Below, one piece after another: positions 1 to 64,000 of a stretch of 64,000 nucleotides of DNA (positions within the stretch are counted from its first letter, which is position 1; every line of letters starts with the position of its first letter). The position numbers and the translations under genes were made by a program. The stretch covers positions 1,612,001-1,676,000 of the forward strand of contig NC_047065.1 of assembly GCF_902459465.1 (NCBI RefSeq), given 5' to 3'. Below the pieces are notes generated by a model. That model did not search any database. It was not told where the DNA came from and saw only the letters and a program-made list of their open reading frames with translations. This stretch comes from Asterias rubens. Lineage: Eukaryota.

Positions 1-697
1 GCAATCCATAAATCCAGTCACAAGTTGTACATGTGACATGCTAGTTGGCTGGTAACATTACTCTAGTAAACACACTTTTGTTATGCTTAGCTACTTGTTG
101 TGTTTAAGCAGCTCTATGAAATTGGGCACTGCTGGGGAAGCAAACAATACACATGACATATTCATCCCTTTACAAACCATTTAGTTATGTATAATCATCA
201 CCATATGCCCAGACATGGTTTTATTATTAATAACAAAATCTTTTTAGTTTTGTAAAAATGTCTGAAACCCCCAAAAATAAAACATATAATTGTTTTGTAT
301 GTTAAAAACAGATACTACATGTTAACATGTGAAACATTGGACAATGTCAATTCAGGAAAATGACCTTTACTTTGACCTTTTGAGTTGGAAGTAGGTCAGA
401 TCTTGCAGGGCAGATAGACGCAACGAAGGCGATAGCCTCCATGCCCCATAAGCCATTTTAAGATATGGTGGACACAATGCTACAACAATGCCACTATACA
501 AAGGAAACAAAACATTTTTGTATGTTGTTGTGGTGTTTTGGACAATCTTACAGAAACCAACTGTCAAATAAACTTAATATCACTGGCAGGTAATCCTTAT
601 AGAAATCTATATACATTTTCTACATAGACAATGCGTCAGCTGATAACTTTCCATACTTCAGGGCCAGATAGTACTGTCCTAATCTGGGAATTGTCAC

Positions 698-1070
698 TTA
701 AAGCCATTGGACCCTTTCGGTACAGAAAAAAAAAAAAAAATCACAGATTTACAAATAACTTACAGGGTTTACAGAAGGTAGTGATGAAATACTGCTCTTG
801 AAATATTATTCCATGTAATGCTTTACTTTTTGAGAAAACAGTAAAACAATATCAATTCTCATTAACGAGAATTACGGATTTATTTTAAACACATGTCATG
901 ACACGGCGAAACGCGCGGATACAAAGGTGGGTTTTCCCAATATTTTCTCCCGACTTCGATGACCGATTAAGCCCAAATTTTCACAGGTTTGTTATTTGAT
1001 ATAGAAGTTGTGATACACGAAGTGTGGACCTTGGACAACACTGTTTACCGAAAGGGTCCAATGGCTTTAA
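698..1070. mobile_element. Kolobok/T2-like MITE, family 1
   Basis: Perfect 21-bp TIR AGCCATTGGACCCTTTCGGTA (702-722 and 1046-1066), flanked by TTAA at 698-701 and 1067-1070. Confidence 0.85.
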
Positions 1071-1402
1071 AGGCAGTGGACACTATTGGTAATTACTCAA
1101 AATAATTATTAGCATCAAACCTTACTTGGTAACAAGAATGGGGAGAGGTTGATGGTATAAAACATTGTGAGAAACGGCTCCCTCTGAATTGTGGCGTAGT
1201 TTTTCGAGAATGAAGTATTTTTCCACGGATTTGATTTCGAGACCTCAAAATCAAGCATCTGAAAGCACACAACTTCGTGTGACAGGGGTGTTTTTTCTTT
1301 CATATTTATCTTGCAACTTCAACCACCAATTGAGCTCAAATTTTCATAGGTTCTTATTTTATGCATATGTTGAGATACACCAATAGTCTCCAATGTCTTT
1401 AA
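1067..1402. mobile_element. Kolobok/T2-like MITE, family 2 (further copies at about 5464-5830, 6001-6340, 10780-11140, 32666-32880, 35030-35100)
   Basis: Termini TTAAAGRCASTGGACACTATTGGTAATT and AATTACCAATAGTGTCCASTGYCTTTAA, with a shared internal sequence (GCACACAACTTCGTGTGACAAGGG, GATTTCGAGACCTC) across copies. TTAA flanks. Confidence 0.85.
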
Positions 1403-2028
1403 AGGGAATAGATGCCAAAGCTTCTTTTTGTGCTTTTAAAAAAGCAGCTCTCAGAAACAGAACCCTGGATGTAAGCCGTTAACAGTTTTTTTCTTTCCCA
1501 GGTCACTATTTCAGGTTTGTAGTCTGCGAGTCTTCTGCTATTAGGCTACTCACCGAGTTCACTATTTGAGGTCCGAGTTCTGTGAGCTCTTTGTTGAAGA
1601 CTTCTCACATTCTTTTAAGATATGAAGTCTGTAGGCCTACTAAGCCATTTGCGAGTTCGATTTGAAATATTGTCTGGTATCATGACTTGCTTAGTCACAA
1701 TGTACCGCTTACATTCGATCTCCTCAGACTATAGAGACAGTTGCTATGTCGAATCGTTCGGGGCAAGCTTTTGTATAGCAACCTCAAAAAGAGCAAACCC
1801 TGGTACCATTGAGCCATACACATCCATTCAGAATTGTGTATGGGTGTCCACTTAAGTAACTAAGCTAAAGATTGCCCTTAATCATCTGACATAGCAACTG
1901 TCTGGATAGTCTGAGGTATTCAAATTTAAGTGGTAACTTGTGATCAAGCACGTCATTGTACCAGACAGTATTCAAATTTAACACGCAAATGGCTTATATA
2001 ACTAACATCATAAGACTCGTTCATATAT

Positions 2029-5000
2029 TCATTTCCCTGCTGATGACGCTGCAATCATATCACTCGAGATCTGTAGTCTGTAATTACTAATATCATAGGA
2101 TTCATGCATGTCTTCGTTGCCCCACTGGCGCTGCATTCTCGCTCGTACAGGGTTCACCACCATCGACACCAAGCAGCTACTGAGGGCGCTGTTCATCGGA
2201 TTCCACGACTGCGCAAAAGTAAAGAATACGGCCGGACTAACGGGTATTTTGTGTCTGTTCTTCGGAAGTTTCCCGGCCTCGTGCTTAAATGTTGGTTTGT
2301 TGACGACGTAGTGCAGGAGGCGCTGCTGGAACAGGCTGCTATCAAACACCATGACCGGTTGGTTTCGTTCCAGCTTCTGAAGAGTAAGATTGGACATTTG
2401 AGAGTCGGCAATCGGGCCTTTCTCTGTACTGCACCAAAAGATTTTACTCCGGCAGTAACGTGTTGCGTAGATGTTACCATAGTCATCACATTGCAGTAGC
2501 AAACTAATAGGAGAGAACAAGAAAGACACTAAAGAAAATGTTGGGTTTTTTTAAGGACATTTTTTAACATCCCAGTATTTCATAAAGCAGGTGCTGCAGC
2601 CTATGGCAGTAACATTCTTGCAACTTTGATGAACAGTTGAGCCAAAATTTGTACAGATTTGTTGTTTAATGCATATCTCGGGATACACCAAGTGAGAATC
2701 CTGGGCCCAATTTCATAGAGCTGCTAAGCACAAAAATTTGCTTAGCATGAAATTTCTGCCTCGATAAAAACAGGATTACCAACCAAATTTCCACATGATT
2801 TTCAGGATTCAGCAAACATCAGCTGATTACCTGTAACAAGCAATGTGCAACAAATGGAAATTTTGTTGGTAATCCTGTTTTTTTCAAGGAAGAAATTTCA
2901 TGCTAAGCAAATTTTTGTGCTTAGCAGCTCTATGAAATTGGGCCCTGGTCTCTGACATTAACTAAGCGTGTCCAGGAGTAGGTTTCACATAGATTGTCCT
3001 AACTTTGGACTAGACCTAGGACTCTTTCGGAGTTATCAATAACTTAACGCTAGTCCAAAGTTAGGACTAGTAACTCATCCTATTTTGAGATAAGACTAGT
3101 CCGAATCTTACCCCTTCTCCAGAGCCTGCAAGACATGGTCTGTAAACTTGTACTGACTATCAGTCATTTCCGTTCGCTGATCGTCTGTAATATTTGGGAA
3201 CTCCACTCCTGCGGGGAAAGCGCCGTCAGTATTGAACTGCCATGGTTTATTGTAGTAGACGAGACAGCCATGTGGGTTCTTGATGTGTTCTCTGACGACC
3301 TCTTGAGATCGGTAACGGATTCGAATCAACAGTTCCCGGTCTGTGAACCAAATGAGGATAAAAGTCATTAAAAGTACCATTTCAGCATTGGTTTTTGCTA
3401 ACAAAACAGTTGCTGGCAGTGTAAGCACTTTATGTAAACTGACAAACCTGTAAAAGTTTGAGATCGATCGTCCATCTGGGTCACAACAAAACAGTAAAAA
3501 AACAAATTAGACATTTTGCATGACATCGATTAACAACTCAACTCACATATGGCCCCCGACATTAATTGGTTGCACAGTGGGAGGGTTAACCATCAAGTAA
3601 AGCATAAGTTTTTCTTACAATCAGGTAGTGCTGGAACTTCCTCTTTATTTGACGCATGACCTTCCTTGTCCTTCTTGAGGTCTGCCCTTGCCGGGGGTGA
3701 ACTTTCCTGAGGTTCATTTTCTTGTTGAGGAACGACCGGGTCAACGGTCATAGGTTGCTCCGATGAAATATCCTGGAGCTGTGATTGATCAATAGTGCCG
3801 ATCATGTTGTTGACTGGTACGACACCAGATATCATGGCTGACGGATTCTGGACGGGAACTGCTTGTGGCATTTCTTCTGATTCAACAAAATTATTAAAAA
3901 ATCAGGTTATTAATTTAAAATGATTTGGGGTTGAACAAAGACAAATTTACTAGAGTGGCTATTTTAAATGTTCAAATGAAAGATTCCCGAGCCATTATTG
4001 CTGAAGTGGGGCCAGGTTTCCAAACTGTTTGTGTTTGAAGGGCCTTTTGACTGTGACATTTGATACTCCTTATCAATAGCTGCATCTCAGATCAATGCAG
4101 AGTAGACGGTAATTTAAATCTGTGCTGGGAAGCACAATGTATTTTGCACAGAGGGCTGGGCAAAAATTATCATTCATAAATACCCCAGACAGTGTCGCTA
4201 CTCATATTAGTTGAGAGCGCGTCACATGGTGGTGATTAAACCGTTGATAATGACAGGCTGGAGCAGTTTATAATCGGCTGTCTTACGCGTGTCTGGCGCA
4301 CGCGTACGACGCCAATAATATCATGCGTTCCGCAATTCATAACTACTAGTAACAGTGCATAATCTATTTCTAAGCGCACGCACGTATTCACAACCCATGC
4401 ACATCAAACAGATTCTTCACAAAGTTTCTGAAAAAAATACTTCAAACCTCAAATTTTCAATTGTCAAAGTGTCTATAATTGTATTTTTATAATGTTTTTT
4501 AACAAAAGGGCATTTATGAATGGGAATAAAAGAGTAGTGGCTCATTCTAAAACGTCCGTTTAAAACCTTGCAGGATCGTTGCCGGTTTTAAATGGCCGTT
4601 AAATAACTCGTCGTTACCCTTTAACTCCCTTAGTCCTGGGCAGTGACGCCCAGCACTGCCAACCAAGGCTTTATTTCTCGGTTTAAAAAATATCAATTTT
4701 TTTAACTGGGCCAATTTTCATTGAGCTGCTTAAAGGCTGATTTTTTGCTTACTGTACGATTTTCATTTTATAGCGCTGCTAACCATAAGCATATAACAAA
4801 GGAATAATAACCTTCCGTTACTGCATGAAAATGAATGACATAACAAAACAAATCCATGGCGAAATGACTGCCTAATTTTCCTGCTAACCTGTGAAATACG
4901 TTTACACCTTAGCAAATATTTCCGCTACAGTAAGTACAAAAATGTGTTTACCGTTAAGCAGCTCTATGAAATTGGGCCCTGCAGCCAGTTTTCAGAACGC

Positions 5001-8000
5001 TAGGAATGATCATATAGGATGGGTTCAATGCGTCCTAACATGAATGGCTAGGAATGATCATATAGGATGGGTTCAATGCATACTAACATGTATGGCTAGG
5101 AATGATCATTAGGATGGGTTCAATGCGTCCTAACATGTATGATTAGGGAATTGAGCTCTTCCTAAGTCCTAAGATTAATCCTAAGTTAGGAAGAGTTTAG
5201 TGAAATCGCCGGCTGGTTGTATCAATCTCACCTTGTAATAAATTGGAAAAATCTTGGTGGTTTTGTGCTTCGTACATGTGTGGTGATTGGGCAGATGGTT
5301 GTAGATACATGGCGTCCATGCTTTGAGCTGGATAAGTCGGCGAACTTTGCATTTCAACTTCTGCTTGTTTCAGCATGTTCTGAAGGACCTCAAGGTGTAC
5401 AGACATTTCTATAAATATAAAAAATATAAAAATAATAGTGAGTTTATTCAATAATAACAATCTTTAAAGGCATGGGGACCTTTGGTAATTGTTGAAGACC
5501 AGTCTTCTCACTTGGTGTATCTCAACATATGCACACACACAAAAACTGTGAAAATTTGAACTCAATTGGTTGTCGAAGTTGCGAGATAATAATGGAAGAA
5601 AAAAACACCCTTGTCACACGAAGTTGTGTGCTTTCAGATGCTTGATTTCGGGACCTCAAAGTCTAATTCTGAGGTCTTGAAATCAAATCCATGAAAAATT
5701 ACTTCTTTCTCGAAAACTATGTTACTTCAGAATGGTTTATACCATCAAAACCTCTCCATTGCTTGTTTCCAAGTAAATTTTTATGCTAACAATTATTTTG
5801 AGTAATTACCAATAGTGTCCAGTCCCTTTGAAGACACTGGACACCTTTGGTAATTGTCAAAGACCAGTCTTTTCATTTCATCAAAACATTGTACTCAATA
5901 ATGTTGCAATTACTGTAATATATGCTCATAGTTTTTGAAAAATAGTTTTATAAATGTGAACAAACATCATTTGAACAAGTACAAAGTTTGGGGGAAACAG
6001 TTTAAAGACGCTGGACACTATTGGTAATTGTCAAAGACCAGTCTTTTCACTTGCTGTATCTCAACATATGCATAAAATAACAAACCTAAGTTGCGAGATA
6101 ACAATGAAAGAAAAAATACCCTTGTCACACGAGGTTGTGTGCTTTCAGATGCTTGATTTCAAGACCTCAAATTCAAATTCATTGAAATTTACTTCTTTCT
6201 AGAAAACTAATTTACCTGCAGAGGGAGCCGTTTCTCACAATATTTTATACAATCAACCTCTCCCCACTACTTGTTACCAAGTAAAGTTTTATACTAATAA
6301 TTATTTTGAGTAATTACCAATAGTGTCCACTGCCTTTAAGTCAGAGAATAGACTCTAAAGCGTAGATTTGTGACTACAATGTACTCTTTCTACCAACGAG
6401 TCTACACTTTCTCATCCATTCTCCTTAACTTAAAAGATACCCTTACTGTATTACCCACCTATTTGACTTGCCATTTGCTGTTGACTTAGATCTGGTGGAC
6501 TCTGAATAGGAATCAAACCATGAGAATTGGTTAACGATTAAATACAGGATTGACAACTTATCAAAAAAGGAATTAGCTTCAATATAACAGCTTGCTGATT
6601 ATGGAGTCCATCCTCCAGAGAAATATTTCCATCTGAAAGTTCACTGATTCTAAATTTCATACCAGTACCAATCCTCCAGAGAAATATTTCCATCTGAAAG
6701 TTCACTGACCAGAACCAATCCTCCAGAGAAATATTTCCATCTGAAAGCTCACTGATTCTAAATTTCGTACCAGAACCAATCCTCCAGAGAAATATTTTCA
6801 TCTGAAAGCTGACTGATTATAAATGTCATACCAGTGCCAATCCTCAAAAGAAATATTTATATCTGAAAGCTCACTGATTCTAAGTAACAATCCTCCAGAG
6901 AAATATTTTCATCTGAAAGCTCACTGATTCTAAAGTTCATATCAAAACCCCTTCGCTTTTCGATTAAGTGCACTGGGTGCTTGTACATTACACTAAACAC
7001 AGGACCAACGGCTTTACGTCCCATCCGAAGGACAAAGTATCATGGTTTTGCGTAGATCTTGCTGTAAGGACACAGGTGTCACGACTCTCGCACCAACACT
7101 CTGCTGAACAGAAACACCAGAGCTTGAGTTCGGTGCTCTTAACCTATAGGCCATTAATACCAGATGTTGTATTCAAAACGATATTACCTACTTACCATGG
7201 CTAAGACCATGTCGCAACAATCGTCATCGTTTTGAACACTGGGAGTTTCAATGATACCTGCTTCCGCCACAGCTGCAATATCTTTAAAGAAATCATCAAA
7301 TCCAAATAATTTAAAGATGTTAAATTTGCATCGGAGATAAAGAATATTTATTTGGTTTTTAACTATAATATACACCGATCGGTGTTATAGCACTGTACAC
7401 TCAGTACTAACCCGAGCTCTGTGAAAAAAATCACAGGTATATTACTCGGGTGGGATTCGAACATAGGATTGGAGCTGCATCTAGCCACGGGGCAATCTCA
7501 GTGGTCTAGTTGGTGTGACACTGCTCTAGAATTGCAAAGGTCGTGGGTTGGAATCCCACCCGAGTAATAAACCTGTGATTTTTTTCACAGAGCTCGGTGT
7601 ACAGTGCTAACACACATCTGTGTATATAGGTAAAAACTAAACGAAAATCCAAATAATGTTAAAAATGTGTGATCAACTTGAGCAAGTGACAGTGCTGTAG
7701 TTGAATCCCTGTTGTTTGAGTCCTACAATCAGAGCCAAAATGGTTGGGCCACCCATTCGCAAACTGGCAATTGACATTCCCTGTCCCGCCCCCCGGTCAA
7801 TGTTGATGGCAGCGCTGACCGCGAAATTAAGAGTCAACATAGAAAGGGGGCAGGGGGATATGGCCGAGATTGTAGTCACTCATGAGTATGTTAAGTTTGT
7901 CTTGTCAGTAAGTCATTGCGTCACACACGTTCTTATCTGCTGCAAACCCAAAGTGGTTTGTTTCTTTCGGCTCTATAGCTGGCATACATTTGTGCATGCT

Positions 8001-8465
8001 GTGTGTAGTTTTAGAAAACTTCACTAATTTCATGGCTCAAAGCATTTCTTACGAAAGAAATATTTAACTAAGAGAAACATTTAAAAAAGAATTGATACAT
8101 TTTTTTAAATTATGAAACTGATTCATGATGCACCTAATTAGGAAACTCCTTCTCTTACTACATAGGCCCCCCCCCCCAAAGAAAAAAACATGTCTAGTGT
8201 CCTGACTTTTTGAAAAAAGGAAGAATAGAGGGTCTTTTTCTTCTTAAAAACTTGCCGCCTGACACATTTTTAAAAGACAAAAAGGAGGTGGCCTCTAAAA
8301 AGGAAGCGGGCAGGACACTAAACATATTTTATTTTTTGTTAGGCCGAAGTTACCATTCTGAAAGCCATATGGCATGTTATCTTCACCAAGCATTGCTAGG
8401 AACTGCCCCAGTGCCGCATTCTGCTGTGCTTCATCAACATTTATCACCTCTTGATTAGTCTCCAT
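2029..8465 (-). CDS. IRF-like protein A: C-terminal IRF association domain (IAD, SMAD/FHA fold), no DNA-binding domain found; 7 coding exons, 459 aa
   Basis: Exons (minus): 8354-8465 (METNQEV...GFQN), 7196-7281, 6459-6501, 5232-5408, 3619-3876, 3112-3340, 2029-2503. All are GT-AG, phases join, total 1380 nt. The C-terminus has IRF IAD hallmarks: RELLIRIRYRSQEVVREHIKNPHGCLVYY, VEFP...QYKFTDHVLQALEKGLLL, GNIYATRYCRSKIFW (cf. IRF5 IYAIRLCQCKVFW, IRF4 LYAKRLCQSRIYW), KLERNQPVMVFD (cf. IRF4 KLERDQTCKLFD), VFFTFAQSW, LVSMVVNPVRAR, and RLQIS. The N-terminal exons were assigned from splice signals and from phase matching with paralog B, so they are less certain than the IAD exons. Confidence 0.85.
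2704..2944. mobile_element. PIF/Harbinger-like palindromic MITE (representative of the most abundant family in the window)
   Basis: About 100-bp TIRs starting GGCCCAATTTCATAGAGCTGCTAAGC, with 3-bp CTG duplication at 2701-2703 and 2945-2947. Related copies at about 4710-4980, 13402-13578 (CAG TSD), 21465-21720, 22655-22910, 23357-23598, 35500-35745, 37545-37742, 39222-39365, 42820-43075, 45018-45318 and 55605-55805. Confidence 0.8.
4999..5142. repeat. 48-bp tandem repeat, 3 copies
   Basis: GCTAGGAATGATCATATAGGATGGGTTCAATGCGTCCTAACATG.ATG repeated three times. Confidence 0.85.
6611..6940. repeat. About 61-bp minisatellite, 6 copies, in an IRF-like gene A intron
   Basis: Unit TCCTCCAGAGAAATATTTCCATCTGAAAGCTCACTGATTCTAAATTTCATACCAG.ACCAA starts at 6611, 6672, 6719, 6780, 6841 and 6891 (two truncated units). 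Confidence 0.9.
7355..7640. mobile_element. Inverted-repeat element enclosing a tRNA-like (Pol III A/B box) head
   Basis: Long inverted arms at about 7355-7462 and 7547-7640 (CCGAGCTCTGTGAAAAAAATCACAGG..TTACTCGGGTGGGATTC). The interior has A-box TGGTCTAGTTGG and B-box GGTTGGAATCC. Confidence 0.6.
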
Positions 8466-9105
8466 CTTGTATTCAAAAACGACGATCCGTACACCAGGAT
8501 AAAGGCAACCAAAAGATTATCTAAAACAAGGAAGATAAACGTTCATTTCAGTTTTTTAAAATGTTATCATGACACAAAATCATGACACAAATTCTAGGAA
8601 CACGAACTTAATCCTCATTCAATGTCTAATGAATCCTTTTTAACACTCAAAACACAAAAAGGACAAAAACTTACCAGATCCGGAGTCAAACAGTGACAAT
8701 CAGCATTTGTAGTGGAGTAGTTGGGGACTGAATTACGGTAAGAATTTATATTTTTTAAACAATTTTTGAGATTGCGGAGTGGATTTTCTGTCGCCCCCAG
8801 GGTCAATTAATGAGAGTTCAAAGGACACAAAGAGCCTAATTTTGGCGAGATTAAAAAAGAAAGAAAAGAGATTTGCGCAAACAATATTAAAAGAACCAGA
8901 AAAAAAGCAGAATCGTTATTGTCGTAAGAGATGTCAACCTATGAGGTTATGGGAGACGAGAGCGGAACGAAACCTCATAGTTTTAGGAGTAGTACGAAGT
9001 GTTGGACCAGTTTGTCGTTTGCCACTCGAGAGAATCCCGTAACCCTCCGGCCTTGCGACTGTCGGGAGAAGGGTTACATTATCGCAACTAACCCTGAACC
9101 AACAA

Positions 9106-9234
9106 ATTAGTTTATCATATTATTTATTGTTATGTATGTTGTTGTTAAAACTTATTTTGACATTATCACTGATATAATGTCAAAATAAGTTTTAACAACA
9201 ACATACATAACAATAAATAATATGATAAACTAAT
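9106..9234. repeat. Perfect 61-bp inverted repeat with 7-nt loop
   Basis: 9106-9166 is the exact reverse complement of 9174-9234; loop CACTGAT. Confidence 0.95.
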
Positions 9235-10271
9235 CATTCATTCATTCAATTTTGAAATGATTTGGATAGACAACGGAGTTATAGATTTAAGATTATATTT
9301 ATAAACTTACAATTAACTAAAAACCTACTTCTCCAAAGTCCTCGTGAAAAGAGTTTCTGATAAAACAAATATGGTGATGACTTCAGTGTGTTTATCTGTG
9401 CCGCTACCTTTCATTTAGTTACTATTTTTGGGATTTTGGAATTCCCAGATTGCATCATTGAACAAAATAATGTTCAACATGTAACATGTAGTTCGATGTA
9501 ACAATTATGCTTATTTTTGTCAATAAAAACCAGATAAAACAACACTTATTTTTCTTAAATATTCTTTGGGATACTATTATCTTTCAATATCTAAAAAACT
9601 AATTAAATTTGTATAATGTGATTGTCAATAAATATAAGCATGAACTACATCAAGCCAACACTGTGATAACAACGCCGTTGTTGCTTTTATTTTTAGCAGA
9701 TGACGACACCGATCATACGGGGAATACCCAAAACCTTAAAGGGCGCCCTCAATGCTGTCAAATCAATGCAACAAAGCAGTGTCGTCTGCATTACAAGGGT
9801 CAAAACATTTTGTTTAACAGTCAATGATATATTTTTTCATTACGTGTTGTAGTATTATTGTGAAGCCAAATTGAACTCAATAAAGAACGAATTGAATACC
9901 AAGTGAATATGTCTCATGAGCGTTTTATTCTCCGGTTCTCGACCATCCTGCTATCCCATAATATGTCTCCCAACTTCTAGAGGTCACTCTAATTTGCATA
10001 GGTCTCATTTGCATAGCACAGTAAACAATGCATGTAATGCATACATGTACATGTAATATCAGGACACTACACGTGTTATATAATGAAGATGATATCGCTG
10101 ATAATGAAGGTTTTTTATTGTCAACTGAATGATCAACGGTAATTATTGTGATGAATAATCCATACCATTCTGATTCTCAAACTAATCCTGAGATGGTTTA
10201 AGGAGTGATTTCAGGCCCAGTGACCAGGGGTAATAATGTGAAGTGCTTTGGGACGCCCTTCGGGTGTAAAA

Positions 10272-10528
10272 NNNNNNNNNNNNNNNNNNNNNNNNNNNNN
10301 NNNNNNNNNNNNNNNNNNNNNNNNNNNNNNNNNNNNNNNNNNNNNNNNNNNNNNNNNNNNNNNNNNNNNNNNNNNNNNNNNNNNNNNNNNNNNNNNNNNN
10401 NNNNNNNNNNNNNNNNNNNNNNNNNNNNNNNNNNNNNNNNNNNNNNNNNNNNNNNNNNNNNNNNNNNNNNNNNNNNNNNNNNNNNNNNNNNNNNNNNNNN
10501 NNNNNNNNNNNNNNNNNNNNNNNNNNNA
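10272..10528. other. Assembly gap (N run) between the two IRF-like genes
   Basis: Run of N; the true size is unknown. Confidence 0.99.
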
Positions 10529-11709
10529 TTGTGAGAATAATAATAGATAAAACCAATGATAAAAATGTTCAACACAAAATAACAAATCCTCAAAAAATTC
10601 CCTCTCAAAGATGAAATTCCAGGCTTGGAAATTTATTGATATTCCTAAACCGTTGACAAGTTTCCTTATAAATTAGAAAAACTACCTCTGTTATAAATGG
10701 GAAAATAAATAAGAACAACTTGTGCTAACTTCAGATACATAAAGTGGTTAAAAAATAATGATTTCTCTGATAAACCATTTCAGTATTGGTAATTGTCAAG
10801 GACCAGTGTTCTCACTTGTGTATCCCATCATAAGCATAAAATAACAAGCCTGTGAAAATTTGGGCTCAATTGGTCATCCAAGTTGCGAGAAAATGATGAA
10901 AGAAAAAACAACCTTGTTGGACGAATTTTGTGTTTACAGACAATAATAACAGTCTTCTAGCTAGAAGTCTTTTAATATTTTAGTGAGAAACTATCTCTTT
11001 CGCAAAAACTACGTTACTTCAGAGGGAGTTGTTTCCCACAATTTCTTATACTATCAACAGCTCTCCAATGCTCGTTACCAAGTCAGTTTTTAAGTTAATG
11101 GTTGTTTCGAGTAATTACCAAATGTGTACCTTCCCTGTAAAGGAGGGCCGTTTTATGTGTACAATTTTGCATTTTAGCAATTTTGTTATTTACAACATGA
11201 ATTGGAAAATGTTTACTTTTATTTTGCACACAGACATATTACATATTTTGCCGATACACAATACAAGCAGAAGTAAGAAAGAACAATATTTACAATCTCA
11301 TACATGAGAAGCATTCATACACATTGGCATAACCGGATTTGTTTAAAATATTTTTTGTTGTGGGGGGGGGGGGCTATTTAATGTATTGAAACAAATGACT
11401 AATTGTGTTTGTCCATTAAATGCACCATTTTAGATTCCACGCAAACCTGAAAGCATTAATAACAGTTTTAAAATATATGGCCTTTCATGCAAGAGAAATC
11501 TTTTCTGATACTTTTTCTCTACAAGAATTTGTACAAATGATGCTGTTTTAAAAGGGAATATGTACAAAAAGGTTCTTACAATGCACAAAACATTTTGCTC
11601 TGCTCTGCTATGAGGGAAATCGTTCAGCGATTCTATTCTTGTGATGATCACTATTAGAAGCACTTTGAGCGCTTTATAATTTTGTTGTTATTATTTATTA
11701 TTATTCTAA

Positions 11710-14696
11710 TCACAACTGACTTGGAAGACTCTTCGAAAGCTGAATTCTGTAATCACTAACGGGATATGAAATATGCTGGTCGTCATTTCCCCAGCGATGT
11801 TGCATCCTTGGGCGAACAGGATTCACGATCATCGACGTCAAGCAGTAGCTGAGGGCACCCTCATTAGGGTTCCACGGCTGGGCAAATGTGAAATAAATAG
11901 CAGGGCTGATCGGTGAGATGTGGTTGTTGGGTAGGAGTCCTGCTGGTTCATTTCTAAACGTGGGTTTGTTGACAATGAAGTGCTTTAGCCTTTGCTCGAA
12001 CATCTCGTTATCAAAGACCATGACTTCGCTGTTCCTCTCTAGTTTGTACGGAACAAAGTCATCCATTCTCCCTTCAGCGATCGGTCCTTTCTCTGTACTC
12101 CACCAGAAAACTTTACTTTGACAATGTCGAGTCGCATAAACATTTCCCATATCATCACATCGAAGATACAGGCTGAAAATGACAAGAAAGAAAAAGCAAA
12201 CCCTTCATATTTCATTTGTCCTTTTTCTTGTGAAGCCAAGGACTCTCAGAAAAGTGAACTTAATCACTGTACTAGCCAAGAACCCAATGGAGAGAAGACA
12301 ATGAAGGGAATATCAGTTTTATATGTGGGAGGAGAACCCCAGGAACTATCCTAAGGAAAACCCATGCACTCAGGTAGGGACTGAAAACCCAATCTACATG
12401 GTGCCCCCGGTGAGTTTCGACGCGGGTCCTGGAGGTGAAAGGCGACCCTTGTACAAAATCAGATCTACCTACCCATTTTCTAGAGCTTTCAGAATTTGCA
12501 TGGTGCACTTGAACTGAACATCTGTCATTCTTTTCTTCACATTGACTGCAATGCCTGGGAACTCCACTCTTGTAGGCACAGCCTCTCCCGAGTCAAACTG
12601 CGAAGGTTTATTATGGTAGACGAGGCAGCCATTTGGGTTATTGACATATTCTCTGACCACCTCTTGAGAACGATAGCGTAGCCGAATCAACAGCTCCTTT
12701 CTTGAAAGTTGTTCAAGTGTCAGTGCCGGTGTCTTTTCTCTTGATGCATTCCTTGTTTCTGGAGAATTCAGAGCCACCTCAGCGATATTGCCTGTTGAAG
12801 AAGTTGGTAGCAGCAGCGAGTCTTTCCTAAGGGATCCCTGATTGGTAAAACTCGGCTCAGGAACAATCCCTGAAATCATTGCAAACGGATTCCCAACTGG
12901 AACTGTTGGAGCAATATCTTGAGAAAAAAATTGATAACAAGAACAGTTTCACAATCTTGAACAATGAAAATGTGCGCAAGTGTACACACAACTCATTTGT
13001 TTTAACGAGTGAAAGGTCTTCCTTTGACTTCATTGAGGGCGCTATTTAGGCTTTTGATGACATATGCTAGGGGTCTGTTTAAAATAGTTAGACAAACAAC
13101 ACTGTAATGTTTGTTTTAAAAACCTTACCATAGCTATCAGAAGGTGATAGTCGAGCATTGTCCATCCATAGACTTGTACCAGTCTCCATCGGCGATTCAT
13201 TCTGATTGATCTGTCCAAAGACATCATTGATGAAGTCTAGATCTAGTGTGGAAAAACAGAGACTATTTCAAGTTTATCTTAAATCTTGTACCATTGAGAA
13301 ACAAGAGTGTTGAATTGTTGACATGTTGACATTATGGTATCACACTGGAAACAACAATATTTCTTTATTGTCAAATTCACAGTATTTTGGACTAAGTCCA
13401 GGGGCCAATTTCATAGAGCTGCTTAAGCAAAACAAAACATGCTAAGCACAACAAAATTATGCTCACCAGGATAAGGTTACCAGCCAAACTACCATGTCAC
13501 ATGTACCATTTGTGATTGGTATCCACTCATCTCTGCTTAGCGGAGATGTGTTTTTAAGCAGTTCAATGAAATTGGGCCCAGGGCTCATCCACAATGGTAT
13601 GAGACATGGGTCTAGGACTCGGACTCGTTCCCAACTAACTCAAAGTTTTACTAAAAGACATCAGACTCGACTTTTATGACTCCGACTTCATACTTATTTA
13701 ATTTATCCCCCCCCCCAAAAAAAAATTCTCAGAATATCATGCTAAACCCATAACTTCAATGCTTATTCTTAATTTGAGAGGAACCAAAATATTTCAATGC
13801 AAGTTGATACCGAGAAGTATATTCACCAACCTAGCATTGGTAGCGTCTGTTCTTGTCCATTCTCGTTAGGAATCTGTCCGGAGAAAATACAAACAAATGA
13901 ATGGCCTGATGACCAAGGCTGGGGCTTCCTTGAAGACAATGACAATTAATTAAATTATACCTGTTCATGTTGGTTGTATTTCTTTAGCCTTCAAGAAAGA
14001 CTCTGCTACTGCTAGGGTTGAAACCTCATTTAATTACATCAACAAAAAATTGTAGCTTTCAAATTTTTTTGAACTTACCGTGGGCAAAAGCATCTGGTCA
14101 AAATCATCATCAGGGACACCATAGGAGGATGAAAGTCCCACTGGTTCTTCAAAAGGCAATTTGAAGAAAAAAAGAAATTTAAACTTGGGTGCAAGTAAAG
14201 GGCAAGGCAAAGGCAAGGGCAAGTGCAAGTAAAGGGCAAGGCAAGTGCAAGGGCAACGACTGATTATAATAAAACAGCAATGTAGCTGCTCAACATTGCA
14301 CCACATTTTTAAGTTAAAGTTAAAAGCTCCATCAAGCTAACTGCATTTTACTCATTTAAAAAATACAGCACCTCAGCAATTCGTATTTTTGATGGAAGCT
14401 TTCTACCATCATTATCTTCAAATCGTGTAAGTTTAAAGTGTAAATGTGTGGATATTGGATTTTGTGTCCTACAAAAAATAAACAGAGTTCTGTGAAGAAA
14501 ACAAATTACACAAGCAAATGACTCGGGTGGGATTCGAACCAAAATGTCTTGGCTTACCTGTTATGCTCCTCATAATAGGAGGCAACCCAAGGTCATCCAG
14601 CATCTCATGTTGCTTGTCGAGCAAACCTTGAAGAGAGTTCGTTGCTAGACTAGTTGGAAACATGTTCACTGGGGAAATGTTCACCCTTGCAGGCAT
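11710..14696 (-). CDS. IRF-like protein B: tandem paralog of A, IAD only; 6 coding exons, 423 aa
   Basis: Exons (minus): 14558-14696 (MPARVNISP...MRSIT), 14079-14146, 13831-13873, 13129-13242, 12473-12917, 11710-12172. All are GT-AG, phases join, total 1272 nt. IAD motifs: KELLIRLRYRSQEVVREYVNNPNGCLVYH, VEFP, QILKALENGLYL, GNVYATRHCQSKVFW, KLERNSEVMVFD, IYFTFAQPW, CLTSMIVNPVRPR, RIQLS. The exon phase pattern matches gene A, including an identical-length 43-nt micro-exon. Confidence 0.85.
12305..12460 (-). mobile_element. SINE-like dispersed repeat (copies at about 26105-26235 and, opposite strand, about 43085-43240)
   Basis: Shared block GGAAACCCATGCA.TCAGGTAGGGACTGAA.ACCC.AATC.ACATG in all three loci. 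Confidence 0.55.
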
Positions 14697-15941
14697 TGAA
14701 GGCTAAAAACCAACTGGTGTACAAAAAAGAAAAGTTTTAGTCCATAAATCACTGAGTTCTACTTACCAATTCAAATTGTCCTGCAATTTTATCTTACATT
14801 CTATGCACAATCTTTGTCTCCAATGACAATGAAATTATAGACTTGTGGACAAGTTGTTTTTAAAATGTTTGTCGTGATGGTAGCGTTCCGACTTTTTACT
14901 CGATTTACTTGTGACAGTGGCAATGTTCTCAGAAGATAGTTACAATAATCGGAGCTTTAAAATTATTGTGCCACTTCACAAGACTGCTTTCCCCCGCGAG
15001 ACTAATGCATCGCAACTATTGAGAGCAGTCATAAGCCAGCAGACTCGTATGAGGGCAGTGATTTTGCGAGAGCAGTCTTTGATCGCTGAAAGCTAGCTAC
15101 TGAGTGTAATTTTACAGTAAAACAACAACACAATCTTAAAGATTGATATTATAAATAGAATAAAATAAAAATAAAAAGTAATACAAATGATTTTTCATTC
15201 ACTGATAACTATGGAAAATGTTGATCGAGCAAGATGAATGTGATGATGAATTATTGAAGTATTTTACAAAAAGAATCATGACATAAACTTACCCACACCC
15301 AGCAACTGCCCAGTGGAAAACGGAAGAGACGTAAATTTGTGAATCAGTGTAGCGCTAGAGCAGGTGAAAACAGTAATTTATAGAGAAAAAAACACTGAGT
15401 GAATCGACGATATAATGATAGAGCTAGAGAATTCTGCATGGCATGTGCTAGCGCAGCAGTTAGAATGAATGTGGTCTGAGTGTAGGATTTGTAAATAAGG
15501 AAATGACTCACTGTGTTAAAAACAAGTGTTTCGTAATGTTGGCATTTGGAACCAAAAATCCTGCATACTTCACCCACTACACTACCTCCATGCTCCGCTT
15601 AGCTGTTTGCAACATTCATAACGTAATCTCGCAGGCGGGGGAAACACAACGATGACACATCACACCAGAGCGGATGTTATTTTGGGAGTCAGAGAAAAGC
15701 TTGAGCGTCAAAAGCGGGTAACGTGTAGTTCATGCATTTGTTGTTTTGTGGTTTTATTTAATTTTTGAACAAAAAATGTATCTTCTTGTCTTACAGTTAT
15801 AAATTCAGGGTAGCAACATAGTTGTTGATGTTCAGAATATTGCTGAAAGTGTGCAATTTATTGCAACTTTGTTGTTGTTATTGTCTGTCACCAACTACAT
15901 AGTACTTAAAATTCTGTTTTTAGTATTAGGCAACGTCTTCC

Positions 15942-15951
15942 GGGATTCCCC
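15942..15951. promoter_or_regulatory. Consensus NF-kB site upstream of IRF-like gene B
   Basis: GGGATTCCCC (minus strand GGGGAATCCC) fits GGGRNWYYCC and lies about 650 bp upstream of the putative 5' UTR exon donor at 15288-15292. Confidence 0.4.
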
Positions 15952-16294
15952 CTTTCTGAGTGTTTTGAAGAGGGCGCCCTCTAATGTGTTGACTTCTAGA
16001 AAAACATCAAGGGTACAGAGAGAGGTATCGAATTCGAGGAATTTGTTCTTCTTCATGAATTCCATTCTATCAGTATATTTCAGTGGGATCAGCGCTGGAA
16101 CTGACAAACTGCAGTAAAAACTTAATCTTGAGGAAGTGTGTTTTTGAATTGAAGCCAAACTTTGAAGTTAGAATACTCAATTGAATTAACTATAAAAGAA
16201 AAGGTGTAAAGCAATTGTTTGAGCCTAGTTGTTACCCTGAACCTAACTTCAATAAAAAAGTTTTGTACATGCGAAGGTTTTACCTCTGATTGGC

Positions 16295-16574
16295 TAACAC
16301 CTGTTTCAGACAGACGCTCTAGAGTCGGGCCGAACCAAATTCTGAATTAAGAACATGACAAGTTCGACGTCTCAAACAGTTAGGAGCGACTGGATGTGCT
16401 AGAAGTCAAAAGATCGACTGTTTCAGACGTCGATCTTGTCATGAGCCAAGCCTTATGTAAATGTTATGTTCAGTTTGCCTGTTTAAAACCAAAATTTAAT
16501 TGGGTCGACCCAGAGTCGCCCCTAATCTATTTGGTTTGGAGCGACTCTGGAGCACCTGTCTCAAACAGGTGTAA
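16295..16574. mobile_element. MITE between IRF-like gene B and the cyclin E 3' end
   Basis: Inverted termini TAACACCTGTTTCAGACAG..GCTCTAGAGTCG / CGACTCTGGAGC..CTGTCTCAAACAGGTGTAA, plus internal inverted repeats. Confidence 0.65.
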
Positions 16575-19500
16575 TATGCTTCTGGAAACTTTCTGAACTT
16601 CGACCTCAACTTGGGACAAAAAGAAGTAAATGGTAGACTTGATGGACAAGCAAAACGGCTCTCTCACAACTACCTAGCTAGTTTAGACCATAGTCGTAAG
16701 AGCATAGTCTTGCGAGATAGTTGTGAGAGCGGTTTCATCACCTGAAAGATATTCAACAACTTGTCCACAAGTCTAAAGGTTAAGTAGAGTTTGTTAACAC
16801 CCCAAGAAAAAAACCCACCATGAGACATCACAAACTTTAATTATGAAGAAAAACATACCCAGTAGTACAGTCAAAGTAAAGTTGAATTCGTTATTTTATT
16901 TCAAAGCACCAACATACTCTCTTACTTGGTACAAAAATTCATAATCAACGGTATAAAAAATGAACAATTTATACAATATCAAAAATGAGGACAAACTTAT
17001 TAACATAATTAATTAAAATTAAGTTAAGGGAAAAGTATAATCCCTCACTTAAAATTTTGTCTAAATAACAAAATATCACACCACTTGCATTATCATAAAA
17101 TAAAACACCTTTCAATGATTCTGAACTCAAATTATGAAGATTAATATCAAGTTTAAAATTGAGAAATTGCAAAATATTTCACATAAACATTGTTAAAACA
17201 ATTAAAAAGAAAAACAATACGAGAAATAAAAATAAATATACAGGTTTTCTACTCTAAGTCCAAGGTGATTTTTGCCAAGTCCATTATGGTCAAACTTTGT
17301 CAAAATAACACTTTTTGAGAAGATATTCGAGAAAAAAAAAAAACCTGCACTCATGTGAATAAACAGAGCCCTGGCTCGAAATATTTAGCATCTACAATTA
17401 ACCATTATTAATCAGTAATAAAAGCCCGGTTCATACTTCCTACGAATGCAATATGAACTTTGACATCAGATCAGAGGGCCGTTTTTGCAGCGAATGTTTC
17501 ACATGAGTTCAGCACAAGTCAACTGATGCAAATTATTTGTTGAGAATTTGTTTTGTCCAAATTTGTATGGCGTTCGCAGGAAATGTGAAGCGGGTTTAAG
17601 AAAGCAAACTTCTTTATAACTGTCCCTTTGCATTGTGTTTCCCTGGCAACATAAATACTTTACACTGTACAGATAGTTCCACACTAGAAATAGTCTTTGA
17701 GTTCTTTTATAAAGACCTATACAGTACACCTTTATTTAAAAAAAAAACACCCCCAAAAACAAAACGTCAACAATCTTGTTTCAAATCAATCGACCAAAAA
17801 ATAATAATAATAATACTAATTTTCAAGTCCAGAAATAAGTGATTTGGGGAGAAATGGTGAACTTGATTTTAATGCAGGCATTATATTTGGTCTTTGAAAA
17901 AAAGAATTGAAAATTTAATTGATTACAAGTGTTGACCTACATGTACGTACATATGGTGCAAGCCTTAGAATACTTTTCATGATATTTAATCCAAAATTTT
18001 CTGATTTTTCCCAAGGGCAAAAATAAAATAAAATTGGAGTACGAAAAATATCATGCCTGTTTGATCTCTTTCTTTCAGCATATTACATTCTTTTTAAACA
18101 ATTAAAAATTCTAAGTACTTTAAAATTTAATTCAATATTTTGAACTGTTTCTTGTAGAGTACCCCTGAAGTCTTTTGACACTGGGTTAAATATTTAAGTG
18201 CTGATCAATTACAGAGAAGGCACAAATGTTTTTTCGTTAGATACAATTTCATAGCAAAACTTTACAGACCCTTTGAATTATGACGCCACTAGCTCAAACA
18301 CTGCCCTCACCGAGGTTAAAGGAAGACTTATCATTGGTTGAGAGTTGTGCAGTGTCAATCTCATAACTTTCTTTAAAAACACATTCATTATAATCAGCTT
18401 CAAATTCTTATTTTTTAAGTAAACAAATTCTAATCATTCGTTTTTAAAGGGTCTATGTACTTTTTCCTTACATAAAACACAATGTCCACAGATTTACATT
18501 AAACTGACACAGTTTGAAGATTATGATAGTAGAAAGCTTCCCTTGAAATTTTACTTTCTGAGGTGCTGTATTTTTGAGAAATGAGTAAAACAAATAATTT
18601 TCGTCTCAGTTTTAGCATGTAAAATGTTTTACCCATTTCTCAAAAACTACAGAACCTCAGTTCGTAATATTTGAAGGGAAGCTTTCCACTATCCTTATCT
18701 TCAAACCCTGTGAGTTTAATGTAAATCTGTGTACATTTTGAAAAAGTACCCAAATCCTAGAGCATTCACAACTAAAGGGAAAACAGAAATCAACAATTCT
18801 CAACCTTTTTCCATTTTCTTACCGTCATGTCCGCCGAGAAACATTAGCATTTAAAACCAAAACTCTAATAGAAACTTTCTGTACAACACGACAATAAATA
18901 TATATATTACACACAGCATTAACGTATACGTGTACATAAAAAGATTAGTGCATTAATACTTAAATACCTCAGTCATCAACGCTCTTAGTGAATGAGTTGC
19001 CTGAACTTTAAAAGCGCCTTGGAAAGAATTAAATAGTCTGGAAATTTGGAATGTAAAATTATTAAATAATGTTATAGTTTCAGGGGAAAAGAAAATGTTC
19101 GGGCAGAGCTTGAGCTTCATTTAAGATAACATTAAAAAAATCAAACAAAATCTCAAACAAAATGGATGGCTGTATGTGGATACCCTGTCACACCATCATG
19201 TATCACAAATAACAAATAAAAAATCCTAAAAAAAGTCCTGTATTTTTCTGTTTTTTTTTTTTAACAACTGTCCCAAATCCTCCAAAATCCCATTCCGGAA
19301 GTTGTCTGACTTTGTAGGATTCAGAACAATAAGTCAAATAAAAATTGCTCATCATTGGAATAAACAGACCCTATCTTATTAAAGTTGAAACAAATTGGGC
19401 ATTGAGTTACCAAAGACCGGTGGATTTCGGAGGGCTTGAGAGGGTCTTAAGCCAAACATACTGGGGTTTAGAAATACAACTGGAAAAACTTAATTTTACC

Positions 19501-20988
19501 GATAAATACTGGCACTTATAATCATTTTCAGAACTTGAATAGAAATAACCCATTGTAGTTCAATGCAGTTTTAAAAACTGATGCAGATAGTCTGGTCCCG
19601 TTTTACAATATTATAATTTGTATTGTAGCATTGTTGATGGGAATATGGGGAACCTGACTAAGATATCTTCAAAATAGTTTATATTAAATTAAATAAATTT
19701 GTCAACTGGTGCAACTCCTTCAGCCTGTTATTGCAAACATGGTTTGCTTTAAGAAATTCAGTATTTACAATTATCACACGTACATTTAAAATGGTTTGAT
19801 ATATTATTTGGAAGCTACAGATATTATATTCAACCACAAGAGGGCGCTACAGTTATATTTGAGAGGAGGGAGTAAGGCAAGAAGCACATTTTACAACCAT
19901 TCGGAAATCGTTAAAACTATTTGAAAGTAATCGTTTCTGGGTTTTTGAAGAATGTCTGGGAAAAATAATACATGTCAGTAAAGAAATTGTTTTTTGTTTT
20001 TTGTTGTAGAAATGTACTGTGTAAATATGGGATCGAGTGGAAAATATAATTTCATGACACGACCTTTACGATGTCCTTTTTGGTAAAATCCTGCATTAGC
20101 GTCAGCTCTGGCCATCTTGTTAAATGCCACTAGCAGTCGCTACAAAGAATTTCTAAAACGTTGACTTTAGTTGCCTTTTACCCCATTTCCTTCCTAAATA
20201 TAATATACACGCTTTTGTGGTTGAGAATAAGTTATATTGTGTAGTATCCTTCAATAAGCACATTATTTTTTTTTTTTTTAATATTTTTTTATATCAATTT
20301 TCAACTCAGAGACAATGAAAAATGTACAGTTATTTGGTAAACCTTTTTTTCTCGGTAACAGTTGCTAGAAAAGAGTATAAAACACTTATTTTGAAACTGA
20401 CATGACGAAATGATGGAAATTTACAAACAGCCTAGTGTCCCTTGCAGGGCACAATTGTCTTATACATACATTACCCGTTTTAAATTTGAAGGAAAAACAA
20501 ATTAAAAACTTCAAAAAGAATTTATGAGAGCTTTTTTCATTGTAAACGAACTACAGTCAACTTAAAGCTACACATAGAGGTGAAGAAAAAAAAAAAAAAC
20601 CTTGACAGTCATTTTTCGCAAACCTTTTGATCATATTTCAAAAGTTTGATTTGACAGTATTAGAATATATCTTGTTCTGGAAATTTCATTGTAAATGCAT
20701 ACTTGGTCATTGAGATATGGACCAAATTTCATAAAGCTGTTAAGCAGAAAATACTTCTTAACCAATTTCTTCGCTAAGCAAAAATAGAGAGGGGCATCAG
20801 TCACAAAAATGTAAACTTAATATAATTTTGGCTGGTAAAATGTTTCTGCTATAAAGCAATACCTTTCTGTGCTTAGCGAGTTTTTTTTAGCTTCCAGTCT
20901 TTATGAGATCTGATAGTTTAAAAATGGCATGTGGTAAACCTGTTTTCCTAGGAACGGACTTATTCCATCCACTGTAATCTACAGCCTG

Positions 20989-21310
20989 GAGCAAGTTCGA
21001 GTGTGCACAATGGTTAACTAAAGGTTGACCATTTTGACTCGAACCCAGGCTGGTCGACCATTGGTTGACTACTGTGGTCGACCATTTGGAACCAGCCTCG
21101 AGCCCATGGTTTTTTCACTGGTCCCAACAGCATGTTCCATTCTAACATGTGTTTTATCGCAGAGGGGAACCAGTGACACTTTAGCGAAAAGAGGTGGAAG
21201 GTTGACTAAACTACCAAACGAGTCGTTCGGATGAGAACGTCACTGCGCATGTGCGTTGCTAGTCTGTGGTCGACCACTGGTGGACTAAATGTGCGCACTC
21301 GAACTTGCTC
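20989..21310. mobile_element. Harbinger-like MITE downstream of the cyclin E stop codon
   Basis: TIR GAGCAAGTTCGAGTGYGCACA at both ends, CTG duplication at 20986-20988 and 21311-21313. Confidence 0.75.
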
Positions 21311-22090
21311 CTGATTTGAAGGGAACAAGCATGCTTTGTGTTTTACATGCGTTGCTGGTGTGTATTTTCATATTAGTGGATTGCACAATACACACTATGC
21401 ATAATAGACACATGAGCTTCCAAGATTTCAATTTCTTTGTTGAGAGATCGCCTAACATCACATGACCAGGACCCAATATCATGGCTCTGCTTACCGCCAA
21501 TTTCTGCACTTACGATCATGATTCCCCATTTACGTGCAAGCGCAGAATTTCTGCGCTAGCCTTGTAGGCGTAGAATGCCTAGTAATGTGGAGTACGCACG
21601 CGCAGAAGTCAAATTTTGCTGCTAACCTGTGAAATACGCTTGACGTAAGCACAGAATTCCCTGCTTCCGTAAGCGCCGATTCTGTGCTTAGAGTAAACAG
21701 AGCCATGAAATTTGGTCCTAGTGTACACTCTAACATGAGAGCTACACTTAACTGATTTCGGCATCGACCCAAATCAATTGTCACCAGGGAGTTGTTGCTA
21801 CCTTCTCCTGGGGCTGAAACAGTAATACCCCCTTCATAGTCCATAAGGATGTAGGCATGGGTATCATAGGAGCCTGGCTGGTATATAACAATCTTCTTTA
21901 CAAGTCTACCAACTTGTCTCTTCTTCCAATTTACATTGATTTGACACAAAAGAACTAATTTACTTCATGAAAAAGCGTATCATAAAGTAACGACATTGAT
22001 GGATTATTTTAATCAGCAGCTTTGTGACGAAAAAGAAGAAGAAAAACACCCGTAAAAGTTAAGCGTGAAAATGATAAGGCAAACCTGGTT

Positions 22091-25000
22091 TCATAGAACG
22101 CTTTGCGTACGAGACTTGTGATGACTATGAGGGGGTGTGAGGACTCCTGGTACGTGGACTGGGCTGCAGTTCATGGGTTGCATAATATGCTCAAGTCTCT
22201 CTAACGCTTTATCCTGTCAAAATAATCCAAGAGAAATATTTCAAATGGAGGAATGCAACTCATCTTCAATACTACCTAACCTTAAGTAAAACATCAGAGG
22301 CTTTTAATTTGTTGTTTAAGTTTTTAACCATACACCGATGTTTACCAAGCACTGTTTTACCAAGTGCACTCCCCAAGTAATTTGTTCAAAATGTAAGTCC
22401 AACTTCTTGGCTTAATATTTAGTATGAAAAAGGACACATCTTAAAGGCCATTAAAACCTTTTTATGGCCACCAAGACCAGGGCAACAGAGACCTTAGACT
22501 GGGCCCCTGTCTTGTGGACTGCTCCTCAAATTCGAGCCCTGAGAGTCATTGGTGGTAAAGTAAGAGCACAGCACAACAAATTGGGAGTCAGACTAAGACC
22601 TGGGTCATACTTCCTACGAATGCAAAGCGAATTTTGACACTACAAATTCGCAACGGTTTAACTGCAACGGTTTAATTTCAAAAAGCCTGTAAGCACAAAA
22701 ATTCGCTTAGCATGAAATATTTTCCTTGATAAACACAGGATTACCAACCAAATTGTCAAGCGATTTTTAGGATAAGCAAACAACAGCTGAATACCAGTAT
22801 CAAGCAATATGCAACAAATGGAAATTTGGTTGGTAATCCTGTTTTAATCAAGAAAGAAATTTCATGCTAAGCAATTTTTTGTGCTTACAGGCTTTATGAA
22901 ATTGGGCCCAGGCTTTAGGGAGGAAGAACATCATGACTGTCATTAAGACAGAGCAACACTTACCAGTAGTTGAAGGTCGTTGGCATGGGTTTGTATGTTG
23001 TGGGCATCATCTGAAAATATATGTTTGAAGCCTCTTGGTTCAACGAGACCTGCCTCTCGTATCGTTATTGCAAATGCTGACATCCAATGAACACACGCTG
23101 CTATGTCGTCCAACTTCATGCCTACAGAAATAACAATCAGAAAGGTAGTAGTTAATATTCGTAGGACAGGTCTTTTAGACGTGAGAAGTCTCCCGCTTTC
23201 CGGAAAATCTACTCTGCACAGCAAGACAAGTTCTCAAAGGAACATAATCTATCTACCAAGAAGATATACACATGGTGTTACTGCAAACCAAATAAACAAA
23301 AATAAGAAACTTTGCACAATGGGAGTATAATCAGGTGAGGTTTGCGGTAACACCAGGGGCCAATTTCATAGAGCTGCTTAAGCAAAAATTTTGCTGAAGC
23401 ACAAAAGTAGCACGCTTATTTTACACATGTTACTGGCCAAAATGTCATGCCATATACATTGCTTGTGACTGGTATTTAGCTGTTGTTTACTTAGCATAAC
23501 AATTGAGTGGCGTCTTAGCCAGTAATCTGATTTTACTAAGCAAGGATTTTTTCGCTTAAGCAAAATTTTGTGCTTAAGCAGCTCTATGGAATTGGGCCCA
23601 TGTTTAAATCTCTTTTGAGTAGTGTTGGTTCTGAAAAGAACCGATGTTGAACTCAACCTCTTGATGAAGACGATCAGAGCAAACTGATCAAACGTTGAGT
23701 CGTCAACCACAGGTTCTTTTTAGAACCAACACTTCTCAAAAGAGATTTCTGCACATTTCACCTGAATAAGAAAGTAACTCTTTCTAACTCCTGCTATGTA
23801 TTTCTTTCCTTTATATTATACTGGCTTCAGAAATAAAAATGTATGGTTTTTTTTCCCCTTACCTGTAACTTCTAGCACAAGTTCTTGTGACGTCATATGG
23901 TAAAGGGCTGAGGCTGCTACAACACTATATGGGAACTGTAGACATCCAATATCTAATATACAAAGATCCAGGAGCTGTGGAGAGCAAATCAAAGAATTTA
24001 TGAAAACACAGAAAAGAAGACAAATAAAAAACAGGCCTAGAAATTACTTGGAGGGCATGGCTTCTGTTGCCCCCGTTCTAGGCCTCTGCCACCCCTTGGT
24101 CTTGGCCTTGGTGCCCTTTTAAACAATTTCCATAGACTTTAAGATTTTGCAAAGGAAGAGCCCTCTGTAAAATGAAAATGGCCCGGATTCACACTAGAAA
24201 CACTGTTTAGACTGTTTGCAATTTGAGGGACCTTGTAAAAACATGCATTTGAAATGGAGTCACGTCAAAATACTTGCATTTTCAAATACAAGCGCTGATT
24301 TTTATTTATAAACAAGCATGCACGTTAAGTAGTCATTCTTGGAAGCCAATCAGCCTTGTTTTGTCAGACCATCCCTCCCAAGAGATAAGTGGTGAAAGGC
24401 ATCGATACAACGCACTGCCCATGTTAGTGAGAGGCATCGATACAATGCATTGCCCATGTTAGTGAGAGGCATCGATACAATGCGCTGCCCATGTTAGTGA
24501 GAGGCATCGATACAATGCACTGCCCATGTTAGTGAGAGGCAGCGACACAATGCACTGCCCATGTTAGTGAGAGGCATCGATACAATGCACTGCCCATGTT
24601 AGTGAGAGGCATCGACACAATGCACTGCCCATGTTAGTGAGAGGCATCGACACAATGCACTGCCCATGTTAGTGAGAGGCATCGACACAATGCACTGCCC
24701 ATGTTAGTGAGAGGCATCGACACAATGCGCTGCCCATGTTAGTGAGAGGCATCGATACAATGCACTGCCCATGTTAGTGAGAGGCAGCGACACAATGCAC
24801 TGCCCATGTTAGTGAGAGGCATCGATACAATGCACTGCCCATGTTAGTGAGAGGCATCGACACAATGCGCTGCCCGTGTTAGTGAGAGGCATCGATACAA
24901 TGCACTGCCCATGTTAGTGAGAGGCATCGACACAATGCACTGCCCCTGTTAGTGAGAGGCATCGATACAATGCACTGCCCATGTTAGTGAGAGGCATCGA

Positions 25001-28000
25001 CACAATGCGCTGCCCATGTTAGTGAGAGGCATCGACACAATGCGCTGCCCATGTTAGTGAGAGGCATCGATACAATGCACTGCCCGTGGTAGTGAGAGGC
25101 ATCGATACAATGCGCTGCCCATGTTAGTGAGAGGCATCGACACAATGCGCTGCCCGTGGTAACAAGGCTGGTTCTGGGACTCACCTGAGCAATATTTACA
25201 AACTGATGACCTGAGTATTCTGGTAGAAGGAAGTTGTGGTTGCTATGTACAGTGTGGTTTCCTTTACTTAGCTGAAGGTAGATATTCAGCCATGTATTCA
25301 CTGTTACTGGTGAGAGGTCCCACTTCAACGCCTGCAAACAAATACAACACAGTTGAAGGTTTTAAAATTGGAAACAGAAAAATGCACTGAATGAAAAAAA
25401 AACTCTCCAAGATTGTTAACCTTATGTCTTAGCAGCGGGTACAATCAATCAATCAACCGCACCAAACCGCGCCGAACTCCTGTGTCCACGCCCTACATAC
25501 AGCCTCACGTCACATGTGGTCGATTTCGCTACGCCGGCCAAGTTGTTGGGCCCAGGATGATCGTGGGCGGCCTCTAGGACTCTTCCAGCCAGGAGCTGGT
25601 GCTAGGCCTCCCCTGGAGTTGATAGTGATGCTCAGGGCCTTTTTAGCTGGAATGTTGTCAGCCAGGCGAGCAACATGACAGAAGGCGGCGGAGCGGCGGC
25701 AGTGAATTAGTTGGTTGATGTGAACATATCATGTCCTATCTCAGCCTCTTTTACACTTACGTCCCGTTAAAGGCAAAACAGCTTATCTCTGTACTACTTG
25801 CTTTTCTCAAAATGTAATTTTGTGAGTTAGGCCGTTGAAAGGGCCATGAAAGCGCCGACCACAATGCCAAATATTTGAGCTTTTTTTTTCTTACCTTAAG
25901 AATGATAAGTTCTTGTTTGAGTATTTCTTGATCTGTGCTAGCACCGTCTGTGACATAGGAAAAATCATGAAGCTTTGGAGGATATATTTCCTGTTGAAGA
26001 AAAGAAATTTAAATATTTATTTATTTATGAATATGAAGAAAGGGATCCCTAAAAGCGACTGTGTTGTGATCCGTAGACCTGAAGAAACACGTGTAGAGAC
26101 GGTGTAGGGAAATGTCAGTTTTAGACGTGGGGGGATAACCCCAAGTTATAGGGAAACCCATGCAATCAGGTAGGGACTGAACACCCCAATCCACATGCAA
26201 GGCTCAAGTCCAATGGTGGATTCGAACCAGGTTAATGAGATTGTAAAAGCAATTAAATTTTTTGTGTCAGGCCTAAATTACAAGAGACACCCTAGCGGAG
26301 AAAACTTACTTCTAGTTTAGCTGCAATGAACAACGCCGTAATCCCGATCAGCTGCAGTTGACTCTTTGGTAAATTGTTTACTTTTGCGAGATATCTATCG
26401 ATGAAGTCTGTCGCTAAGTAGAATGTCTCTCGGTGTAACCGGTAAACCTCACAGACCTGATGAGAAAAAACAATCAATCGGTCAATAAGTTATTGTTCAA
26501 TTGAAAGTGTTTTGTTATGACCCCTTGTTGCTAAAATGTGCCACTCAAACTTGCTCCAAGATTATTGTGATGATGATGACATCAAGTGAATTGGGCAAGC
26601 ACAATACATTTTTACAGCATATTTTTTCCATGACTTAAAAGTTTGAATGATCTTTAAGACAGAATTGTTACCCAAGACATCTCTCTACTCACTTCAATTA
26701 ACCAGTCTAGAAGAATTGCCCTCATTCGTTTCTCAAGGCTCGGATGGCTGTCCAAGCACCTTGTATTGTGAACATAGTTGGATTCTTTCTCCAACATGAT
26801 TCGCCATACTTCCTTCGAATCTGCCCAGTTCAACATCGGCAAGGGAGACCTCCTGTCGGCAAAGGGAGTAGGGAAGAGGTTCTTGAAGCGGAACTTTGAG
26901 CCAGATTCTAAGAGCTGTTCGGAAGGGGTCGTCGGTTCTTGGTGTGGCGTGGGGACAAGGGAAGACGTTTCAAAACCACCTGACTCCGAAATTGGAACCC
27001 AACAGTTCTGTGGAAAAAGAAGATTTAGTTTCTAGTTTAAGTAGTCAGAATTTGGATAGCTGTTACAATTTTTTACACAAAATGTCATTATTCCTATAAG
27101 CCATAATAATCAAAGATTCTAGTGCGCCATGATGTCTGTCAAGAATGGCAATCTTGGTGCAAAATCAAGAACTCTGTTATCCACAAAAGACCAACGCTAT
27201 GATTTCCGAAATAGATAGATTTTGAGATGCGTTTTAGAACAAGTATCTGCTTGTCTAAGTTGAAGTTGGAGGCTGTTCCAAAGAGATGAACCAGCAAGTC
27301 ACGTGAAGAAAACCCACAAAAAACTTGACTATTGCAGAGTTCTTGGAGTTCAGGTTATCTTAAAAACAAAGATTTTTGCTGCAAGTACGAAACTGTTATT
27401 CTTATCACATAGTCAAAATTGCTGAAGTTATAGGCAAGGCCAAACAATTTTTTTAAAATACATCTGAAGCCCCCTTTTTAATCAGCAATGGTCAAATTGC
27501 CACTGAAGAATCGTACAAATCTGCCACATGAATGTATCTCATCTATCGTAGGCATGTTCTATCATGTTCCTGTGAACATTGAACTTTCAAAAACCTTTGG
27601 TAAACACAGTAACAACATACCACCATTTCCTGCAGTTACATGTCTCCATGTTTACTCAGTAAGCTGTAAACATAAAGGCAACTACAATCTCCCACATAGG
27701 GTGGGCCTGTGAAAAGCACTTGTGTTGGCATTGTGTTATTAACAATACAGGTAAAGTTCAACTAAGAAATGTGTGGTTATGTCACTGAATAATTAATGCA
27801 TACCCGAAGCAAAGTAGATTAAAGATTTGGTTTTTACTTAAGATGGGAGGGCGTGTAAGAAACAGCCCATTTGACATGTTGGTCCCTTGAATGAGGAAAA
27901 TTGGATTTCAGATGTCATTTAGAGTGTCAAAAGGATGATAAGTGTTTTTTTTATGTTGTACTTCTTTCTTCCATCAAATTTTTAATAATTTGTTTTTCAG

Positions 28001-29333
28001 CTAAACACCTTATTTTAAAACCCTTTAGAGACCATTTAATTTCTGTAAAATCATCACAAAATGCCCAGCCATATAAAATATTGTTCATTATTGTTTTAAA
28101 ATCAAATTTTGTCAGTAAAACTGTCAAGAGAAATAACATGAAAACAAAAGATTAAGTATGTTTGTGTTAAGAAATTATTGTTTTCTAACTAAAAATATAA
28201 TTATAATAAAAATAAATTAAAAAAAACATTTTCAAGTGAATGTTTTTTGTAAAGCAGTACAAAAATAATAATTGGGCATTTTTTTTTTTAATGCTACAAT
28301 TTGATTTTTACAAATACATTTGTATGACGAAAAAAAATTAACAGGTGTTTTTTCCGCTTTTAGTGGGGCTAGTGAAATACTTTTTAAAAAAAATTAATCA
28401 CGAAATTCAATTTGAAGACATCACAAATTTAAACTTTTAAAAACAATGTATTTTTACATTTTATTTTTTTAACATGGGCAAATTTTGCTTCAACATTTTT
28501 TAGAAATTTGCAAATGATTGATTTAAATGATATGGAATAGTTCCATTAAATTTCATTTAGTTTCGTTTTTATCATAATTCTTTACAATTTTGCCAAAAAT
28601 AAAAAGTACACAAACAGTCAAGGGCAGGCGATCCCAACCAACCCGCGAAATGATCTGGGACCCCCTCAACAAAACGCAGCCGGCAAAATCCCACACACAC
28701 CATCAATCAACTGAAAATCACACTAAAAAGGGATGAAAACTTACTTGAATTTGAAATTGTTGCCTTCTTCTTTGAATTTCTGCAGAATGTAGCTCTTCAT
28801 CCTGTAAGAAAATGGTAGAAATTTAGTGACAAATGGCGGGAATGTTTGGGGGTGAACTAAGAGTGACCTTAGAATTTTCACAAAGACCCATGATCCCCGG
28901 GAAATCAATAAAGCCCCCTCCACTGGTCCACGTACAAATTCCGATGGACGTTTGTGTACAAAACCATACAAAACATACCGGCGTATTTCTACACACATCA
29001 ACTGATCAACTGCACTGGGTGTCGAACTGAGAAATTAACTCACCAAATCATCGTCTCTTTCTTTTCTTTTTCTCGAACAAATGACAAATTCATCTTCATC
29101 GGTGTCAGGCAGACTTCTGTCATGTCTACTCTGCAACCGCTGACTAAAATTGGAGGTGAACAAAAAAGAGAAATTTCAGCTTGAAAACTAGGTCCTAACG
29201 TTACATGGTACGAATCGAAAACTTTGGAAAAGCAAAGTTGTTCATGTCAATTTCACACGTAAATAATCAAAAATCATTAAAAAATACTGGTTTAACTACA
29301 TTTTTAGCAAAACTCTTACCTTCTTCTCGACAT
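22091..29333 (-). CDS. CCNE: G1/S-specific cyclin E, 10 coding exons, 422 aa
   Basis: Exons (minus): 29320-29333 (MSRRS), 29044-29143, 28745-28801, 26693-27007, 26310-26456, 25895-25990, 25185-25331, 23863-23974, 22964-23121, 22091-22213; total 1269 nt. Cyclin box [34 protein letters not shown]...[23 protein letters not shown], the cyclin E motifs [15 protein letters not shown] and DAHNIQTH, and the C-terminal FBXW7 phosphodegron VLTPPHS (human LLTPPQS). Confidence 0.97.
24389..25160. repeat. 35-bp minisatellite, 22 copies, in a cyclin E intron
   Basis: Unit AGGCATCGA(T/C)ACAATGC(A/G)CTGCCCATGTTAGTGAG recurs every 35 bp from 24397 to 25132 with no indels; differences are substitutions only. 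Confidence 0.97.
25442..25712 (-). mobile_element. 5'-truncated RTE-clade LINE 3' fragment in a cyclin E intron
   Basis: The minus frame reads [22 protein letters not shown]...[16 protein letters not shown], matching the RTE ORF2 C-terminal pattern GHVARM..PAK.AL..GWKRPRGRPR..W. It is followed by a (GATT)n tail. Confidence 0.7.
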
Positions 29334-29976
29334 ATCCCCCTGAACCCGATGTTCTCACTTCGCTGTCAACTGTTGAACAAAAATCAGGAAAAAATGCAGA
29401 TTTTCAAAACCCCTTCGTCAGACTTTTGAGAGTTACGAACGGTGGGTTTTGCTCGACCCTTTGTACTCCCAACTTGGACCGTTCAAAGTAAATTACAAAG
29501 CTGGAATTTGTTCACCTTTAATTGTTACCAATACGTACAATTTTTTTATATTTCGTGGATGACACCATAAAATATCAAGTACCTTAAGGAAAACCATTAA
29601 AGGCTGTGCGAACCAAGTGAAAAAAGACACGAAAGTGCAACTTACTTTTGGGCCAGCTGGATGAAGTTATCCAAAAATAGAGTGACAAAGGCCGAGTCAA
29701 ATCACGTAGCGACCAGCTCGAATCCAATGCCTAAATGTCCGAACCAAATCTCACATAGATCTGAAACTCCACCAGTCCTTAAAGTAGTCAAGTTTATTCC
29801 TCCTCGACAAATTTTAGCAAAATTCACCAAGAAGGAGCAAAATTATAGCAAATTTTATGGACCGGCTCTGTTACCCCAACCACTGAACGATCTTCTCCCT
29901 GGAATGAAACCCCGCCAAACTGGACGCATCGACAGTGCGCGCAGAGGGAATGCCGTCCGACGAAGGTGGCGTATTT

Positions 29977-30201
29977 TTTGCCGCGAAAAACTTCGCGCCG
30001 GGTTTAAAACTCTTGTCAAATACTCAATTATTTCATATAAAAGAGTAAAATAGTTGACATTCAAAACATTTATTCTGTAAATGAATAATTTCTTATCCTA
30101 AAAATATATGATTCTCCCAAAAGTTACGCCTTTTACAGATTTTTTTTCACACACAGAATCCACTGCCTGGGAAAACTGAGTTTGTGTTTCGACGCGGGAA
30201 A
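29977..30201. promoter_or_regulatory. Cluster of E2F-type sites in the CCNE/BtpA divergent promoter
   Basis: TTTGCCGCGAAA (29977-29988, overlapping sites on both strands), TTCGCGCC (29992-29999) and GCGGGAAA (30194-30201). Further E2F-like sites lie in CCNE 5' introns (28643-28650, 28835-28842), and there is a CCAAT box at 30398-30403. Cyclin E is an established E2F target. Confidence 0.6.
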
Positions 30202-31138
30202 ATTAAGCACATATCTGCTTGTTTTAGATATTTTTGAAGGATACTGAAGTAATTTTTTTGTCCAAAAAGAAGACTAAATACTTGTTGTTATTACTGTAAT
30301 GAAATCTTACTGTTGTTTTTCACTTTCTGGCAATAAGTTTATACAAAAACTTTAGTTTAAGTTTGGACGTCTGCTGATATTCTGAAACGAAGTCCGTGAT
30401 TGGTCCATTCTGTACTTCCGCATTCATGGTTTGTTTACATGCTTGCCTGAAGACTTCATTCAAGTCAATGCACAACAAGTGGCACACGTGCGGTGAAGCT
30501 GTCGTGCAATATGTAGGCTCTGCAATTTAGTCCCAAATTCAGGTAAAATTAATCGGTTTAATCAATTTAATTGTAATATTGGGTACTTGAGGGTTTGTTT
30601 TTAACCAGTGTTGATGTAAGAGAGACGTTTGAATGATATAAACATGGTTATTTTATTGTAAAAAAACGTGTGTTTTTATGGCAATATGGCGAGTTTACAT
30701 ACATGATGTGTGCTGTGTGCGTGTACATTGGTAAACAGTTCAGTTTGGTTGTACAACAATTTGGTGTACAATAATTTGGGTGTACATTCTTCTGTAGGGA
30801 AGTTCAGTTTTACTAAGTAAAAACAGAATGAAGATGTTGCTGTCATATATTAAGGAATTTTGCAGACAGTCAGGAGGATGGAGGGTTTTGATTATCGCAG
30901 CTAAAATTTACCCAGTTATGACTAGTCACTAGTTTTTGTCAAAACAATTGAAACGATGATGGTTGGATGTTAAACATTTCTGTTACAGTAAATGATATCA
31001 TAATTCACTGTTGTTATCTCGGGTATGGGTCTTACATAATGACACTAACACTAACAGCATGTTTTTCTTATTGTTTCCAGAAATTCTGAATAAGTAGTCC
31101 TTAAGTTTTTGACAGTTGATTGGCAAACAATCAGAATT

Positions 31139-34100
31139 ATGGCAAAGAATGCGTTGAGCATGTTCTGTCAGCTGTTTGGCCGAAACAACAGTGCCATTGT
31201 CGGAATGATACATGTCAAAGCTCTACCAGGTAGGTAAAAAAAAAGAAAAACAAAAGTATGCATGAAATAACTCTCAATTTCTTTGTTGTAATTTGGTTAA
31301 ATTTAATCAAAATGTTAAAAAGGAAGTAGGTGAACTCTATAAACCCAAACAAACTCTCATGACTCATAGGTGAACCCTAACCCAAACCGAACTCGTACCC
31401 ATTTGAGGGCGCCAAGTCATTTTCTTCTTGGTAAAGGTCATCCTACGAGGAAATTGTAAATTTCTTTTGGAGCATTTCATTTTCTAGGGCACCAAGGCAG
31501 TGACAAGGGGGCATCGCGGGAATCGACTTTGTTGCCTTGGTTAAGTATTAGGCCTGAGTTTCTCTGTGGTTTGTAAGAGTTTTACTTTTATGAATGATTT
31601 GTTTTCCCTAAAGGAATGTTACAGAATTAGTAAGAAACTAAAATCGTGAAGATCACAGATTTACATAAAACTTACATGTTGTAATGATGATGATAGTAGA
31701 AAACATCCCTTAAAATATTTCTGTCTGAAATTTCACATTTGATGAGAAAAAAAAAAATCTAATTTCGATTTGGAGTTTATCGCTCAGTGAGCGTTTTGTT
31801 CATTTTTGTATTAGCATCGATTCAATGCAAAATTTGTAATCGGTTTTTCACTATTTTCTCGTGACCCAGATGGCCTATCGATCTCAAACTTCTACAGGTT
31901 TGTCAGTTCATGTGTATATTGGATTACATAAAGTGCTTTACATTGCCGGAAACTTTTTTGCTAGCAAAAACCAACTCCGTAATGTTCCTTTAAACCCAGG
32001 CAGTCCGAGGAATACTCTTGCCATGAGGGATATTATTCAGAGAGCTTGTAAAGAGGCAGAAGGCTACAAAGATTCAGGTGTGGTATGTACGAGTTCAATC
32101 GGGCTTTGTTTTATTCTTCAAAATTCTCATTTTGCAAATTTAACTCCTTTGAAAATTTGTGTCAACAAGATCCTCTTTTGTGTTGAGTTTGTGTTCTCTC
32201 CTATGAAACTTGTTTGCACAAAGTATTGTGTTTTTATCGCTAATATAAAGAATTTAAACAATCATGTTACAGTCGGTTTCTAGCAAAATAGTTTAAATTT
32301 TTTTTCAGTAAGTTTGCTCGATTTCACAAAGCACCATGATTTAACTTTCGATTATACTTTTTTTAATCGACTGTTATCATCATTGTAATGGTCTGCGTGC
32401 ATTAATATTTGTTACACCCAAAGTTCTCGTGTGCTTTCCATAGGATTCTATAATGATAGAAAACATGCACGACGTCCCCTATCTTCCAGCTGAGCGTATG
32501 GGGACAGAAATCACAGCGAGTATGACAGCAGTAGCTTGCAAAGTCCGAGAGATATGTCCGAGCATTCCTTGTGGTGTTCAGATCTTGTCTGGTGGTAACA
32601 AGGAAGCATTATCAGTAGCACAAGCAGCAGGTTTGTTGAATCTCTATATCCTATATCACTCTTGATTAAAGACACTGGACACTATTGGTAATTACTCAAA
32701 ATAATAATTGTTAGCATAAAACCTTACTTGGTAATGAGTAATGGAGAGCTGTTGATAGTATAACACATTGTGAGAACTGGCTCCCTCTGAAGTAACGTAG
32801 TTTTCAAGAAAGAAGTAATTTTCAAAGAATTTGATTTCGAGACCTCAGAATAAGATTTTGAGGTCTCGAAATCTGGACACTAAGCAATGGCTCCCAGAGG
32901 AGCTGTTGGTTTTTCTTGAAGTTTTGAAATAGTTACTTCTTATTTTGTTTTGCTAAAGACCAGAGTTTTAAGTTTTTGATTATCATAATGGAAAATATTC
33001 CAAATCTGACTGCTACAATAACTCTAGTCATTATTGCCTCTATTAATATTCATGCATGACGCCATAATTCTTACCCAAAATGAGGCTGTAGGTGCACATC
33101 TGCCACCACTTTCAGTGGCTGCGCCTATGGCCTCGTTTTGGGTTAGAATTGTGACATACTCATGGATAAATATTGAGAGAGGTGTATGACCCTAAAACAG
33201 CTTTATCTTGGTTGAAATACAATGCTATTTTTTTTTTTGAAATTAATGAAGATGTGGCTGTTATATTGGAATCTTTCTTTTACCGACACCCATTTGTTCC
33301 AATTTATACTGTACCTCGGGGCCTGTGGCCCTAAGTAACATTCAAGCCCTGTTTCTTATTTAAATTCCTGAAGTATTTGAAGACAGTCTTTGATGAAGTT
33401 GATGTAATTATCCCTTAGGATTTGATTTCATCAGGGCTGAAGGTTTTGTCTTTGCCCATGTTGGTGATGAGGGTCTGATGAACTCCTGTGCTGGAGATCT
33501 GTTGAGATACAGGAAACAAATCGGAGCTGACAATATCAAGATCTTCACAGACATCAAGAAGAAGCATTGGTGTGTAGATATCAATCTTAAATCTATAAGT
33601 CTTAGGGTCATGTCACCTGACGAGGCAATTCACAGGCAACCAGTTCCAGGCAATCTTCAAGAAGAGAATCGGTTCACATTTGAATGATCTCATAATTTTC
33701 TAGGGGATTGTAAGTTATGGTTACTTGTGTGCTACAGAAGTGGTCCGCAAGCATGCACTGCAGTTCATGTTCTCTCATCTGTAGCTGGTTGTCCTTGTTT
33801 TCTTGTCTCCTTTTCAGGGCTTGAATCCTTGAAGGGAAAGTATCCATTGGTTTTTGGAACCGTTTAATTGTTTGAATCCTACATCAATGTAGATTCTAAC
33901 AATAAGAATAACCTGCGAAAATTTCATTTCAAAAGGTTGTATTTTTCAGATATTGCCAAAAATCTAGAATGTCCATGCAGGAAGAATAATGCGTTAATGG
34001 AATATACAATCTTAGAGACGCTAACGGTCTCAGATTCAAATTTTGGGGGATGAGGCAAATCAATCGAGATGGATTCGAACCCACCTTTGCATTGCTAGAG

Positions 34101-34798
34101 CAGACTTGATGTTACCAATGGTGTACCTTCTCCTGAACTCTCTAACTAGTTCATATAGTAAGAGGTTTAGGCCAGACATTCTCATTGTACTTTCCGATTG
34201 TTTGACAGCTCCCACGCCATCACGTCAGACGTTAGTATTGCAGACACTGCAGAGGCTGCTGAATTCTTTGGCAGTGATGGAGTCATTGTAACAGGGAGTG
34301 CAACAGGAAAAGCTGCCAGTCAACAAGAAATCTCTGGTTAGTTTAATCCTTCTGCGGATATCAAAAGTTTACAGAGCTTGGCTTCATCAACAATGGGCTA
34401 AAAAAAGAGTAGAAGGGACACAACGACCAGAAGACTTCATTTGAATTTGTTTCCACAGTAAATTCTCCCAAACATTCAGTTTTTACATCCTTTTAAGATT
34501 GTCTGCAGCCATCAAAGATTTTCAGCAAAGATTTTGACCCAGTTGAAGTGAACTCAACATCGTTAATGTGTAACTTGCAATTTAATTCATTCCAGATGTC
34601 CAGAAATCAGTGAGCATACCCGTCTTGGTCGGGTCAGGAGTTACCACGGACAATGTTCAGCATTACCTAGCTGCAAACGCCCTCATTGTTGGGTCTCACT
34701 TCAAGGAAAACAACCTATGGCACTTTGACCCTGACTTTGGTAAAGTGCAACGGTTCATGGACAAGGTGAAACATCTTCGAGACGGCGGGACAACGTAA
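31139..34798 (+). CDS. BtpA/SgcQ-family TIM-barrel protein (F13E9.13-like), 6 coding exons, 280 aa
   Basis: Exons: 31139-31229, 32000-32082, 32444-32630, 33419-33569, 34209-34336, 34596-34798; total 843 nt, phases join. Family motifs IVGMIHVKALPGSP, IMIENMHDVPY, CGVQIL, FIRAEGFVFAHVGDEG, IFTDIKKKHCSHAIT, AEFFGSDGVIVTGSATG, PVLVGSGVT, ALIVGSHFK. A probable non-coding first exon ends at the donor near 30543. Confidence 0.92.
31612..31989. mobile_element. Kolobok/T2-like MITE in BtpA intron (related partial copy at about 3367-3580, opposite orientation)
   Basis: Imperfect TIR AGGAATGTTACAGAATTAG / CCAACTCCGTAATGTTCCT, flanked by CTAA and TTAA. Confidence 0.65.
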
Positions 34799-37700
34799 CC
34801 ATCTACGAAACAGCGGGACATCGTAATGGTAAGCTTGAACAGAAAATTCATCACTGCCACTGCTGAAATTTATTTGTATGTAATTGTTGGTTTGTCATTT
34901 TTTAAATGTGATCGCTAGACTTTGTTTGCTAAAACCATTGTTTAGAATGGGAGACTTTTGGATGGTCCATTTTAACAGTTTCGCACATGTTCAGACCTAC
35001 ACGCGCAATACTGAGCATGTGTGCAGGTTTGTTATTTTATGCATATGTTGAGATACACCAAGTGAGAACACTGGTCTTTGAAAATTACCAATAGTGTACC
35101 TTTCCATTAACAGTACTGAAGCATAGATTATGCTCTTTTAAAATTTATAAAAAAAGAAGACCTAGGTCGACAAACGACTCATTTTGCTTGACTGCATCAC
35201 ATATACTACACTCTCATTTGAACAAATTAATATTAACGAAAGCTACTCAGTAAGAGACCAGTTAGACGTTATTGACCATTATAAAAACAAATCAACTCGG
35301 TTTAATAATTTAACTCAAAAGTCATCCAATTTTTTAACAATGAATTAGAGGAAAAAAGAAGATAAAACACATGCACTCTACACTGATACAGAAAGTCTTT
35401 AACAACTATTGTAAAAAACTTATTTCTACATGTATCATCCGAGCTTATCCATTTTTTCATAACCACATCTCCTTATTTGGAGCAACTGAACCCCACACCA
35501 GGACTCAATTTATAAGCTGCTTAGCGGCCCATTTTATGCTTACTGCAAGATTTCCATTTCAAACCGCTGCAAACGGTAAGCACCTGAAAAGGTGTGCTAA
35601 CCTTCTGGTGCTTACTGTATGAAAATGCAAATCCATGGTAAACACGCAAACTGGCTGGCTAATTTTCTTGCTTACCTGTGAAATACGCTCACGCTTCAGC
35701 AAATTTTTCTGCTATAGTTAGCACAAAAATTTGCTTACTGGGCCCAGCTAGGTCAACAAACAAGTGATTTTGATGTGTCTAAATGATGTAACTTTTTGAA
35801 AGAAAGAACAATGACTCAGCACTTTTGAATGCCACCTGAAGATTTAATTCCCAAGTTACATTTCGGTCAAAAAACAGATATGAAAATGTCTTTCAACTTC
35901 CTCAACACAAGGGCATTGTATTGTGTTCTTCTAACTGAACTGAGCTATTCAAGAAAATTAATATTTTTTTACACATAAAAACTTCTAAAGTAACTCAATA
36001 AAAAATTAACTAATATTAATATATTAATAATTCTTCATACAACTTCTCTCATTTACAACTAACACTCTCACCAGAAACTCATTTATAGAATTTAACATAC
36101 AATATATATATACTTAAATAAACTTCCCTCATGCTAAAAGTGTTGATCTGGTTGTTGTTATGGAACATTCAAAGAGCAAGTTTTAATACAAATATTTATC
36201 TGAATTAGTCTTTGGAAAATATAACAAGTACTTTTGTTCAAAATGTTGAAAATAGAACCCTGATTTGCGGCGCATCATTTACGTGGAGCGATGCTCGCTC
36301 GCAATGTCTTGGTGTAAGAAGTGCCATTTTCCTGCAAAGCCGTTTTCAAACTGTATCTCTTATCCCTGTATAATACAGCACAGGGAGGCAATGGACTTGT
36401 TTAACCCCACGGTTACCCCGGTGCACTTTCACACTTGTGTCCCTATTCTACAGGGTTCCAGTTGCATGTTTCAAGAATGATATACCCCCAGGTTTTACCT
36501 CTTGCCCCTACTCCAGAGCAAGGGTAGCTATTCCCCGGGGTATGCTAATTTCCCAAAGCATGAAATTGGGCCCTGGATGCGCGCACCGTCCCTACATGCT
36601 TAGAGCGCCCTCATTGTTTTCCCAGTGATGAGGTTATATCCTACTTAATTAACATGACAGTATGTGTTACAAGTACCATCAGTAATAATAAAGTGATTAA
36701 ATTCAAGCTGTCATGCATACATCGTACAATTCATATAATGTTACTTCCTTTATTTTTCACCTCAAGGACAATAGTGTCTCATTAACAATCTAGAATATAA
36801 ACTAGCTTCACTCTCACTGAACGCTTTTTTTGTTCACACAAAAGGCTTTCCCTACAGCTTTTTCTTGTAGTTAATACATATCTCTTAATCTCTGCACGCT
36901 TCTCATACAAATTACTACAGCTACATACATTTTTGGTGCTGTGTTGTATTGCTGTGCATAAATTACCTTGTGCCATATAACTGACACAGGCTGTTGAATG
37001 TGTCATAAAAAACTCAATTTCCAGACTCGATGCTCTGTAAGCAGTTTGTGGAGATTTTGAAAATTTCCTTTTTCATCACTATTTTTTTTAGTGGTTTTAT
37101 GTCAACGAAATAGATAAAACACAAAGTGAATGATATTGGGTAAATTTGTGCCTGTCCTTTCAGAAAGACTAACATCAAGATTTCTGGGAAATGTGTTTGG
37201 TACTGCACACACAAGCAGTGAGTGTGTTTGGTACTGCACACACAACAAGCAGTGAGATATAAATTAATGTAGAGCAAGGGATGTTGTTCCCTTGATGTAA
37301 CCTTTGACCTGACACAAACTCATCTTCATGTCCTTGGGCAGTGAATCACCCTTCAGTTTACCAGCACGTTTACACAGGATACAAGTGCAAATTGCCTAGT
37401 ACTTCACCACTTATACGTACGCACACTGCACTTGCATTGAAGAGGGACATGGCAGTGGAAATAACCGCGTAAGATATTTTCAGCTTGATGATGAACGTAG
37501 TTTTCACAAGATTTTCAGAATGTGGGCAGTGCTTTACGAAAGTCTGGGCCCAATTTCATAGAGCTGCTTTAAAAGCAGAAAATTATGCTTAAAAGTTTCC
37601 TGCTCAGCAAAACTGATCAGGATACCAGTCACAAATGGTACATGGGCCATAGTACTTTGGCTGGTAATCTTATTTTGGTAAGCATCATTTGTTTTTGCTT

Positions 37701-40364
37701 TAACCACTTTTGGTGCTGAAGCAGCTCTGTGAAATTGAGCCATGGTGTCACAACAAAAATGATACCATAAAATAAGATTTAAGATAATTTTTCTTAAATC
37801 ACTCCATGCAGTTAATGGTTGAAAGTAAACATAAAATGTTAATGAAAATGAAAATTATCTTGGATTTAACCTTCAATACCCTTCACATGACTAAGTGCTG
37901 CATAATCAACTGCAAACTAGTCAGATTTAAAATGCATGTAAACCTTAAGTGCAGTGGTGATAGTCAGGAACAAGATAAAGTACATAGTAATCCGAGAGCA
38001 ATCTGCCTGCGATTCTACTTAAATTTGAAAATCCCTCTCTCCGGTGATGAAAAGCTGAGTAATGCTCTGCTAGGGTATTACGTTCCTTGTATCACTCATT
38101 ACCACATGACACTGGAAAACATGTACGCATATAAATAAACAGCAAGTAAATATTACAGTGCCTGCGCTTTTTCTTCTTCTAACATTAAAACATGAAATGA
38201 GAACAGTTGTTGGCGCAAAATTACACTCCAGTACGTAGCACTTGTTAATGGCCGTGTTGTTGTATTGAATGTCTAGGCCTTGTCTGTTTTAATACACTTT
38301 GATTGCATAGTTTTCTTTCTGTCCATATGGTTGGGTTGTTTTTTGGTGTATATCGTCAATTTTGCCCTATGTTAATTTATTGTAATTTATGTAAAATATA
38401 AATATATTACTTTCTTCTTGGAAATAAATAATGTCGAGATTTGTTAACACTTTTTTAAGAATAATTAGACAAGAAGTTATTACAGAGACAAAAAACAAAA
38501 ACTTCAAAACTATAGGTGCAAGAAAAACAGTTTGGCTTTGCTGTTGCTAATGCTAGGTGTATTTAGACGTCACTACTGTGTATTTAATACATACCTACTT
38601 GCTATGTCTATGTTCTAAAACCCTCTAGATTTATGTATATCAGATAACCCTTCGCACTAGGCAGAATATTTGTAATAAACCATTCTATTTCAACAATTAT
38701 TTGGTTGATTGATTTTTGCCGGGTTGTTGCTATTTCCTAACCCCTGGGCATTCTGCGAAACCTGCAGACATTTGATGTTGCGTTTCTGTTTTTCGTTCCA
38801 TATTTTCGTGTATACCCATAACAATGTTAATCAGTCAACAACAACAGGAACAATCACAATTTTACATTACAGATTTTCTTTGTGTGCTCATAAAGAAATT
38901 GTCAAACAAATAATTGAGATTCTTTGGTCAGAGACGAAGCCTGTGGCTGATATACCAAGAACAGTGATTGCTTTTGGTAATATATGCATATGATTTTCCT
39001 TTATAGACATTGTACATTGTCTGGTTAAAGGCGATGTACACCATCGGTTAAAAGCAGACACCCAGATACTGATGGTAGATTAGTGCCAACATCGTTGTCA
39101 TATTCCCTCATGCTGATTATCATTTAACCAAAGGGGGACCAGACTAGTTTACAGCCAGCCTGGGTTTGGTTTTATGATATTATGATTTGGGATCTGAACA
39201 AGCTTGACAGTAAAAACATCCAGGGCCCAATTTCATAAAGCTGCTAAGCAGAAATTAGCGGGATACCAATCATCAATTGTACATGTGACATGGCAGTTTG
39301 GCTGGTAACCTTATTTTGGTAAGCACAATTTTTTTCTGCTTAAGCAGCTCTATGAAATTGGGCCTACATGTATGTTAATAGCCAAATTATACCAAAATAA
39401 TAATTTGCAAACCATTGATGTACAAAACCTTTTAGACTGCCTGCACAAACAACCAACAATATTCATAAATTATTATTATTATTTGGAATGTAATCAAGTT
39501 TTGCAAATAAATATTAATGTCTTCAGAAACAGAGATAAGAGCAGTTGATTTTAAATGTTTTTTTTTAGTAAATGGCAAAAGAACAATAAGGTCACATTGT
39601 GATACATAGATGCTAATTCACATTATAATTTTTTTTCTTCAAATTAGCAACATGTTTGTTATATGTTAAAAACGAAGTTGTGTTAGTAAACTTGAGGTTT
39701 TCAGAGAAAGGGCAAAATAAATGATGATGACCTGTTTTTCACCCCTCATATTTGGGAGTTACATATTTTCACATTCAGCTAGCATTTCTCAGACAAATGT
39801 TGCAAGTTAGTTTGTTTGCCTTTTCCCCCAGGTAAAAACAAATGGTTTTTAGACTGAAAATAATGTGAATCATAAAGGCTTTAAATCAGTTTATATTAAA
39901 TAATTAATTAATTGTTGATTAGCAATGTAGCACCGTTGTGTCGAAAATACGAGGTTATGAATTTGTTCACAATACTCTCACACTAGTGACAAACATTCCT
40001 TTCATTTAAACACCTAAATTGTTTGATTGATTTCTACAAAACATAACTTGTTTTTAGTTTGAGTACATTTGGAAAACAAAGTCTGTGCAAAAGATATAAT
40101 TTAATAACCGGCAATTGATTTTGTAGCTTGTTAATGATAACTCCATGCACACACTTGCATTAGAACAATATCAAACTATTTCAGCATGCAAAATGGCCAA
40201 AATCAACAATGATGCTTTCTATGGCTAGATTGTTATTTTAAATTTTGATTTTTTTAATTGAATAAAAAACCAAATCCTGAAGCAATCTTGAATTGATTTC
40301 AGAAAGCGCTTGTCGGAAACCCTGTTTTACTCTTGCATGATTTGCATATTCACTCTATGGATCT

Positions 40365-40536
40365 AGCCGGTTCATACTTCCTGTGAGTGCGAATGCGAAG
40401 CGAATTTGACGTCACAACTCTGTTTTCGCTGCGATATTCGCAGTGAGTTAAGCACAACTCAACTGCTGCGAATTATCCGTTGCGAATTTGTGACAGCAAC
40501 ATTCGCTTCGCATTCGCAGGAAGTATGAACCGGGCT
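40365..40536. mobile_element. MITE with GCCCGGTTCATACTTCCTGCGAATGCG termini (related copies at about 17422-17590, 22600-22650, 51335-51488)
   Basis: Inverted termini (A)GCC(C)GGTTCATACTTCCTG...CAGGAAGTATGAACCGGGCT, repeated at several loci. Confidence 0.75.
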
Positions 40537-42188
40537 TTAGGGTTGTTTTATCACACAGAAACTCTCGTCTTTATGGTTTGATGTACTACTCAGATTGTCA
40601 CACACACACACACATCACTCAATGGCTTTTAGTTAGTAACCACTTTTGAATCACATGTACATTGTACATGATTCTTCAACAATTGTTGTGACAATATTAC
40701 AAGATTAGACTTGCAGCATTTCAGTTGTTATTCCTACTGTAAGAAATGAACAAGATTTGAGGTATTTTGTTATGATTAATCAGGATAAGCTAATTACTCA
40801 TAATGAGCAATTAGCTTCTGCTATCGGATTGGCTCTAGCCCCTTTCACACCTAGACAAATTTCCCAGGAAAATCCCTGGGGAAATTCAGTTGGCCTTTCA
40901 CACTTGAATTGCAAACTCTGACAAACTCCAGGGAAGACTCCCCCCTGCTTCAGAGTAGGGATAGAGCCGCTCAAGCAGGAAATATTGCTGCTTAGAATGA
41001 GCAGAATACCAGTTACAAATTGTATTTGTGACATGGTAGTTTGGCTGGTAACCTTATTCTGGTAAGGGGAATTTTGTTATGACGATTGGCATCAAGTTTA
41101 AAACAACCATGAGGTGGTGGTGGGGTTAAAATTCCCCAGGAATTCTCCTTGAGTTTTGTTTATTGTGAATTGGCTTGGTAGTGTGAAAAGCGCTTTTGTT
41201 TAGTTCCAAAATAAAAATACCGACAAAACTGTTCAGGATCCACAGCAGTTTGATTTGAAAGACAGTTTGATTATTTTATTAATCTTGAGGGGAATTTAAA
41301 GATCCTTCTCCTCGCTGACGTAAACCAAAAAGGAATTCATTTTAAAAACAAACAACCAATCGGCTCATAATTAATTCAATTCGAATGACATTAAAATTCA
41401 TTCCTTTTGGTTTGCATGCGTCTCTCTAGTAAAAAAAAACACACCAACATTATTTTAAGAATTGTAAAATCAAGCAGATGTTTGCAAAGATTAGGAAACA
41501 AAAAGGAACAGAAATATGGCAAAGCTTGGCAAATTGGATTTTTGAAGAGTGAAAGGGAAATAATAATAGTTGTCCGTTTGACATAATGTACATTTTGTAA
41601 TCAGTTGTAGTCTTGCAAACTGAAATTGGATGCATAAAAAAAACCCTTTTATTATGAGAAAAACAAAACAATTTTTTATTTTTTTTTTTAATTGTTACCG
41701 AGGCACATTCCCAAACCCTGTGACTTACAAACCGAATTGACTCCTGCAAGAATATCAGTTGCTTTTTACAAATTGATTTCTTTGAGTTTAAAAATGGTTT
41801 TTGAGTAATTGTTTACCAACTGCAATGTTTTCTAATAACACACCTAGTCTAATTAAAATATTATATTGTCAGTTAATAAATATATAGAATAATTAATTTT
41901 TCATAATGAATATTAACAGTTAAAACATTTCCAATTTCACCAAAACCAGTATCTACAATTCTACCCAGGAAAATTTTCTTGAAAGTTTCTAAAATTGAAC
42001 GCAAATGTTCTCAAACTTTAAATGAGAACCAAAGCAAACTGGATGTGTCCTTACCTCTCAAATCTGGAAGTGATGGTTAGAAAAATGTAAAATCTGCGGT
42101 ATTTCTTATTATTTGAAAAATTTATTTTGCTGTGAATTTTGTTTCTGTTGAGGTAAGGGTTCGCTGATTGCGTATTATGGATTTACTA

Positions 42189-44528
42189 TTAACATTGCTT
42201 GTAGACAACACCAGAATGTCTGCCGGCAACATTCTGACGATAATGACGCTTGCCTGAGCGACTCTGCTGGTGGTATGCCTTGTTATGACGCTCGACCTTT
42301 GACCTACTTAGTGATCCCTTCTTTGTACGTTCCATAACCTCTGCCTCTTGGATGGCAGCCAAGTTCGGCGGGTTTTCCAAACCAACGCGAGCTGCCACTG
42401 CAGCTGCGCGGCGGGGTGGCTGCGTGTTGCGCACACGCAGATTACGTGACTTGGATTTCTTCACGATCTGATCAGTGTTTTGTTCGTGCTGACGCATTCT
42501 TCTTGATCTCATCGCCATGCCACTGCGTGGTCCATAAACAGACATACTAGGGTGTTCAATAAGGAGGTTCTCCATGGGACTGGTGGCAAGTTGATGCGGG
42601 GAGCTACCCCCGGCGGTGAAGCATGGAGGAGGGGTAACAAGCCAACTCTCCTCCATGTGATGTTGGCGGTTAGGAATCCCAAGAGGTTGGGTACCAGACT
42701 GGGCATCATTCAATGGTGACTCCCTGCTCCACTTGGGGCTATCTAATCATACAAAAATATCAAGAGCAAAATACTACTAAAGTGTTGACAAAATTTTATC
42801 AATGTTTATTTGGGGATCTGGGCCCAATTTCATGGCTGTGCTAACCGTCAAATTCGGCGCTTACGATCACCATTCTCTGCTTGCACATCAAGCGCTGAAT
42901 TTCTGCTCCAGATGTGTAAGCGTAGGAAGCTTAGTAACATACATGGGGTATGCACGCGCAAATGGGCAAATCCCCCACTAACACGTGATATATGCTTGAC
43001 GTGAGCACAATATTCCCTGCTTCCGCAAGCCCCGATAATTTGCTTATAATAAGCAGAGCCATGAAACTGGGCACAGGTTGGCTCTGTGGTTTCTACACCA
43101 TGCCTTTCACCTCTGTGGACCCCAGTTTTAATCCTGCCTCTTATCTTAGCCTTGATTGTGTTTCAGTCCCTACCTGATTGTGTGGGTTTCCCCTATTTAG
43201 CTTTCCTCCCACATCTGAAACTGAACATTTCTTTATTATCATTTGCATAACTCATCCTGCACATAATATTGTATTGTTCTTCAATAAGACCATTCTTTGA
43301 TTTCACCTTAAACCATCTTCATACTGCCTTTTGATCAAAATACAAATGTAGATCTTCCACTGTACAAATATCATATAAAAAGTCACACCATTTGTCCTTG
43401 CTTAATTAGGGTCATCATAATCAGCTGATCATAAATAATTCATTGAGCCTGTTAATTTAGTCAATCCGATTATGTCTCCTTTTTAATATGTAACATTAGC
43501 GGTTACAAACGAAGGTGAAATAGCACTGTGCAATAACCGACCCGCTGCATTATCCACCACCATTACTCATGCATCAAATGATTCAATTGGTAATAATCAC
43601 ATGCACGGGTAGTGAGACTAGGACTAAGTGGAGACCCATGCGGTGAACGTATAGGTGGTTAAATTAAAAACGGACTACAGTCAGCGCTCTATGGGCATCA
43701 TGGGTAGTCAATGACCTTCTTAGCATTTCTAATCAATATGGAGGGAGAGTAGATTCAATATCCATTCATAAAGAGTTTTTAGCTTAAGTTGCAGGCTGTT
43801 ATTTGGGGGGAAAATTAAAATGTTGAAATGCTACATATATATTGACTTGAATATTTGTCATTACCCGTTGTAAGAGACAATCTTTTCCATATTTATTCAT
43901 AATGAGTTTTTATGTAACCCTTCAAGTTAGCTCTAGTTGCAGGCTGTGCACTGATAGAAAAGATTGTCTTAGACAATGGGTACTGAAAAATATTAAAGGT
44001 AATTTGTAGCATTTAGACATTTTCAGTTTGCTTTCAAATTTCTAATGTCTAACTCTTTGCATATTGATTATTAATATAACTTGAATGAATTAATTTGAAC
44101 AGTGGGTGATGTATACTGTGGATAATCTAACACAAAATAAAATAAACTATCGTTTAGCGTCCTGACTTTTGATAAAAGGAGGCAGGCTCCAAAAATACTA
44201 AGCGGGCAGGGACGCTAAACATGTTTTGGGTTTTTTTTTCGCCTAAGGGTTTGGCAGGCAGGGGAAAGGCCTGGAATTTGATAGGGGCACCAAGGCCATG
44301 GCAAAAGGGTGCCTGATCCTGGCATAACTCAAGGTCTGTAACATTAAAGAGCAAACAGTTAGATAACCTACTGGTGACATCCACAAGTACCCAGTCGTCA
44401 TCAGCATAGGTGAGCTGCATACTAGAGCTCGGTCTAGAGCCCTGCCCGCCATCCTCCGATGCTGATGGGTCTTCAGCACTGGCAGCACTGCCGAAGATGT
44501 ACTCTGCCAGTCCGCTGAGCATACTCAT
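42189..44528 (-). CDS. TP53INP: TP53INP1/2 (DOR family) autophagy and nuclear cofactor, 2 coding exons, 236 aa
   Basis: Exons (minus): 44372-44528 and 42189-42742, joined in phase 1. N-terminal LAEYIFG, LIR-type motif DDDWVLV, DOR-domain signature MEESWLVTPPPCFTAGG...TSPMENLLIEHPSMSVY, and a basic C-terminus ending VVYKQC. A probable 5' UTR exon has its donor at 49299-49303. Confidence 0.92.
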
Positions 44529-47500
44529 GATGTTTCTAAACTGAAGTGGAGCTTAGAGACGGGACAGAGAGTCTCGGAAGCTGAGATGGATGAGACTGGG
44601 GGTGAACTCGAGGTGCACGGTCAACTGGAAGAGAATTGTTAAATGGATTGTGAGAATTATTCTTGTTTGATCATTTTAAAAGATAAGATGCGTAATGATC
44701 CAGAAACTGCATGCCTACGCATAAATTACTGAAAATATGCTAATCACTGACGATAACAACTGTATTTACTACGAGGCAGAGCACATTTTCTTTCTGAAGA
44801 CAGCAATTAAAAAAATATTTGTGTTGGTTATTTACTCTAATTGCGTCTCTTCTGTCAAGGTTGGATTAGCTTAATGGTTACAACTCGGGGGAGTCAGGGC
44901 CTGATACTTCAATGAGGAAACAAAGGCCATTGCCTCCATGTCTCATTGCCTAAATGAGTATCTGTGAAGGCAGAGATTGATATAGCTTGGTGTGCTACAT
45001 ACTTGCATGGCAGCATGGGCCCAAATTCATAGCGCTACGGTACTACCTAATGGTAAGCAAATTTGCGTGCTAACTATAGAAAAATCATTTGCTGAAGTGT
45101 AAGTGCATTTCACAGGTTGGCAAAAATTTGACAAATAGCTTAAGTGTTCTCTGGTGATCTGCATTGTTATGTCACTCATTTATTTTCATACAGTAAGCAC
45201 CGGAAGGTTAGCATGGGTTTCGTGTGCTTGATGAGGTTAGCAGCGCAATAAAATTAAAGCTTCCATTTTAAATGGTCGCGCAGTAAGCACGTAAAATGAG
45301 CTATGAAATTTGCCCCGGGGCTGTACTCACCAGGGAACTGAAATGGTTTAATTAAGAAATGAAATGAATGGCTCAGTCACCAGGGGAACTGTTCAAACGC
45401 AATGAAAAGAAGCTATTACTTATTTATCAAATTTGTAATGATGACATTGTACTTATATTGCTGTAATCGGTAAACATTTCTCTAATCATGCTTTATTAAT
45501 GGAATGTGTGTCAGCTGGTATGGTAATTTGTCCATGAAGGTACATTTACGTAGCTAGATCGTCAAGGCCAGAATTGAAAGCACATAGATTATCATCACAA
45601 TGCACTATAAAGTTATTTACTAGCCTTGTAAGTTGTAGTAAGCAAGAAAATGTAATGTGCATGAGGCCCAATTTCCTAAAGCTGTTAAGCAGAAAATACA
45701 GATTTTCTTTGCTAAGCACAAAATGATTTGGAGCACCACTTACAACAATGTAAACTTCATGGAATTTTGGCTGATAACCAGTTTCTGTTAGAAAGCAACG
45801 TGTTCTTATGCTTAGCAAGTTGTTATGCTTACAGGTGTTTTTTTTCATGAAGTTGTGCCCTGCTAGCCAAACATCATTGCTTAGTATTGAAGTGTATGTA
45901 TGCAATTAGGGCAGAATTGTGTACATGTAAGCACTGAATCCTTGCTTACATTGTGAAGTGTCACTGAGGAATGGGCGGGGCATACTCAAACAAGATGGAA
46001 TTTATTGAGCTCTCCATTGTAAAGGTCATTGGGTCATTATTATGTGTGCAGTGTTGATTCTCAAACCACCCCCTACCTGCAGGATCCTCAATACTCTGAT
46101 CATAGAAATGACTCTGATGGTAAGCCATTGGTAAACAAGTACAGACTTGAATATCACACCCAGCAGTGTTGTAATAGCATGGAGGAAGAGTAGTAAACAA
46201 CAATGGAGCTGCCAGAATGGAAACAGAATGGAATCCCAGACTGCAGATCCCAGTCAATAACCCTGACAAGTCTGATCAGCTGACTGTAATCCCAGATAAC
46301 TCTTAAGCCAATGGAGTGACAATTGTATTTGTTTTAAAAATGACCGCTGTGGTATGGGATATGATCTGTCAAAATACACACTGTCTAGCAGATAGCAGTA
46401 GCGGTTTCCAGACTCATGATTATTCATGATGTAAAATAGCCTTGTTGAGTAAACATGACATGATAGATAGTAGATAGCAGTAGCAGTTTACAGACTCATG
46501 TTTATTCATGATGTATTATAATAGCCTTGTTGAATTAACATGATATGACATGATTCTGTCAAAGTAAATACTAAACTTATCAAACTACCAACTACTGAAC
46601 ATACACAATAATGACAACCAAACTAGGGTTGTTTACTCAAGGACCCCAGAGACCTTGATTTGTTGCTAGGCCATGTCCCTTGACAACTCAACTTGTAGCT
46701 TTGTACACTGACTGTTTTCCTTCGTGTTTAACTGAAGGACTAAATAGTTATTGTGAAAAGTTTCAAGTACTGTACTTGGAGGCCTAAAAGACTGGCATTG
46801 TTGGCATTATGCCATTCACCTACTTGTATCTATAGTGAACTTTGTAACTTCTACAAAGGCTACAAAGGGGAAATGGCCAACAATGTTTTAAGTTTTTCTA
46901 TTATTATGACCCTTGCATCATTATTGTAAAAGTAACACATAGGCCTACTTAATGGCCTGACGTTTTGACCCTAGCAGAGTCTTTCTCAAAGGCAAAGTGG
47001 ACCAATCAGCAGCAAATTTGTATCCTGGGTATCAGATATGTAACACAGCCTGAATGTAAATAATATCGATGACAGGCAACAGATAGTATTCAATTACTAG
47101 CTTACGCAATCATAATGAAGAAATGAAACAGTAATATTTTAGAAAATATTTGTATGTTGACATTTGTTTAGGGAAGAAAGAGATGTAGCACATATGTTGC
47201 TAAATACTTTCTACACTATTTTGACTTAAGAGTAACAACATGTCAGACTAGCATTGGAAGTTTATCAAATGTAGTATTCAACCTGGTGAGAGAATGAAGT
47301 CTTATTTGCCAACATTACCATTATGCCTTATCTTTGTTCAAATAGAGTAAGAACCCCAACGCCAGATTTCACAAAACTTTACGCAACTGCACAAGTCAAC
47401 TCGCGCAAGATTTCTTGTGGAGTGGTGCGAAACTTAAGTAATAGTGTTACGTAAGAAAGTGGTTGCCAGTACCTAACAGTTCTTGAAATCAGTGCAGGGA

Positions 47501-50500
47501 TAGCAATAAGCAAGTGTTAGAAAATGCTGTAACTTGATTCATAGACAGTATTAAGCCTTCCCAGAAGTGCCATCTTCTCTAAATTTACCCCCCACTGTAC
47601 CTTATCTTGATGCATAGAGAGTAAACCAATTGCAAGTAGGATCATTAACCAGTGTTAGACCTTACACTAATTTTTGAAACTATAATTGAAGATTGTTCAT
47701 TTCAGACATGGGTACACAATCCCTAGACCCAATTTTAAGAGCTACCTACAATCCATTTTATATAAACAAAAATTGACCTATATTTCAGCTACTCATAGTG
47801 AAAATATCTGACAGCTTTTCAGATGTTATCAGTTTTATTTAAGCATAAGCCATGCAGGCAGGAAGGAGTCTTACACAGTTGAAGGGTGTTTGAGCGTTAA
47901 TTTTTTTAAATATCATTGCAGTGCAACGTATGTAAATTAACAAAAGGTCGCGTGATGTCAAATGACAAGCTATGGCTCACAGGAACAGATACTTAACCTC
48001 AATGTCGGGGCGTGTGTACCTCAATGTCGGGGTGTGTACACACGATCATAATGAAATCAGGGGAATAATTAGCAAAACATTAAATGCTGCAGTAAATTTA
48101 TGAAGCAATGCACAAACACACCCATACAGACTCATTATTGAAAATCAGAACAGTTTAAAACCTAAATAACCCAGAACAAATTTGATTTTTCAAATTGTTT
48201 GATTCATTTTATATAAAAAAAGGAGATGCAATTAAGAACAATACTTTTACAGCTGAAAGAAAAATACTTTAAGAAATGGATGACATCGTCAATGTTTAAT
48301 TTTTGTACAAGAATTTTTTATAAATTGTTTTGTTTGAGACAGTTATTGTTAAGTTTCTGATACAAACTGTATAGTACATTCACCGTTGTCATGCAAATGA
48401 CATGCACATCACAATCACATGCACACATCGTGTAATGTAGTTTCCCGACTCAAAGGTATGTTTGATTGAATGTAGGGTCAACAACTCAATATTTGTTTGT
48501 TTGTCAACAAATTGCTGATTTATTTGGGTTGCTGATTTGTATGTAGGTAAAATTATCAAGAAAGTAAGTGGGTGAAAGTACAAGGTACGGATGCTTGGTA
48601 AAATATCATACATTGTACTATAATTTATGGGTCACGACTGATTATTTAGTGACATACAATTTTAATAAATTTGCATTTGTAACATTTTGTTCATTCAAAC
48701 TTTTAAGATTCGTATCGATGTGAAAATATTTTTGAGTAATTATATTTATTTCAACAAATCAAAAAGCCATGTATGTAGACAATTTTACAATTGTCTACAC
48801 AGTTAGTTATAGTAATTTTACAATGTCAATATACTATTCCACTAATAATAAAGTGATAATTCCAGCCAAATCTTTTGCAATTACATCTCAAAAATATTAA
48901 GTATCAATACCTACAAAAAATCAAGTGATCTTGATTGTTTATTTTATTATTTTGTTTCATATTTTTTTATCTAATTATAATAATAATATTCATAATATTA
49001 TATATATTAATAATAATATCAGAATTTATTATCTTGAGAAAAATCCAAGAATATAAGTCCCTTTTAATGCATGTTAATTCAAGAGATAGGGTCGACAAGA
49101 ATTGTATAATTTTAAAGCAATTGACAACTATGCACTGCGACGGCCGGCACACACAAACACAGCAAGAGCAGTTGCCTGGCAAACTGCCGGTTCGGTCCCC
49201 GCCCATCTTCGGAGCTCTCGGCAAAATGAAAATGTCAACCGAGTCCGGAAAAAAGGATCATTACAAAATACGCCACAATCAAAACATCCTGTTAATTTCT
49301 TACCTTTAATCTATGACTCAGTCTTTCTCCGATGGTTTAATATTATTAATTGAGTAATGCAGTAAGTAGAGACACTTCGGTGAGTATAAAAATTCGTTAA
49401 AAATGGCGCAATGTTGTGCAAGGATTCCTTGTTCGGTTTATTTCGATTGGTTTGTTGACAACAAGCGACCAGCTGATTTGTGTGTGACGTTTTCAAGGCT
49501 GTTTCCATATTTGGCTCATTTGTAAACAAATTGGGCGATACCAAGATTTGTTTAGGTAAGCTTAATTGTGTTGACAGTTTGATGCAAGAAACTCCATATC
49601 CATTATTTACTATCGACAAAATAGCGCCATCTCAGTGATTTACACTGTGCCCAGTTGTAGTATTTTAAATATAAATCAACAGTTTTTGCGTGTTTCTGTT
49701 TTGTATTCGGCAATATGAAAATAAACATTAAAATGCAACACCCCTAAATAAAAGTAGAGAATGGTACAGCCATAACAACTAGCACGTGATGTAGTGCGTG
49801 ATCACGCATTCAATGGGCGCAAGGCTGTTGACAGTCTACTACCTGTCATTTGGGGGCAAAGTTCCATTGTGAGCTTCAATTCCCACCTCAAATTTGTCTT
49901 TACAAAAGCAAACTTTCAGGTTTTTATTCGTCGTGGAAGGTTTTCAAACTATTTAATGTTACAGGACGAAATATTTGCAGAGAATGATGCATGCATTTTG
50001 TAAAAATAGCCGCAACCGATTTCAGTGACTAGGCAAACGAGCGTATTTTTAGACTAATGAATATTCACGTTTTCATTACTGACATCCTGATTGGTTACAG
50101 GAATGAATATGTAATATGCCTCGTTGGCATTATTTTTTTTTGAGTGCGTGTGAGCCGCGTGACCTCAATAATCTCTCTGATGGAATCGTTGTCACAAACA
50201 ACCGGGGGCGCCCTCTCGAAAACTGTGACCCGGAAGCAAAAGGCAAAGACATTTCGCCATGCCTAGATTTCCACGTCAACGATTTTGTGTCATGCCCGCT
50301 AGGAGTGCAAAACGTCCGTAGAAAAGTTATTTCGAGGGGGTTTTCGTGACTGAAGTAACCGCCGTTATTGTTTTTGAAGTTTGGGGACAAAATCAGGTAA
50401 ATTTTGTATGATGTCACTTTATTTTTGTCATGTTTACGACTACGTTGTAAAATTTATAATAAATATTTATTTTTGAGGATTGTATTTGTAATTGTATCAA

Positions 50501-51129
50501 TCATGTTTCACTGTTCTGTTTGTACAATTTTAACATCTGAATTGCTATGCAAATGCTGCAGGGTACGGCTAATACGAGATGACGAAATGCATTTATTTGC
50601 TGTTAATACTTTGTGAATACTTTAGTAAATGATGAATCATTCATACAGCAAAGACAGAGCTTTTTGTAATTTAAACGACTAAATAATTTAATACATGATA
50701 GTTTTGTTTACAATGTTAACTTATTTTTAAAGTTGTTTATAATATTATAATTGTCAACTTTCTTTCTCTATCAATGATCATGGGACCTAGATCCAGAAAC
50801 TGGGGCGCTGTACTCCATCTTTCGAAATTTTGACTTTATCGGAGTACGCCCGATAGTGTCAAAATTTCAAAAAAAGGAGTACAGCCCCCCAGTTACTGGA
50901 CTTGGTCTAGCTTTATTATGTATACGTCAAGAAAAATATAAAGTAGATTTCTGCACTGCACCGAGGAAAAAGAAAAAGACGTTAAAATCAATCACCATCA
51001 TCAGTACTATGGTACTGAAGGATTGGAAATACAACAAATATTTAATTTTCATAAAAAATGGTGGACCACAAAACTTTCACACACACCACACCAAATTGTG
51101 TCAAGCGACATTCAAATGTTTTGACTGGG

Positions 51130-51325
51130 GTGAATTTCACAAAGAGTTAGGACTAGTCCTAACTTAGAACTAGTCCTAAGAGATATCAAAAATGTACAGC
51201 TATACCTAAGTTAGGACTAGTAACTCAAGATAAGACTAGTCCTAACTCTTTGTGAAATCCACCAAAGATCTCCTAGGACGAGTCCTAAGTTAGGACTAGT
51301 CCTAACTCTTTATGAAATCGACCCA
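51130..51325. repeat. TTAGGACTAGTCCTAAC-rich palindromic dispersed repeat (copies at about 2990-3103, 5145-5200, 56770-56925)
   Basis: Repeated palindromic TTAGGACTAGTCCTAA units inside termini GGGTGAATTTCACAAAGAG / CTCTTTATGAAATCGACCC. Confidence 0.7.
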
Positions 51326-51619
51326 AGGACTATAAAGCTTAGTTCATACTTCATGCAAAGTGAATTTTGATGTCACAGCTCTGTTTTTCGCGGAGTTGAG
51401 CACAGTTCAACTGATTGCAAATGATTCGATGTCAATTTGTGTCATCAAAATCCGTATTGTATTAACAAAAAGTATGAACCGGGCTTTAAGGTTGTTGTAA
51501 TAACCTTTCTGTATAATTCTGTATCCATCAATTCCTTTTAAGATATTTTTCTGACATCCCCAGTGCTAAGTGGCTTCTTATCCATATTGCTACCCGACGT
51601 CTTGAGAGAAGACTACATA

Positions 51620-53975
51620 ATGCCTGTATCACCAGAGGAGCTTGTCAGACTCCTGGCACTTTTGGCCCAGGAGGAGAACCTAAAAGTGACTGTAAAGGAG
51701 ACTATGAAAGGCGGAGCCATGGCTGGTGCTGGAGCTGTGATTGGTGGATTCTGTGGGGGCCCAGTTGGAATTGCAGTTGGTGAGTAAAAACTACTTGTAA
51801 AGCCTAGTTCATACTTTCTGCAAATGCAATTTTGCAATACGATTTTTGACGACACAAATTCGCAACGAATAATTTGCATCAGTTGACTTAAAGCTTGCTC
51901 AACATTACATTGTTTGTGTCTTAAGTGTTGCTGTTGTTTTGTTTTCTCATATGATTTTGTATTTGTGTTGCTTTGCCATGCTTGCCCATGCTTGTTTTTG
52001 TTGTATTATTTTATGAGAATTTGACACTTTTGTTGTAATTTTGTTAAGCATGATTGTTGTTGCACACAATGAGGCAGTATCAGGAAGATCGCTCCTACAT
52101 GTAAATATACCTATGTTGTCTAATTATGTATCATGTAGACCTGGAACTCACTGGAACTCACTGCTTCTGGCATTGTGTGGCCTAATCAGCCCAGTCTTAA
52201 AAATCAAACTTAATGAATTGCTTATTAACATGCCCCTGCTCCAAATTGTTAAACTCTAGCTTAAGCTCGCTTAAATACCACTGTAGCTTCTTGTTCAGTT
52301 TAGTAGGGGAAATAAATAATATTGAAATCAGAACAGGAAATTGCCTCTGTGGCTGCCATCTTCAAATGACTTTTCTTTTGGCTGTCTCTATCGTTGAAAC
52401 TCCTTAGTGTTAAAGATCAGTTCTTGAATGCATTGCTGGCATGTAGTTGCCATGGCAATGGTATTGGTATATGGTTTCCATGGCAACAGCTGCAACAACC
52501 CGTTCTGCATTTTATCCTGGATGGTGCTGGAGTCATCAGGCTAAGAGAACCATTTACACTTCAAATCAACTCTTGGGAATGCACTTTTGTTTCACTGTGT
52601 CTTGCTATTGATCTTCATGTCGTGGTGTCTGTGACAATGGAGTCTGTAAACTTGTATTAACCTTTTTGAGATATGGTGGACATTATAGGAGTGCACTGTT
52701 TGGTTTACCAAAACCTAATATTTATCAAAGTATTGTGTCCACAATACTTTTGGGGGGTTGCATAAGCAATCTCTTGTACATGTTCATGCAATTATGGTCT
52801 TCAATGGTCTATTGACCAAAAACAAGGAGAAACACCCAAGGGCCAGTCAAATTCTCTTCAAGTGGTCAAGTTGGCGTTTAAAAAGTAGCTCCAGGCATGA
52901 TATTATTCCTACTCTAGTCTGAACCAAACTGTGATTAATAAGCCTGAAATGTGTCACACACGTAGGTCGCCCTTTCACTAGACGAGTTGCTCCTACTTTT
53001 TTCGAAAGACCAAGTGCCATGCCTGTAATAAACCTAATGGGCCTGGACTAATGTGGACACCTGTGGTTACTGGTCTAACTCCAACAGGCCAGTCTACTAA
53101 AAAAGGGCAACCTTTCACTTCATATATATGAATTGATGACCTTCATTTACTGTATTTCAAATGGCTTATTATTTTGTTGTCTGTGTGCACCGCATATCAC
53201 TGTAGGCTTCATTGGTTCTTTTGAGAGACAATGACTGCATGGTTAGTGTATTCCTATTTTGTTTAATTTTTTTAACTTTTTTTATTTATTTTTTTATTTT
53301 TTATTTAAGCTGTCCATTGGCCATACTGTAGCAATTTGATTTAAATTTTGTAACTTTTTGCATTGTTAGTTTGGATTGTTACCTACTGTAACTTGTTATA
53401 TCAGAATAAAATGTTTGATACATAATTGGGAAACTACCAGTGAACGGAAACCTGACTATCTTTAGACGACCTCTAACAGGCATGCAACTCTCCCGCGTTT
53501 CATGTAAAATAAGCCTAGTACATGCAAAAAATGCACCTAAGAGCATAATAAACCTTAACATTTTCTAGGGTACCATTGTGGGTATCATGTCCCGTGGTGT
53601 TTCGGCTGCCTCGCTCCGCACCTGCGTTGTGCCTTTGAAAATTTTCCTCTTTTTTTTCAACGGGCAGTTGCATGCCTGCTCTAAAGATTTTAACGTAAAG
53701 TTTGATCTTTCTCAGGTGGTACTCTGGGCAGTATAGCTGGTGCCATCATGACTAGTGGGAAATTTAAATCCGTGCCAGAAATACTTTGTGAAATGGATCC
53801 CGTGACTAGAAATCAACTCTTCGAGCACTTCCAAAATGTCATCACAGGGTTTGGAACCCATGATGTTGTGACGCTTACTCGCTTGGTGATGGGGGACCCG
53901 ATTGCTCGGATACAGGCTTTGAATGGATTGAAAAACTTCTTTTTGACCACTTTGAAGATGGATGTGACGAGTTGA
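51620..53975 (+). CDS. C19orf12: C19orf12 homolog (MPAN/Nazo family glycine-zipper membrane protein), isoform using proximal terminal exon 2a, 139 aa
   Basis: Exon 51620-51779 (MPVSPEELVRLLALLAQEENLKVTVKETMKGGAMAGAGAVIGGFCGGPVGIAV) joins in phase 1 to 53716-53975 (GGTLGSIAGAIMTSGKFKSVPEILCEM...LKMDVTS). It aligns colinearly with human C19orf12 ([39 protein letters not shown]). A probable non-coding exon ends at the donor near 50395. Confidence 0.93.
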
Positions 53976-55093
53976 GACACTAGGACTTGCCGTTTTTGCC
54001 TTAATAGTCCTCTGGCCAAACTCCGATTGGAAAACATTGGGACAAGAACAAATTCCTCTAGATGTTTCCCGACCGACTCAGGGAATGATTTCATCAAGCA
54101 ATTTTGCATAGCAGGAAATTTAGACTGAACTTATTGCTGATATTGAGTAGCAAATTCTGATTTTTGAGTAGCAACCGGTACATTTTGTGTAGCATTTTGC
54201 TATATACAAGGGAAATTGTTCATCGAGGCTCTCTAGTAGCTCTCAAAGTGTGTGTTCATAGCTTTCCGAAGTCATGTAGACCAATACCTGCATAACTTGT
54301 TCATTGCTTTGTATTAAATTTTAGAATGAATGACAATGTTGAATTGAAAAGCCAGTGAAAGAGCCTGCGGACTGGTGAATGAAGGAGCTGGTAGAGATCC
54401 AGCTGGCAAGTCAATGAAACGCTGAGAACAAACTCAGGAATCTCTACCTCTTTTGTTTGTACAGGGATTCATAGTTTGACGCAGACACTCAACTTAAAAA
54501 TGCACTCACCTTTAGAGGGTTTGGGTATTTTTCTTACAATACAAATTACAAACATTTTACATTTAACTTGCCTGGTTTAAAGATAATGATGGAAGAAGGC
54601 TTCCCCGAAAATATTTCTTGTTGAGGTGGTGTAGTTTTTGAGAAGTGAGTTAACAAAATTAACAAAAATAATTGTACTGTTTATGCCAAGTGTGTGATGA
54701 CTAACATTATTGGTGCTTTAGCAATGAGATGGATCTCTTCTTCCACCGCAGTTATCTGTAAAAAATAATCATGCTTTGTGTTGCAAACATTGTGGAATGC
54801 TACTGTCAGTACCCAGTTTACGCAAACAGAATTTGGCTGTGACAAGACTTATTATTTAAACTTAATACAGTACTATTAATTAAGAAAAATGTTATGCACA
54901 AATACTGTTATGTATTAATTAAGGAAACAGTGTATTCACTGTGGGGTAATGAGCCAGACTGGGTTGGTGGCAAGTGGTTGTTAGCGGACAGAGCCAAAGG
55001 CGAGGTCCATTTATTTATTTAAAAATAATAATACACAGTTTTTACATAGCGATTTATCTCAAAGGATTGGGAATCTCAAAGTGCTCTAAAGAT

Positions 55094-55345
55094 GAGTGAG
55101 TTCGTTCAGCTTCCCTGGGTCTACCCCGCGGTGCTCACTCGGGTAAGCCCCTGACAAGAGCTAAACGAACGATCACTCACCGCTCTTGTGGTGATGTCAT
55201 GCACCTGGGGCCAGCCCCAAGTGACCAACTCCACAAGCAGGGCACTTGGGGCTGACCTGGGTGACCCCCTGGAATGACGTCAAAGCTATTCGAACGTACC
55301 GGGTGCAGACCGTGGTCGACCCAGGGAAGCTAAACGAACGCACCC
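55094..55345. mobile_element. GC-rich MITE between the two C19orf12 terminal exons
   Basis: About 32-bp TIR GAGTGAGTTCGTTCAGCTTCCCTGGGTCTACC / GGTCGACCCAGGGAAGCTAAACGAACGCACCC. Confidence 0.7.
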
Positions 55346-56392
55346 TTAGTCTCAGGAGTACTCCAGTCGCATACAAACAAGATGAAATATTAAAGAGACA
55401 CCTGGTGAAATTTACTCTGTTTGGTAAACCTAAATTCACTGTCCTTAGCTACCTTCGGTGCTTTTTAACAGCACTGTGAAATTGGCCCAGTTCACAGAAA
55501 CAATCTATATGACCATAGCCAGAGCCAATAACACTTGATAAGGACAAAGCCTTATATATGTATTGTGATTAAATTGTATTAGGATTTCTTCTGTGCCCAA
55601 TTTCATAAAGCCTGTAAGCACAAACAAATGTTCTAAGCACAGACAAATCTTGCTTAGCAGAAATTGGGTAATAGCCAAAGCCAAAATTTCATGGAGTTCA
55701 CATTGTTGGAAGTGGTGCCCCACTCAATGTTTGCTTTGCAAAGATTTTTGCAAAAACCAATTCTTTGTGCAAAAAAACCCAAACAGCTCTATGAAATTGG
55801 GCCCAGTTGACCAAGTGGAGGATTTAGAATGATTTAGGTTGACGTTGACAGGTCGGATATTTACTGTGCTTATCACAGGGTCAGGCACTTCAATCTTTAG
55901 AGTCTAAACAACTTGGTCTGGAGTAGCATAGGAGAATAGGATGATGGAATGTGCACATCAGTGAGATGTCCTTGTCTTTTTGGCCTTGTCTATGATGTCT
56001 TTGTTATGTCCAATTGTTCCACTGTGTCATGTTTGTCAGACAAGTGTCATCTTTAAACCATCTTACCAGCTTAACAAACATGTTTTAAAAACTCACATTG
56101 CCACTTCAACTCATTGGTTTTAATACTAATGTGTTTGTTACTGTGTTATCAGGCAGAATTTGTAATTTTGGAACTTGACAAATTGCCAAAACATAATAAG
56201 TACTAATTAAAGCTCTTGAAAGTTATTTGCATTCCTTTATTTTTCACTTAATTCTAGCAAGTAGTTATTGTATATATTGATATATAAAACTGTGCAAGTC
56301 GTTTCAAATAATAAAAATAATAATTGTTTGGAAGAGAATTTCACTGTCATTTTGGATTTTTTTGTTTGTTTTCGAATCTTACCTTGTCACAG

Positions 56393-56679
56393 GAGGTACG
56401 TTAGGTGGGATGATGGCGCGATGGAAGTACAAAGGAAACAATCGACCCCTCACAGACGTCCTCCCCGAAATGACGAAAGAACAACGAGATCAACTGCATG
56501 AACAGTGTCAACCGGTACTCCGCGATTACATCGACGATGACTTCATCTCGATGAGTCGGTTGATGAATAACGACGGGGAATTCCGAGAGAGATTGGTGCA
56601 GAGTCTTAAGACATTCGTCACCGAGACGATGAAACTTCAATTATGTGTGGAACTGCTCACAAGAGGCAAAGCAGAATGA
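56393..56679 (+). CDS. C19orf12: Second, diverged C19orf12 terminal exon (2b); gives a 148-aa isoform if spliced to exon 51620-51779
   Basis: Acceptor ccttgtcacAG at 56391-56392, phase 1 as for exon 2a, open to TGA at 56679. The translation GGTLGGMMARWKYKGNNRPLTDVLPEMTKEQRDQLHEQCQPVL...LKTFVTETMKLQL aligns without gaps to exon 2a (about 25 of 86 positions identical, counted by hand). I found no dedicated first exon between 53975 and 56390. Confidence 0.8.
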
Positions 56680-58026
56680 CACTTATTTTTCATTTTTCGT
56701 CCTCCTTTTATTTTAACAAGAGGTTGTTTTTTGTTTTGAAAGTGCTTTGGAAGGATGGCTCTAGTTCCGGGGTCAATTTCACAAAGAGTCAGGACAAGTC
56801 CTATCTCTAGGACTGGTCTTAGGAGATATTAAAAATTTACGGCTAGTCCTACATAAGTTCTAGGAGGACTAACTAGGAGGTCCAAACTCGATATAAGACT
56901 GGTCTTAACTCTCTTTGAAACCCGCCCCCGCCCTTGATTTCATAAAACTGTTAAATATTATTCAAATAATGACTGTTGGGGGGGGGTGCAATGGTGAGAA
57001 TATTTTCATGTGTTAAAAGATGGAGTTGTACATCTGTCAACAAATGAAAACATTCTCTCCATTGCAGGAATGCAAAACATTCATTATTTGGTTTAGGATA
57101 ATGCCCGAGGTAAGCGCCATTTTTTCTCCCACAAATGGCACGTACACCGAGGGCATGATGCGACTTAACTTCCAGCTATGATGACATGCTATACTGTTAC
57201 AGCGCTCCATTATTTTGCACGAATGGTATGATATTGTTAAAAGGTGGCCATCGCGCCATTCGTGCAAAATAATGGAGCGATAGAACAACATAGCATGACA
57301 TCATAGGTAGAGGTTAACTTTATATAACATCCAGGTAGGTCTTTGGAGAAACAGTCGACAAAAGTGTACAAGATTGTATATTTGCATCCACTACGAGGAC
57401 CTTTTATACTACTAGATATAATGCATGTATGCGCATGGTGTTGCCTAGCTCGCAATACAAAGAAGAAAAAAAAAGGAGAGGCTGAAAATGCACTTTGAAT
57501 AGTACTTAACTAGAAGTAACAAAAATAATGCCAGTATTCTACAAAGCAAGAAGCTTTGTTAGAGAGTTTATGAGCTTTAGCAGTTTTATGAAACAGGGCC
57601 TATATTGTAATTTTTAAAAGCAACAAACACACTGCCTTTTTATGACTTTGTGTGTGCCATGTCTCCACTGATCAGCGTTGATTGACTTTGTAGTTGAATG
57701 AAAAGAGCCCAAGTAAATCAAGGCTTCGATCACAAAAAAGTTCTATTTAAATTTAACATTAACTTCAACATGTAAAGATTATAGATCATTAACAAACTAA
57801 TTAATATATCAACTCATTTGCATAATTTTGTCTTCTTATAAAACACACAAAATCGTAATTTTGGAGAACTGACTGATTTCTGGGACATTTTGGGGGAATA
57901 TGGTTTTGTAAATTCATTTGATCACAAGATATATTTTCACGCCATTTCTGTTGAACCTTTCCATGATTATTTAATTGTTGAAGACCGTGAGTGGCTTTGA
58001 GGTACAGTTTACTGCAGCATAACAAC

Positions 58027-58283
58027 CAAAGATTTTAGAGCGCCGCAAGGCACAAGATGCGGAACTCGGGCTGAAATGTGAAATCCCACTGGACGCCATT
58101 TCGGCAAGTAACTCTTTTGATACAACAGTAGATCAGTGCAGATCAGTGCAGACAATGACCATTCCTATCAATGGGAAACAAAACATCCACTTGCTGAAAT
58201 GGCGCCCATGCGTATTTCACGTTCCAACAATAGATAAAGCTTCAGTTCCGCATCTTGCGCCTTGCATCACTCTATAATCTTTG
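58027..58283. mobile_element. hAT-like MITE with intact 8-bp target-site duplication
   Basis: ATAACAAC duplicated at 58019-58026 and 58284-58291. Imperfect TIR of about 40 bp: CAAAGATTTTAGAGCGCCGCAAGGCACAAGATGCGGAACT versus AGTTCCGCATCTTGCGCCTTGCATCACTCTATAATCTTTG. Confidence 0.8.
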
Positions 58284-60430
58284 ATAACAACTAACTGCCA
58301 TACTACAAGTCACTCCTCTAGTATTTAAGCGCTTTGTGTGCTGCTATTTTTATTTTACTTAAGGAAGTGTTTTTACAAAACAAAATGTTGTCATAATCTT
58401 ACAATTTGATAATGTTACGGTTTATGTGTCTCAAATTTGTCAAATTTAATTTTTGTTGTGCTGGAAGTTTTTCTTTTTGGTATAAAGAGCAGGGTAAATT
58501 ACAATTGAGACCAGCAGAAGTTTGCAGATTTTCAAACTTTAATACTAAAAGTGAAAATTGTGATTTTTTAAATTTTGCAACCTGTTTTGTTATTTTGTTT
58601 GTAAGTTTTTGATTGCATCCAAGAAATTTGAATCTCAAGATTCCACTGAACAATCTTCTCTAATTGCCTGTTAAGAGAAAATTCTAAATTTTCTTTTAAA
58701 AAACAACATCAACTTTTAACTTAAACCATGTACCCTCCCTTTTTTGGACCGCCTCATTAGTTTTCACTCTAGAACCTATCCAATTGCATGCAAACTAGAT
58801 TTAAAACAAATGTTTTGGGTTCAAAATATGGGGGATAAGTAAATTTATTCCATCCAAGTGCCTTAAGTAGTGCTAAATGTGTTGTTTTTGACAAAGTGTT
58901 TCCATTTGGGGATTATTGATACCCTCAAAGGAATAAAAGGTTCCAATTAAGTAGAAGAATATACTTTAATTGGGGTAGTTTAATGGGACAAAACCAAAAA
59001 ATAAGAACGACTTGGTGCCACAAGTACAAATGTATCTTGCCGAATACTTAATGTAGTGAAGACTCATACTTTTTTTATTTTTTTCAGTATGATTTTCTTT
59101 GTTTGTTTGTTTGTTTGTTTGTTTTATTTTCGGGGAAAGGAACGACCATCAGTAATATTTGTGAGGCAATATTTGCAGATTGCAGATCAGAAATTTGTTG
59201 AATCTTCTCTTTTCTTTTGTTTTTCTTCCAGGTTGTGGGTTTGGTAGATTTTGGTGATTTATTTTCCATTTCAGCTATTCTTAGTTATTTTTGAGATTTA
59301 CATTGTAAGGAAACATGTTCAGACACACGTGAAACTTTTCACCGATTTCCTGAACTTTTTGTCAATAGATGTAATTCCTGCCAAACTAAAATAAAATTTA
59401 ATAGGCAGGTTGGAAACTGGTTTTATTTTTCTACAAAACTCCTTTTGGCTGTTGCACCATTCCAATGATAGGTTTATAATAGGATTACTTAAAACATAGA
59501 ACATAGGGGTGTCGGAACATAGGGGAGTCGGACTGTGGAGTAGTCACCCTTAATTTTATAAACATTGATATACTTGTGTTTACCCTTCTTTTACCAAAAG
59601 AAAAGGTCTCAATTCGTAAAATGTAAAAAAGATGGTCACAAATCAAACTCTATAAATTGACAAAGTAAAAACCAACTTGTAATTATCTATTTTTGAAACT
59701 TTAACAGAACTATAAATTTAGTGTTTAGATTACTAATGTAGTTGTAGATTATTAAGTAGGCCAATTTCATTTCAGTTAAGTTTTCTTATACTTGTATGAA
59801 ATTATTTGGAAAATTGCTTAAGTCGTACAGATAGTGTAGTTTTGTGTTTTTGTTTCCAACTTTTGTTTGTTTTATAAATGTATTCATATAATATTCAAAT
59901 AAAGAGCAATTTTGTAATCAAAGTTGTGTTCTTGTTTGTTCGTTTTATGTAAGTTGTCACTTCTTGTCTTGGGAATGGAAAAGACACTCATGGGTGAGTG
60001 GGGGTGGGGTGGGGGGGGGGGGCGGGGGGGGGGGGGGGGGGAGGTTGGAGAGTGGGAAGACCAGGTTAAAGATGAGCAGCAAACCTCAACTTATCTGCTT
60101 TCATTATCCAGTTTTTTAAATACCACCCACAACAAAGCAATTTTCTTTGTTTAGAGTTTGTTATAGGTCAGAAATTGCAAAATAAGTTAATGAATAAACA
60201 GATATGGGCTGAAAAGGGAATATGAAAATATATTTTGTTGAGCACCTTTAAATCACATAAATAAAAAAATCGGACTATTAGCTATTACAGAGCTCCTCTG
60301 AAATCACTGACATGTATTCAGTTTGAATTTAACTTACTTTTATAAACCCTGTATCATGGGAAAAGGGAAAAAAATCCCTAAATTTTCCTTTCTAAGCGAT
60401 TATAGACTTTTCCTTTAATATCTCCTAGTC

Positions 60431-60519
60431 ATCACGTGACTGACCCCGTTTCGCCGCAGGTGGCGCAATGTTTTGATCATGTGACTCGTCCATTCACCAA
60501 AATGGAAGATGGCGGCGCC
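60431..60519 (+). promoter_or_regulatory. NAGPA proximal promoter: CLEAR-like E-box, M-box and YY1-type start motif
   Basis: ATCACGTGAC at 60431-60440 (9/10 to CLEAR GTCACGTGAC), TCATGTGA at about 60477-60484, and AAGATGGCGGC overlapping the ATG at 60509. Confidence 0.55.
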
Positions 60520-63360
60520 CATGTGGCAATTTTTTGTTATTGCCATATGGCTCAAAATAAACATTTTTATGTCAGTTAACAATGCTGAGTCTCTTGACAT
60601 GAGTCAGGGGTAGGTATAAATCTTTAATATTAGATACTAAAATGTTCACATATTGTAGAAGTTTTTGCAAAATTATCGATAAAATTAGTTCAGTGCTGCA
60701 CGCCCAGTTTCCGGACAGTATTGCCCGTATATTTTTTTCCGGGTACCGGCTTCCGGTCACTTCGGTACCAAACTCAGCACCTTGCAAACTCAGCAACCAC
60801 AACAAAGCCGGCACATACAAACTCGGCACATACAAACTCGGCACCCAGTTGAAAATGTTTTACTTTTTTGAGGTCAAAAATAGGCCGGTTCGGAGTTTGT
60901 AGGCCTATGGACATGGTAAATGGTGCCTACATTCTTTTCTTGGTGTCGAGTGGGTGCTGAGTTTGCAAGGTGCCAATAAATAATGCAAGGTGCCGAGTTT
61001 GCGAGGTGCCGAAGTGTCCTGTAAGTGTATTCGTTTTTTTTTCCATACTATAAATATAGCCAAACCAACGGGATGGCCAAAAACCAAATCAAATAAATGA
61101 GCCTGCCACAACCAATATTTCCAAAGTCAAATCAAGTCACGAGTCAACTCTGCAGTTGAGTGCCTGTGATGATGATGATGTAGGGAGAATGAAAACATAA
61201 AATGGATTTTTTTTAAAAAGATAATTTAGTTAGGCCGTGTCTTAAACAGCGACTTGCCTTGGGCTACTGCTCCGGCTTGATCAGCGCATCTGATCTGTAT
61301 TGAAGAATACTGAATAGACAAATGCGAGCAATGTACCGTAGCTGTAGCGGAGGTCTTTGTTTTGAGACAAAGTTTTGAAACGATTCAGGACAAACCTAAT
61401 GAAAGCGCTTTTTTATTTAATAAAACCTAGGCCCTACAATGAAAATTAATAGGCCTATTGAATATTTTTGTCAAAAGTATGTAATTTTATTAAGGAGATA
61501 ACTTATGTAATTATTTTTTAATTTTTAGTGTATAGACAAGAAGCCTGTAGTCTGTACAGCCTCTTTTCCAGCTGTTTGTGTCGCTACCTGCAGCGTAATG
61601 ATACACTTTCTCGTGGGAGCTGTTCTAAGTACACAGAGTTTCGTTGGGGCACTAGTACGACTGCAGATATTAGAACATCTTTTAAAGGAATATACCCCAG
61701 TTACTGGGTCTAGTATTTGTATTAGGTTTCTTTAAGTTGAATTTTCAGTTAGACTTTGAACGACTATATTCATTTGATTAGGCAGTGGTGCACAATCTTT
61801 TTTGAAAAATTATTTTGAAGAAAGCGTCCCTCAACCGTTCTCTTATTTCAGAGTGGTCCAGGTGGATGTTCTAACACCTTACGCAGATGAATTCCACGGG
61901 TCACCTCACAGTCCACGTCATGCCCGAGACTGCCAACCAATCAAGTATGCCAACTCTACCATCGAGTCGCAGGCATCCCATGGATTCAGTGCCTCTCAGG
62001 TCACCCTACCCATCACATCAACTAGGCAATTCATGGACAGCTCAATATATTTCAGAACTTCCTTTGGTCATTTGACTGTTGTGAATGATCCCGCGCGAAC
62101 GCTGTCAGTGCTGGAACCCTTTCAAAAAGATGGCTGTTCCTTAGGATTAAGAGTGCCTGTAACGAGGTCTCGATTACAAAAAAACTGTCTGTTGGCAACA
62201 AACGCCGGCTTCTTTAACACGCATACTGGTGATTGCTATGGAAACGTTGTGAGTGAAGGGAGGCTCGTTAAAAATGGACATGGAGTACAGAATGCCCATT
62301 TTGGCATCAGAGCTGACGGGAGCTTAGTTTTCGGGTAAGATTTCGTTATGGTTTGCAAATCACTTTAAAGTTTTTAAAGTTTTTTTTATAATGGGAGACT
62401 TTTGGGATGCTAGGTGGCAGCAGACTTACTAATAGGTAAGGTAAATCCATTAATCTTAAAACTGTGCACATGCTACAAAAACAATGGAATTTTCCCTGTA
62501 AGTCTGCTGCCACCTAGCGTTCCAAAGCCTCCAATTCTGCTTAAAATAATAAGTGGTTTTGTTGTTAATAGCAGGTTGTGGTGTGTCTGATCAGCAAGTT
62601 GTGGGTTTGAGTCCCTGTCATGACACTTGCATCCTTGAGCAAGATACTCTACCATGTTTGCTTTGCCCTTTGGATGGGACATTAAGCCAAAGGTCCTGTC
62701 CTCTCGGATTGGTAGTGCACTTCAAATAACCCAGAACACTCTTCATGGAAGACACAACCAACCTGGATGATACAAAAATCAACAGCATAAATACTTGGTT
62801 CAAGTACTAGATTTGTGAACTTTTAACTGGTGCGACTCTCCTTGATGAGGGGTTGTGACTTTTATCCTTTTGATTTACCCCAATCACTAATGGTTTAACC
62901 CACAGGTATCTTTCAGAGTTTGATCTTCTTGATGAGGAGAATCCATTTCTTCAGCTGGTAGGGGGTGTAGGGTGGCTATTGAGGGACGGAGAAGTTTACG
63001 TGGAGGAGAGCAAGAAAGTAGAGTGTAAAAAATCAGAGGAAACAGGTAAAGACTCTGAGTAGATCTTTTAAATTTGATTCCTGGCAATGGTTTTATGGGA
63101 CAGGATTGTAGTCTTGAATGGTAGAGCAGAGACAAAGCAGATTTCTATTCTAAATTCAGGAAATAAAAAAATAGTTAAAAAATCCCCAATACACTTATCA
63201 CTCTGTTACCTTTTTTTTAAACAAAAATTATAACTTTTTTGTTCCTTTTAGGTTCAATAGAGTCTTTTTTTAATGTGGTTGCGGCCCGGATAGCTGTAGG
63301 AAGTGACAAAGAGGGTCATGTTATTATTGCTCATGTGGATGGCAAGTCTGACTCAACAGG
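60509..63360 (+). CDS. NAGPA: N-acetylglucosamine-1-phosphodiester alpha-N-acetylglucosaminidase (uncovering enzyme), 5' partial; continues into the gap or beyond the window
   Basis: Exons 60509-60609 (signal-peptide-like MAAPMWQFFVIAIWLKINIF), 61852-62334, 62906-63045, 63252-63360, with consistent phases. Motifs GHLTVVNDPARTLSVLEP, CLLATNAGFFNTHTGDCYGNVVSEG, QNAHFGIRADGSLVFGYLSE, ENPFLQLVGGVGWLLRDGEVY, ECKKSEETG, VAARIAVGSDKEG...HVDG match human NAGPA colinearly. Confidence 0.95.
60755..61020. mobile_element. TIR element with AAACTCGGCAC subterminal repeats in NAGPA intron 1
   Basis: Begins GGTCACTTCGGTACCAAACTCAGCAC and ends GTGCCGAGTTTGCGAGGTGCCGAAGTGTCC. Several AAACTC(A/G)GCAC units lie at each end in inverted orientation. 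Superfamily not assigned. Confidence 0.55.
62393..62535. mobile_element. Short MITE in NAGPA intron
   Basis: TIR GGGAGACTTTTGGGATGCTAGGTGGCAGCAGACTTAC / GTAAGTCTGCTGCCACCTAGCGTTCCAAAGCCTCC. Confidence 0.7.
62570..62740 (+). mobile_element. tRNA-derived SINE (related copy reverse-oriented at about 7000-7145)
   Basis: B-box-like GGGTTTGAGTCCC, then CATGACACTTGCATCCTTGAGCAAG and GGATGGGACATTAAGCC..GGTCCTGT. The homologous block appears reverse-complemented at about 7000-7145. Confidence 0.6.
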
Positions 63361-63515
63361 GTGAGCTCATTTTTTTTAAAAGCCATGTACTTGTTTCTAT
63401 AGACAAGGCTTTTTGTTTAAGCAGGATTCATGATAATGTTTTGAACCAGGCCTGATACATCACAGAAGCAACGAAGGTGATTGCCTCTGTGCCTCGTGGT
63501 CATTGCCTTGGTGCC

Positions 63516-63885
63516 NNNNNNNNNNNNNNNNNNNNNNNNNNNNNNNNNNNNNNNNNNNNNNNNNNNNNNNNNNNNNNNNNNNNNNNNNNNNNNNNNNNNN
63601 NNNNNNNNNNNNNNNNNNNNNNNNNNNNNNNNNNNNNNNNNNNNNNNNNNNNNNNNNNNNNNNNNNNNNNNNNNNNNNNNNNNNNNNNNNNNNNNNNNNN
63701 NNNNNNNNNNNNNNNNNNNNNNNNNNNNNNNNNNNNNNNNNNNNNNNNNNNNNNNNNNNNNNNNNNNNNNNNNNNNNNNNNNNNNNNNNNNNNNNNNNNN
63801 NNNNNNNNNNNNNNNNNNNNNNNNNNNNNNNNNNNNNNNNNNNNNNNNNNNNNNNNNNNNNNNNNNNNNNNNNNNNNNNNNNNNN
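63516..63885. other. Assembly gap (N run) inside NAGPA
   Basis: Run of N; it may hide NAGPA exon(s). Confidence 0.99.
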
Positions 63886-64000
63886 TTGTTTGCTGTGTTT
63901 CCATAATATAACAAACATCATGGGCAGCTTAATATAGTGTGGACCTGGTTCGAATCAACCCTCAGACCTGAGCCCTGCATAGGAATTGAGCTTTCAGTCC

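Follow-up and report, generated by a model that had tools for sequence, protein, structure and literature searches.

Introduction

The DNA-binding domain (DBD) both defines the interferon regulatory factors (IRFs) and serves to catalogue them. Deuterostome IRF surveys mine genomes with DBD profiles, with two IRFs listed for sea urchin (PMC2885996), and TIAMMAt found little domain-architecture diversity in the family (PMC8662601). Two adjoining genes of the sea star Asterias rubens, here called genes A and B, encode an IRF association domain (IAD) and no recognisable DBD, which raises the question of whether they are intact, where they came from and what their products could do. We give a probability of roughly 0.55 to the reading that they are 5'-truncated IRF duplicates acting by phosphorylation-dependent pairing and most likely damping IRF output. 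Both genes are already in RefSeq, so the loci are not newly discovered; new here are their correspondence to exons 6-11 of a canonical IRF gene, their spread over four echinoderm classes, the constraint on their IAD, and the alignment of an RLQIS motif and basic pocket residues to IRF5 and IRF3.

Gene models and genomic context

The window, which is the whole 64-kb stretch of DNA that was analysed, lies in A. rubens GCA_902459465.3 (LR699095.1) and carries both genes on the minus strand. Gene A corresponds to the public protein LOC117289027 isoform X1 (P0038, 459 aa) and gene B to XP_033626879.1 (P0023, 423 aa), named 'interferon regulatory factor 6-like' in RefSeq. Each protein is an exact spliced translation from the minus strand of the window (tblastn identity of gene B 99-100%), and the CDS spans are identical in the public annotation, whose RefSeq models are predictions. 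All introns are canonical GT-AG and the mapped sequence is free of N. The two spliceable reading frames of 459 and 423 aa proposed in the original prediction are therefore real gene models, and both end in an IAD matched by PF10401. The coding features are as follows.

2029..8465, minus strand: gene A CDS, 7 coding exons (exact mapping of P0038 and public annotation)
8465-8354, 7281-7196, 6501-6459, 5408-5232, 3876-3619, 3340-3112, 2503-2029, minus strand: gene A exons (spliced mapping)
6459..6501, minus strand: gene A micro-exon of 43 nt (spliced mapping), counterpart of canonical IRF exon 7, which has 46 nt
11710..14696, minus strand: gene B CDS, 6 coding exons (exact mapping of P0023)
14696-14558, 14146-14079, 13873-13831, 13242-13129, 12917-12473, 12172-11710, minus strand: gene B exons (spliced mapping)
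13831..13873, minus strand: gene B micro-exon of 43 nt (spliced mapping), counterpart of the gene A micro-exon
10272..10527, no strand: run of N in the 3.2-kb spacer from the gene B stop (11710) to the gene A ATG (8465), outside both CDSs
14697..22100, minus strand: spacer from the gene B ATG to the 3' end of cyclin E (~22.1 kb), free of N and without a DBD-like ORF

The exon lengths of gene A are 112, 86, 43, 177, 258, 229 and 475 nt with intron phases 1,0,1,1,1,2; the intron phases of gene B are 1,0,1,1,2, its exon 5 being the fused counterpart of gene A exons 5 and 6. An in-frame stop had been placed upstream of both start codons within the same exon. The frame is confirmed for both stops, the TAA at 8519-8517 relative to the ATG of gene A and the TAG at 14705-14703 relative to that of gene B; the AG of that TAG, however, doubles as the best acceptor, so that the gene B stop is exonic only when splicing uses an acceptor further upstream. 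No ISRE-type motif was found in the window.

Domain content

The only Pfam domain assigned to proteins A and B is PF10401, the IAD1 domain of the IRF3-9 group (gene B E 1.7e-20), which also matched the exon translations, those of gene A included. The corresponding segments are:

2029..3340, minus strand: gene A exons 6-7, with the codons for the IAD (aa 226 to ~422) and for a C-terminal tail (PF10401, AF2, Foldseek)
11710..12711, minus strand: IAD-coding part of gene B, made up of exon 6 and the 3' portion of exon 5 (PF10401)

The two IADs are 56-58% identical. Residues 226-422 of gene A are modelled by AF2 with pLDDT 83-93, and Foldseek placed this domain with the IADs of IRF4 (5BVI), IRF5 (3DSH), IRF3 and IRF9 at probability 1.00, the top matches being 5BVI, 3DSH and IRF3. 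The best PDB sequence match of the family profile was the IRF5 IAD (E 2e-30). PF03166 (MH2) gave weak matches only, ranking below PF10401, and the genes are not placed in the Smad family.

PF00605, the N-terminal helix-turn-helix DBD with its tryptophan pentad that defines the IRF family, is absent from genes A and B: neither protein matched it in Pfam at E<=0.1. A DBD profile run over all six-frame ORFs of the window reached a best E of 4.2, which is no DBD, and a control IAD profile recovered four exons from the same sequence. The same DBD profile detected DBD exons at E 1e-29 to 1e-36 in the canonical IRF loci L005 and L006 and found nothing in L004, L007, L008, L009 and L010. The combination of PF10401 without PF00605 that had been anticipated is thus what both models and the scan returned, and the DBD is missing from the locus itself, beyond a mere lack of annotation.

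On one reading the absence of a DBD is an annotation artefact, and the domain is supplied by spliced 5' exons that lie far away or escaped assembly; we attach hardly any credence to it. Acceptor AGs stand immediately 5' of both ATGs (8467-8466 and 14704-14703) and make in-frame upstream exons formally possible, and the run of N lies 1.8 kb upstream of gene A. Against this, gene A is hemmed in by gene B and gene B by cyclin E, and the sequence between gene B and cyclin E proved to be gap-free, as originally described, and without a DBD-like ORF. The flanks of the N run are collinear and only 72 nt apart in the Asterias amurensis locus (L007), which contains no N and no DBD-like ORF. In Acanthaster, Holothuria, Diadema and Amphiura, the 10 kb of sequence preceding the IAD-only loci contained no DBD exons, and the Holothuria member is represented by a spliced transcript contig with stops in all three frames 5' of its ATG. 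The claim that these are intact genes without a DBD is accordingly supported across the window, the A. amurensis locus and the 10 kb preceding the IAD-only genes of four other echinoderms.

Origin from a canonical IRF gene

The canonical A. rubens IRF, LOC117288984 (649 aa, DBD and IAD), lies on the same chromosome ~0.4 Mb from genes A and B. Its exon lengths are 59, 250, 178, 71, 70, 65, 46, 195, 318, 229 and 469 nt, with phases 2,0,1,0,1,0,1,1,1,2. Because the intron positions and phases of genes A and B correspond one to one to its exons 6-11, the two genes are 5'-truncated duplicates that begin, at the protein level, with the former linker. The canonical IRF of Acanthaster, like that of A. 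rubens, has these intron positions and phases, the 229-nt exon and the 43/46-nt micro-exon in common with the IAD-only genes, and the linker motif DLDMINDVIT (DLDFINDVFG in gene B) is likewise shared by IAD-only and canonical proteins. In Acanthaster, a canonical IRF and two IAD-only genes form a tandem cluster inside 32 kb. Gene structure and linkage together identify genes A and B as intact spliced paralogues of the canonical IRF that arose by duplication of its 3' part only, and the gene structure gives a clear origin in partial tandem duplication.

The N-terminal halves are this former inter-domain linker, now strongly acidic and predicted to be disordered. Aa 1-225 of gene A contain no Trp and carry a net charge of -30, and aa 1-195 of gene B contain one Trp with a net charge of -14; the acidic character and the missing tryptophan pentad reported from the first inspection are both confirmed. 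The N-terminal halves of A and B share ~32% identity over 131 alignable codons, so they barely align, as had been noted, yet the intron phases and both mapped micro-exons are kept.

Spread, age and selection

IAD-only orthologs, which the original prediction proposed to seek in other echinoderms, were found in four classes, namely sea stars, brittle stars, sea cucumbers and sea urchins, with members in Asterias, Patiria, Acanthaster, Amphiura, Holothuria and Diadema; A. rubens and Amphiura have three paralogues each. In the tree a single branch separates the IAD-only proteins from the canonical IRFs, with moderate support (87/92), long branches and a single outgroup. The architecture shared across classes is consistent with one ancient loss of the DBD, and with dedicated DBD-less genes retained from a time before the classes of echinoderms diverged.

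Among 12 members, 12 IAD columns are invariant, and IAD dN is 0.18-0.30 with saturated dS, values that point to long-term purifying selection on this domain. An old, maintained duplication, as first suggested, is what this spread and these rates argue for. Between A. rubens and A. amurensis, the N-terminal halves appear to evolve near neutrally, with dN/dS of 0.92 (gene A) and 1.7 (gene B). A dN/dS near 1 had been named as the sign that would speak against maintenance: the N-terminal halves do reach it, whereas the IAD of gene B weakly escapes it, at 0.43 on few substitutions. With only 13-30 substitutions behind these ratios, recent constraint is weak or unmeasurable.

These N-terminal ratios also speak for regarding the genes as slowly decaying or non-functional duplicates that keep their ORFs by chance, together with a gene B start codon that is GTG in A. 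amurensis, moving the start to Met12, and an intron-poor copy with a premature stop on a related sea star contig. We consider this very improbable, given that ORFs and splice sites are intact in both Asterias species as well as in orthologues from other orders and classes, that the IAD has changed so little against saturated dS and keeps its invariant columns, and that short N-terminal motifs of acidic-hydrophobic type are conserved across asteroid orders.

C-terminal serine motif and basic pocket

A pLxIS-type C-terminal serine motif, as in the phospho-activated IRFs (IRF3/5/7 type), is present in both genes:

2065..2079, minus strand: gene A R444-L-Q-I-S448, pLxIS-type motif (phmmer alignment to IRF5, 3DSH)
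11734..11748, minus strand: gene B R412-I-Q-L-S416, a variant of the RLQIS motif (alignment)

In the phmmer alignment, YRLQISS of gene A stands opposite IRLQISN of IRF5 in 3DSH. The motif is conserved in relatives as [LIPA]Q[IL]S, with the forms LQIS, PQIS, AQIS, LQLN and FKFS; its leucine is substituted in Patiria (RPQIS) and Acanthaster (RAQIS), and it is only loosely retained in urchins. In a profile alignment to IRF3 chains, R317, R320, K322 and R348 of gene A fall opposite R285, H288, H290 and K313 of IRF3, an equivalence of sequence only; gene B has R, Q, K and R at these positions, like IRF5. In IRF3 these four residues form the basic pocket that receives the phosphorylated pLxIS motif.

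Proposed function

Lacking a DBD, proteins A and B are incapable of sequence-specific DNA binding by the mechanism of the IRF family, and they probably modulate canonical IRF without binding DNA themselves. From family membership only, we infer an immune role. Since the IAD fold, the basic residues and the RLQIS motif are kept, phosphorylation by IKK/TBK-type kinases would be expected, followed by IAD-mediated pairing, either among themselves or with canonical IRF. A heterodimer with a DBD-less partner would have one DNA-binding domain instead of two, and A and B might also compete for kinases and adaptors, the net effect most likely being a signal-dependent damping of IRF output.

The main alternative is a co-activator role, in which the IAD would bring an acidic, Q/P/S-rich transactivating N-terminus to a DNA-bound canonical IRF and raise its output. 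The N-termini of IAD-only members are consistently acidic (-14 to -36, several of them Q-rich) compared with only -11 to -12 for the canonical linker, and the motifs kept across asteroid orders as well as the retained IAD, serine motif and pocket residues would suit such a role. We nevertheless judge it unlikely: the N-terminus is near-neutral between Asterias species and barely alignable between A and B, no nuclear localisation signal was identified in the proteins, and DBD-deleted IRF3 and IRF7 inhibit in vertebrate cells.

Function independent of canonical IRF seems less probable still. As cytoplasmic signalling adaptors or decoys, the proteins could, for instance, bind pLxIS adaptors of the STING/MAVS/TRIF kind, associate with different IAD or MH2 partners, or lure pathogen effectors that target IRFs. 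The conserved basic pocket residues and the expansion to three paralogues each in two species fit this reading, as does an N-terminal half that evolves fast in the manner of arms-race proteins, although intrinsic disorder explains the fast evolution equally well.

Damping of canonical IRF by phospho-dependent pairing thus remains our preferred reading. Its extension to the phylum is more tentative, and we would put the odds somewhat against it: inhibitory IRFs may form an ancient tier of their own in echinoderms, 5'-truncated before the classes diverged, activated by the same kinases as canonical IRF and titrating it through phospho-dependent IAD heterodimers. Such a tier would be to IRFs what the inhibitory Smads are to Smads, and IRF surveys searching by DBD would have missed it. 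If true, invertebrate IRF signalling would gain a further level of regulation from conserved multi-copy IAD-only paralogues, and sea star and urchin larvae would offer a tractable system for IRF signalling without interferon. As RefSeq names, 'IRF6-like' and 'IRF5-like' mislead, since these proteins cannot engage DNA in the way IRFs do.

Comparison with known systems

Genes A and B resemble canonical members of the IRF4 supergroup (IRF5, IRF3, LOC117288984) in IAD fold, in an RLQIS aligned with IRF5, in basic residues aligned with IRF3 and in the placement and phase of every intron across linker and IAD; they differ in having no DBD or Trp pentad and a far more acidic linker. Engineered delta-N (DBD-deleted) IRF3 and IRF7 are dominant negatives. 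A natural short isoform of trout IRF10a, a re-initiation product, likewise consists of linker and IAD without DBD (PMC4718558). Both kinds have served, or been put forward, as inhibitors of the full-length factor, but they are either engineered or isoforms from a gene that encodes a DBD, whereas the starfish DBD-less form is the sole product of dedicated genes. If our reading is correct, the artificial 'dominant-negative' architecture of vertebrate work would have been fixed naturally as dedicated genes.

The viral IRFs of KSHV are IRF relatives that work through protein-protein contacts and not by classical ISRE binding (PMC11209080), a likeness that for the starfish genes extends to a function we infer; the viral proteins retain a degenerate DBD, unlike these host genes without any. 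The inhibitory Smads, Smad6/7, and in Drosophila the MH2-only protein Expansion (PDB 4R9P), have also kept the interaction domain and lost DNA binding, but they belong to another family with homology at superfamily level only, and the likeness is one of analogy. The IAD shares a related beta-sandwich fold with MH2, and 4R9P was found both by sequence and by fold.

Gene models

The original prediction described two intact open reading frames of 459 and 423 aa, each ending in an IRF association domain (IAD). Cluster look-ups and a word-based search returned A. rubens proteins of exactly these lengths, P0038 (gene A, 'uncharacterized protein' LOC117289027 isoform X1) and P0023 (gene B, XP_033626879.1, 'interferon regulatory factor 6-like'), and splice-aware exact mapping placed both on the minus strand with 0 mismatches and canonical GT-AG introns. 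The window lies at around 1.60-1.63 Mb of LR699095.1 (GCA_902459465.3). RefSeq already has both loci, named IRF5/6-like or 'uncharacterized', and the genes themselves are therefore not new. The observation was right in all details checked.

Features of the window (coding exons from exact mapping of P0038 and P0023)
8465-8354, 7281-7196, 6501-6459, 5408-5232, 3876-3619, 3340-3112, 2503-2029, minus strand: gene A
14696-14558, 14146-14079, 13873-13831, 13242-13129, 12917-12473, 12172-11710, minus strand: gene B
about 21.9-26.3 kb and beyond, minus strand: cyclin E gene (Cyclin_N and Cyclin_C in the A. amurensis orthologue)

The exon mapping confirmed the conserved phases and 43-nt micro-exon proposed for the pair, with intron phases 1,0,1,1,1,2 in gene A and 1,0,1,1,2 in gene B. 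Gene B has one intron fewer, which on the exon structures is a loss in B. The N-terminal half contains no Trp in gene A (net charge -30) and one in gene B (net charge -14), the Trp counts being as first given. An in-frame TAG had also been placed within the first exon of gene B, ahead of its ATG; the triplet is present, but it overlaps the AG of the best acceptor and falls in the exon only when a more upstream acceptor is used. The ATG itself (14694-14696) is GTG in A. amurensis (locus L007, 9968-10001), where the annotated gene B protein has 410 aa and starts at the equivalent of Met12, and a second isoform starts in the micro-exon.

Absence of the DNA-binding domain

Pfam searches of A, B and their relatives gave PF10401 (IAD) only, with the related MH2 model beneath it, which bore out the expectation that both models would lack the DNA-binding domain (DBD, PF00605). 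DBD exons hidden in the genomic sequence were sought with an HMM built locally from two ambulacrarian DBDs (the canonical IRFs P0007 of Acanthaster and P0014 of the hemichordate Glandiceps) and run on every ORF of 10 aa or longer in the six frames of the window, with exon-level positive controls. The best match in the window had E = 4.2, in agreement with the earlier reading that no Trp-repeat exon lies upstream of gene B. The control IAD profile, built from the same two proteins, recovered four IAD exons of the window at E 1e-6 to 1e-22, and the DBD profile recovered the two DBD exons in each of the canonical genes, Acanthaster L005 and A. rubens L006, at E 1e-29 to 1e-36. No match to it came from the IAD-only genes of A. 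amurensis, Acanthaster, Holothuria, Diadema and Amphiura, searched together with 10 kb of upstream flank at each locus.

The space for such exons is bounded upstream by the 3' end of cyclin E (about 22.1 kb) for gene B and by gene B for gene A, and both A. rubens and A. amurensis have cyclin E, gene B and gene A in this order. In the Holothuria genome the gene is split by six introns over 16.7 kb, yet the 1881-nt contig L003 has the full 426-aa ORF in one piece, which identifies it as a spliced transcript; stops occur in every frame of its 149-nt leader. Given the profile searches, the bounded upstream space and these leader stops, we consider hidden DBD exons at gene A or B very unlikely, with a chance of about one in twenty-five.

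A run of 256 N (10272-10527) had been named as one place where DBD exons might lie. It is outside both coding sequences, within the 3.2-kb spacer between the stop codon of B and the start codon of A. The A. amurensis locus is N-free, and its collinearity with the window extends from cyclin E past gene B and into gene A; the flanks of the run are 72 nt apart there and the locus has no DBD match, which does not support the N run as such a source. L001, taken from the same public record, has no N at all, and its matching stretch was left out of the evidence; the run in the window may be masking rather than an assembly gap.

Origin of the genes

The canonical A. rubens IRF (P0052, DBD and IAD) and gene A were compared exon by exon.

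Exon lengths (nt) and intron phases
Canonical IRF: 59,250,178,71,70,65,46,195,318,229,469; phases 2,0,1,0,1,0,1,1,1,2
Gene A: 112,86,43,177,258,229,475; phases 1,0,1,1,1,2

From the matching lengths and phases, canonical exons 6-11 are the counterparts of gene A exons 2-7, with a micro-exon of 46 against 43 nt and a 229-nt exon of identical length. The two IAD introns fall at exactly homologous residues (after LP[ADE] and between E[KR] and G) and are shared by the Holothuria and Amphiura members. In the linker, the canonical motif DLDMINDVIT is still recognisable in gene B (DLDFINDVFG) and in Patiria (DLAMIDDIIG). Acanthaster has a canonical IRF, a 744-aa IAD-only gene and a gene A orthologue inside 32 kb; the A. 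rubens chromosome that holds the window also has, ~0.4 Mb away, the canonical gene and a third IAD-only gene of 507 aa. The exon match, shared linker motif and clustering thus show that A and B are 5'-truncated duplicates of an IRF, whose former inter-domain linker, preceded by a new first coding exon, makes up their N-terminal half.

The third gene (L006:31185-35322; LR699095.1 about 1.196-1.200 Mb) has PF10401 only, is directly downstream of the canonical IRF, LOC117288984, and probably corresponds to the 744-aa gene of Acanthaster.

Family distribution

Queried with the translations of both terminal exons, an exhaustive profile search returned 21 proteins, and the sole non-echinoderm among the named matches was a canonical hemichordate IRF. 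Homologue searches from P0023, the family alignment and the canonical IAD gave only 3-6 proteins each, being word-filtered and of limited reach.

IAD-only members by class (annotated proteins)
Asteroidea: Asterias rubens, A. amurensis, Patiria, Acanthaster
Ophiuroidea: Amphiura, three genes
Holothuroidea: Holothuria
Echinoidea: Diadema

An IAD tree placed the 13 IAD-only sequences on one side of a branch, opposite three canonical echinoderm IRFs and the hemichordate IRF (support 87/92); this apparent grouping is not decisive because branches are long and there is only one outgroup. In published surveys IRFs are defined by their DBD (PMC2885996, PMC3308963), and the family is reported to vary little in architecture (PMC8662601); the searchable literature yielded no account of DBD-less IRFs as a family in echinoderms.

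Three further records were noted. The 333-aa Acanthaster model XP_022092150 (L004:6771-10273, DF978548.1) is N-terminally truncated; its upstream exons code for QFLSMLGEDN, DLQMINDIIG...SSPHLYDSN and EELLQTVPVQDPSAM, partly inside a separately called 134-aa gene. A contig of another sea star (L002:353-1571; GCA_014845345.1, JACSEG010002410.1) has a gene A orthologue that lacks introns 4-6. The end of intron 3 is still there, as is collinear DNA downstream, and a stop codon stands in place of the Gln of VPVQNPSAM. Retrocopy, intron-loss allele and RNA-derived sequence are all possible origins of this contig, which was left out of the evidence. Contig L011 (Logan) was rejected as a transcript, as it is genomic and so has no bearing on expression.

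Selection

The IAD is clearly constrained over long distances: dN is 0.18 between A. rubens gene A and Acanthaster, with dS undefined (saturated), and 0.30 between A and B, with dS 2.3-2.8 and omega roughly 0.1-0.14. YN00 and NG86 fail or saturate for long-range pairs, hence dN and bound omega alone are quoted. The two Asterias species were compared at dS of about 0.04.

Omega between A. rubens and A. amurensis
Gene B, whole coding sequence: 0.68
Gene B, IAD: 0.43
Gene B, N-terminal half: 1.7 (13 nt differences)
Gene A, N-terminal half: 0.92 (30 nt differences)

Constraint is thus less clear between these two species than over long distances, and their N-terminal halves have no measurable recent purifying selection. 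Short N-terminal motifs are kept from Asterias to Patiria and Acanthaster (QFLAMLGE[DE]NM, SSPHMY, VPVQNPSAMISG and TIDxSQLQ); a fast-evolving disordered region with conserved short linear motifs is a usual pattern.

Structure and proposed function

The AlphaFold2 model of gene A (12-sequence alignment) has pLDDT 83-93 over residues 226-422 and below 50 for nearly all of residues 1-224, which are therefore probably disordered. Foldseek ranked the IRF4 IAD first (5BVI, target TM 0.77), followed by IRF5 (3DSH), IRF3 and then MH2 domains. Among solved structures the IRF5 IAD is the closest in sequence, with E 8.8e-12 for gene A on its own and 2.1e-30 for the family profile. YRLQISS of gene A aligned with IRLQISN of IRF5, whose motif serine we take to be an IKK-beta target. 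Profile alignment to IRF3 chains paired R285, H288, H290 and K313, presumably the residues that bind the phosphoserine of the pLxIS motif, with R317, R320, K322 and R348 of gene A; gene B has R, Q, K and R there, the same as IRF5.

The architecture, origin and age of the IAD-only IRFs are well supported; as to function, we infer that damping of IRF output is most likely. The proteins combine an intact pairing domain, a putative phospho-acceptor motif and a putative receiving pocket, with neither a DBD nor an identified nuclear import signal. The simplest mechanism would be signal-dependent IAD pairing with the canonical IRF, or competition for its kinases and adaptors, leaving complexes with one DBD or none. 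Delta-N IRF3 and IRF7 constructs, which act as dominant negatives, have the architecture of the proposed inhibitor. Parallels are also offered by the inhibitory Smads of the structurally related MH2 family and by a truncated trout IRF10a, proposed as a negative regulator (PMC4718558). A co-activator role through the acidic N-terminus is kept alive by its enhanced acidity (net charge -14 to -36, versus -11 to -12 in the canonical linker), and adaptor or decoy roles are possible. The ISRE-type motif GAAANNGAAAS has 0 matches in the window against 2.6 expected, a count that lends no support to IRF feedback control of the locus.

Repeats

Intron 2 of gene A contains a minisatellite (6610-6949; TRF periods 47, 50, 61 and 108 nt; about 4-5 copies). 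The orthologous array of A. amurensis spans about 1.2 kb (L007 about 19544-20784), so the two species differ in copy number. A dispersed repeat with the translation ...SSSMKLGPG... occurs in introns and spacers on both strands (2690-2949, 22674-22912, 13385-13600, 23340-23610 and 4950-5040) and is probably a small transposable element.

Follow-up and report, generated by a model that had tools for sequence, protein, structure and literature searches.

Tandem genes of Asterias rubens encode IRF association domains with a conserved tail serine motif and no detectable IRF DNA-binding domain

Gene structures and expression

The window, as we call the whole 64,000-nt stretch of Asterias rubens DNA that was analysed, contains on its reverse strand two neighbouring genes, here named gene A and gene B. 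Gene A (LOC117289027; 2029-8465, reverse strand) encodes a protein of 459 residues, P0033, in coding exons at 8354-8465, 7196-7281, 6459-6501, 5232-5408, 3619-3876, 3112-3340 and 2029-2503, with the stop codon at 2029-2031. Gene B (XP_033626879; 11710-14696, reverse strand), named 'IRF6-like' in RefSeq, encodes a protein of 423 residues, P0023, in coding exons at 14558-14696, 14079-14146, 13831-13873, 13129-13242, 12473-12917 and 11710-12172, with the stop codon at 11710-11712. For both genes the exons in the window are separated by GT-AG introns and, when spliced, reproduce the RefSeq protein exactly. A and B are real, intact tandem genes. RefSeq already lists them, and its names 'IRF6-like' and 'IRF5-like' express similarity only.

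Spliced RNA contigs with the exon blocks of gene A were found in runs X1, X2, X11 and X12, which come from four studies, and gene A is expressed. In these four runs the last exon is unbroken through the stop, so the C-terminus of gene A is not exchanged by alternative splicing, a possibility that the preliminary description of the locus had raised. Before exon 2 the gene A transcript contig extends for just 271 nt. For gene B expression is only indicated: in the runs, whose RNA content is shown by the spliced contigs of gene A, about the exon share of the gene B words is present.

An assembly gap at 10272-10527 lies in the intergenic region between the 5' end of gene A and the 3' end of gene B, outside both coding sequences. 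It is bounded by the first coding exon of gene A (8354-8465) and the stop of gene B (11710), and the reconstruction of P0033 and P0023 requires no sequence from it.

Association domain and absence of the DNA-binding domain

Both proteins match the association domain PF10401 (IAD1) well above its Pfam gathering cut-off of 27 bits, gene A with 81 bits (E 1.2e-22) and gene B with 73.9 bits (E 1.7e-20). In gene A the domain (P0033 residues 228-425) and the C-terminal tail are encoded by the two exons at 2029-3340 (reverse strand). The AlphaFold2 model of gene A has a mean pLDDT of 78.8, with a core of about 90, and its best Foldseek match is IRF5 (3DSH, E 4e-15), followed by IRF4 and IRF3; the Foldseek probability is 1.00 for IRF5 3DSH, IRF4 5BVI, IRF3 5JEM/5JEJ and IRF9 5OEM. 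The association domain of IRF5 is also the best match in sequence, with a profile E value of 1.7e-28 for 3DSH. A and B each retain the complete fold of the association domain, an MH2-like beta-sandwich.

The tryptophan-pentad DNA-binding domain, PF00605, was matched neither in P0033 or P0023 nor anywhere in the 64,000-nt window, while the canonical IRF of Acanthaster, P0007, was found as a positive control with E 6e-36. In the whole genome only two loci encode an IRF DNA-binding domain, at C21:7.40 Mb and C4:1.214 Mb, and both lie outside the window. PF10401 without PF00605 was observed in A, B and seven relatives, whereas the canonical control carries both domains. With PF10401 matched, PF00605 absent and the gene models exact, the earlier claim that A and B are IRF relatives without a DNA-binding domain holds, and they fall outside the IRF transcription-factor family as defined by that domain.

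The N-terminal half of gene A is strongly acidic, with 36 D+E against 6 K+R over 225 residues, and the corresponding counts are 25 against 9 in gene B and 38 against 5 in the Patiria A protein. A and B both retain a motif of the form LDLDFINDVF in a linker that can be aligned with that of the canonical echinoderm IRF, the linker motifs being homologous (DLDxIxDV). This canonical IRF, which carries both domains (LOC117288984, P0052, in A. rubens and P0007 in Acanthaster), is encoded in A. rubens on the same chromosome as A and B, and the association-domain intron lies at one position in all three genes. In a tree, A and B join the other echinoderm proteins that lack the DNA-binding domain, and not vertebrate IRF5/6. 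A and B are tandem paralogs of the single association-domain IRF of echinoderms and are derived from it, having lost the DNA-binding-domain exons.

C-terminal serine motif

The open reading frames at 2029-2529 and 11710-12150 (both reverse strand) end in HESYDISNYRLQISSDMIAASSAGK and HISYPVSDYRIQLSKSLPSQL, respectively, directly before the stop. Counting back from the stops confirmed RLQIS in gene A at 2065-2079 (reverse strand; P0033 residues 444-448), with 11 residues after it, and RIQLS in gene B at 11734-11748 (reverse strand; P0023 residues 412-416), with 7 residues after it. The motifs had been given correctly in the preliminary description, but the protein ends quoted there, '...SSD' and '...SKS', were cut 9 and 5 residues early.

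In both a single-sequence phmmer search and a profile search, YRLQISS of gene A falls column for column on IRLQISN of IRF5 (3DSH), and this alignment places the tail motif in a position homologous to that of RLQIS, the activation site of IRF5. The preliminary description names RLQIS for IRF6 as well. IRF5 (and IRF6) has a C-terminal serine cluster, ...SWSADSIRLQIS..., and a serine-aromatic pair 11 and 10 residues before the motif serine is SW in IRF5 and SY in A and B. If strict pLxIS is defined as a hydrophilic residue, L, any residue, I and S, RLQIS fits and RIQLS does not strictly fit; only 0.4-0.5% of the shuffles of each protein had a strict pLxIS among their last 25 residues. Together with the alignment, this makes the motif more than a chance occurrence.

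Conservation of the motif in echinoderm orthologs had been set beforehand as a test, and in sea stars it was found for Y, R, Q and S but not for the exact pLxIS pattern, since the L at position -3 varies. The A-type orthologs have RLQIS, RLQMS, RPQIS (Patiria) and RAQIS (Acanthaster), and RIQLS occurs in two further A. rubens sequences. All six asteroid sequences have an identical or conservatively replaced residue at Y(-5), R(-4), Q(-2), S(0) and the hydrophobic position -1, position -3 being L, L, P, A, I and I; the consensus for A and B is Y-R-x-Q-(I/L/M)-S. Of 15 echinoderm and hemichordate sequences in the alignment, 13 have the serine; in a holothurian relative, with HLQLN, its place is taken by N. 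In the Asterias amurensis ortholog of gene B the motif is RIQIS, which makes the suggestion that LQI and IQL select different partners an unlikely one. The tail motif of the canonical sea-star IRF is GLLQIS, in the same alignment column as those of A and B, and MLQIS occurs in a brittle-star relative that lacks the DNA-binding domain; the motif is therefore ancestral.

Mean identity among the six asteroid sequences is 74% over the 20 residues ending at the serine, against 11% beyond it. In the AlphaFold2 model the gene A tail is predicted to be disordered, with a pLDDT below 50, and no helix follows the serine; conservation up to the serine in a segment predicted to be disordered is what a functional linear motif would show. 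In IRF5, by contrast, helix 5 mediates the dimer by swapping between subunits; it has no counterpart in A and B, which end 7-11 residues after the serine, while the canonical IRF continues for about 31 residues.

Basic patch

The basic strands named in the preliminary description are present: IYATRYCRSKIFW in gene A (2443-2481, reverse strand), in which R, R and K align to IRF3 R285, H288 and H290, and VYATRHCQSKVFW in gene B (12103-12141, reverse strand), in which R, Q and K align to the same residues, as in IRF5. The IRF5 strand itself had been quoted as IYAIRLCQCKVFW, and PDB entry 3DSH has DLYAIRLCQCKVFW, one letter different. When residues were mapped by HMMER alignments to IRF3 5JEJ and IRF5 3DSH together with alignment A2, the equivalents of the phosphoserine-docking IRF3 residues R211, R285, H288, H290 and K313 were R, R, R, K and R in gene A and R, R, Q, K and R in gene B, the K313 equivalent being the R of KLERN. 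By alignment, the claim that both proteins keep the basic pocket therefore stands for gene A at all five positions; in gene B the H288 equivalent is Q, and the gene B pattern R, Q, K, R is identical to that of IRF5. The R285 equivalent is invariant, being R in 15 of 15 sequences.

In the pLxIS switch of IRF3/IRF7, R285 serves adaptor docking, and R211 together with pS386 serves dimer formation (PMC7672473). A and B resemble these factors in having the five positions basic or conservatively replaced and in having a predicted flexible tail that bears the serine and follows the domain C-terminally; they differ in that the equivalents of IRF3 K360/R361 are not basic in either protein and that RIQLS of gene B and RPQIS and RAQIS of the A orthologs fall outside strict pLxIS. 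In the canonical IRF of A. rubens the R211 and H290 equivalents are Q and V, so the basic patch of A and B is more IRF3/5-like than that of the canonical gene. IRF4 has the same basic residues as A and B and, to our knowledge, does not use pLxIS docking; these residues are therefore no proof of phosphoserine binding, and they may be a structural feature of the whole family.

Possible mechanism and alternatives

Our leading reading, to which we would give slightly less than an even chance, is that A and B are modules without a DNA-binding domain that act by tail-serine phosphorylation and basic-patch docking as signal-dependent modulators of IRF. A TBK1/IKK-family kinase would phosphorylate the tail serine, possibly together with conserved serines upstream, and the phosphorylated tail would bind into the basic patch of a second association domain, which could be of its own kind or that of the canonical IRF. 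Being unable to bind DNA themselves, A and B would modulate IRF-dependent transcription according to the signal, either as an inhibitory decoy or as a co-activator through the very acidic N-terminus, a feature that is equally compatible with both roles. All three readings of the two proteins, phospho-switch, decoy and adaptor, are plausible. The two TBK1/IKK-epsilon-like kinase loci in the genome and the conservation of the tail favour the leading reading. It is weakened by the variable L, the N in place of the serine in one class, the basic residues shared with IRF4, the non-basic equivalents of K360/R361 and the missing helix 5. Our search for a STING ligand-binding exon found none, and an adaptor with a pLxIS motif is not known to us from echinoderms.

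A related arrangement is offered by the inhibitory SMAD6/7 and by Drosophila Expansion (N-MH2, PDB 4R9P), in which the MH2 domain stands alone or the MH1 domain is defective; these proteins modulate signalling without a functional DNA-binding domain. MH2 domains and IRF association domains have their fold in common, and 4R9P matches the echinoderm profile with E 1.4e-08, better than IRF3 does, although the sequence similarity is remote. A phospho-acceptor motif at the C-terminus is, as far as we know, absent from the inhibitory SMADs and Expansion, while the serine motif of A and B is retained; with respect to IRF5, A and B differ in the missing DNA-binding domain and the acidic N-terminus.

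The wider proposal, that an old echinoderm family of stand-alone association domains consists of true signal-gated modules that tune the single canonical IRF through a TBK1/IKK-type kinase, the tail serine and basic-patch docking, is on balance doubtful. If it were true, the IRF side of the phosphoserine switch would predate vertebrates and their pLxIS adaptors, and the switch would be used without any DNA-binding function. Similarly, if the tail serine is a true phospho-acceptor, the logic of phosphoserine and basic patch would be older than the adaptor motifs of vertebrate STING, MAVS and TRIF. A and B would be a natural experiment in association-domain signalling apart from DNA binding. As candidate regulators of antiviral and inflammatory responses in echinoderms, they could be of use in, for instance, research on sea-star wasting disease.

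It is also conceivable, if rather unlikely, that the tail motif and the basic patch are inherited features that no longer form a switch, and that A and B are constitutive, phosphorylation-independent scaffolds or cofactors acting through other surfaces of the association domain. The association domains of IRF9, IRF4 and IRF8, which bind STAT-, ETS- or CBP-like partners, provide a model for this, and the close structural matches to IRF4 and IRF9, the basic residues shared with IRF4, the variable L position, the holothurian motif without serine, the missing helix 5 and the unstructured tail of the model are all consistent with it. Against it, the tail is as conserved as the folded core up to exactly the serine and not past it, which makes the segment hard to explain without a function, and the serine is kept in nearly all of the aligned sequences.

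The signal-dependent reading could further take the form in which A and B are co-activators and not decoys, their acidic, hydrophobic N-terminal halves transactivating and DNA being reached by pairing with the canonical IRF; in this exclusive form we consider it clearly improbable. The acidity of the N-terminal halves in A, B and Patiria A and the conservation of N-terminal segments among A, B and the canonical linker favour it, as do DDDFDQMLL and LDLDFINDVF, which we take to be akin to acidic activation motifs. The same segments could, however, be nuclear-export signals or plain disordered linker, and complex prediction with the A domain and the canonical domain neither supported nor refuted heterodimerisation.

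That A and B are artefacts (truncated models, pseudogenes or genes with a DNA-binding-domain exon hidden in the gap or farther upstream) is extremely improbable: although a gap whose true length may differ from that in the assembly lies between them, an exon in it could belong to gene A only, as the gap is downstream of gene B; it lies about 1.8 kb upstream of the gene A ATG; the canonical DNA-binding domain is encoded by two exons, of which a gap of about 256 bp would hide one at most and leave the other visible; the gene A transcript contigs have no more than the 271 nt before exon 2; the N-terminal Met region is kept between Asterias and Patiria (MET/MENGQ...FLAML); the sole other DNA-binding-domain locus on the chromosome is 400 kb downstream on the same strand; and orthologs without the domain occur in Acanthaster, Patiria, Amphiura, Holothuria and Diadema.

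Surveys of invertebrate IRFs with DNA-binding-domain queries counted two IRFs in sea urchin (PMC2885996), and surveys of this type would miss genes that have the association domain only. Our literature search found no paper on association-domain-only proteins of echinoderms. Such proteins are present in four echinoderm classes, namely sea stars, brittle stars, sea cucumbers and sea urchins, and A. rubens has at least four association-domain-only genes in addition to one canonical IRF.

Gene structure and expression

Scripted chaining of window exons across GT-AG introns on the minus strand rebuilt both products exactly. The coding exons of gene A (8354-8465, 7196-7281, 6459-6501, 5232-5408, 3619-3876, 3112-3340 and 2029-2503) give A. 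rubens LOC117289027 isoform X1 (P0033, 459 aa), and those of gene B (14558-14696, 14079-14146, 13831-13873, 13129-13242, 12473-12917 and 11710-12172) give a protein (P0023, 423 aa) identical to RefSeq XP_033626879, which is labelled 'interferon regulatory factor 6-like [Asterias rubens]'; the last exons of the two genes share 58% identity. The assembly gap at 10272-10527 is flanked by the first coding exon of gene A and the stop codon of gene B and contributes no coding residue to P0033 or P0023, and it is therefore intergenic and without effect on the finding. The ORF at 2029..2529 (-) ends with ...WGNEDMHESYDISNYRLQISSDMIAASSAGK*, and counting codons from its stop (2029-2031) places RLQIS at 2065-2079, while the ORF at 11710..12150 (-) ends with ...WGNDDQHISYPVSDYRIQLSKSLPSQL* and carries RIQLS at 11734-11748, which confirms the positions given in the preliminary description for the two proposed pLxIS phospho-switch motifs.

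For gene A, expression was checked by placing Logan contigs from four runs, belonging to four studies, on 1600-7500. Single contigs were split into the RefSeq exon blocks (1957-2503, 3112-3340, 3619-3876, 5232-5408 and 7196-7282), which identifies the four runs as RNA and the C-terminus of gene A as correct as read; the last block continues unspliced across the stop codon and ends some 72 nt past it. An alternative C-terminus, raised beforehand as a possible result of splicing and suggested by the different tail that follows RLQIS in the related protein P0004, is excluded for gene A by these four A. rubens contigs. The tail of P0030 is colinear with that of gene A in the window, RLQIS is present in all variants, and the exon polymorphisms seen in one run include none within 2065-2079. 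For gene B, expression is probable, with 0.59-0.72 of its sampled words found in the same RNA runs and an exon share of 0.75.

The introns of gene A contain interspersed repeats (2585-2978, 3373-3569 and 5343-6524) with a contig depth thousands-fold above that of the exons in all four runs and with numerous repeat-to-repeat joints. A recurring unit, ...GCAGCTCTATGAAATTGGGCC..., is found near 105-125, 2925-2945, 4965-4980 and 13400-13420.

Absence of the DNA-binding domain

In a Pfam search, the only matches of A and B were the association domain PF10401 (E = 1.2e-22 for A and 1.7e-20 for B) and, weakly, the related MH2 domain. The DNA-binding domain PF00605 was absent from both and was found together with PF10401 in the control canonical IRF P0007, in line with the initial reading of both proteins as lacking this domain. 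When the complete assembly (417.6 Mb, 150 contigs) was searched in six frames, the DNA-binding domain was located at just two loci, at 7.40 Mb on contig C21 and at 1.214-1.215 Mb on contig C4, in agreement with the two IRFs reported in sea urchin (PMC2885996). As no association-domain match was found on contig C21, the first locus is inferred to be an IRF1/2-type gene, whereas the second is part of the canonical A. rubens IRF (P0052), the association domain of which lies at C4:1.206 Mb. This canonical gene, which spans C4:1206099-1215459 (L001, L006, L010 and L011), shares the strand of A and B but lies 400 kb further downstream, and therefore cannot be the source of 5' exons for either. A DNA-binding exon hidden in the gap or upstream is rejected on the basis of the exact splice models, the genome domain search and the 5' end of the gene A transcript contig, in which only 271 nt, made up of exon 1 and the 5' UTR, precede exon 2.

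The association domain was found at five genome loci: the canonical gene, A, B and near-identical copies at C4:1.194 Mb and C15:4.85 Mb, the latter two having no DNA-binding-domain match in the six-frame genome search. In their N-terminal halves, A and B can be aligned to the linker of the canonical IRF, with common motifs including DLDxIxDV and VPVxNPxAMISG, and the intron within the association domain occupies an identical position in all three genes (ALEKG|LLLQ in A, ALENG|LYLR in B and CFERG|MSIE in the canonical gene). On the basis of this linker alignment and shared intron position, A and B are IRF paralogs that have lost the DNA-binding-domain exons.

The two near-identical extra paralogs (C4:1193877-1194191, L003, and C15:4850681-4850995, L002) carry the basic strand NIHIERYCRSRVLCY and end with ...SSLSLNHTEDK, the motif position lacking a Ser. 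In Acanthaster, their apparent ortholog is LOC110980133 (P0031, 744 aa), the tail of which ends with ...STLCLSS.

Homology and conservation of the serine tail

The preliminary description had equated RLQIS with the motif of vertebrate IRF5, and two alignments place the motif of A on the motif column of IRF5 (PDB entry 3DSH). With phmmer, ...hesydisnyrlqiss of the last exon of gene A was aligned to ...SWSADDIRLQISN of IRF5, and a 15-sequence echinoderm profile returned the same tail alignment with an E value of 1.7e-28; the tail motif of A is thus homologous to that of IRF5, in which ELSWSADSIRLQISNPD of the human protein is described as the segment for C-terminal dimerisation and activation (PMC6563445; also a preprint). 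The canonical sea-star IRF carries GLLQIS at this alignment column, and a brittle-star protein that lacks the DNA-binding domain carries MLQIS, so that LQIS is ancestral in the association-domain lineage. The five-letter identity of RLQIS with IRF5 consists of common ancestry and a single coincident R. Unlike IRF5, in which helix 5 follows the motif, A and B have no helix 5.

Among orthologs, the A-type tail motif is RLQIS in P0030 and P0004 from a close Asterias-like species, RLQMS in P0002, RPQIS in Patiria miniata (P0034 and P0050) and RAQIS in Acanthaster planci (P0003), and the B-type motif is RIQIS in A. amurensis (P0022) and RIQLS in two further A. rubens sequences. The L position tolerates substitution (L, P, A, I), and the constrained unit is therefore Y-R-x-Q-hydrophobic-S instead of a strict pLxIS motif. 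Partner specificity coded by LQI in A and IQL in B, as had been suggested, is rejected, as B of A. amurensis has IQI, orthologs of A vary at these positions and the contrast varies even between sister species. Mean identity over six asteroid sequences is 74% for the block W-G-N-(E/D)-D-x-H-x-S-(Y/F)-x-x-S-(N/D)-Y-R-x-Q-(I/L/M)-S, which is similar to the 81% of the folded segment before it, and drops to 11% directly past the Ser, where the tail extends for a further 6 to 20 residues. Among the computational results, this sharp boundary of identity at the Ser, within a segment modelled as disordered, points most strongly to selection on the Ser-bearing segment as a linear motif.

Fold and basic patch

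An AlphaFold2 model of the association domain of A (P0033 residues 225-459), built on the 15-sequence alignment, gave a pTM of 0.77, with a pLDDT of about 90 in the core and below 50 in the last 25 residues, including the motif. Foldseek matched the model with a probability of 1.00 to IRF5 (3DSH, E = 4e-15), IRF4 (5BVI), IRF3 (5JEM, 5JEJ and 7JFL) and IRF9 (5OEM), with MH2 domains of SMAD proteins next in rank. The echinoderm profile also matched the N-MH2 of Drosophila Expansion (PDB entry 4R9P) with an E value of 1.4e-08, IRF3 being weaker at 2.6e-07; Expansion is an MH2-type protein described as lacking the MH1 domain, and this match might point to an older connection among stand-alone domains with the MH2/association fold.

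The basic strands noted previously, IYATRYCRSKIFW in gene A and VYATRHCQSKVFW in gene B, were both found in the window. In IRF3, R285 of the basic surface serves adaptor phosphoserine docking and R211 serves dimer formation with pS386 (PMC7672473). The patch was mapped by aligning the HMMER echinoderm profile to IRF3 5JEJ (chain residue 100 = R285, in AQRLGHCHTYW; K313 within VPKDKEGGVFDL), together with the IRF5 alignment and the 15-sequence alignment, the canonical column being taken from P0052. The position of R211 is R in A (RYRSQ), B and IRF5 and Q in the canonical A. rubens IRF; that of R285 is R in all four, as in 15/15 aligned sequences; that of H288 is R in A and the canonical IRF and Q in B and IRF5; that of H290 is K in A, B and IRF5 and V in the canonical IRF; and that of K313 is R in A (KLERN), B, IRF5 and the canonical IRF. 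With Q at R211 and V at H290, the patch of the canonical A. rubens IRF is less IRF3/5-like than those of A and B. The positions of K360/R361 are non-basic in A and B in the alignment, and the absence of this patch is a difference from IRF5. The basic pocket attributed to A and B is therefore matched at the level of residues, but IRF4 (YAKRLCQSRIYW, KLERD, YYR) has the same patch residues, and these alone do not demonstrate phosphoserine binding.

Possible mode of action

In the mechanism that these features suggest, the tail Ser would be phosphorylated, the tail would dock in the basic patch, and A and B might pair either with proteins like themselves or with the canonical IRF. Two loci on contig C2 (19198846-19207026 and 23036408-23045368; L013-L016), each with the ubiquitin-like and coiled-coil domains of TBK1, are TBK1/IKK-epsilon-like and are candidate TBK1/IKK-epsilon orthologs. 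A predicted complex of the domain of A (P0033 residues 222-459) with the canonical domain (P0052 residues 415-649) scored 0.25, short of the mark of 0.34, and speaks neither for nor against such a pairing. In a six-frame genome search the STING ligand-binding domain (PF15009) gave no match, and the controls were also unmatched. The N-terminal halves of both proteins are highly acidic, with 36 D+E versus 6 K+R in A, and their acidic-hydrophobic motifs would suit transactivation or export as well as a passive decoy.

A wider echinoderm family

A search of all representative proteins returned 21 matches in total, which include association-domain proteins without the DNA-binding domain from a brittle star (Amphiura filiformis; three, with neighbouring accessions), a sea cucumber (Holothuria leucospilota), a sea urchin (Diadema) and sea stars (Acanthaster and Patiria). 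The aligned tail position is hydrophobic-x-hydrophobic-Ser in most of these relatives, with N for S in the holothurian. In a maximum-likelihood tree with a hemichordate IRF as the outgroup and several long branches, these proteins and the canonical Acanthaster IRF fell into separate groups with a support of 94/92, which is below the reliability threshold of the method; the simplest reading would be that echinoderms lost the DNA-binding domain once, long ago. The tree fits a split between B and A either before or after the divergence of the order of Asterias from that of Patiria and Acanthaster. The Diadema setosum protein XP_072175532 (P0017, 772 aa) has two tandem units, each an association domain without the DNA-binding domain, which represent either a true internal duplication or an annotation fusion of two neighbouring genes.

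A and B are already present in RefSeq under similarity-based names, and the logic of the association domain and its serine tail is known. Earlier IRF surveys relied on the DNA-binding domain (PMC2885996), and the part of the literature covered on invertebrate pLxIS motifs and on association-domain proteins contains no description of the echinoderm family, of other invertebrate proteins of this type or of the tail motif. What is new by comparison with that literature is the use of the association domain and the serine tail in a conserved family of stand-alone proteins that lack DNA binding.

Other features of the window

A further stretch of N at about 63500-63900 marks a second assembly gap, and a 178-aa ORF at 61802-62338 (+) has a weak match, under the cut-off, to NAGPA (phosphodiester glycosidase; PF09992, E = 0.004). 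Two C19orf12-like exons are present at 53748-53975 (+) and 56362-56679 (+) (PF20721, E = 1.5e-07 and 0.006). A DOR/TP53INP-like exon was found at 42189-42713 (-) (PF14839, E = 7e-34), and the ORF upstream of it at 44154-44528 (-), with an acidic DDDWVLVD segment, probably belongs to the same gene.

Follow-up and report, generated by a model that had tools for sequence, protein, structure and literature searches.

We found that Asterias rubens very probably has one C19orf12/Nazo gene that ends in either of two mutually exclusive last exons, which originated by tandem duplication before the split of starfish, brittle stars, sea urchins, and sea cucumbers. Coding exon 1 of this gene is compatible with two open last exons of equal phase, 2a and 2b, and echinoderms keep two versions of the C-terminal two-thirds of C19orf12 on one first exon under purifying selection. 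An earlier note on this DNA had proposed a tandem last-exon duplication that placed two C-terminal modules on one first exon, and this part of its reading is strongly supported by sequence conservation, orthologous gene models, and a sea-cucumber transcript.

Gene structure in Asterias rubens

The following features were assigned to the gene in the 64-kb window (the whole stretch of DNA analyzed):

49387..50286, plus strand: candidate promoter and 5' non-coding exon, located 1.3-2.2 kb 5' of the ATG in non-coding sequence that is conserved in Patiria miniata
51564..51619, plus strand: the stretch of the first coding exon that is probably 5' UTR, with a likely acceptor ..tttttctgacatccccAG directly before 51564
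51620..51779, plus strand: coding exon 1, with the ATG at 51620, 160 nt (53 codons + 1 nt), phase 1, and a GTGAGT donor at 51780
53716..53975, plus strand: terminal exon 2a, canonical type, with the acceptor ..tttctcAG before 53716 and a stop ending at 53975 (140-aa product)
54313..54318, plus strand: ATTAAA, the nearest downstream hexamer resembling a poly(A) signal, 338 nt 3' of the 2a stop (putative, pattern scan)
56393..56679, plus strand: terminal exon 2b, echinoderm-specific type, with the acceptor ..ccttgtcacAG before 56393 and a stop ending at 56679 (149-aa product)
56828..56833, plus strand: ATTAAA, the nearest hexamer resembling a poly(A) signal 3' of the 2b stop (putative, pattern scan)

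Blocks of 72-96% were found at the equivalent 5' position in Patiria miniata by blastn of the window against the Patiria sequence L010; places 53255-53296 were left out of the local comparison with Patiria. The transcript of the sea cucumber Apostichopus japonicus (L009) has a 5' UTR exon ~2.5 kb before its coding first exon, and the latter likewise starts 56 nt 5' of the ATG. Exon 1 is 96% identical between Patiria and A. rubens. Its product comprises the N-terminal helix and the greater part of the glycine-zipper hairpin, a Gly-rich hydrophobic hairpin with a central proline, GGAMAGAGAVIGGFCGGPVGIAVGG, that runs on into either last exon; such a hairpin is a described feature of the family (PMC12384588). 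In exon 2a, the zipper is carried on by SIAGAIMTSGKF. Exon 1 and exon 2a each scored 43.9 bits against PF20721 (cut-off, 30). Exon 2b by itself reached 12 bits (E 0.18), under the cut-off, although full-length 2b-type orthologs do carry PF20721.

The features of the exon pair described in the earlier note were reproduced. Both acceptors are in the phase of exon 1, both frames are open (140- and 149-aa products), and both exons share their start, G-T-L-G following a split Gly codon. The gapless identity of 2a and 2b, previously put at ~29%, is 28.9% over 83 aa, and their homology is far past chance (E 1e-8, tblastn within the window). The 9-residue extension of 2b (149 aa vs 140 aa) and its more charged character were likewise confirmed, with charged residues accounting for 31% of 2b vs 16% of 2a. 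The 3' UTR of 2b may extend further, with words up to position 56900 present in the own-species run X1. Additional matches of 2a residues 23-40 at 55475-55525 and 56733-56786 lie within a dispersed repeat and were rejected as chance or repeat similarity. An IRF-like pair is located ~37 kb upstream of the C19orf12 gene; any functional tie between the two would be purely speculative, as would the division into a housekeeping and an immune or tissue-specific isoform suggested in the earlier note.

Echinoderm orthologs and transcript evidence

The search for 2b in other echinoderms, named as a check in the earlier note, recovered orthologs with the same layout. In Apostichopus (139/148 aa), Patiria (141/148 aa), Lytechinus (139/148 aa), and Amphiura (138/148 aa), gene models share a single start and differ in which of two ends they use, and both tail types are represented by the X2 and X3 proteins of Acanthaster. 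The order (exon 1, 2a, 2b) and phase of the exons are alike in the mapped orthologs. Phylogenetic analysis placed the 2b exons of asteroids, echinoids, and holothurians in one clade (support 98/94), and because this clade spans three classes, the duplication is older than the class split. The 2a exon grouped with 2a-type exons, and the tree left 2a versus the outgroups unresolved. In Saccoglossus, the locus (L012) has one terminal exon in sequence with ~3 kb downstream, including Ns.

The obtained layout agrees with the RefSeq entries "protein C19orf12 homolog isoform X1/X2/X3" of Patiria miniata, Acanthaster planci, Lytechinus variegatus, Apostichopus japonicus, and Amphiura filiformis, which match A. 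rubens in architecture, order, and phase and, like A. rubens, fall into isoforms of 138-141 aa and 148-149 aa. Exon 2b of A. rubens corresponds to Patiria X1 (68% identical) and exon 2a to Patiria X2 (55%). In contrast to A. rubens, sea urchins have the first coding exon divided in two. We found no published account of the two-tail isoforms of echinoderm C19orf12, which are known as automatic RefSeq models. The two-ended layout is therefore real but not new, since the automatic models of sister species already hold both isoforms.

A real exon 1-2b transcript in a sea cucumber is represented by the Logan contig L009 (SRR33087135, A. japonicus), in which a 5' UTR exon and exon 1 are joined to 2b and 2a is skipped. 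For A. rubens, words of exon 2b and its 3' UTR were present at 0.87-0.98 in four own-species runs from four studies (X1, X15, X17, and X18), and none of these runs was among the holders of the 493 nt directly 5' of the 2b acceptor (at least 1/20 of words). In runs X2, X16, and X19, words of both the 2b exon and the upstream intron were present. The own-species runs in this word test are labeled only "RNA?" or "?", and the test reports exon-versus-intron presence, not junctions. The exact 32-nt exon 1-2b junction had 0 matches in metagenome contigs, an uninformative set for this question, and the word-index search with 2b returned only ORF-style fragments of genomic and metagenomic contigs. None of the protein searches recovered a full-length A. 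rubens isoform. We infer that the exon 1-2b splice is also used in A. rubens.

The 217-aa model P0015 from Holothuria leucospilota consists of exon 1, part of 2a, and 2b, which is exactly the composition expected if 2b were used mainly in a longer chain and not as a direct alternative to 2a. We consider such a chain very unlikely. At the equivalent place, the 2a exon of A. rubens lacks an in-phase GT that resembles a donor consensus, its in-phase GTs being confined to the first 72 nt or the stop; moreover, the A. japonicus transcript skips 2a wholly, and all RefSeq models of this type are 148 aa long. For the same reasons, P0015 looks like a gene-prediction chimera.

A single C19orf12 first exon in the genome

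The absence of a second exon 1 between 2a and 2b, asserted in the earlier note, held in both the window and the genome. No second exon-1-like ORF was detected in the 64-kb window, where tblastn at E up to 100 produced only noise, and a six-frame scan of the 417.6-Mb genome for PF20721 returned exon 1, 2a, 2b, and one weak match on contig C6 (L006). The latter was rejected as a second first exon, as it belongs to a different, unrelated glycine-zipper protein. Between 2a and 2b, no conserved blocks besides repeats were found in the comparison of A. rubens with Patiria. Thus, exon 2b appears to have no first exon of its own, as far as homologous first exons were sought; a non-homologous one could escape detection by sequence alone.

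Exon 2b might alternatively terminate a different gene, nested or downstream, whose promoter and non-homologous first exon would be situated in the 2a-2b interval or elsewhere. There is room for such a gene in the 2.4 kb of unannotated sequence between 2a and 2b. Nevertheless, we regard a separate gene as improbable: exon 1 has no further counterpart in the window or genome, the 2a-2b interval has nothing but repeats conserved with Patiria, and in Lytechinus 2b follows the 2a stop after only ~590 nt. In addition, the sea-cucumber transcript joins the shared exon 1 to 2b, the models of Patiria, Acanthaster, Lytechinus, Amphiura, and Apostichopus do the same, and the predicted fold of 2b is incomplete without the helix and strand of exon 1.

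Purifying selection on exon 2b

The 2b coding sequence was 90.9% identical with 0 indels to a genomic contig of a related starfish (L003), compared to 79.6% identity with 36 gap columns for the intron beside it, and both the AG acceptor and the stop of 2b were kept in this contig. The dN/dS analysis, another check named in the earlier note, yielded 0.23 for 2b (Nei-Gojobori, vs L003; 13 synonymous and 13 nonsynonymous changes), and neutrality was rejected (P 0.001, binomial test). These results show that 2b is kept by protein-level purifying selection. As the identity to the Patiria counterpart is 68% for 2b and 55% for 2a, the pace of 2b is no faster than that of the canonical exon.

The weak Pfam score of 2b on its own and its identity of only 29% to 2a could suggest that 2b is a pseudo-exon left to decay after a tandem duplication, with a frame that is open by chance and encodes no functional protein. 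However, the low dN/dS, the lack of indels, and the kept acceptor and stop next to an intron that is 11 points more diverged contradict this interpretation, as do the invariant Arg-Trp and RGKA[D/E] end in 2b orthologs of at least three classes and the presence of 2b in a spliced sea-cucumber transcript. The pseudo-exon reading of 2b is effectively refuted.

Predicted structures and the 2b tail

In the AlphaFold models of Patiria X1 (2b-type) and X2, secondary-structure elements follow in identical order, with pLDDT of 70-80 for the soluble parts. The X1 model matches Nazo (Q9VHT9) and Xenopus C19orf12 (Q6DJ35) with a probability of 1.00 and TM of 0.56-0.64, and it matches human C19orf12 (Q9NSK7) more weakly (probability 0.80). 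Judging from these models, the helix and strand of exon 1 would pack onto the C-terminal module, and the swap would amount to remodeling of one globular domain, not to a free-standing exchange. The "switchable C-terminal domain" of the earlier note therefore needs revision, as the module would not be free-standing. Nor is its "shared membrane anchor" common to both forms in full: the exons meet within the glycine zipper, and use of 2b makes the second hairpin arm shorter and changes its charge as well.

The zipper ends in 2b with GMMARWKYKG, where Arg-Trp marks the end of the glycine zipper; the hydrophobic hairpin is ended ~6 residues early by Arg-Trp-Lys-Tyr-Lys, and the charge of the soluble module is doubled. 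The 9-residue tail of A. rubens 2b ends in RGKAE, and an RGKAD or RGKAE end is present in 8/8 aligned 2b-type sequences and in the 2b segment of H. leucospilota. In the Patiria X1 model, the tail (residues 140-148) is unstructured. With Lys at -3 and Asp/Glu at -1 of the extreme C-terminus, 2b has the form of the KXD/E motif, which at the C-terminus of TM9SF/EMP proteins is a COPI-binding Golgi-retention signal (PMC4642860). The 2b-type proteins similarly end in K-A-D or K-A-E, on a predicted disordered tail, but the likeness to the TM9SF/EMP signal is at the motif level only, and the described motif does not include the Arg-Gly that invariably precedes the Lys. The C-terminus of C19orf12 is cytosolic in predictions, which is not settled (PMC12384588).

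These sequence differences suggest that the 2b form differs from the 2a form in membrane behavior or location. A more specific and rather speculative possibility is that 2b retargets the protein echinoderm-wide, with the ARWKYKG stop cutting the hairpin and RGKA[D/E] serving as a KXD/E-type COPI signal; the 149-aa form would then reside in the ER-Golgi/early secretory pathway and the canonical form at mitochondria, ER, and lipid droplets. If true, retargeting by 2b would constitute a natural, 500-million-year-old experiment on the roles of hairpin length and of the enigmatic C-terminal module in the MPAN protein.

Proposed use of the two exons and comparison with known systems

We propose that the single phase-1 donor at 51779 would be spliced to either the proximal acceptor at 53716 (2a) or the distal acceptor at 56393 (2b). 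Splicing to 2a, followed by cleavage and polyadenylation 3' of this exon, would yield the canonical 140-aa protein, and splicing to 2b would yield a 149-aa protein of the same fold. The choice would probably be made by competition of the proximal splice and poly(A) sites with the distal acceptor.

The gene resembles other members of the C19orf12/Nazo family (PF20721; human C19orf12, Drosophila Nazo CG11671, and CG3740) in its N-terminal helix, zipper hairpin, and helical C-terminal module. Nazo has 140 aa, like the 2a form of A. rubens, and canonical human C19orf12 has 141 aa (PMC12384588). In flies, the family diversified through whole-gene duplication (PMC12384588), whereas in A. rubens a single gene carries a duplicated last exon. 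The predicted human isoforms either differ in N-terminal length or are truncated at the end and finish in a short sequence of unrelated residues (PMC12384588); in contrast, A. rubens has two full-length homologous copies of the last exon, anciently diverged, on a single gene. C19orf12 is the cause of the human neurodegeneration MPAN and has ties to lipid droplets, ER, and mitochondria, and its molecular function is unknown (PMC12384588, PMC10883546). The differences between 2a and 2b are concentrated at the hairpin end, the surface charge, and the invariant C-terminal pentapeptide, pointing to the parts that may tune the behavior of the protein, and comparing the localization and partners of the two forms would be a simple experiment on C19orf12. 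As genome annotation, a two-ended gene is ordinary.

Alternative last or mutually exclusive exons created by tandem exon duplication are a general, well-known class. The A. rubens gene shares with this class one upstream donor and two homologous acceptors of the same phase, and both 2a and 2b have their own stop and a downstream poly(A)-like signal. Compared to the usual tandem-duplicated last exons, however, the two A. rubens exons are of exceptional age and divergence (29% identity), being older than the split of the echinoderm classes, and their swap point lies within a membrane hairpin.

Exon anatomy and surroundings of the gene

Conceptual splicing of the first coding exon of the Asterias rubens C19orf12 gene to either of two terminal exons yielded proteins of 140 aa (exons 1 and 2a) and 149 aa (exons 1 and 2b).

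Features of the gene and its surroundings
44154-44528, minus strand: ORF starting MSMLSGLAEYIF, with an acidic DDDWVLVD motif, upstream of the gene
49387-50286: non-coding blocks upstream of the gene, kept at the equivalent place in Patiria miniata (72-96% identity)
51127-51263, 55475-55830 and 56733-56979: copies of a short dispersed repeat with ORF-lets containing FHKELG or VNFTKS
51620-51779, plus strand: exon 1 (coding), 160 nt, ATG at 51620, ending in phase 1, followed by GTGAGT
53716-53975, plus strand: exon 2a, acceptor tttctcAG, open to its stop, same phase as 2b
54313, plus strand: ATTAAA, candidate poly(A) signal of 2a (pattern scan)
56393-56679, plus strand: exon 2b, pyrimidine-rich acceptor ccttgtcacAG, open to its stop
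61802-62338, plus strand: ORF with a weak match to PF09992 (NAGPA phosphodiester glycosidase), E 0.004

An earlier note, made from sequence alone, had described two open terminal exons that start GTLG in the same phase and align without gaps at about 29% identity, 2b being more charged, nine residues longer and carrying GMMARWKYKG at the zipper end in place of the 2a zipper. All of this was confirmed: the two peptides are 28.9% identical over 83 residues with no gaps (E 1e-8 by tblastn inside the window), and charged residues make up 31% of 2b and 16% of 2a. Against the Pfam C19orf12 family, PF20721 (cut-off 30 bits), exon 1 and exon 2a each scored 43.9 bits, and 2b by itself gave a weak match of 12 bits, under the cut-off. 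Small protein matches to residues 23-40 of 2a were dismissed as spurious products of the dispersed repeat copies flanking the gene.

The next plus-strand gene, represented by the ORF at 61802-62338, begins more than 5 kb past the 2b stop. Upstream, the ORF at 44154-44528 had no Pfam match; its DDDWVLVD motif is reminiscent of TP53INP/DOR proteins. A PF14839 (DOR) gene also lies upstream of C19orf12 in the hemichordate Saccoglossus (L012:2544-3806, minus strand), and the two may reflect conserved synteny.

Selection on exon 2b and search for a second first exon

A contig from a related starfish (GCA_014845345.1) was aligned over exon 2b and its flanks. The coding part was 90.9% identical without indels, compared to 79.6% identity and 36 gap columns for the intron just upstream, and both the AG acceptor and the stop codon were retained. 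The 13 synonymous and 13 nonsynonymous differences correspond to dS 0.26, dN 0.061 and dN/dS 0.23 (Nei-Gojobori), with fewer nonsynonymous changes than the neutral expectation (binomial P 0.001). The dN/dS analysis that the earlier note had proposed thus argues against neutral evolution of 2b as a pseudo-exon. Between Asterias and Patiria, 2b is 68% and 2a 55% identical, and therefore 2b is constrained at least as much as the canonical exon. These comparisons show that exon 2b is alive and under selection.

It is unlikely that exon 2b belongs instead to a separate gene with a first exon of its own. The earlier note had seen no such exon, and the searches agree. In the 64 kb window, the exon-1 peptide found only itself (tblastn, E up to 100). 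A six-frame PF20721 scan covering all 417.6 Mb of the genome (150 contigs, with the window at C4:1612001-1676000) returned only exons 1, 2a and 2b and one weak match elsewhere. Comparison with the Patiria miniata locus revealed blocks kept at 2a, 2b and 49387-50286, and no conserved block between 2a and 2b apart from the dispersed repeat. The region 49387-50286 probably comprises the promoter together with a non-coding 5' exon, like that of the sea-cucumber transcript described below.

The weak match, on contig C6, was rejected as a second first exon, being a different glycine-zipper protein. This small protein (L006:1357-1773) has a GxxxG-rich hairpin with a poly-Lys stretch after it, and its similarity to PF20721 is confined to the zipper (E 7e-4, below the cut-off).

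Orthologs and probable splicing of exon 2b

The earlier note had suggested looking for 2b in other echinoderms. An exhaustive phmmer search with 2b recovered a small set of 2b-type sequences. One match clusters with XP_071817890, annotated as 'protein C19orf12 homolog isoform X1' of Apostichopus japonicus. This 148-aa protein combines an exon-1-like N-terminus with a 2b-type C-terminus. Its locus has one start and two products (139 and 148 aa), with a 160-nt phase-1 first coding exon followed by a 2a-type and then a 2b-type exon. A sea-cucumber Logan transcript contig (SRR33087135) runs from a 5' UTR exon through exon 1 straight into 2b, skipping 2a. Patiria miniata (141 and 148 aa) and Lytechinus variegatus (139 and 148 aa) share this layout and exon order. 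In Lytechinus, 2b begins only ~590 nt past the 2a stop, which leaves room for no more than a very short 2a 3' UTR unless it overlaps 2b. Amphiura filiformis has products of 138 and 148 aa, the distal one known from its model length, and Acanthaster planci has proteins of both types.

Four Asterias sequencing runs from four studies (X1, X15, X17 and X18) contained 87-98% of the words sampled from exon 2b and its 3' UTR and were not among the runs that contained the 493 nt directly upstream of the 2b acceptor, as would be expected of cDNA-derived contigs with 2b as a spliced exon. Runs X2, X16 and X19, with words of both exon 2b and the upstream intron, are presumably DNA or pre-mRNA. Because the ortholog layouts and transcript coincide with exon-present, intron-absent runs, splicing of exon 1 to 2b in Asterias is very likely.

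The first coding exon of the Lytechinus locus (L011) is in two pieces, 6001-6072 and 9148-9243. In a 217-aa protein of Holothuria leucospilota (P0015), exon 1 is followed in a single chain by most of 2a and then by 2b; the likeliest explanation is that gene prediction fused the two alternative last exons.

Age of the duplication

In a maximum-likelihood tree of C-terminal segments, the 2b-type exons formed a single clade (support 98/94) of three asteroids, three echinoid-like sequences and two holothurians, Amphiura being left out. This span places the duplication before the split of at least three echinoderm classes, which in the established echinoderm phylogeny lies roughly half a billion years back. 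The tree does not separate the branching of the 2a exons from that of the outgroups (Saccoglossus, an insect and an ENA sequence). The Saccoglossus contig has a single terminal exon and stops 3 kb beyond it. The RefSeq protein of Saccoglossus kowalevskii (P0007, 121 aa) lacks ~18 glycine-zipper residues; this model is probably incomplete, since its locus contains 1097 Ns.

Differences between the two protein forms

Across all species, charged residues account for 16-23% of 2a-type and 30-44% of 2b-type segments. Three features are invariant in 2b and absent from every 2a: the Arg of A-R-W at the zipper end (Ala in 2a and the outgroups), a D-G-E turn, and a C-terminal R-G-K-A-D or R-G-K-A-E. 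AlphaFold models were built for Patiria isoforms X1 and X2 to stand in for the Asterias proteins (X1 is 68% identical to Asterias 2b, X2 is 55% identical to 2a, and exon 1 is 96% identical); mean pLDDT was 61, with 70-80 in the soluble parts and below 50 in the zipper. The order of helices and strands is identical in both models. Helix 5-19 and strand 21-25, both encoded by exon 1, pair with strands from the C-terminal module, and the nine additional residues of X1 are unstructured. The X1 model strongly matched the Drosophila member Nazo and Xenopus C19orf12, and human C19orf12 more weakly. In these models, the exon swap therefore keeps the fold. Replacing 2a with 2b shortens and recharges the second arm of the hairpin, recoats the surface and adds an exposed, invariant C-terminal peptide.

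Proposed mechanism and comparison with known systems

A single donor, two homologous acceptors and selection on both exons are established, as is the fact that an ortholog uses the distal exon. The choice between exons would turn on timing, with use of the proximal acceptor and poly(A) site (ATTAAA at 54313) set against later transcription and selection of the distal acceptor, and the 149-aa form may behave at membranes unlike the 140-aa form. The earlier note's idea that one isoform is immune or tissue-specific is a conjecture. We consider it rather unlikely that 2b produces a retargeted protein with its K-A-D/E end as a candidate COPI signal. At the motif level, this end has the same form as the KXD/E signal by which TM9SF/EMP proteins bind COPI and are retained in the Golgi, a signal also suggested for further membrane proteins (PMC4642860). 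The C19orf12 C-terminus is cytosolic according to the hairpin prediction, the topology being unsettled (PMC12384588).

An ENA assembly contains a eukaryote with two tandem intronless C19orf12 genes (L014:10001-10420 and 15768-16190; 139 and 140 aa). There, two family members came about through whole genes, as opposed to the exon route in Asterias. Full-text searches found no relevant paper on C19orf12 together with echinoderms, and reviews of the family make no mention of such isoforms. For at least five other echinoderms, RefSeq pipelines have already modelled the two isoforms, and both the C19orf12 family and alternative last exons arising by exon duplication are known. The two-ended gene is thus a correct finding of modest novelty, and of moderate interest as a way to study an orphan disease protein by comparison.
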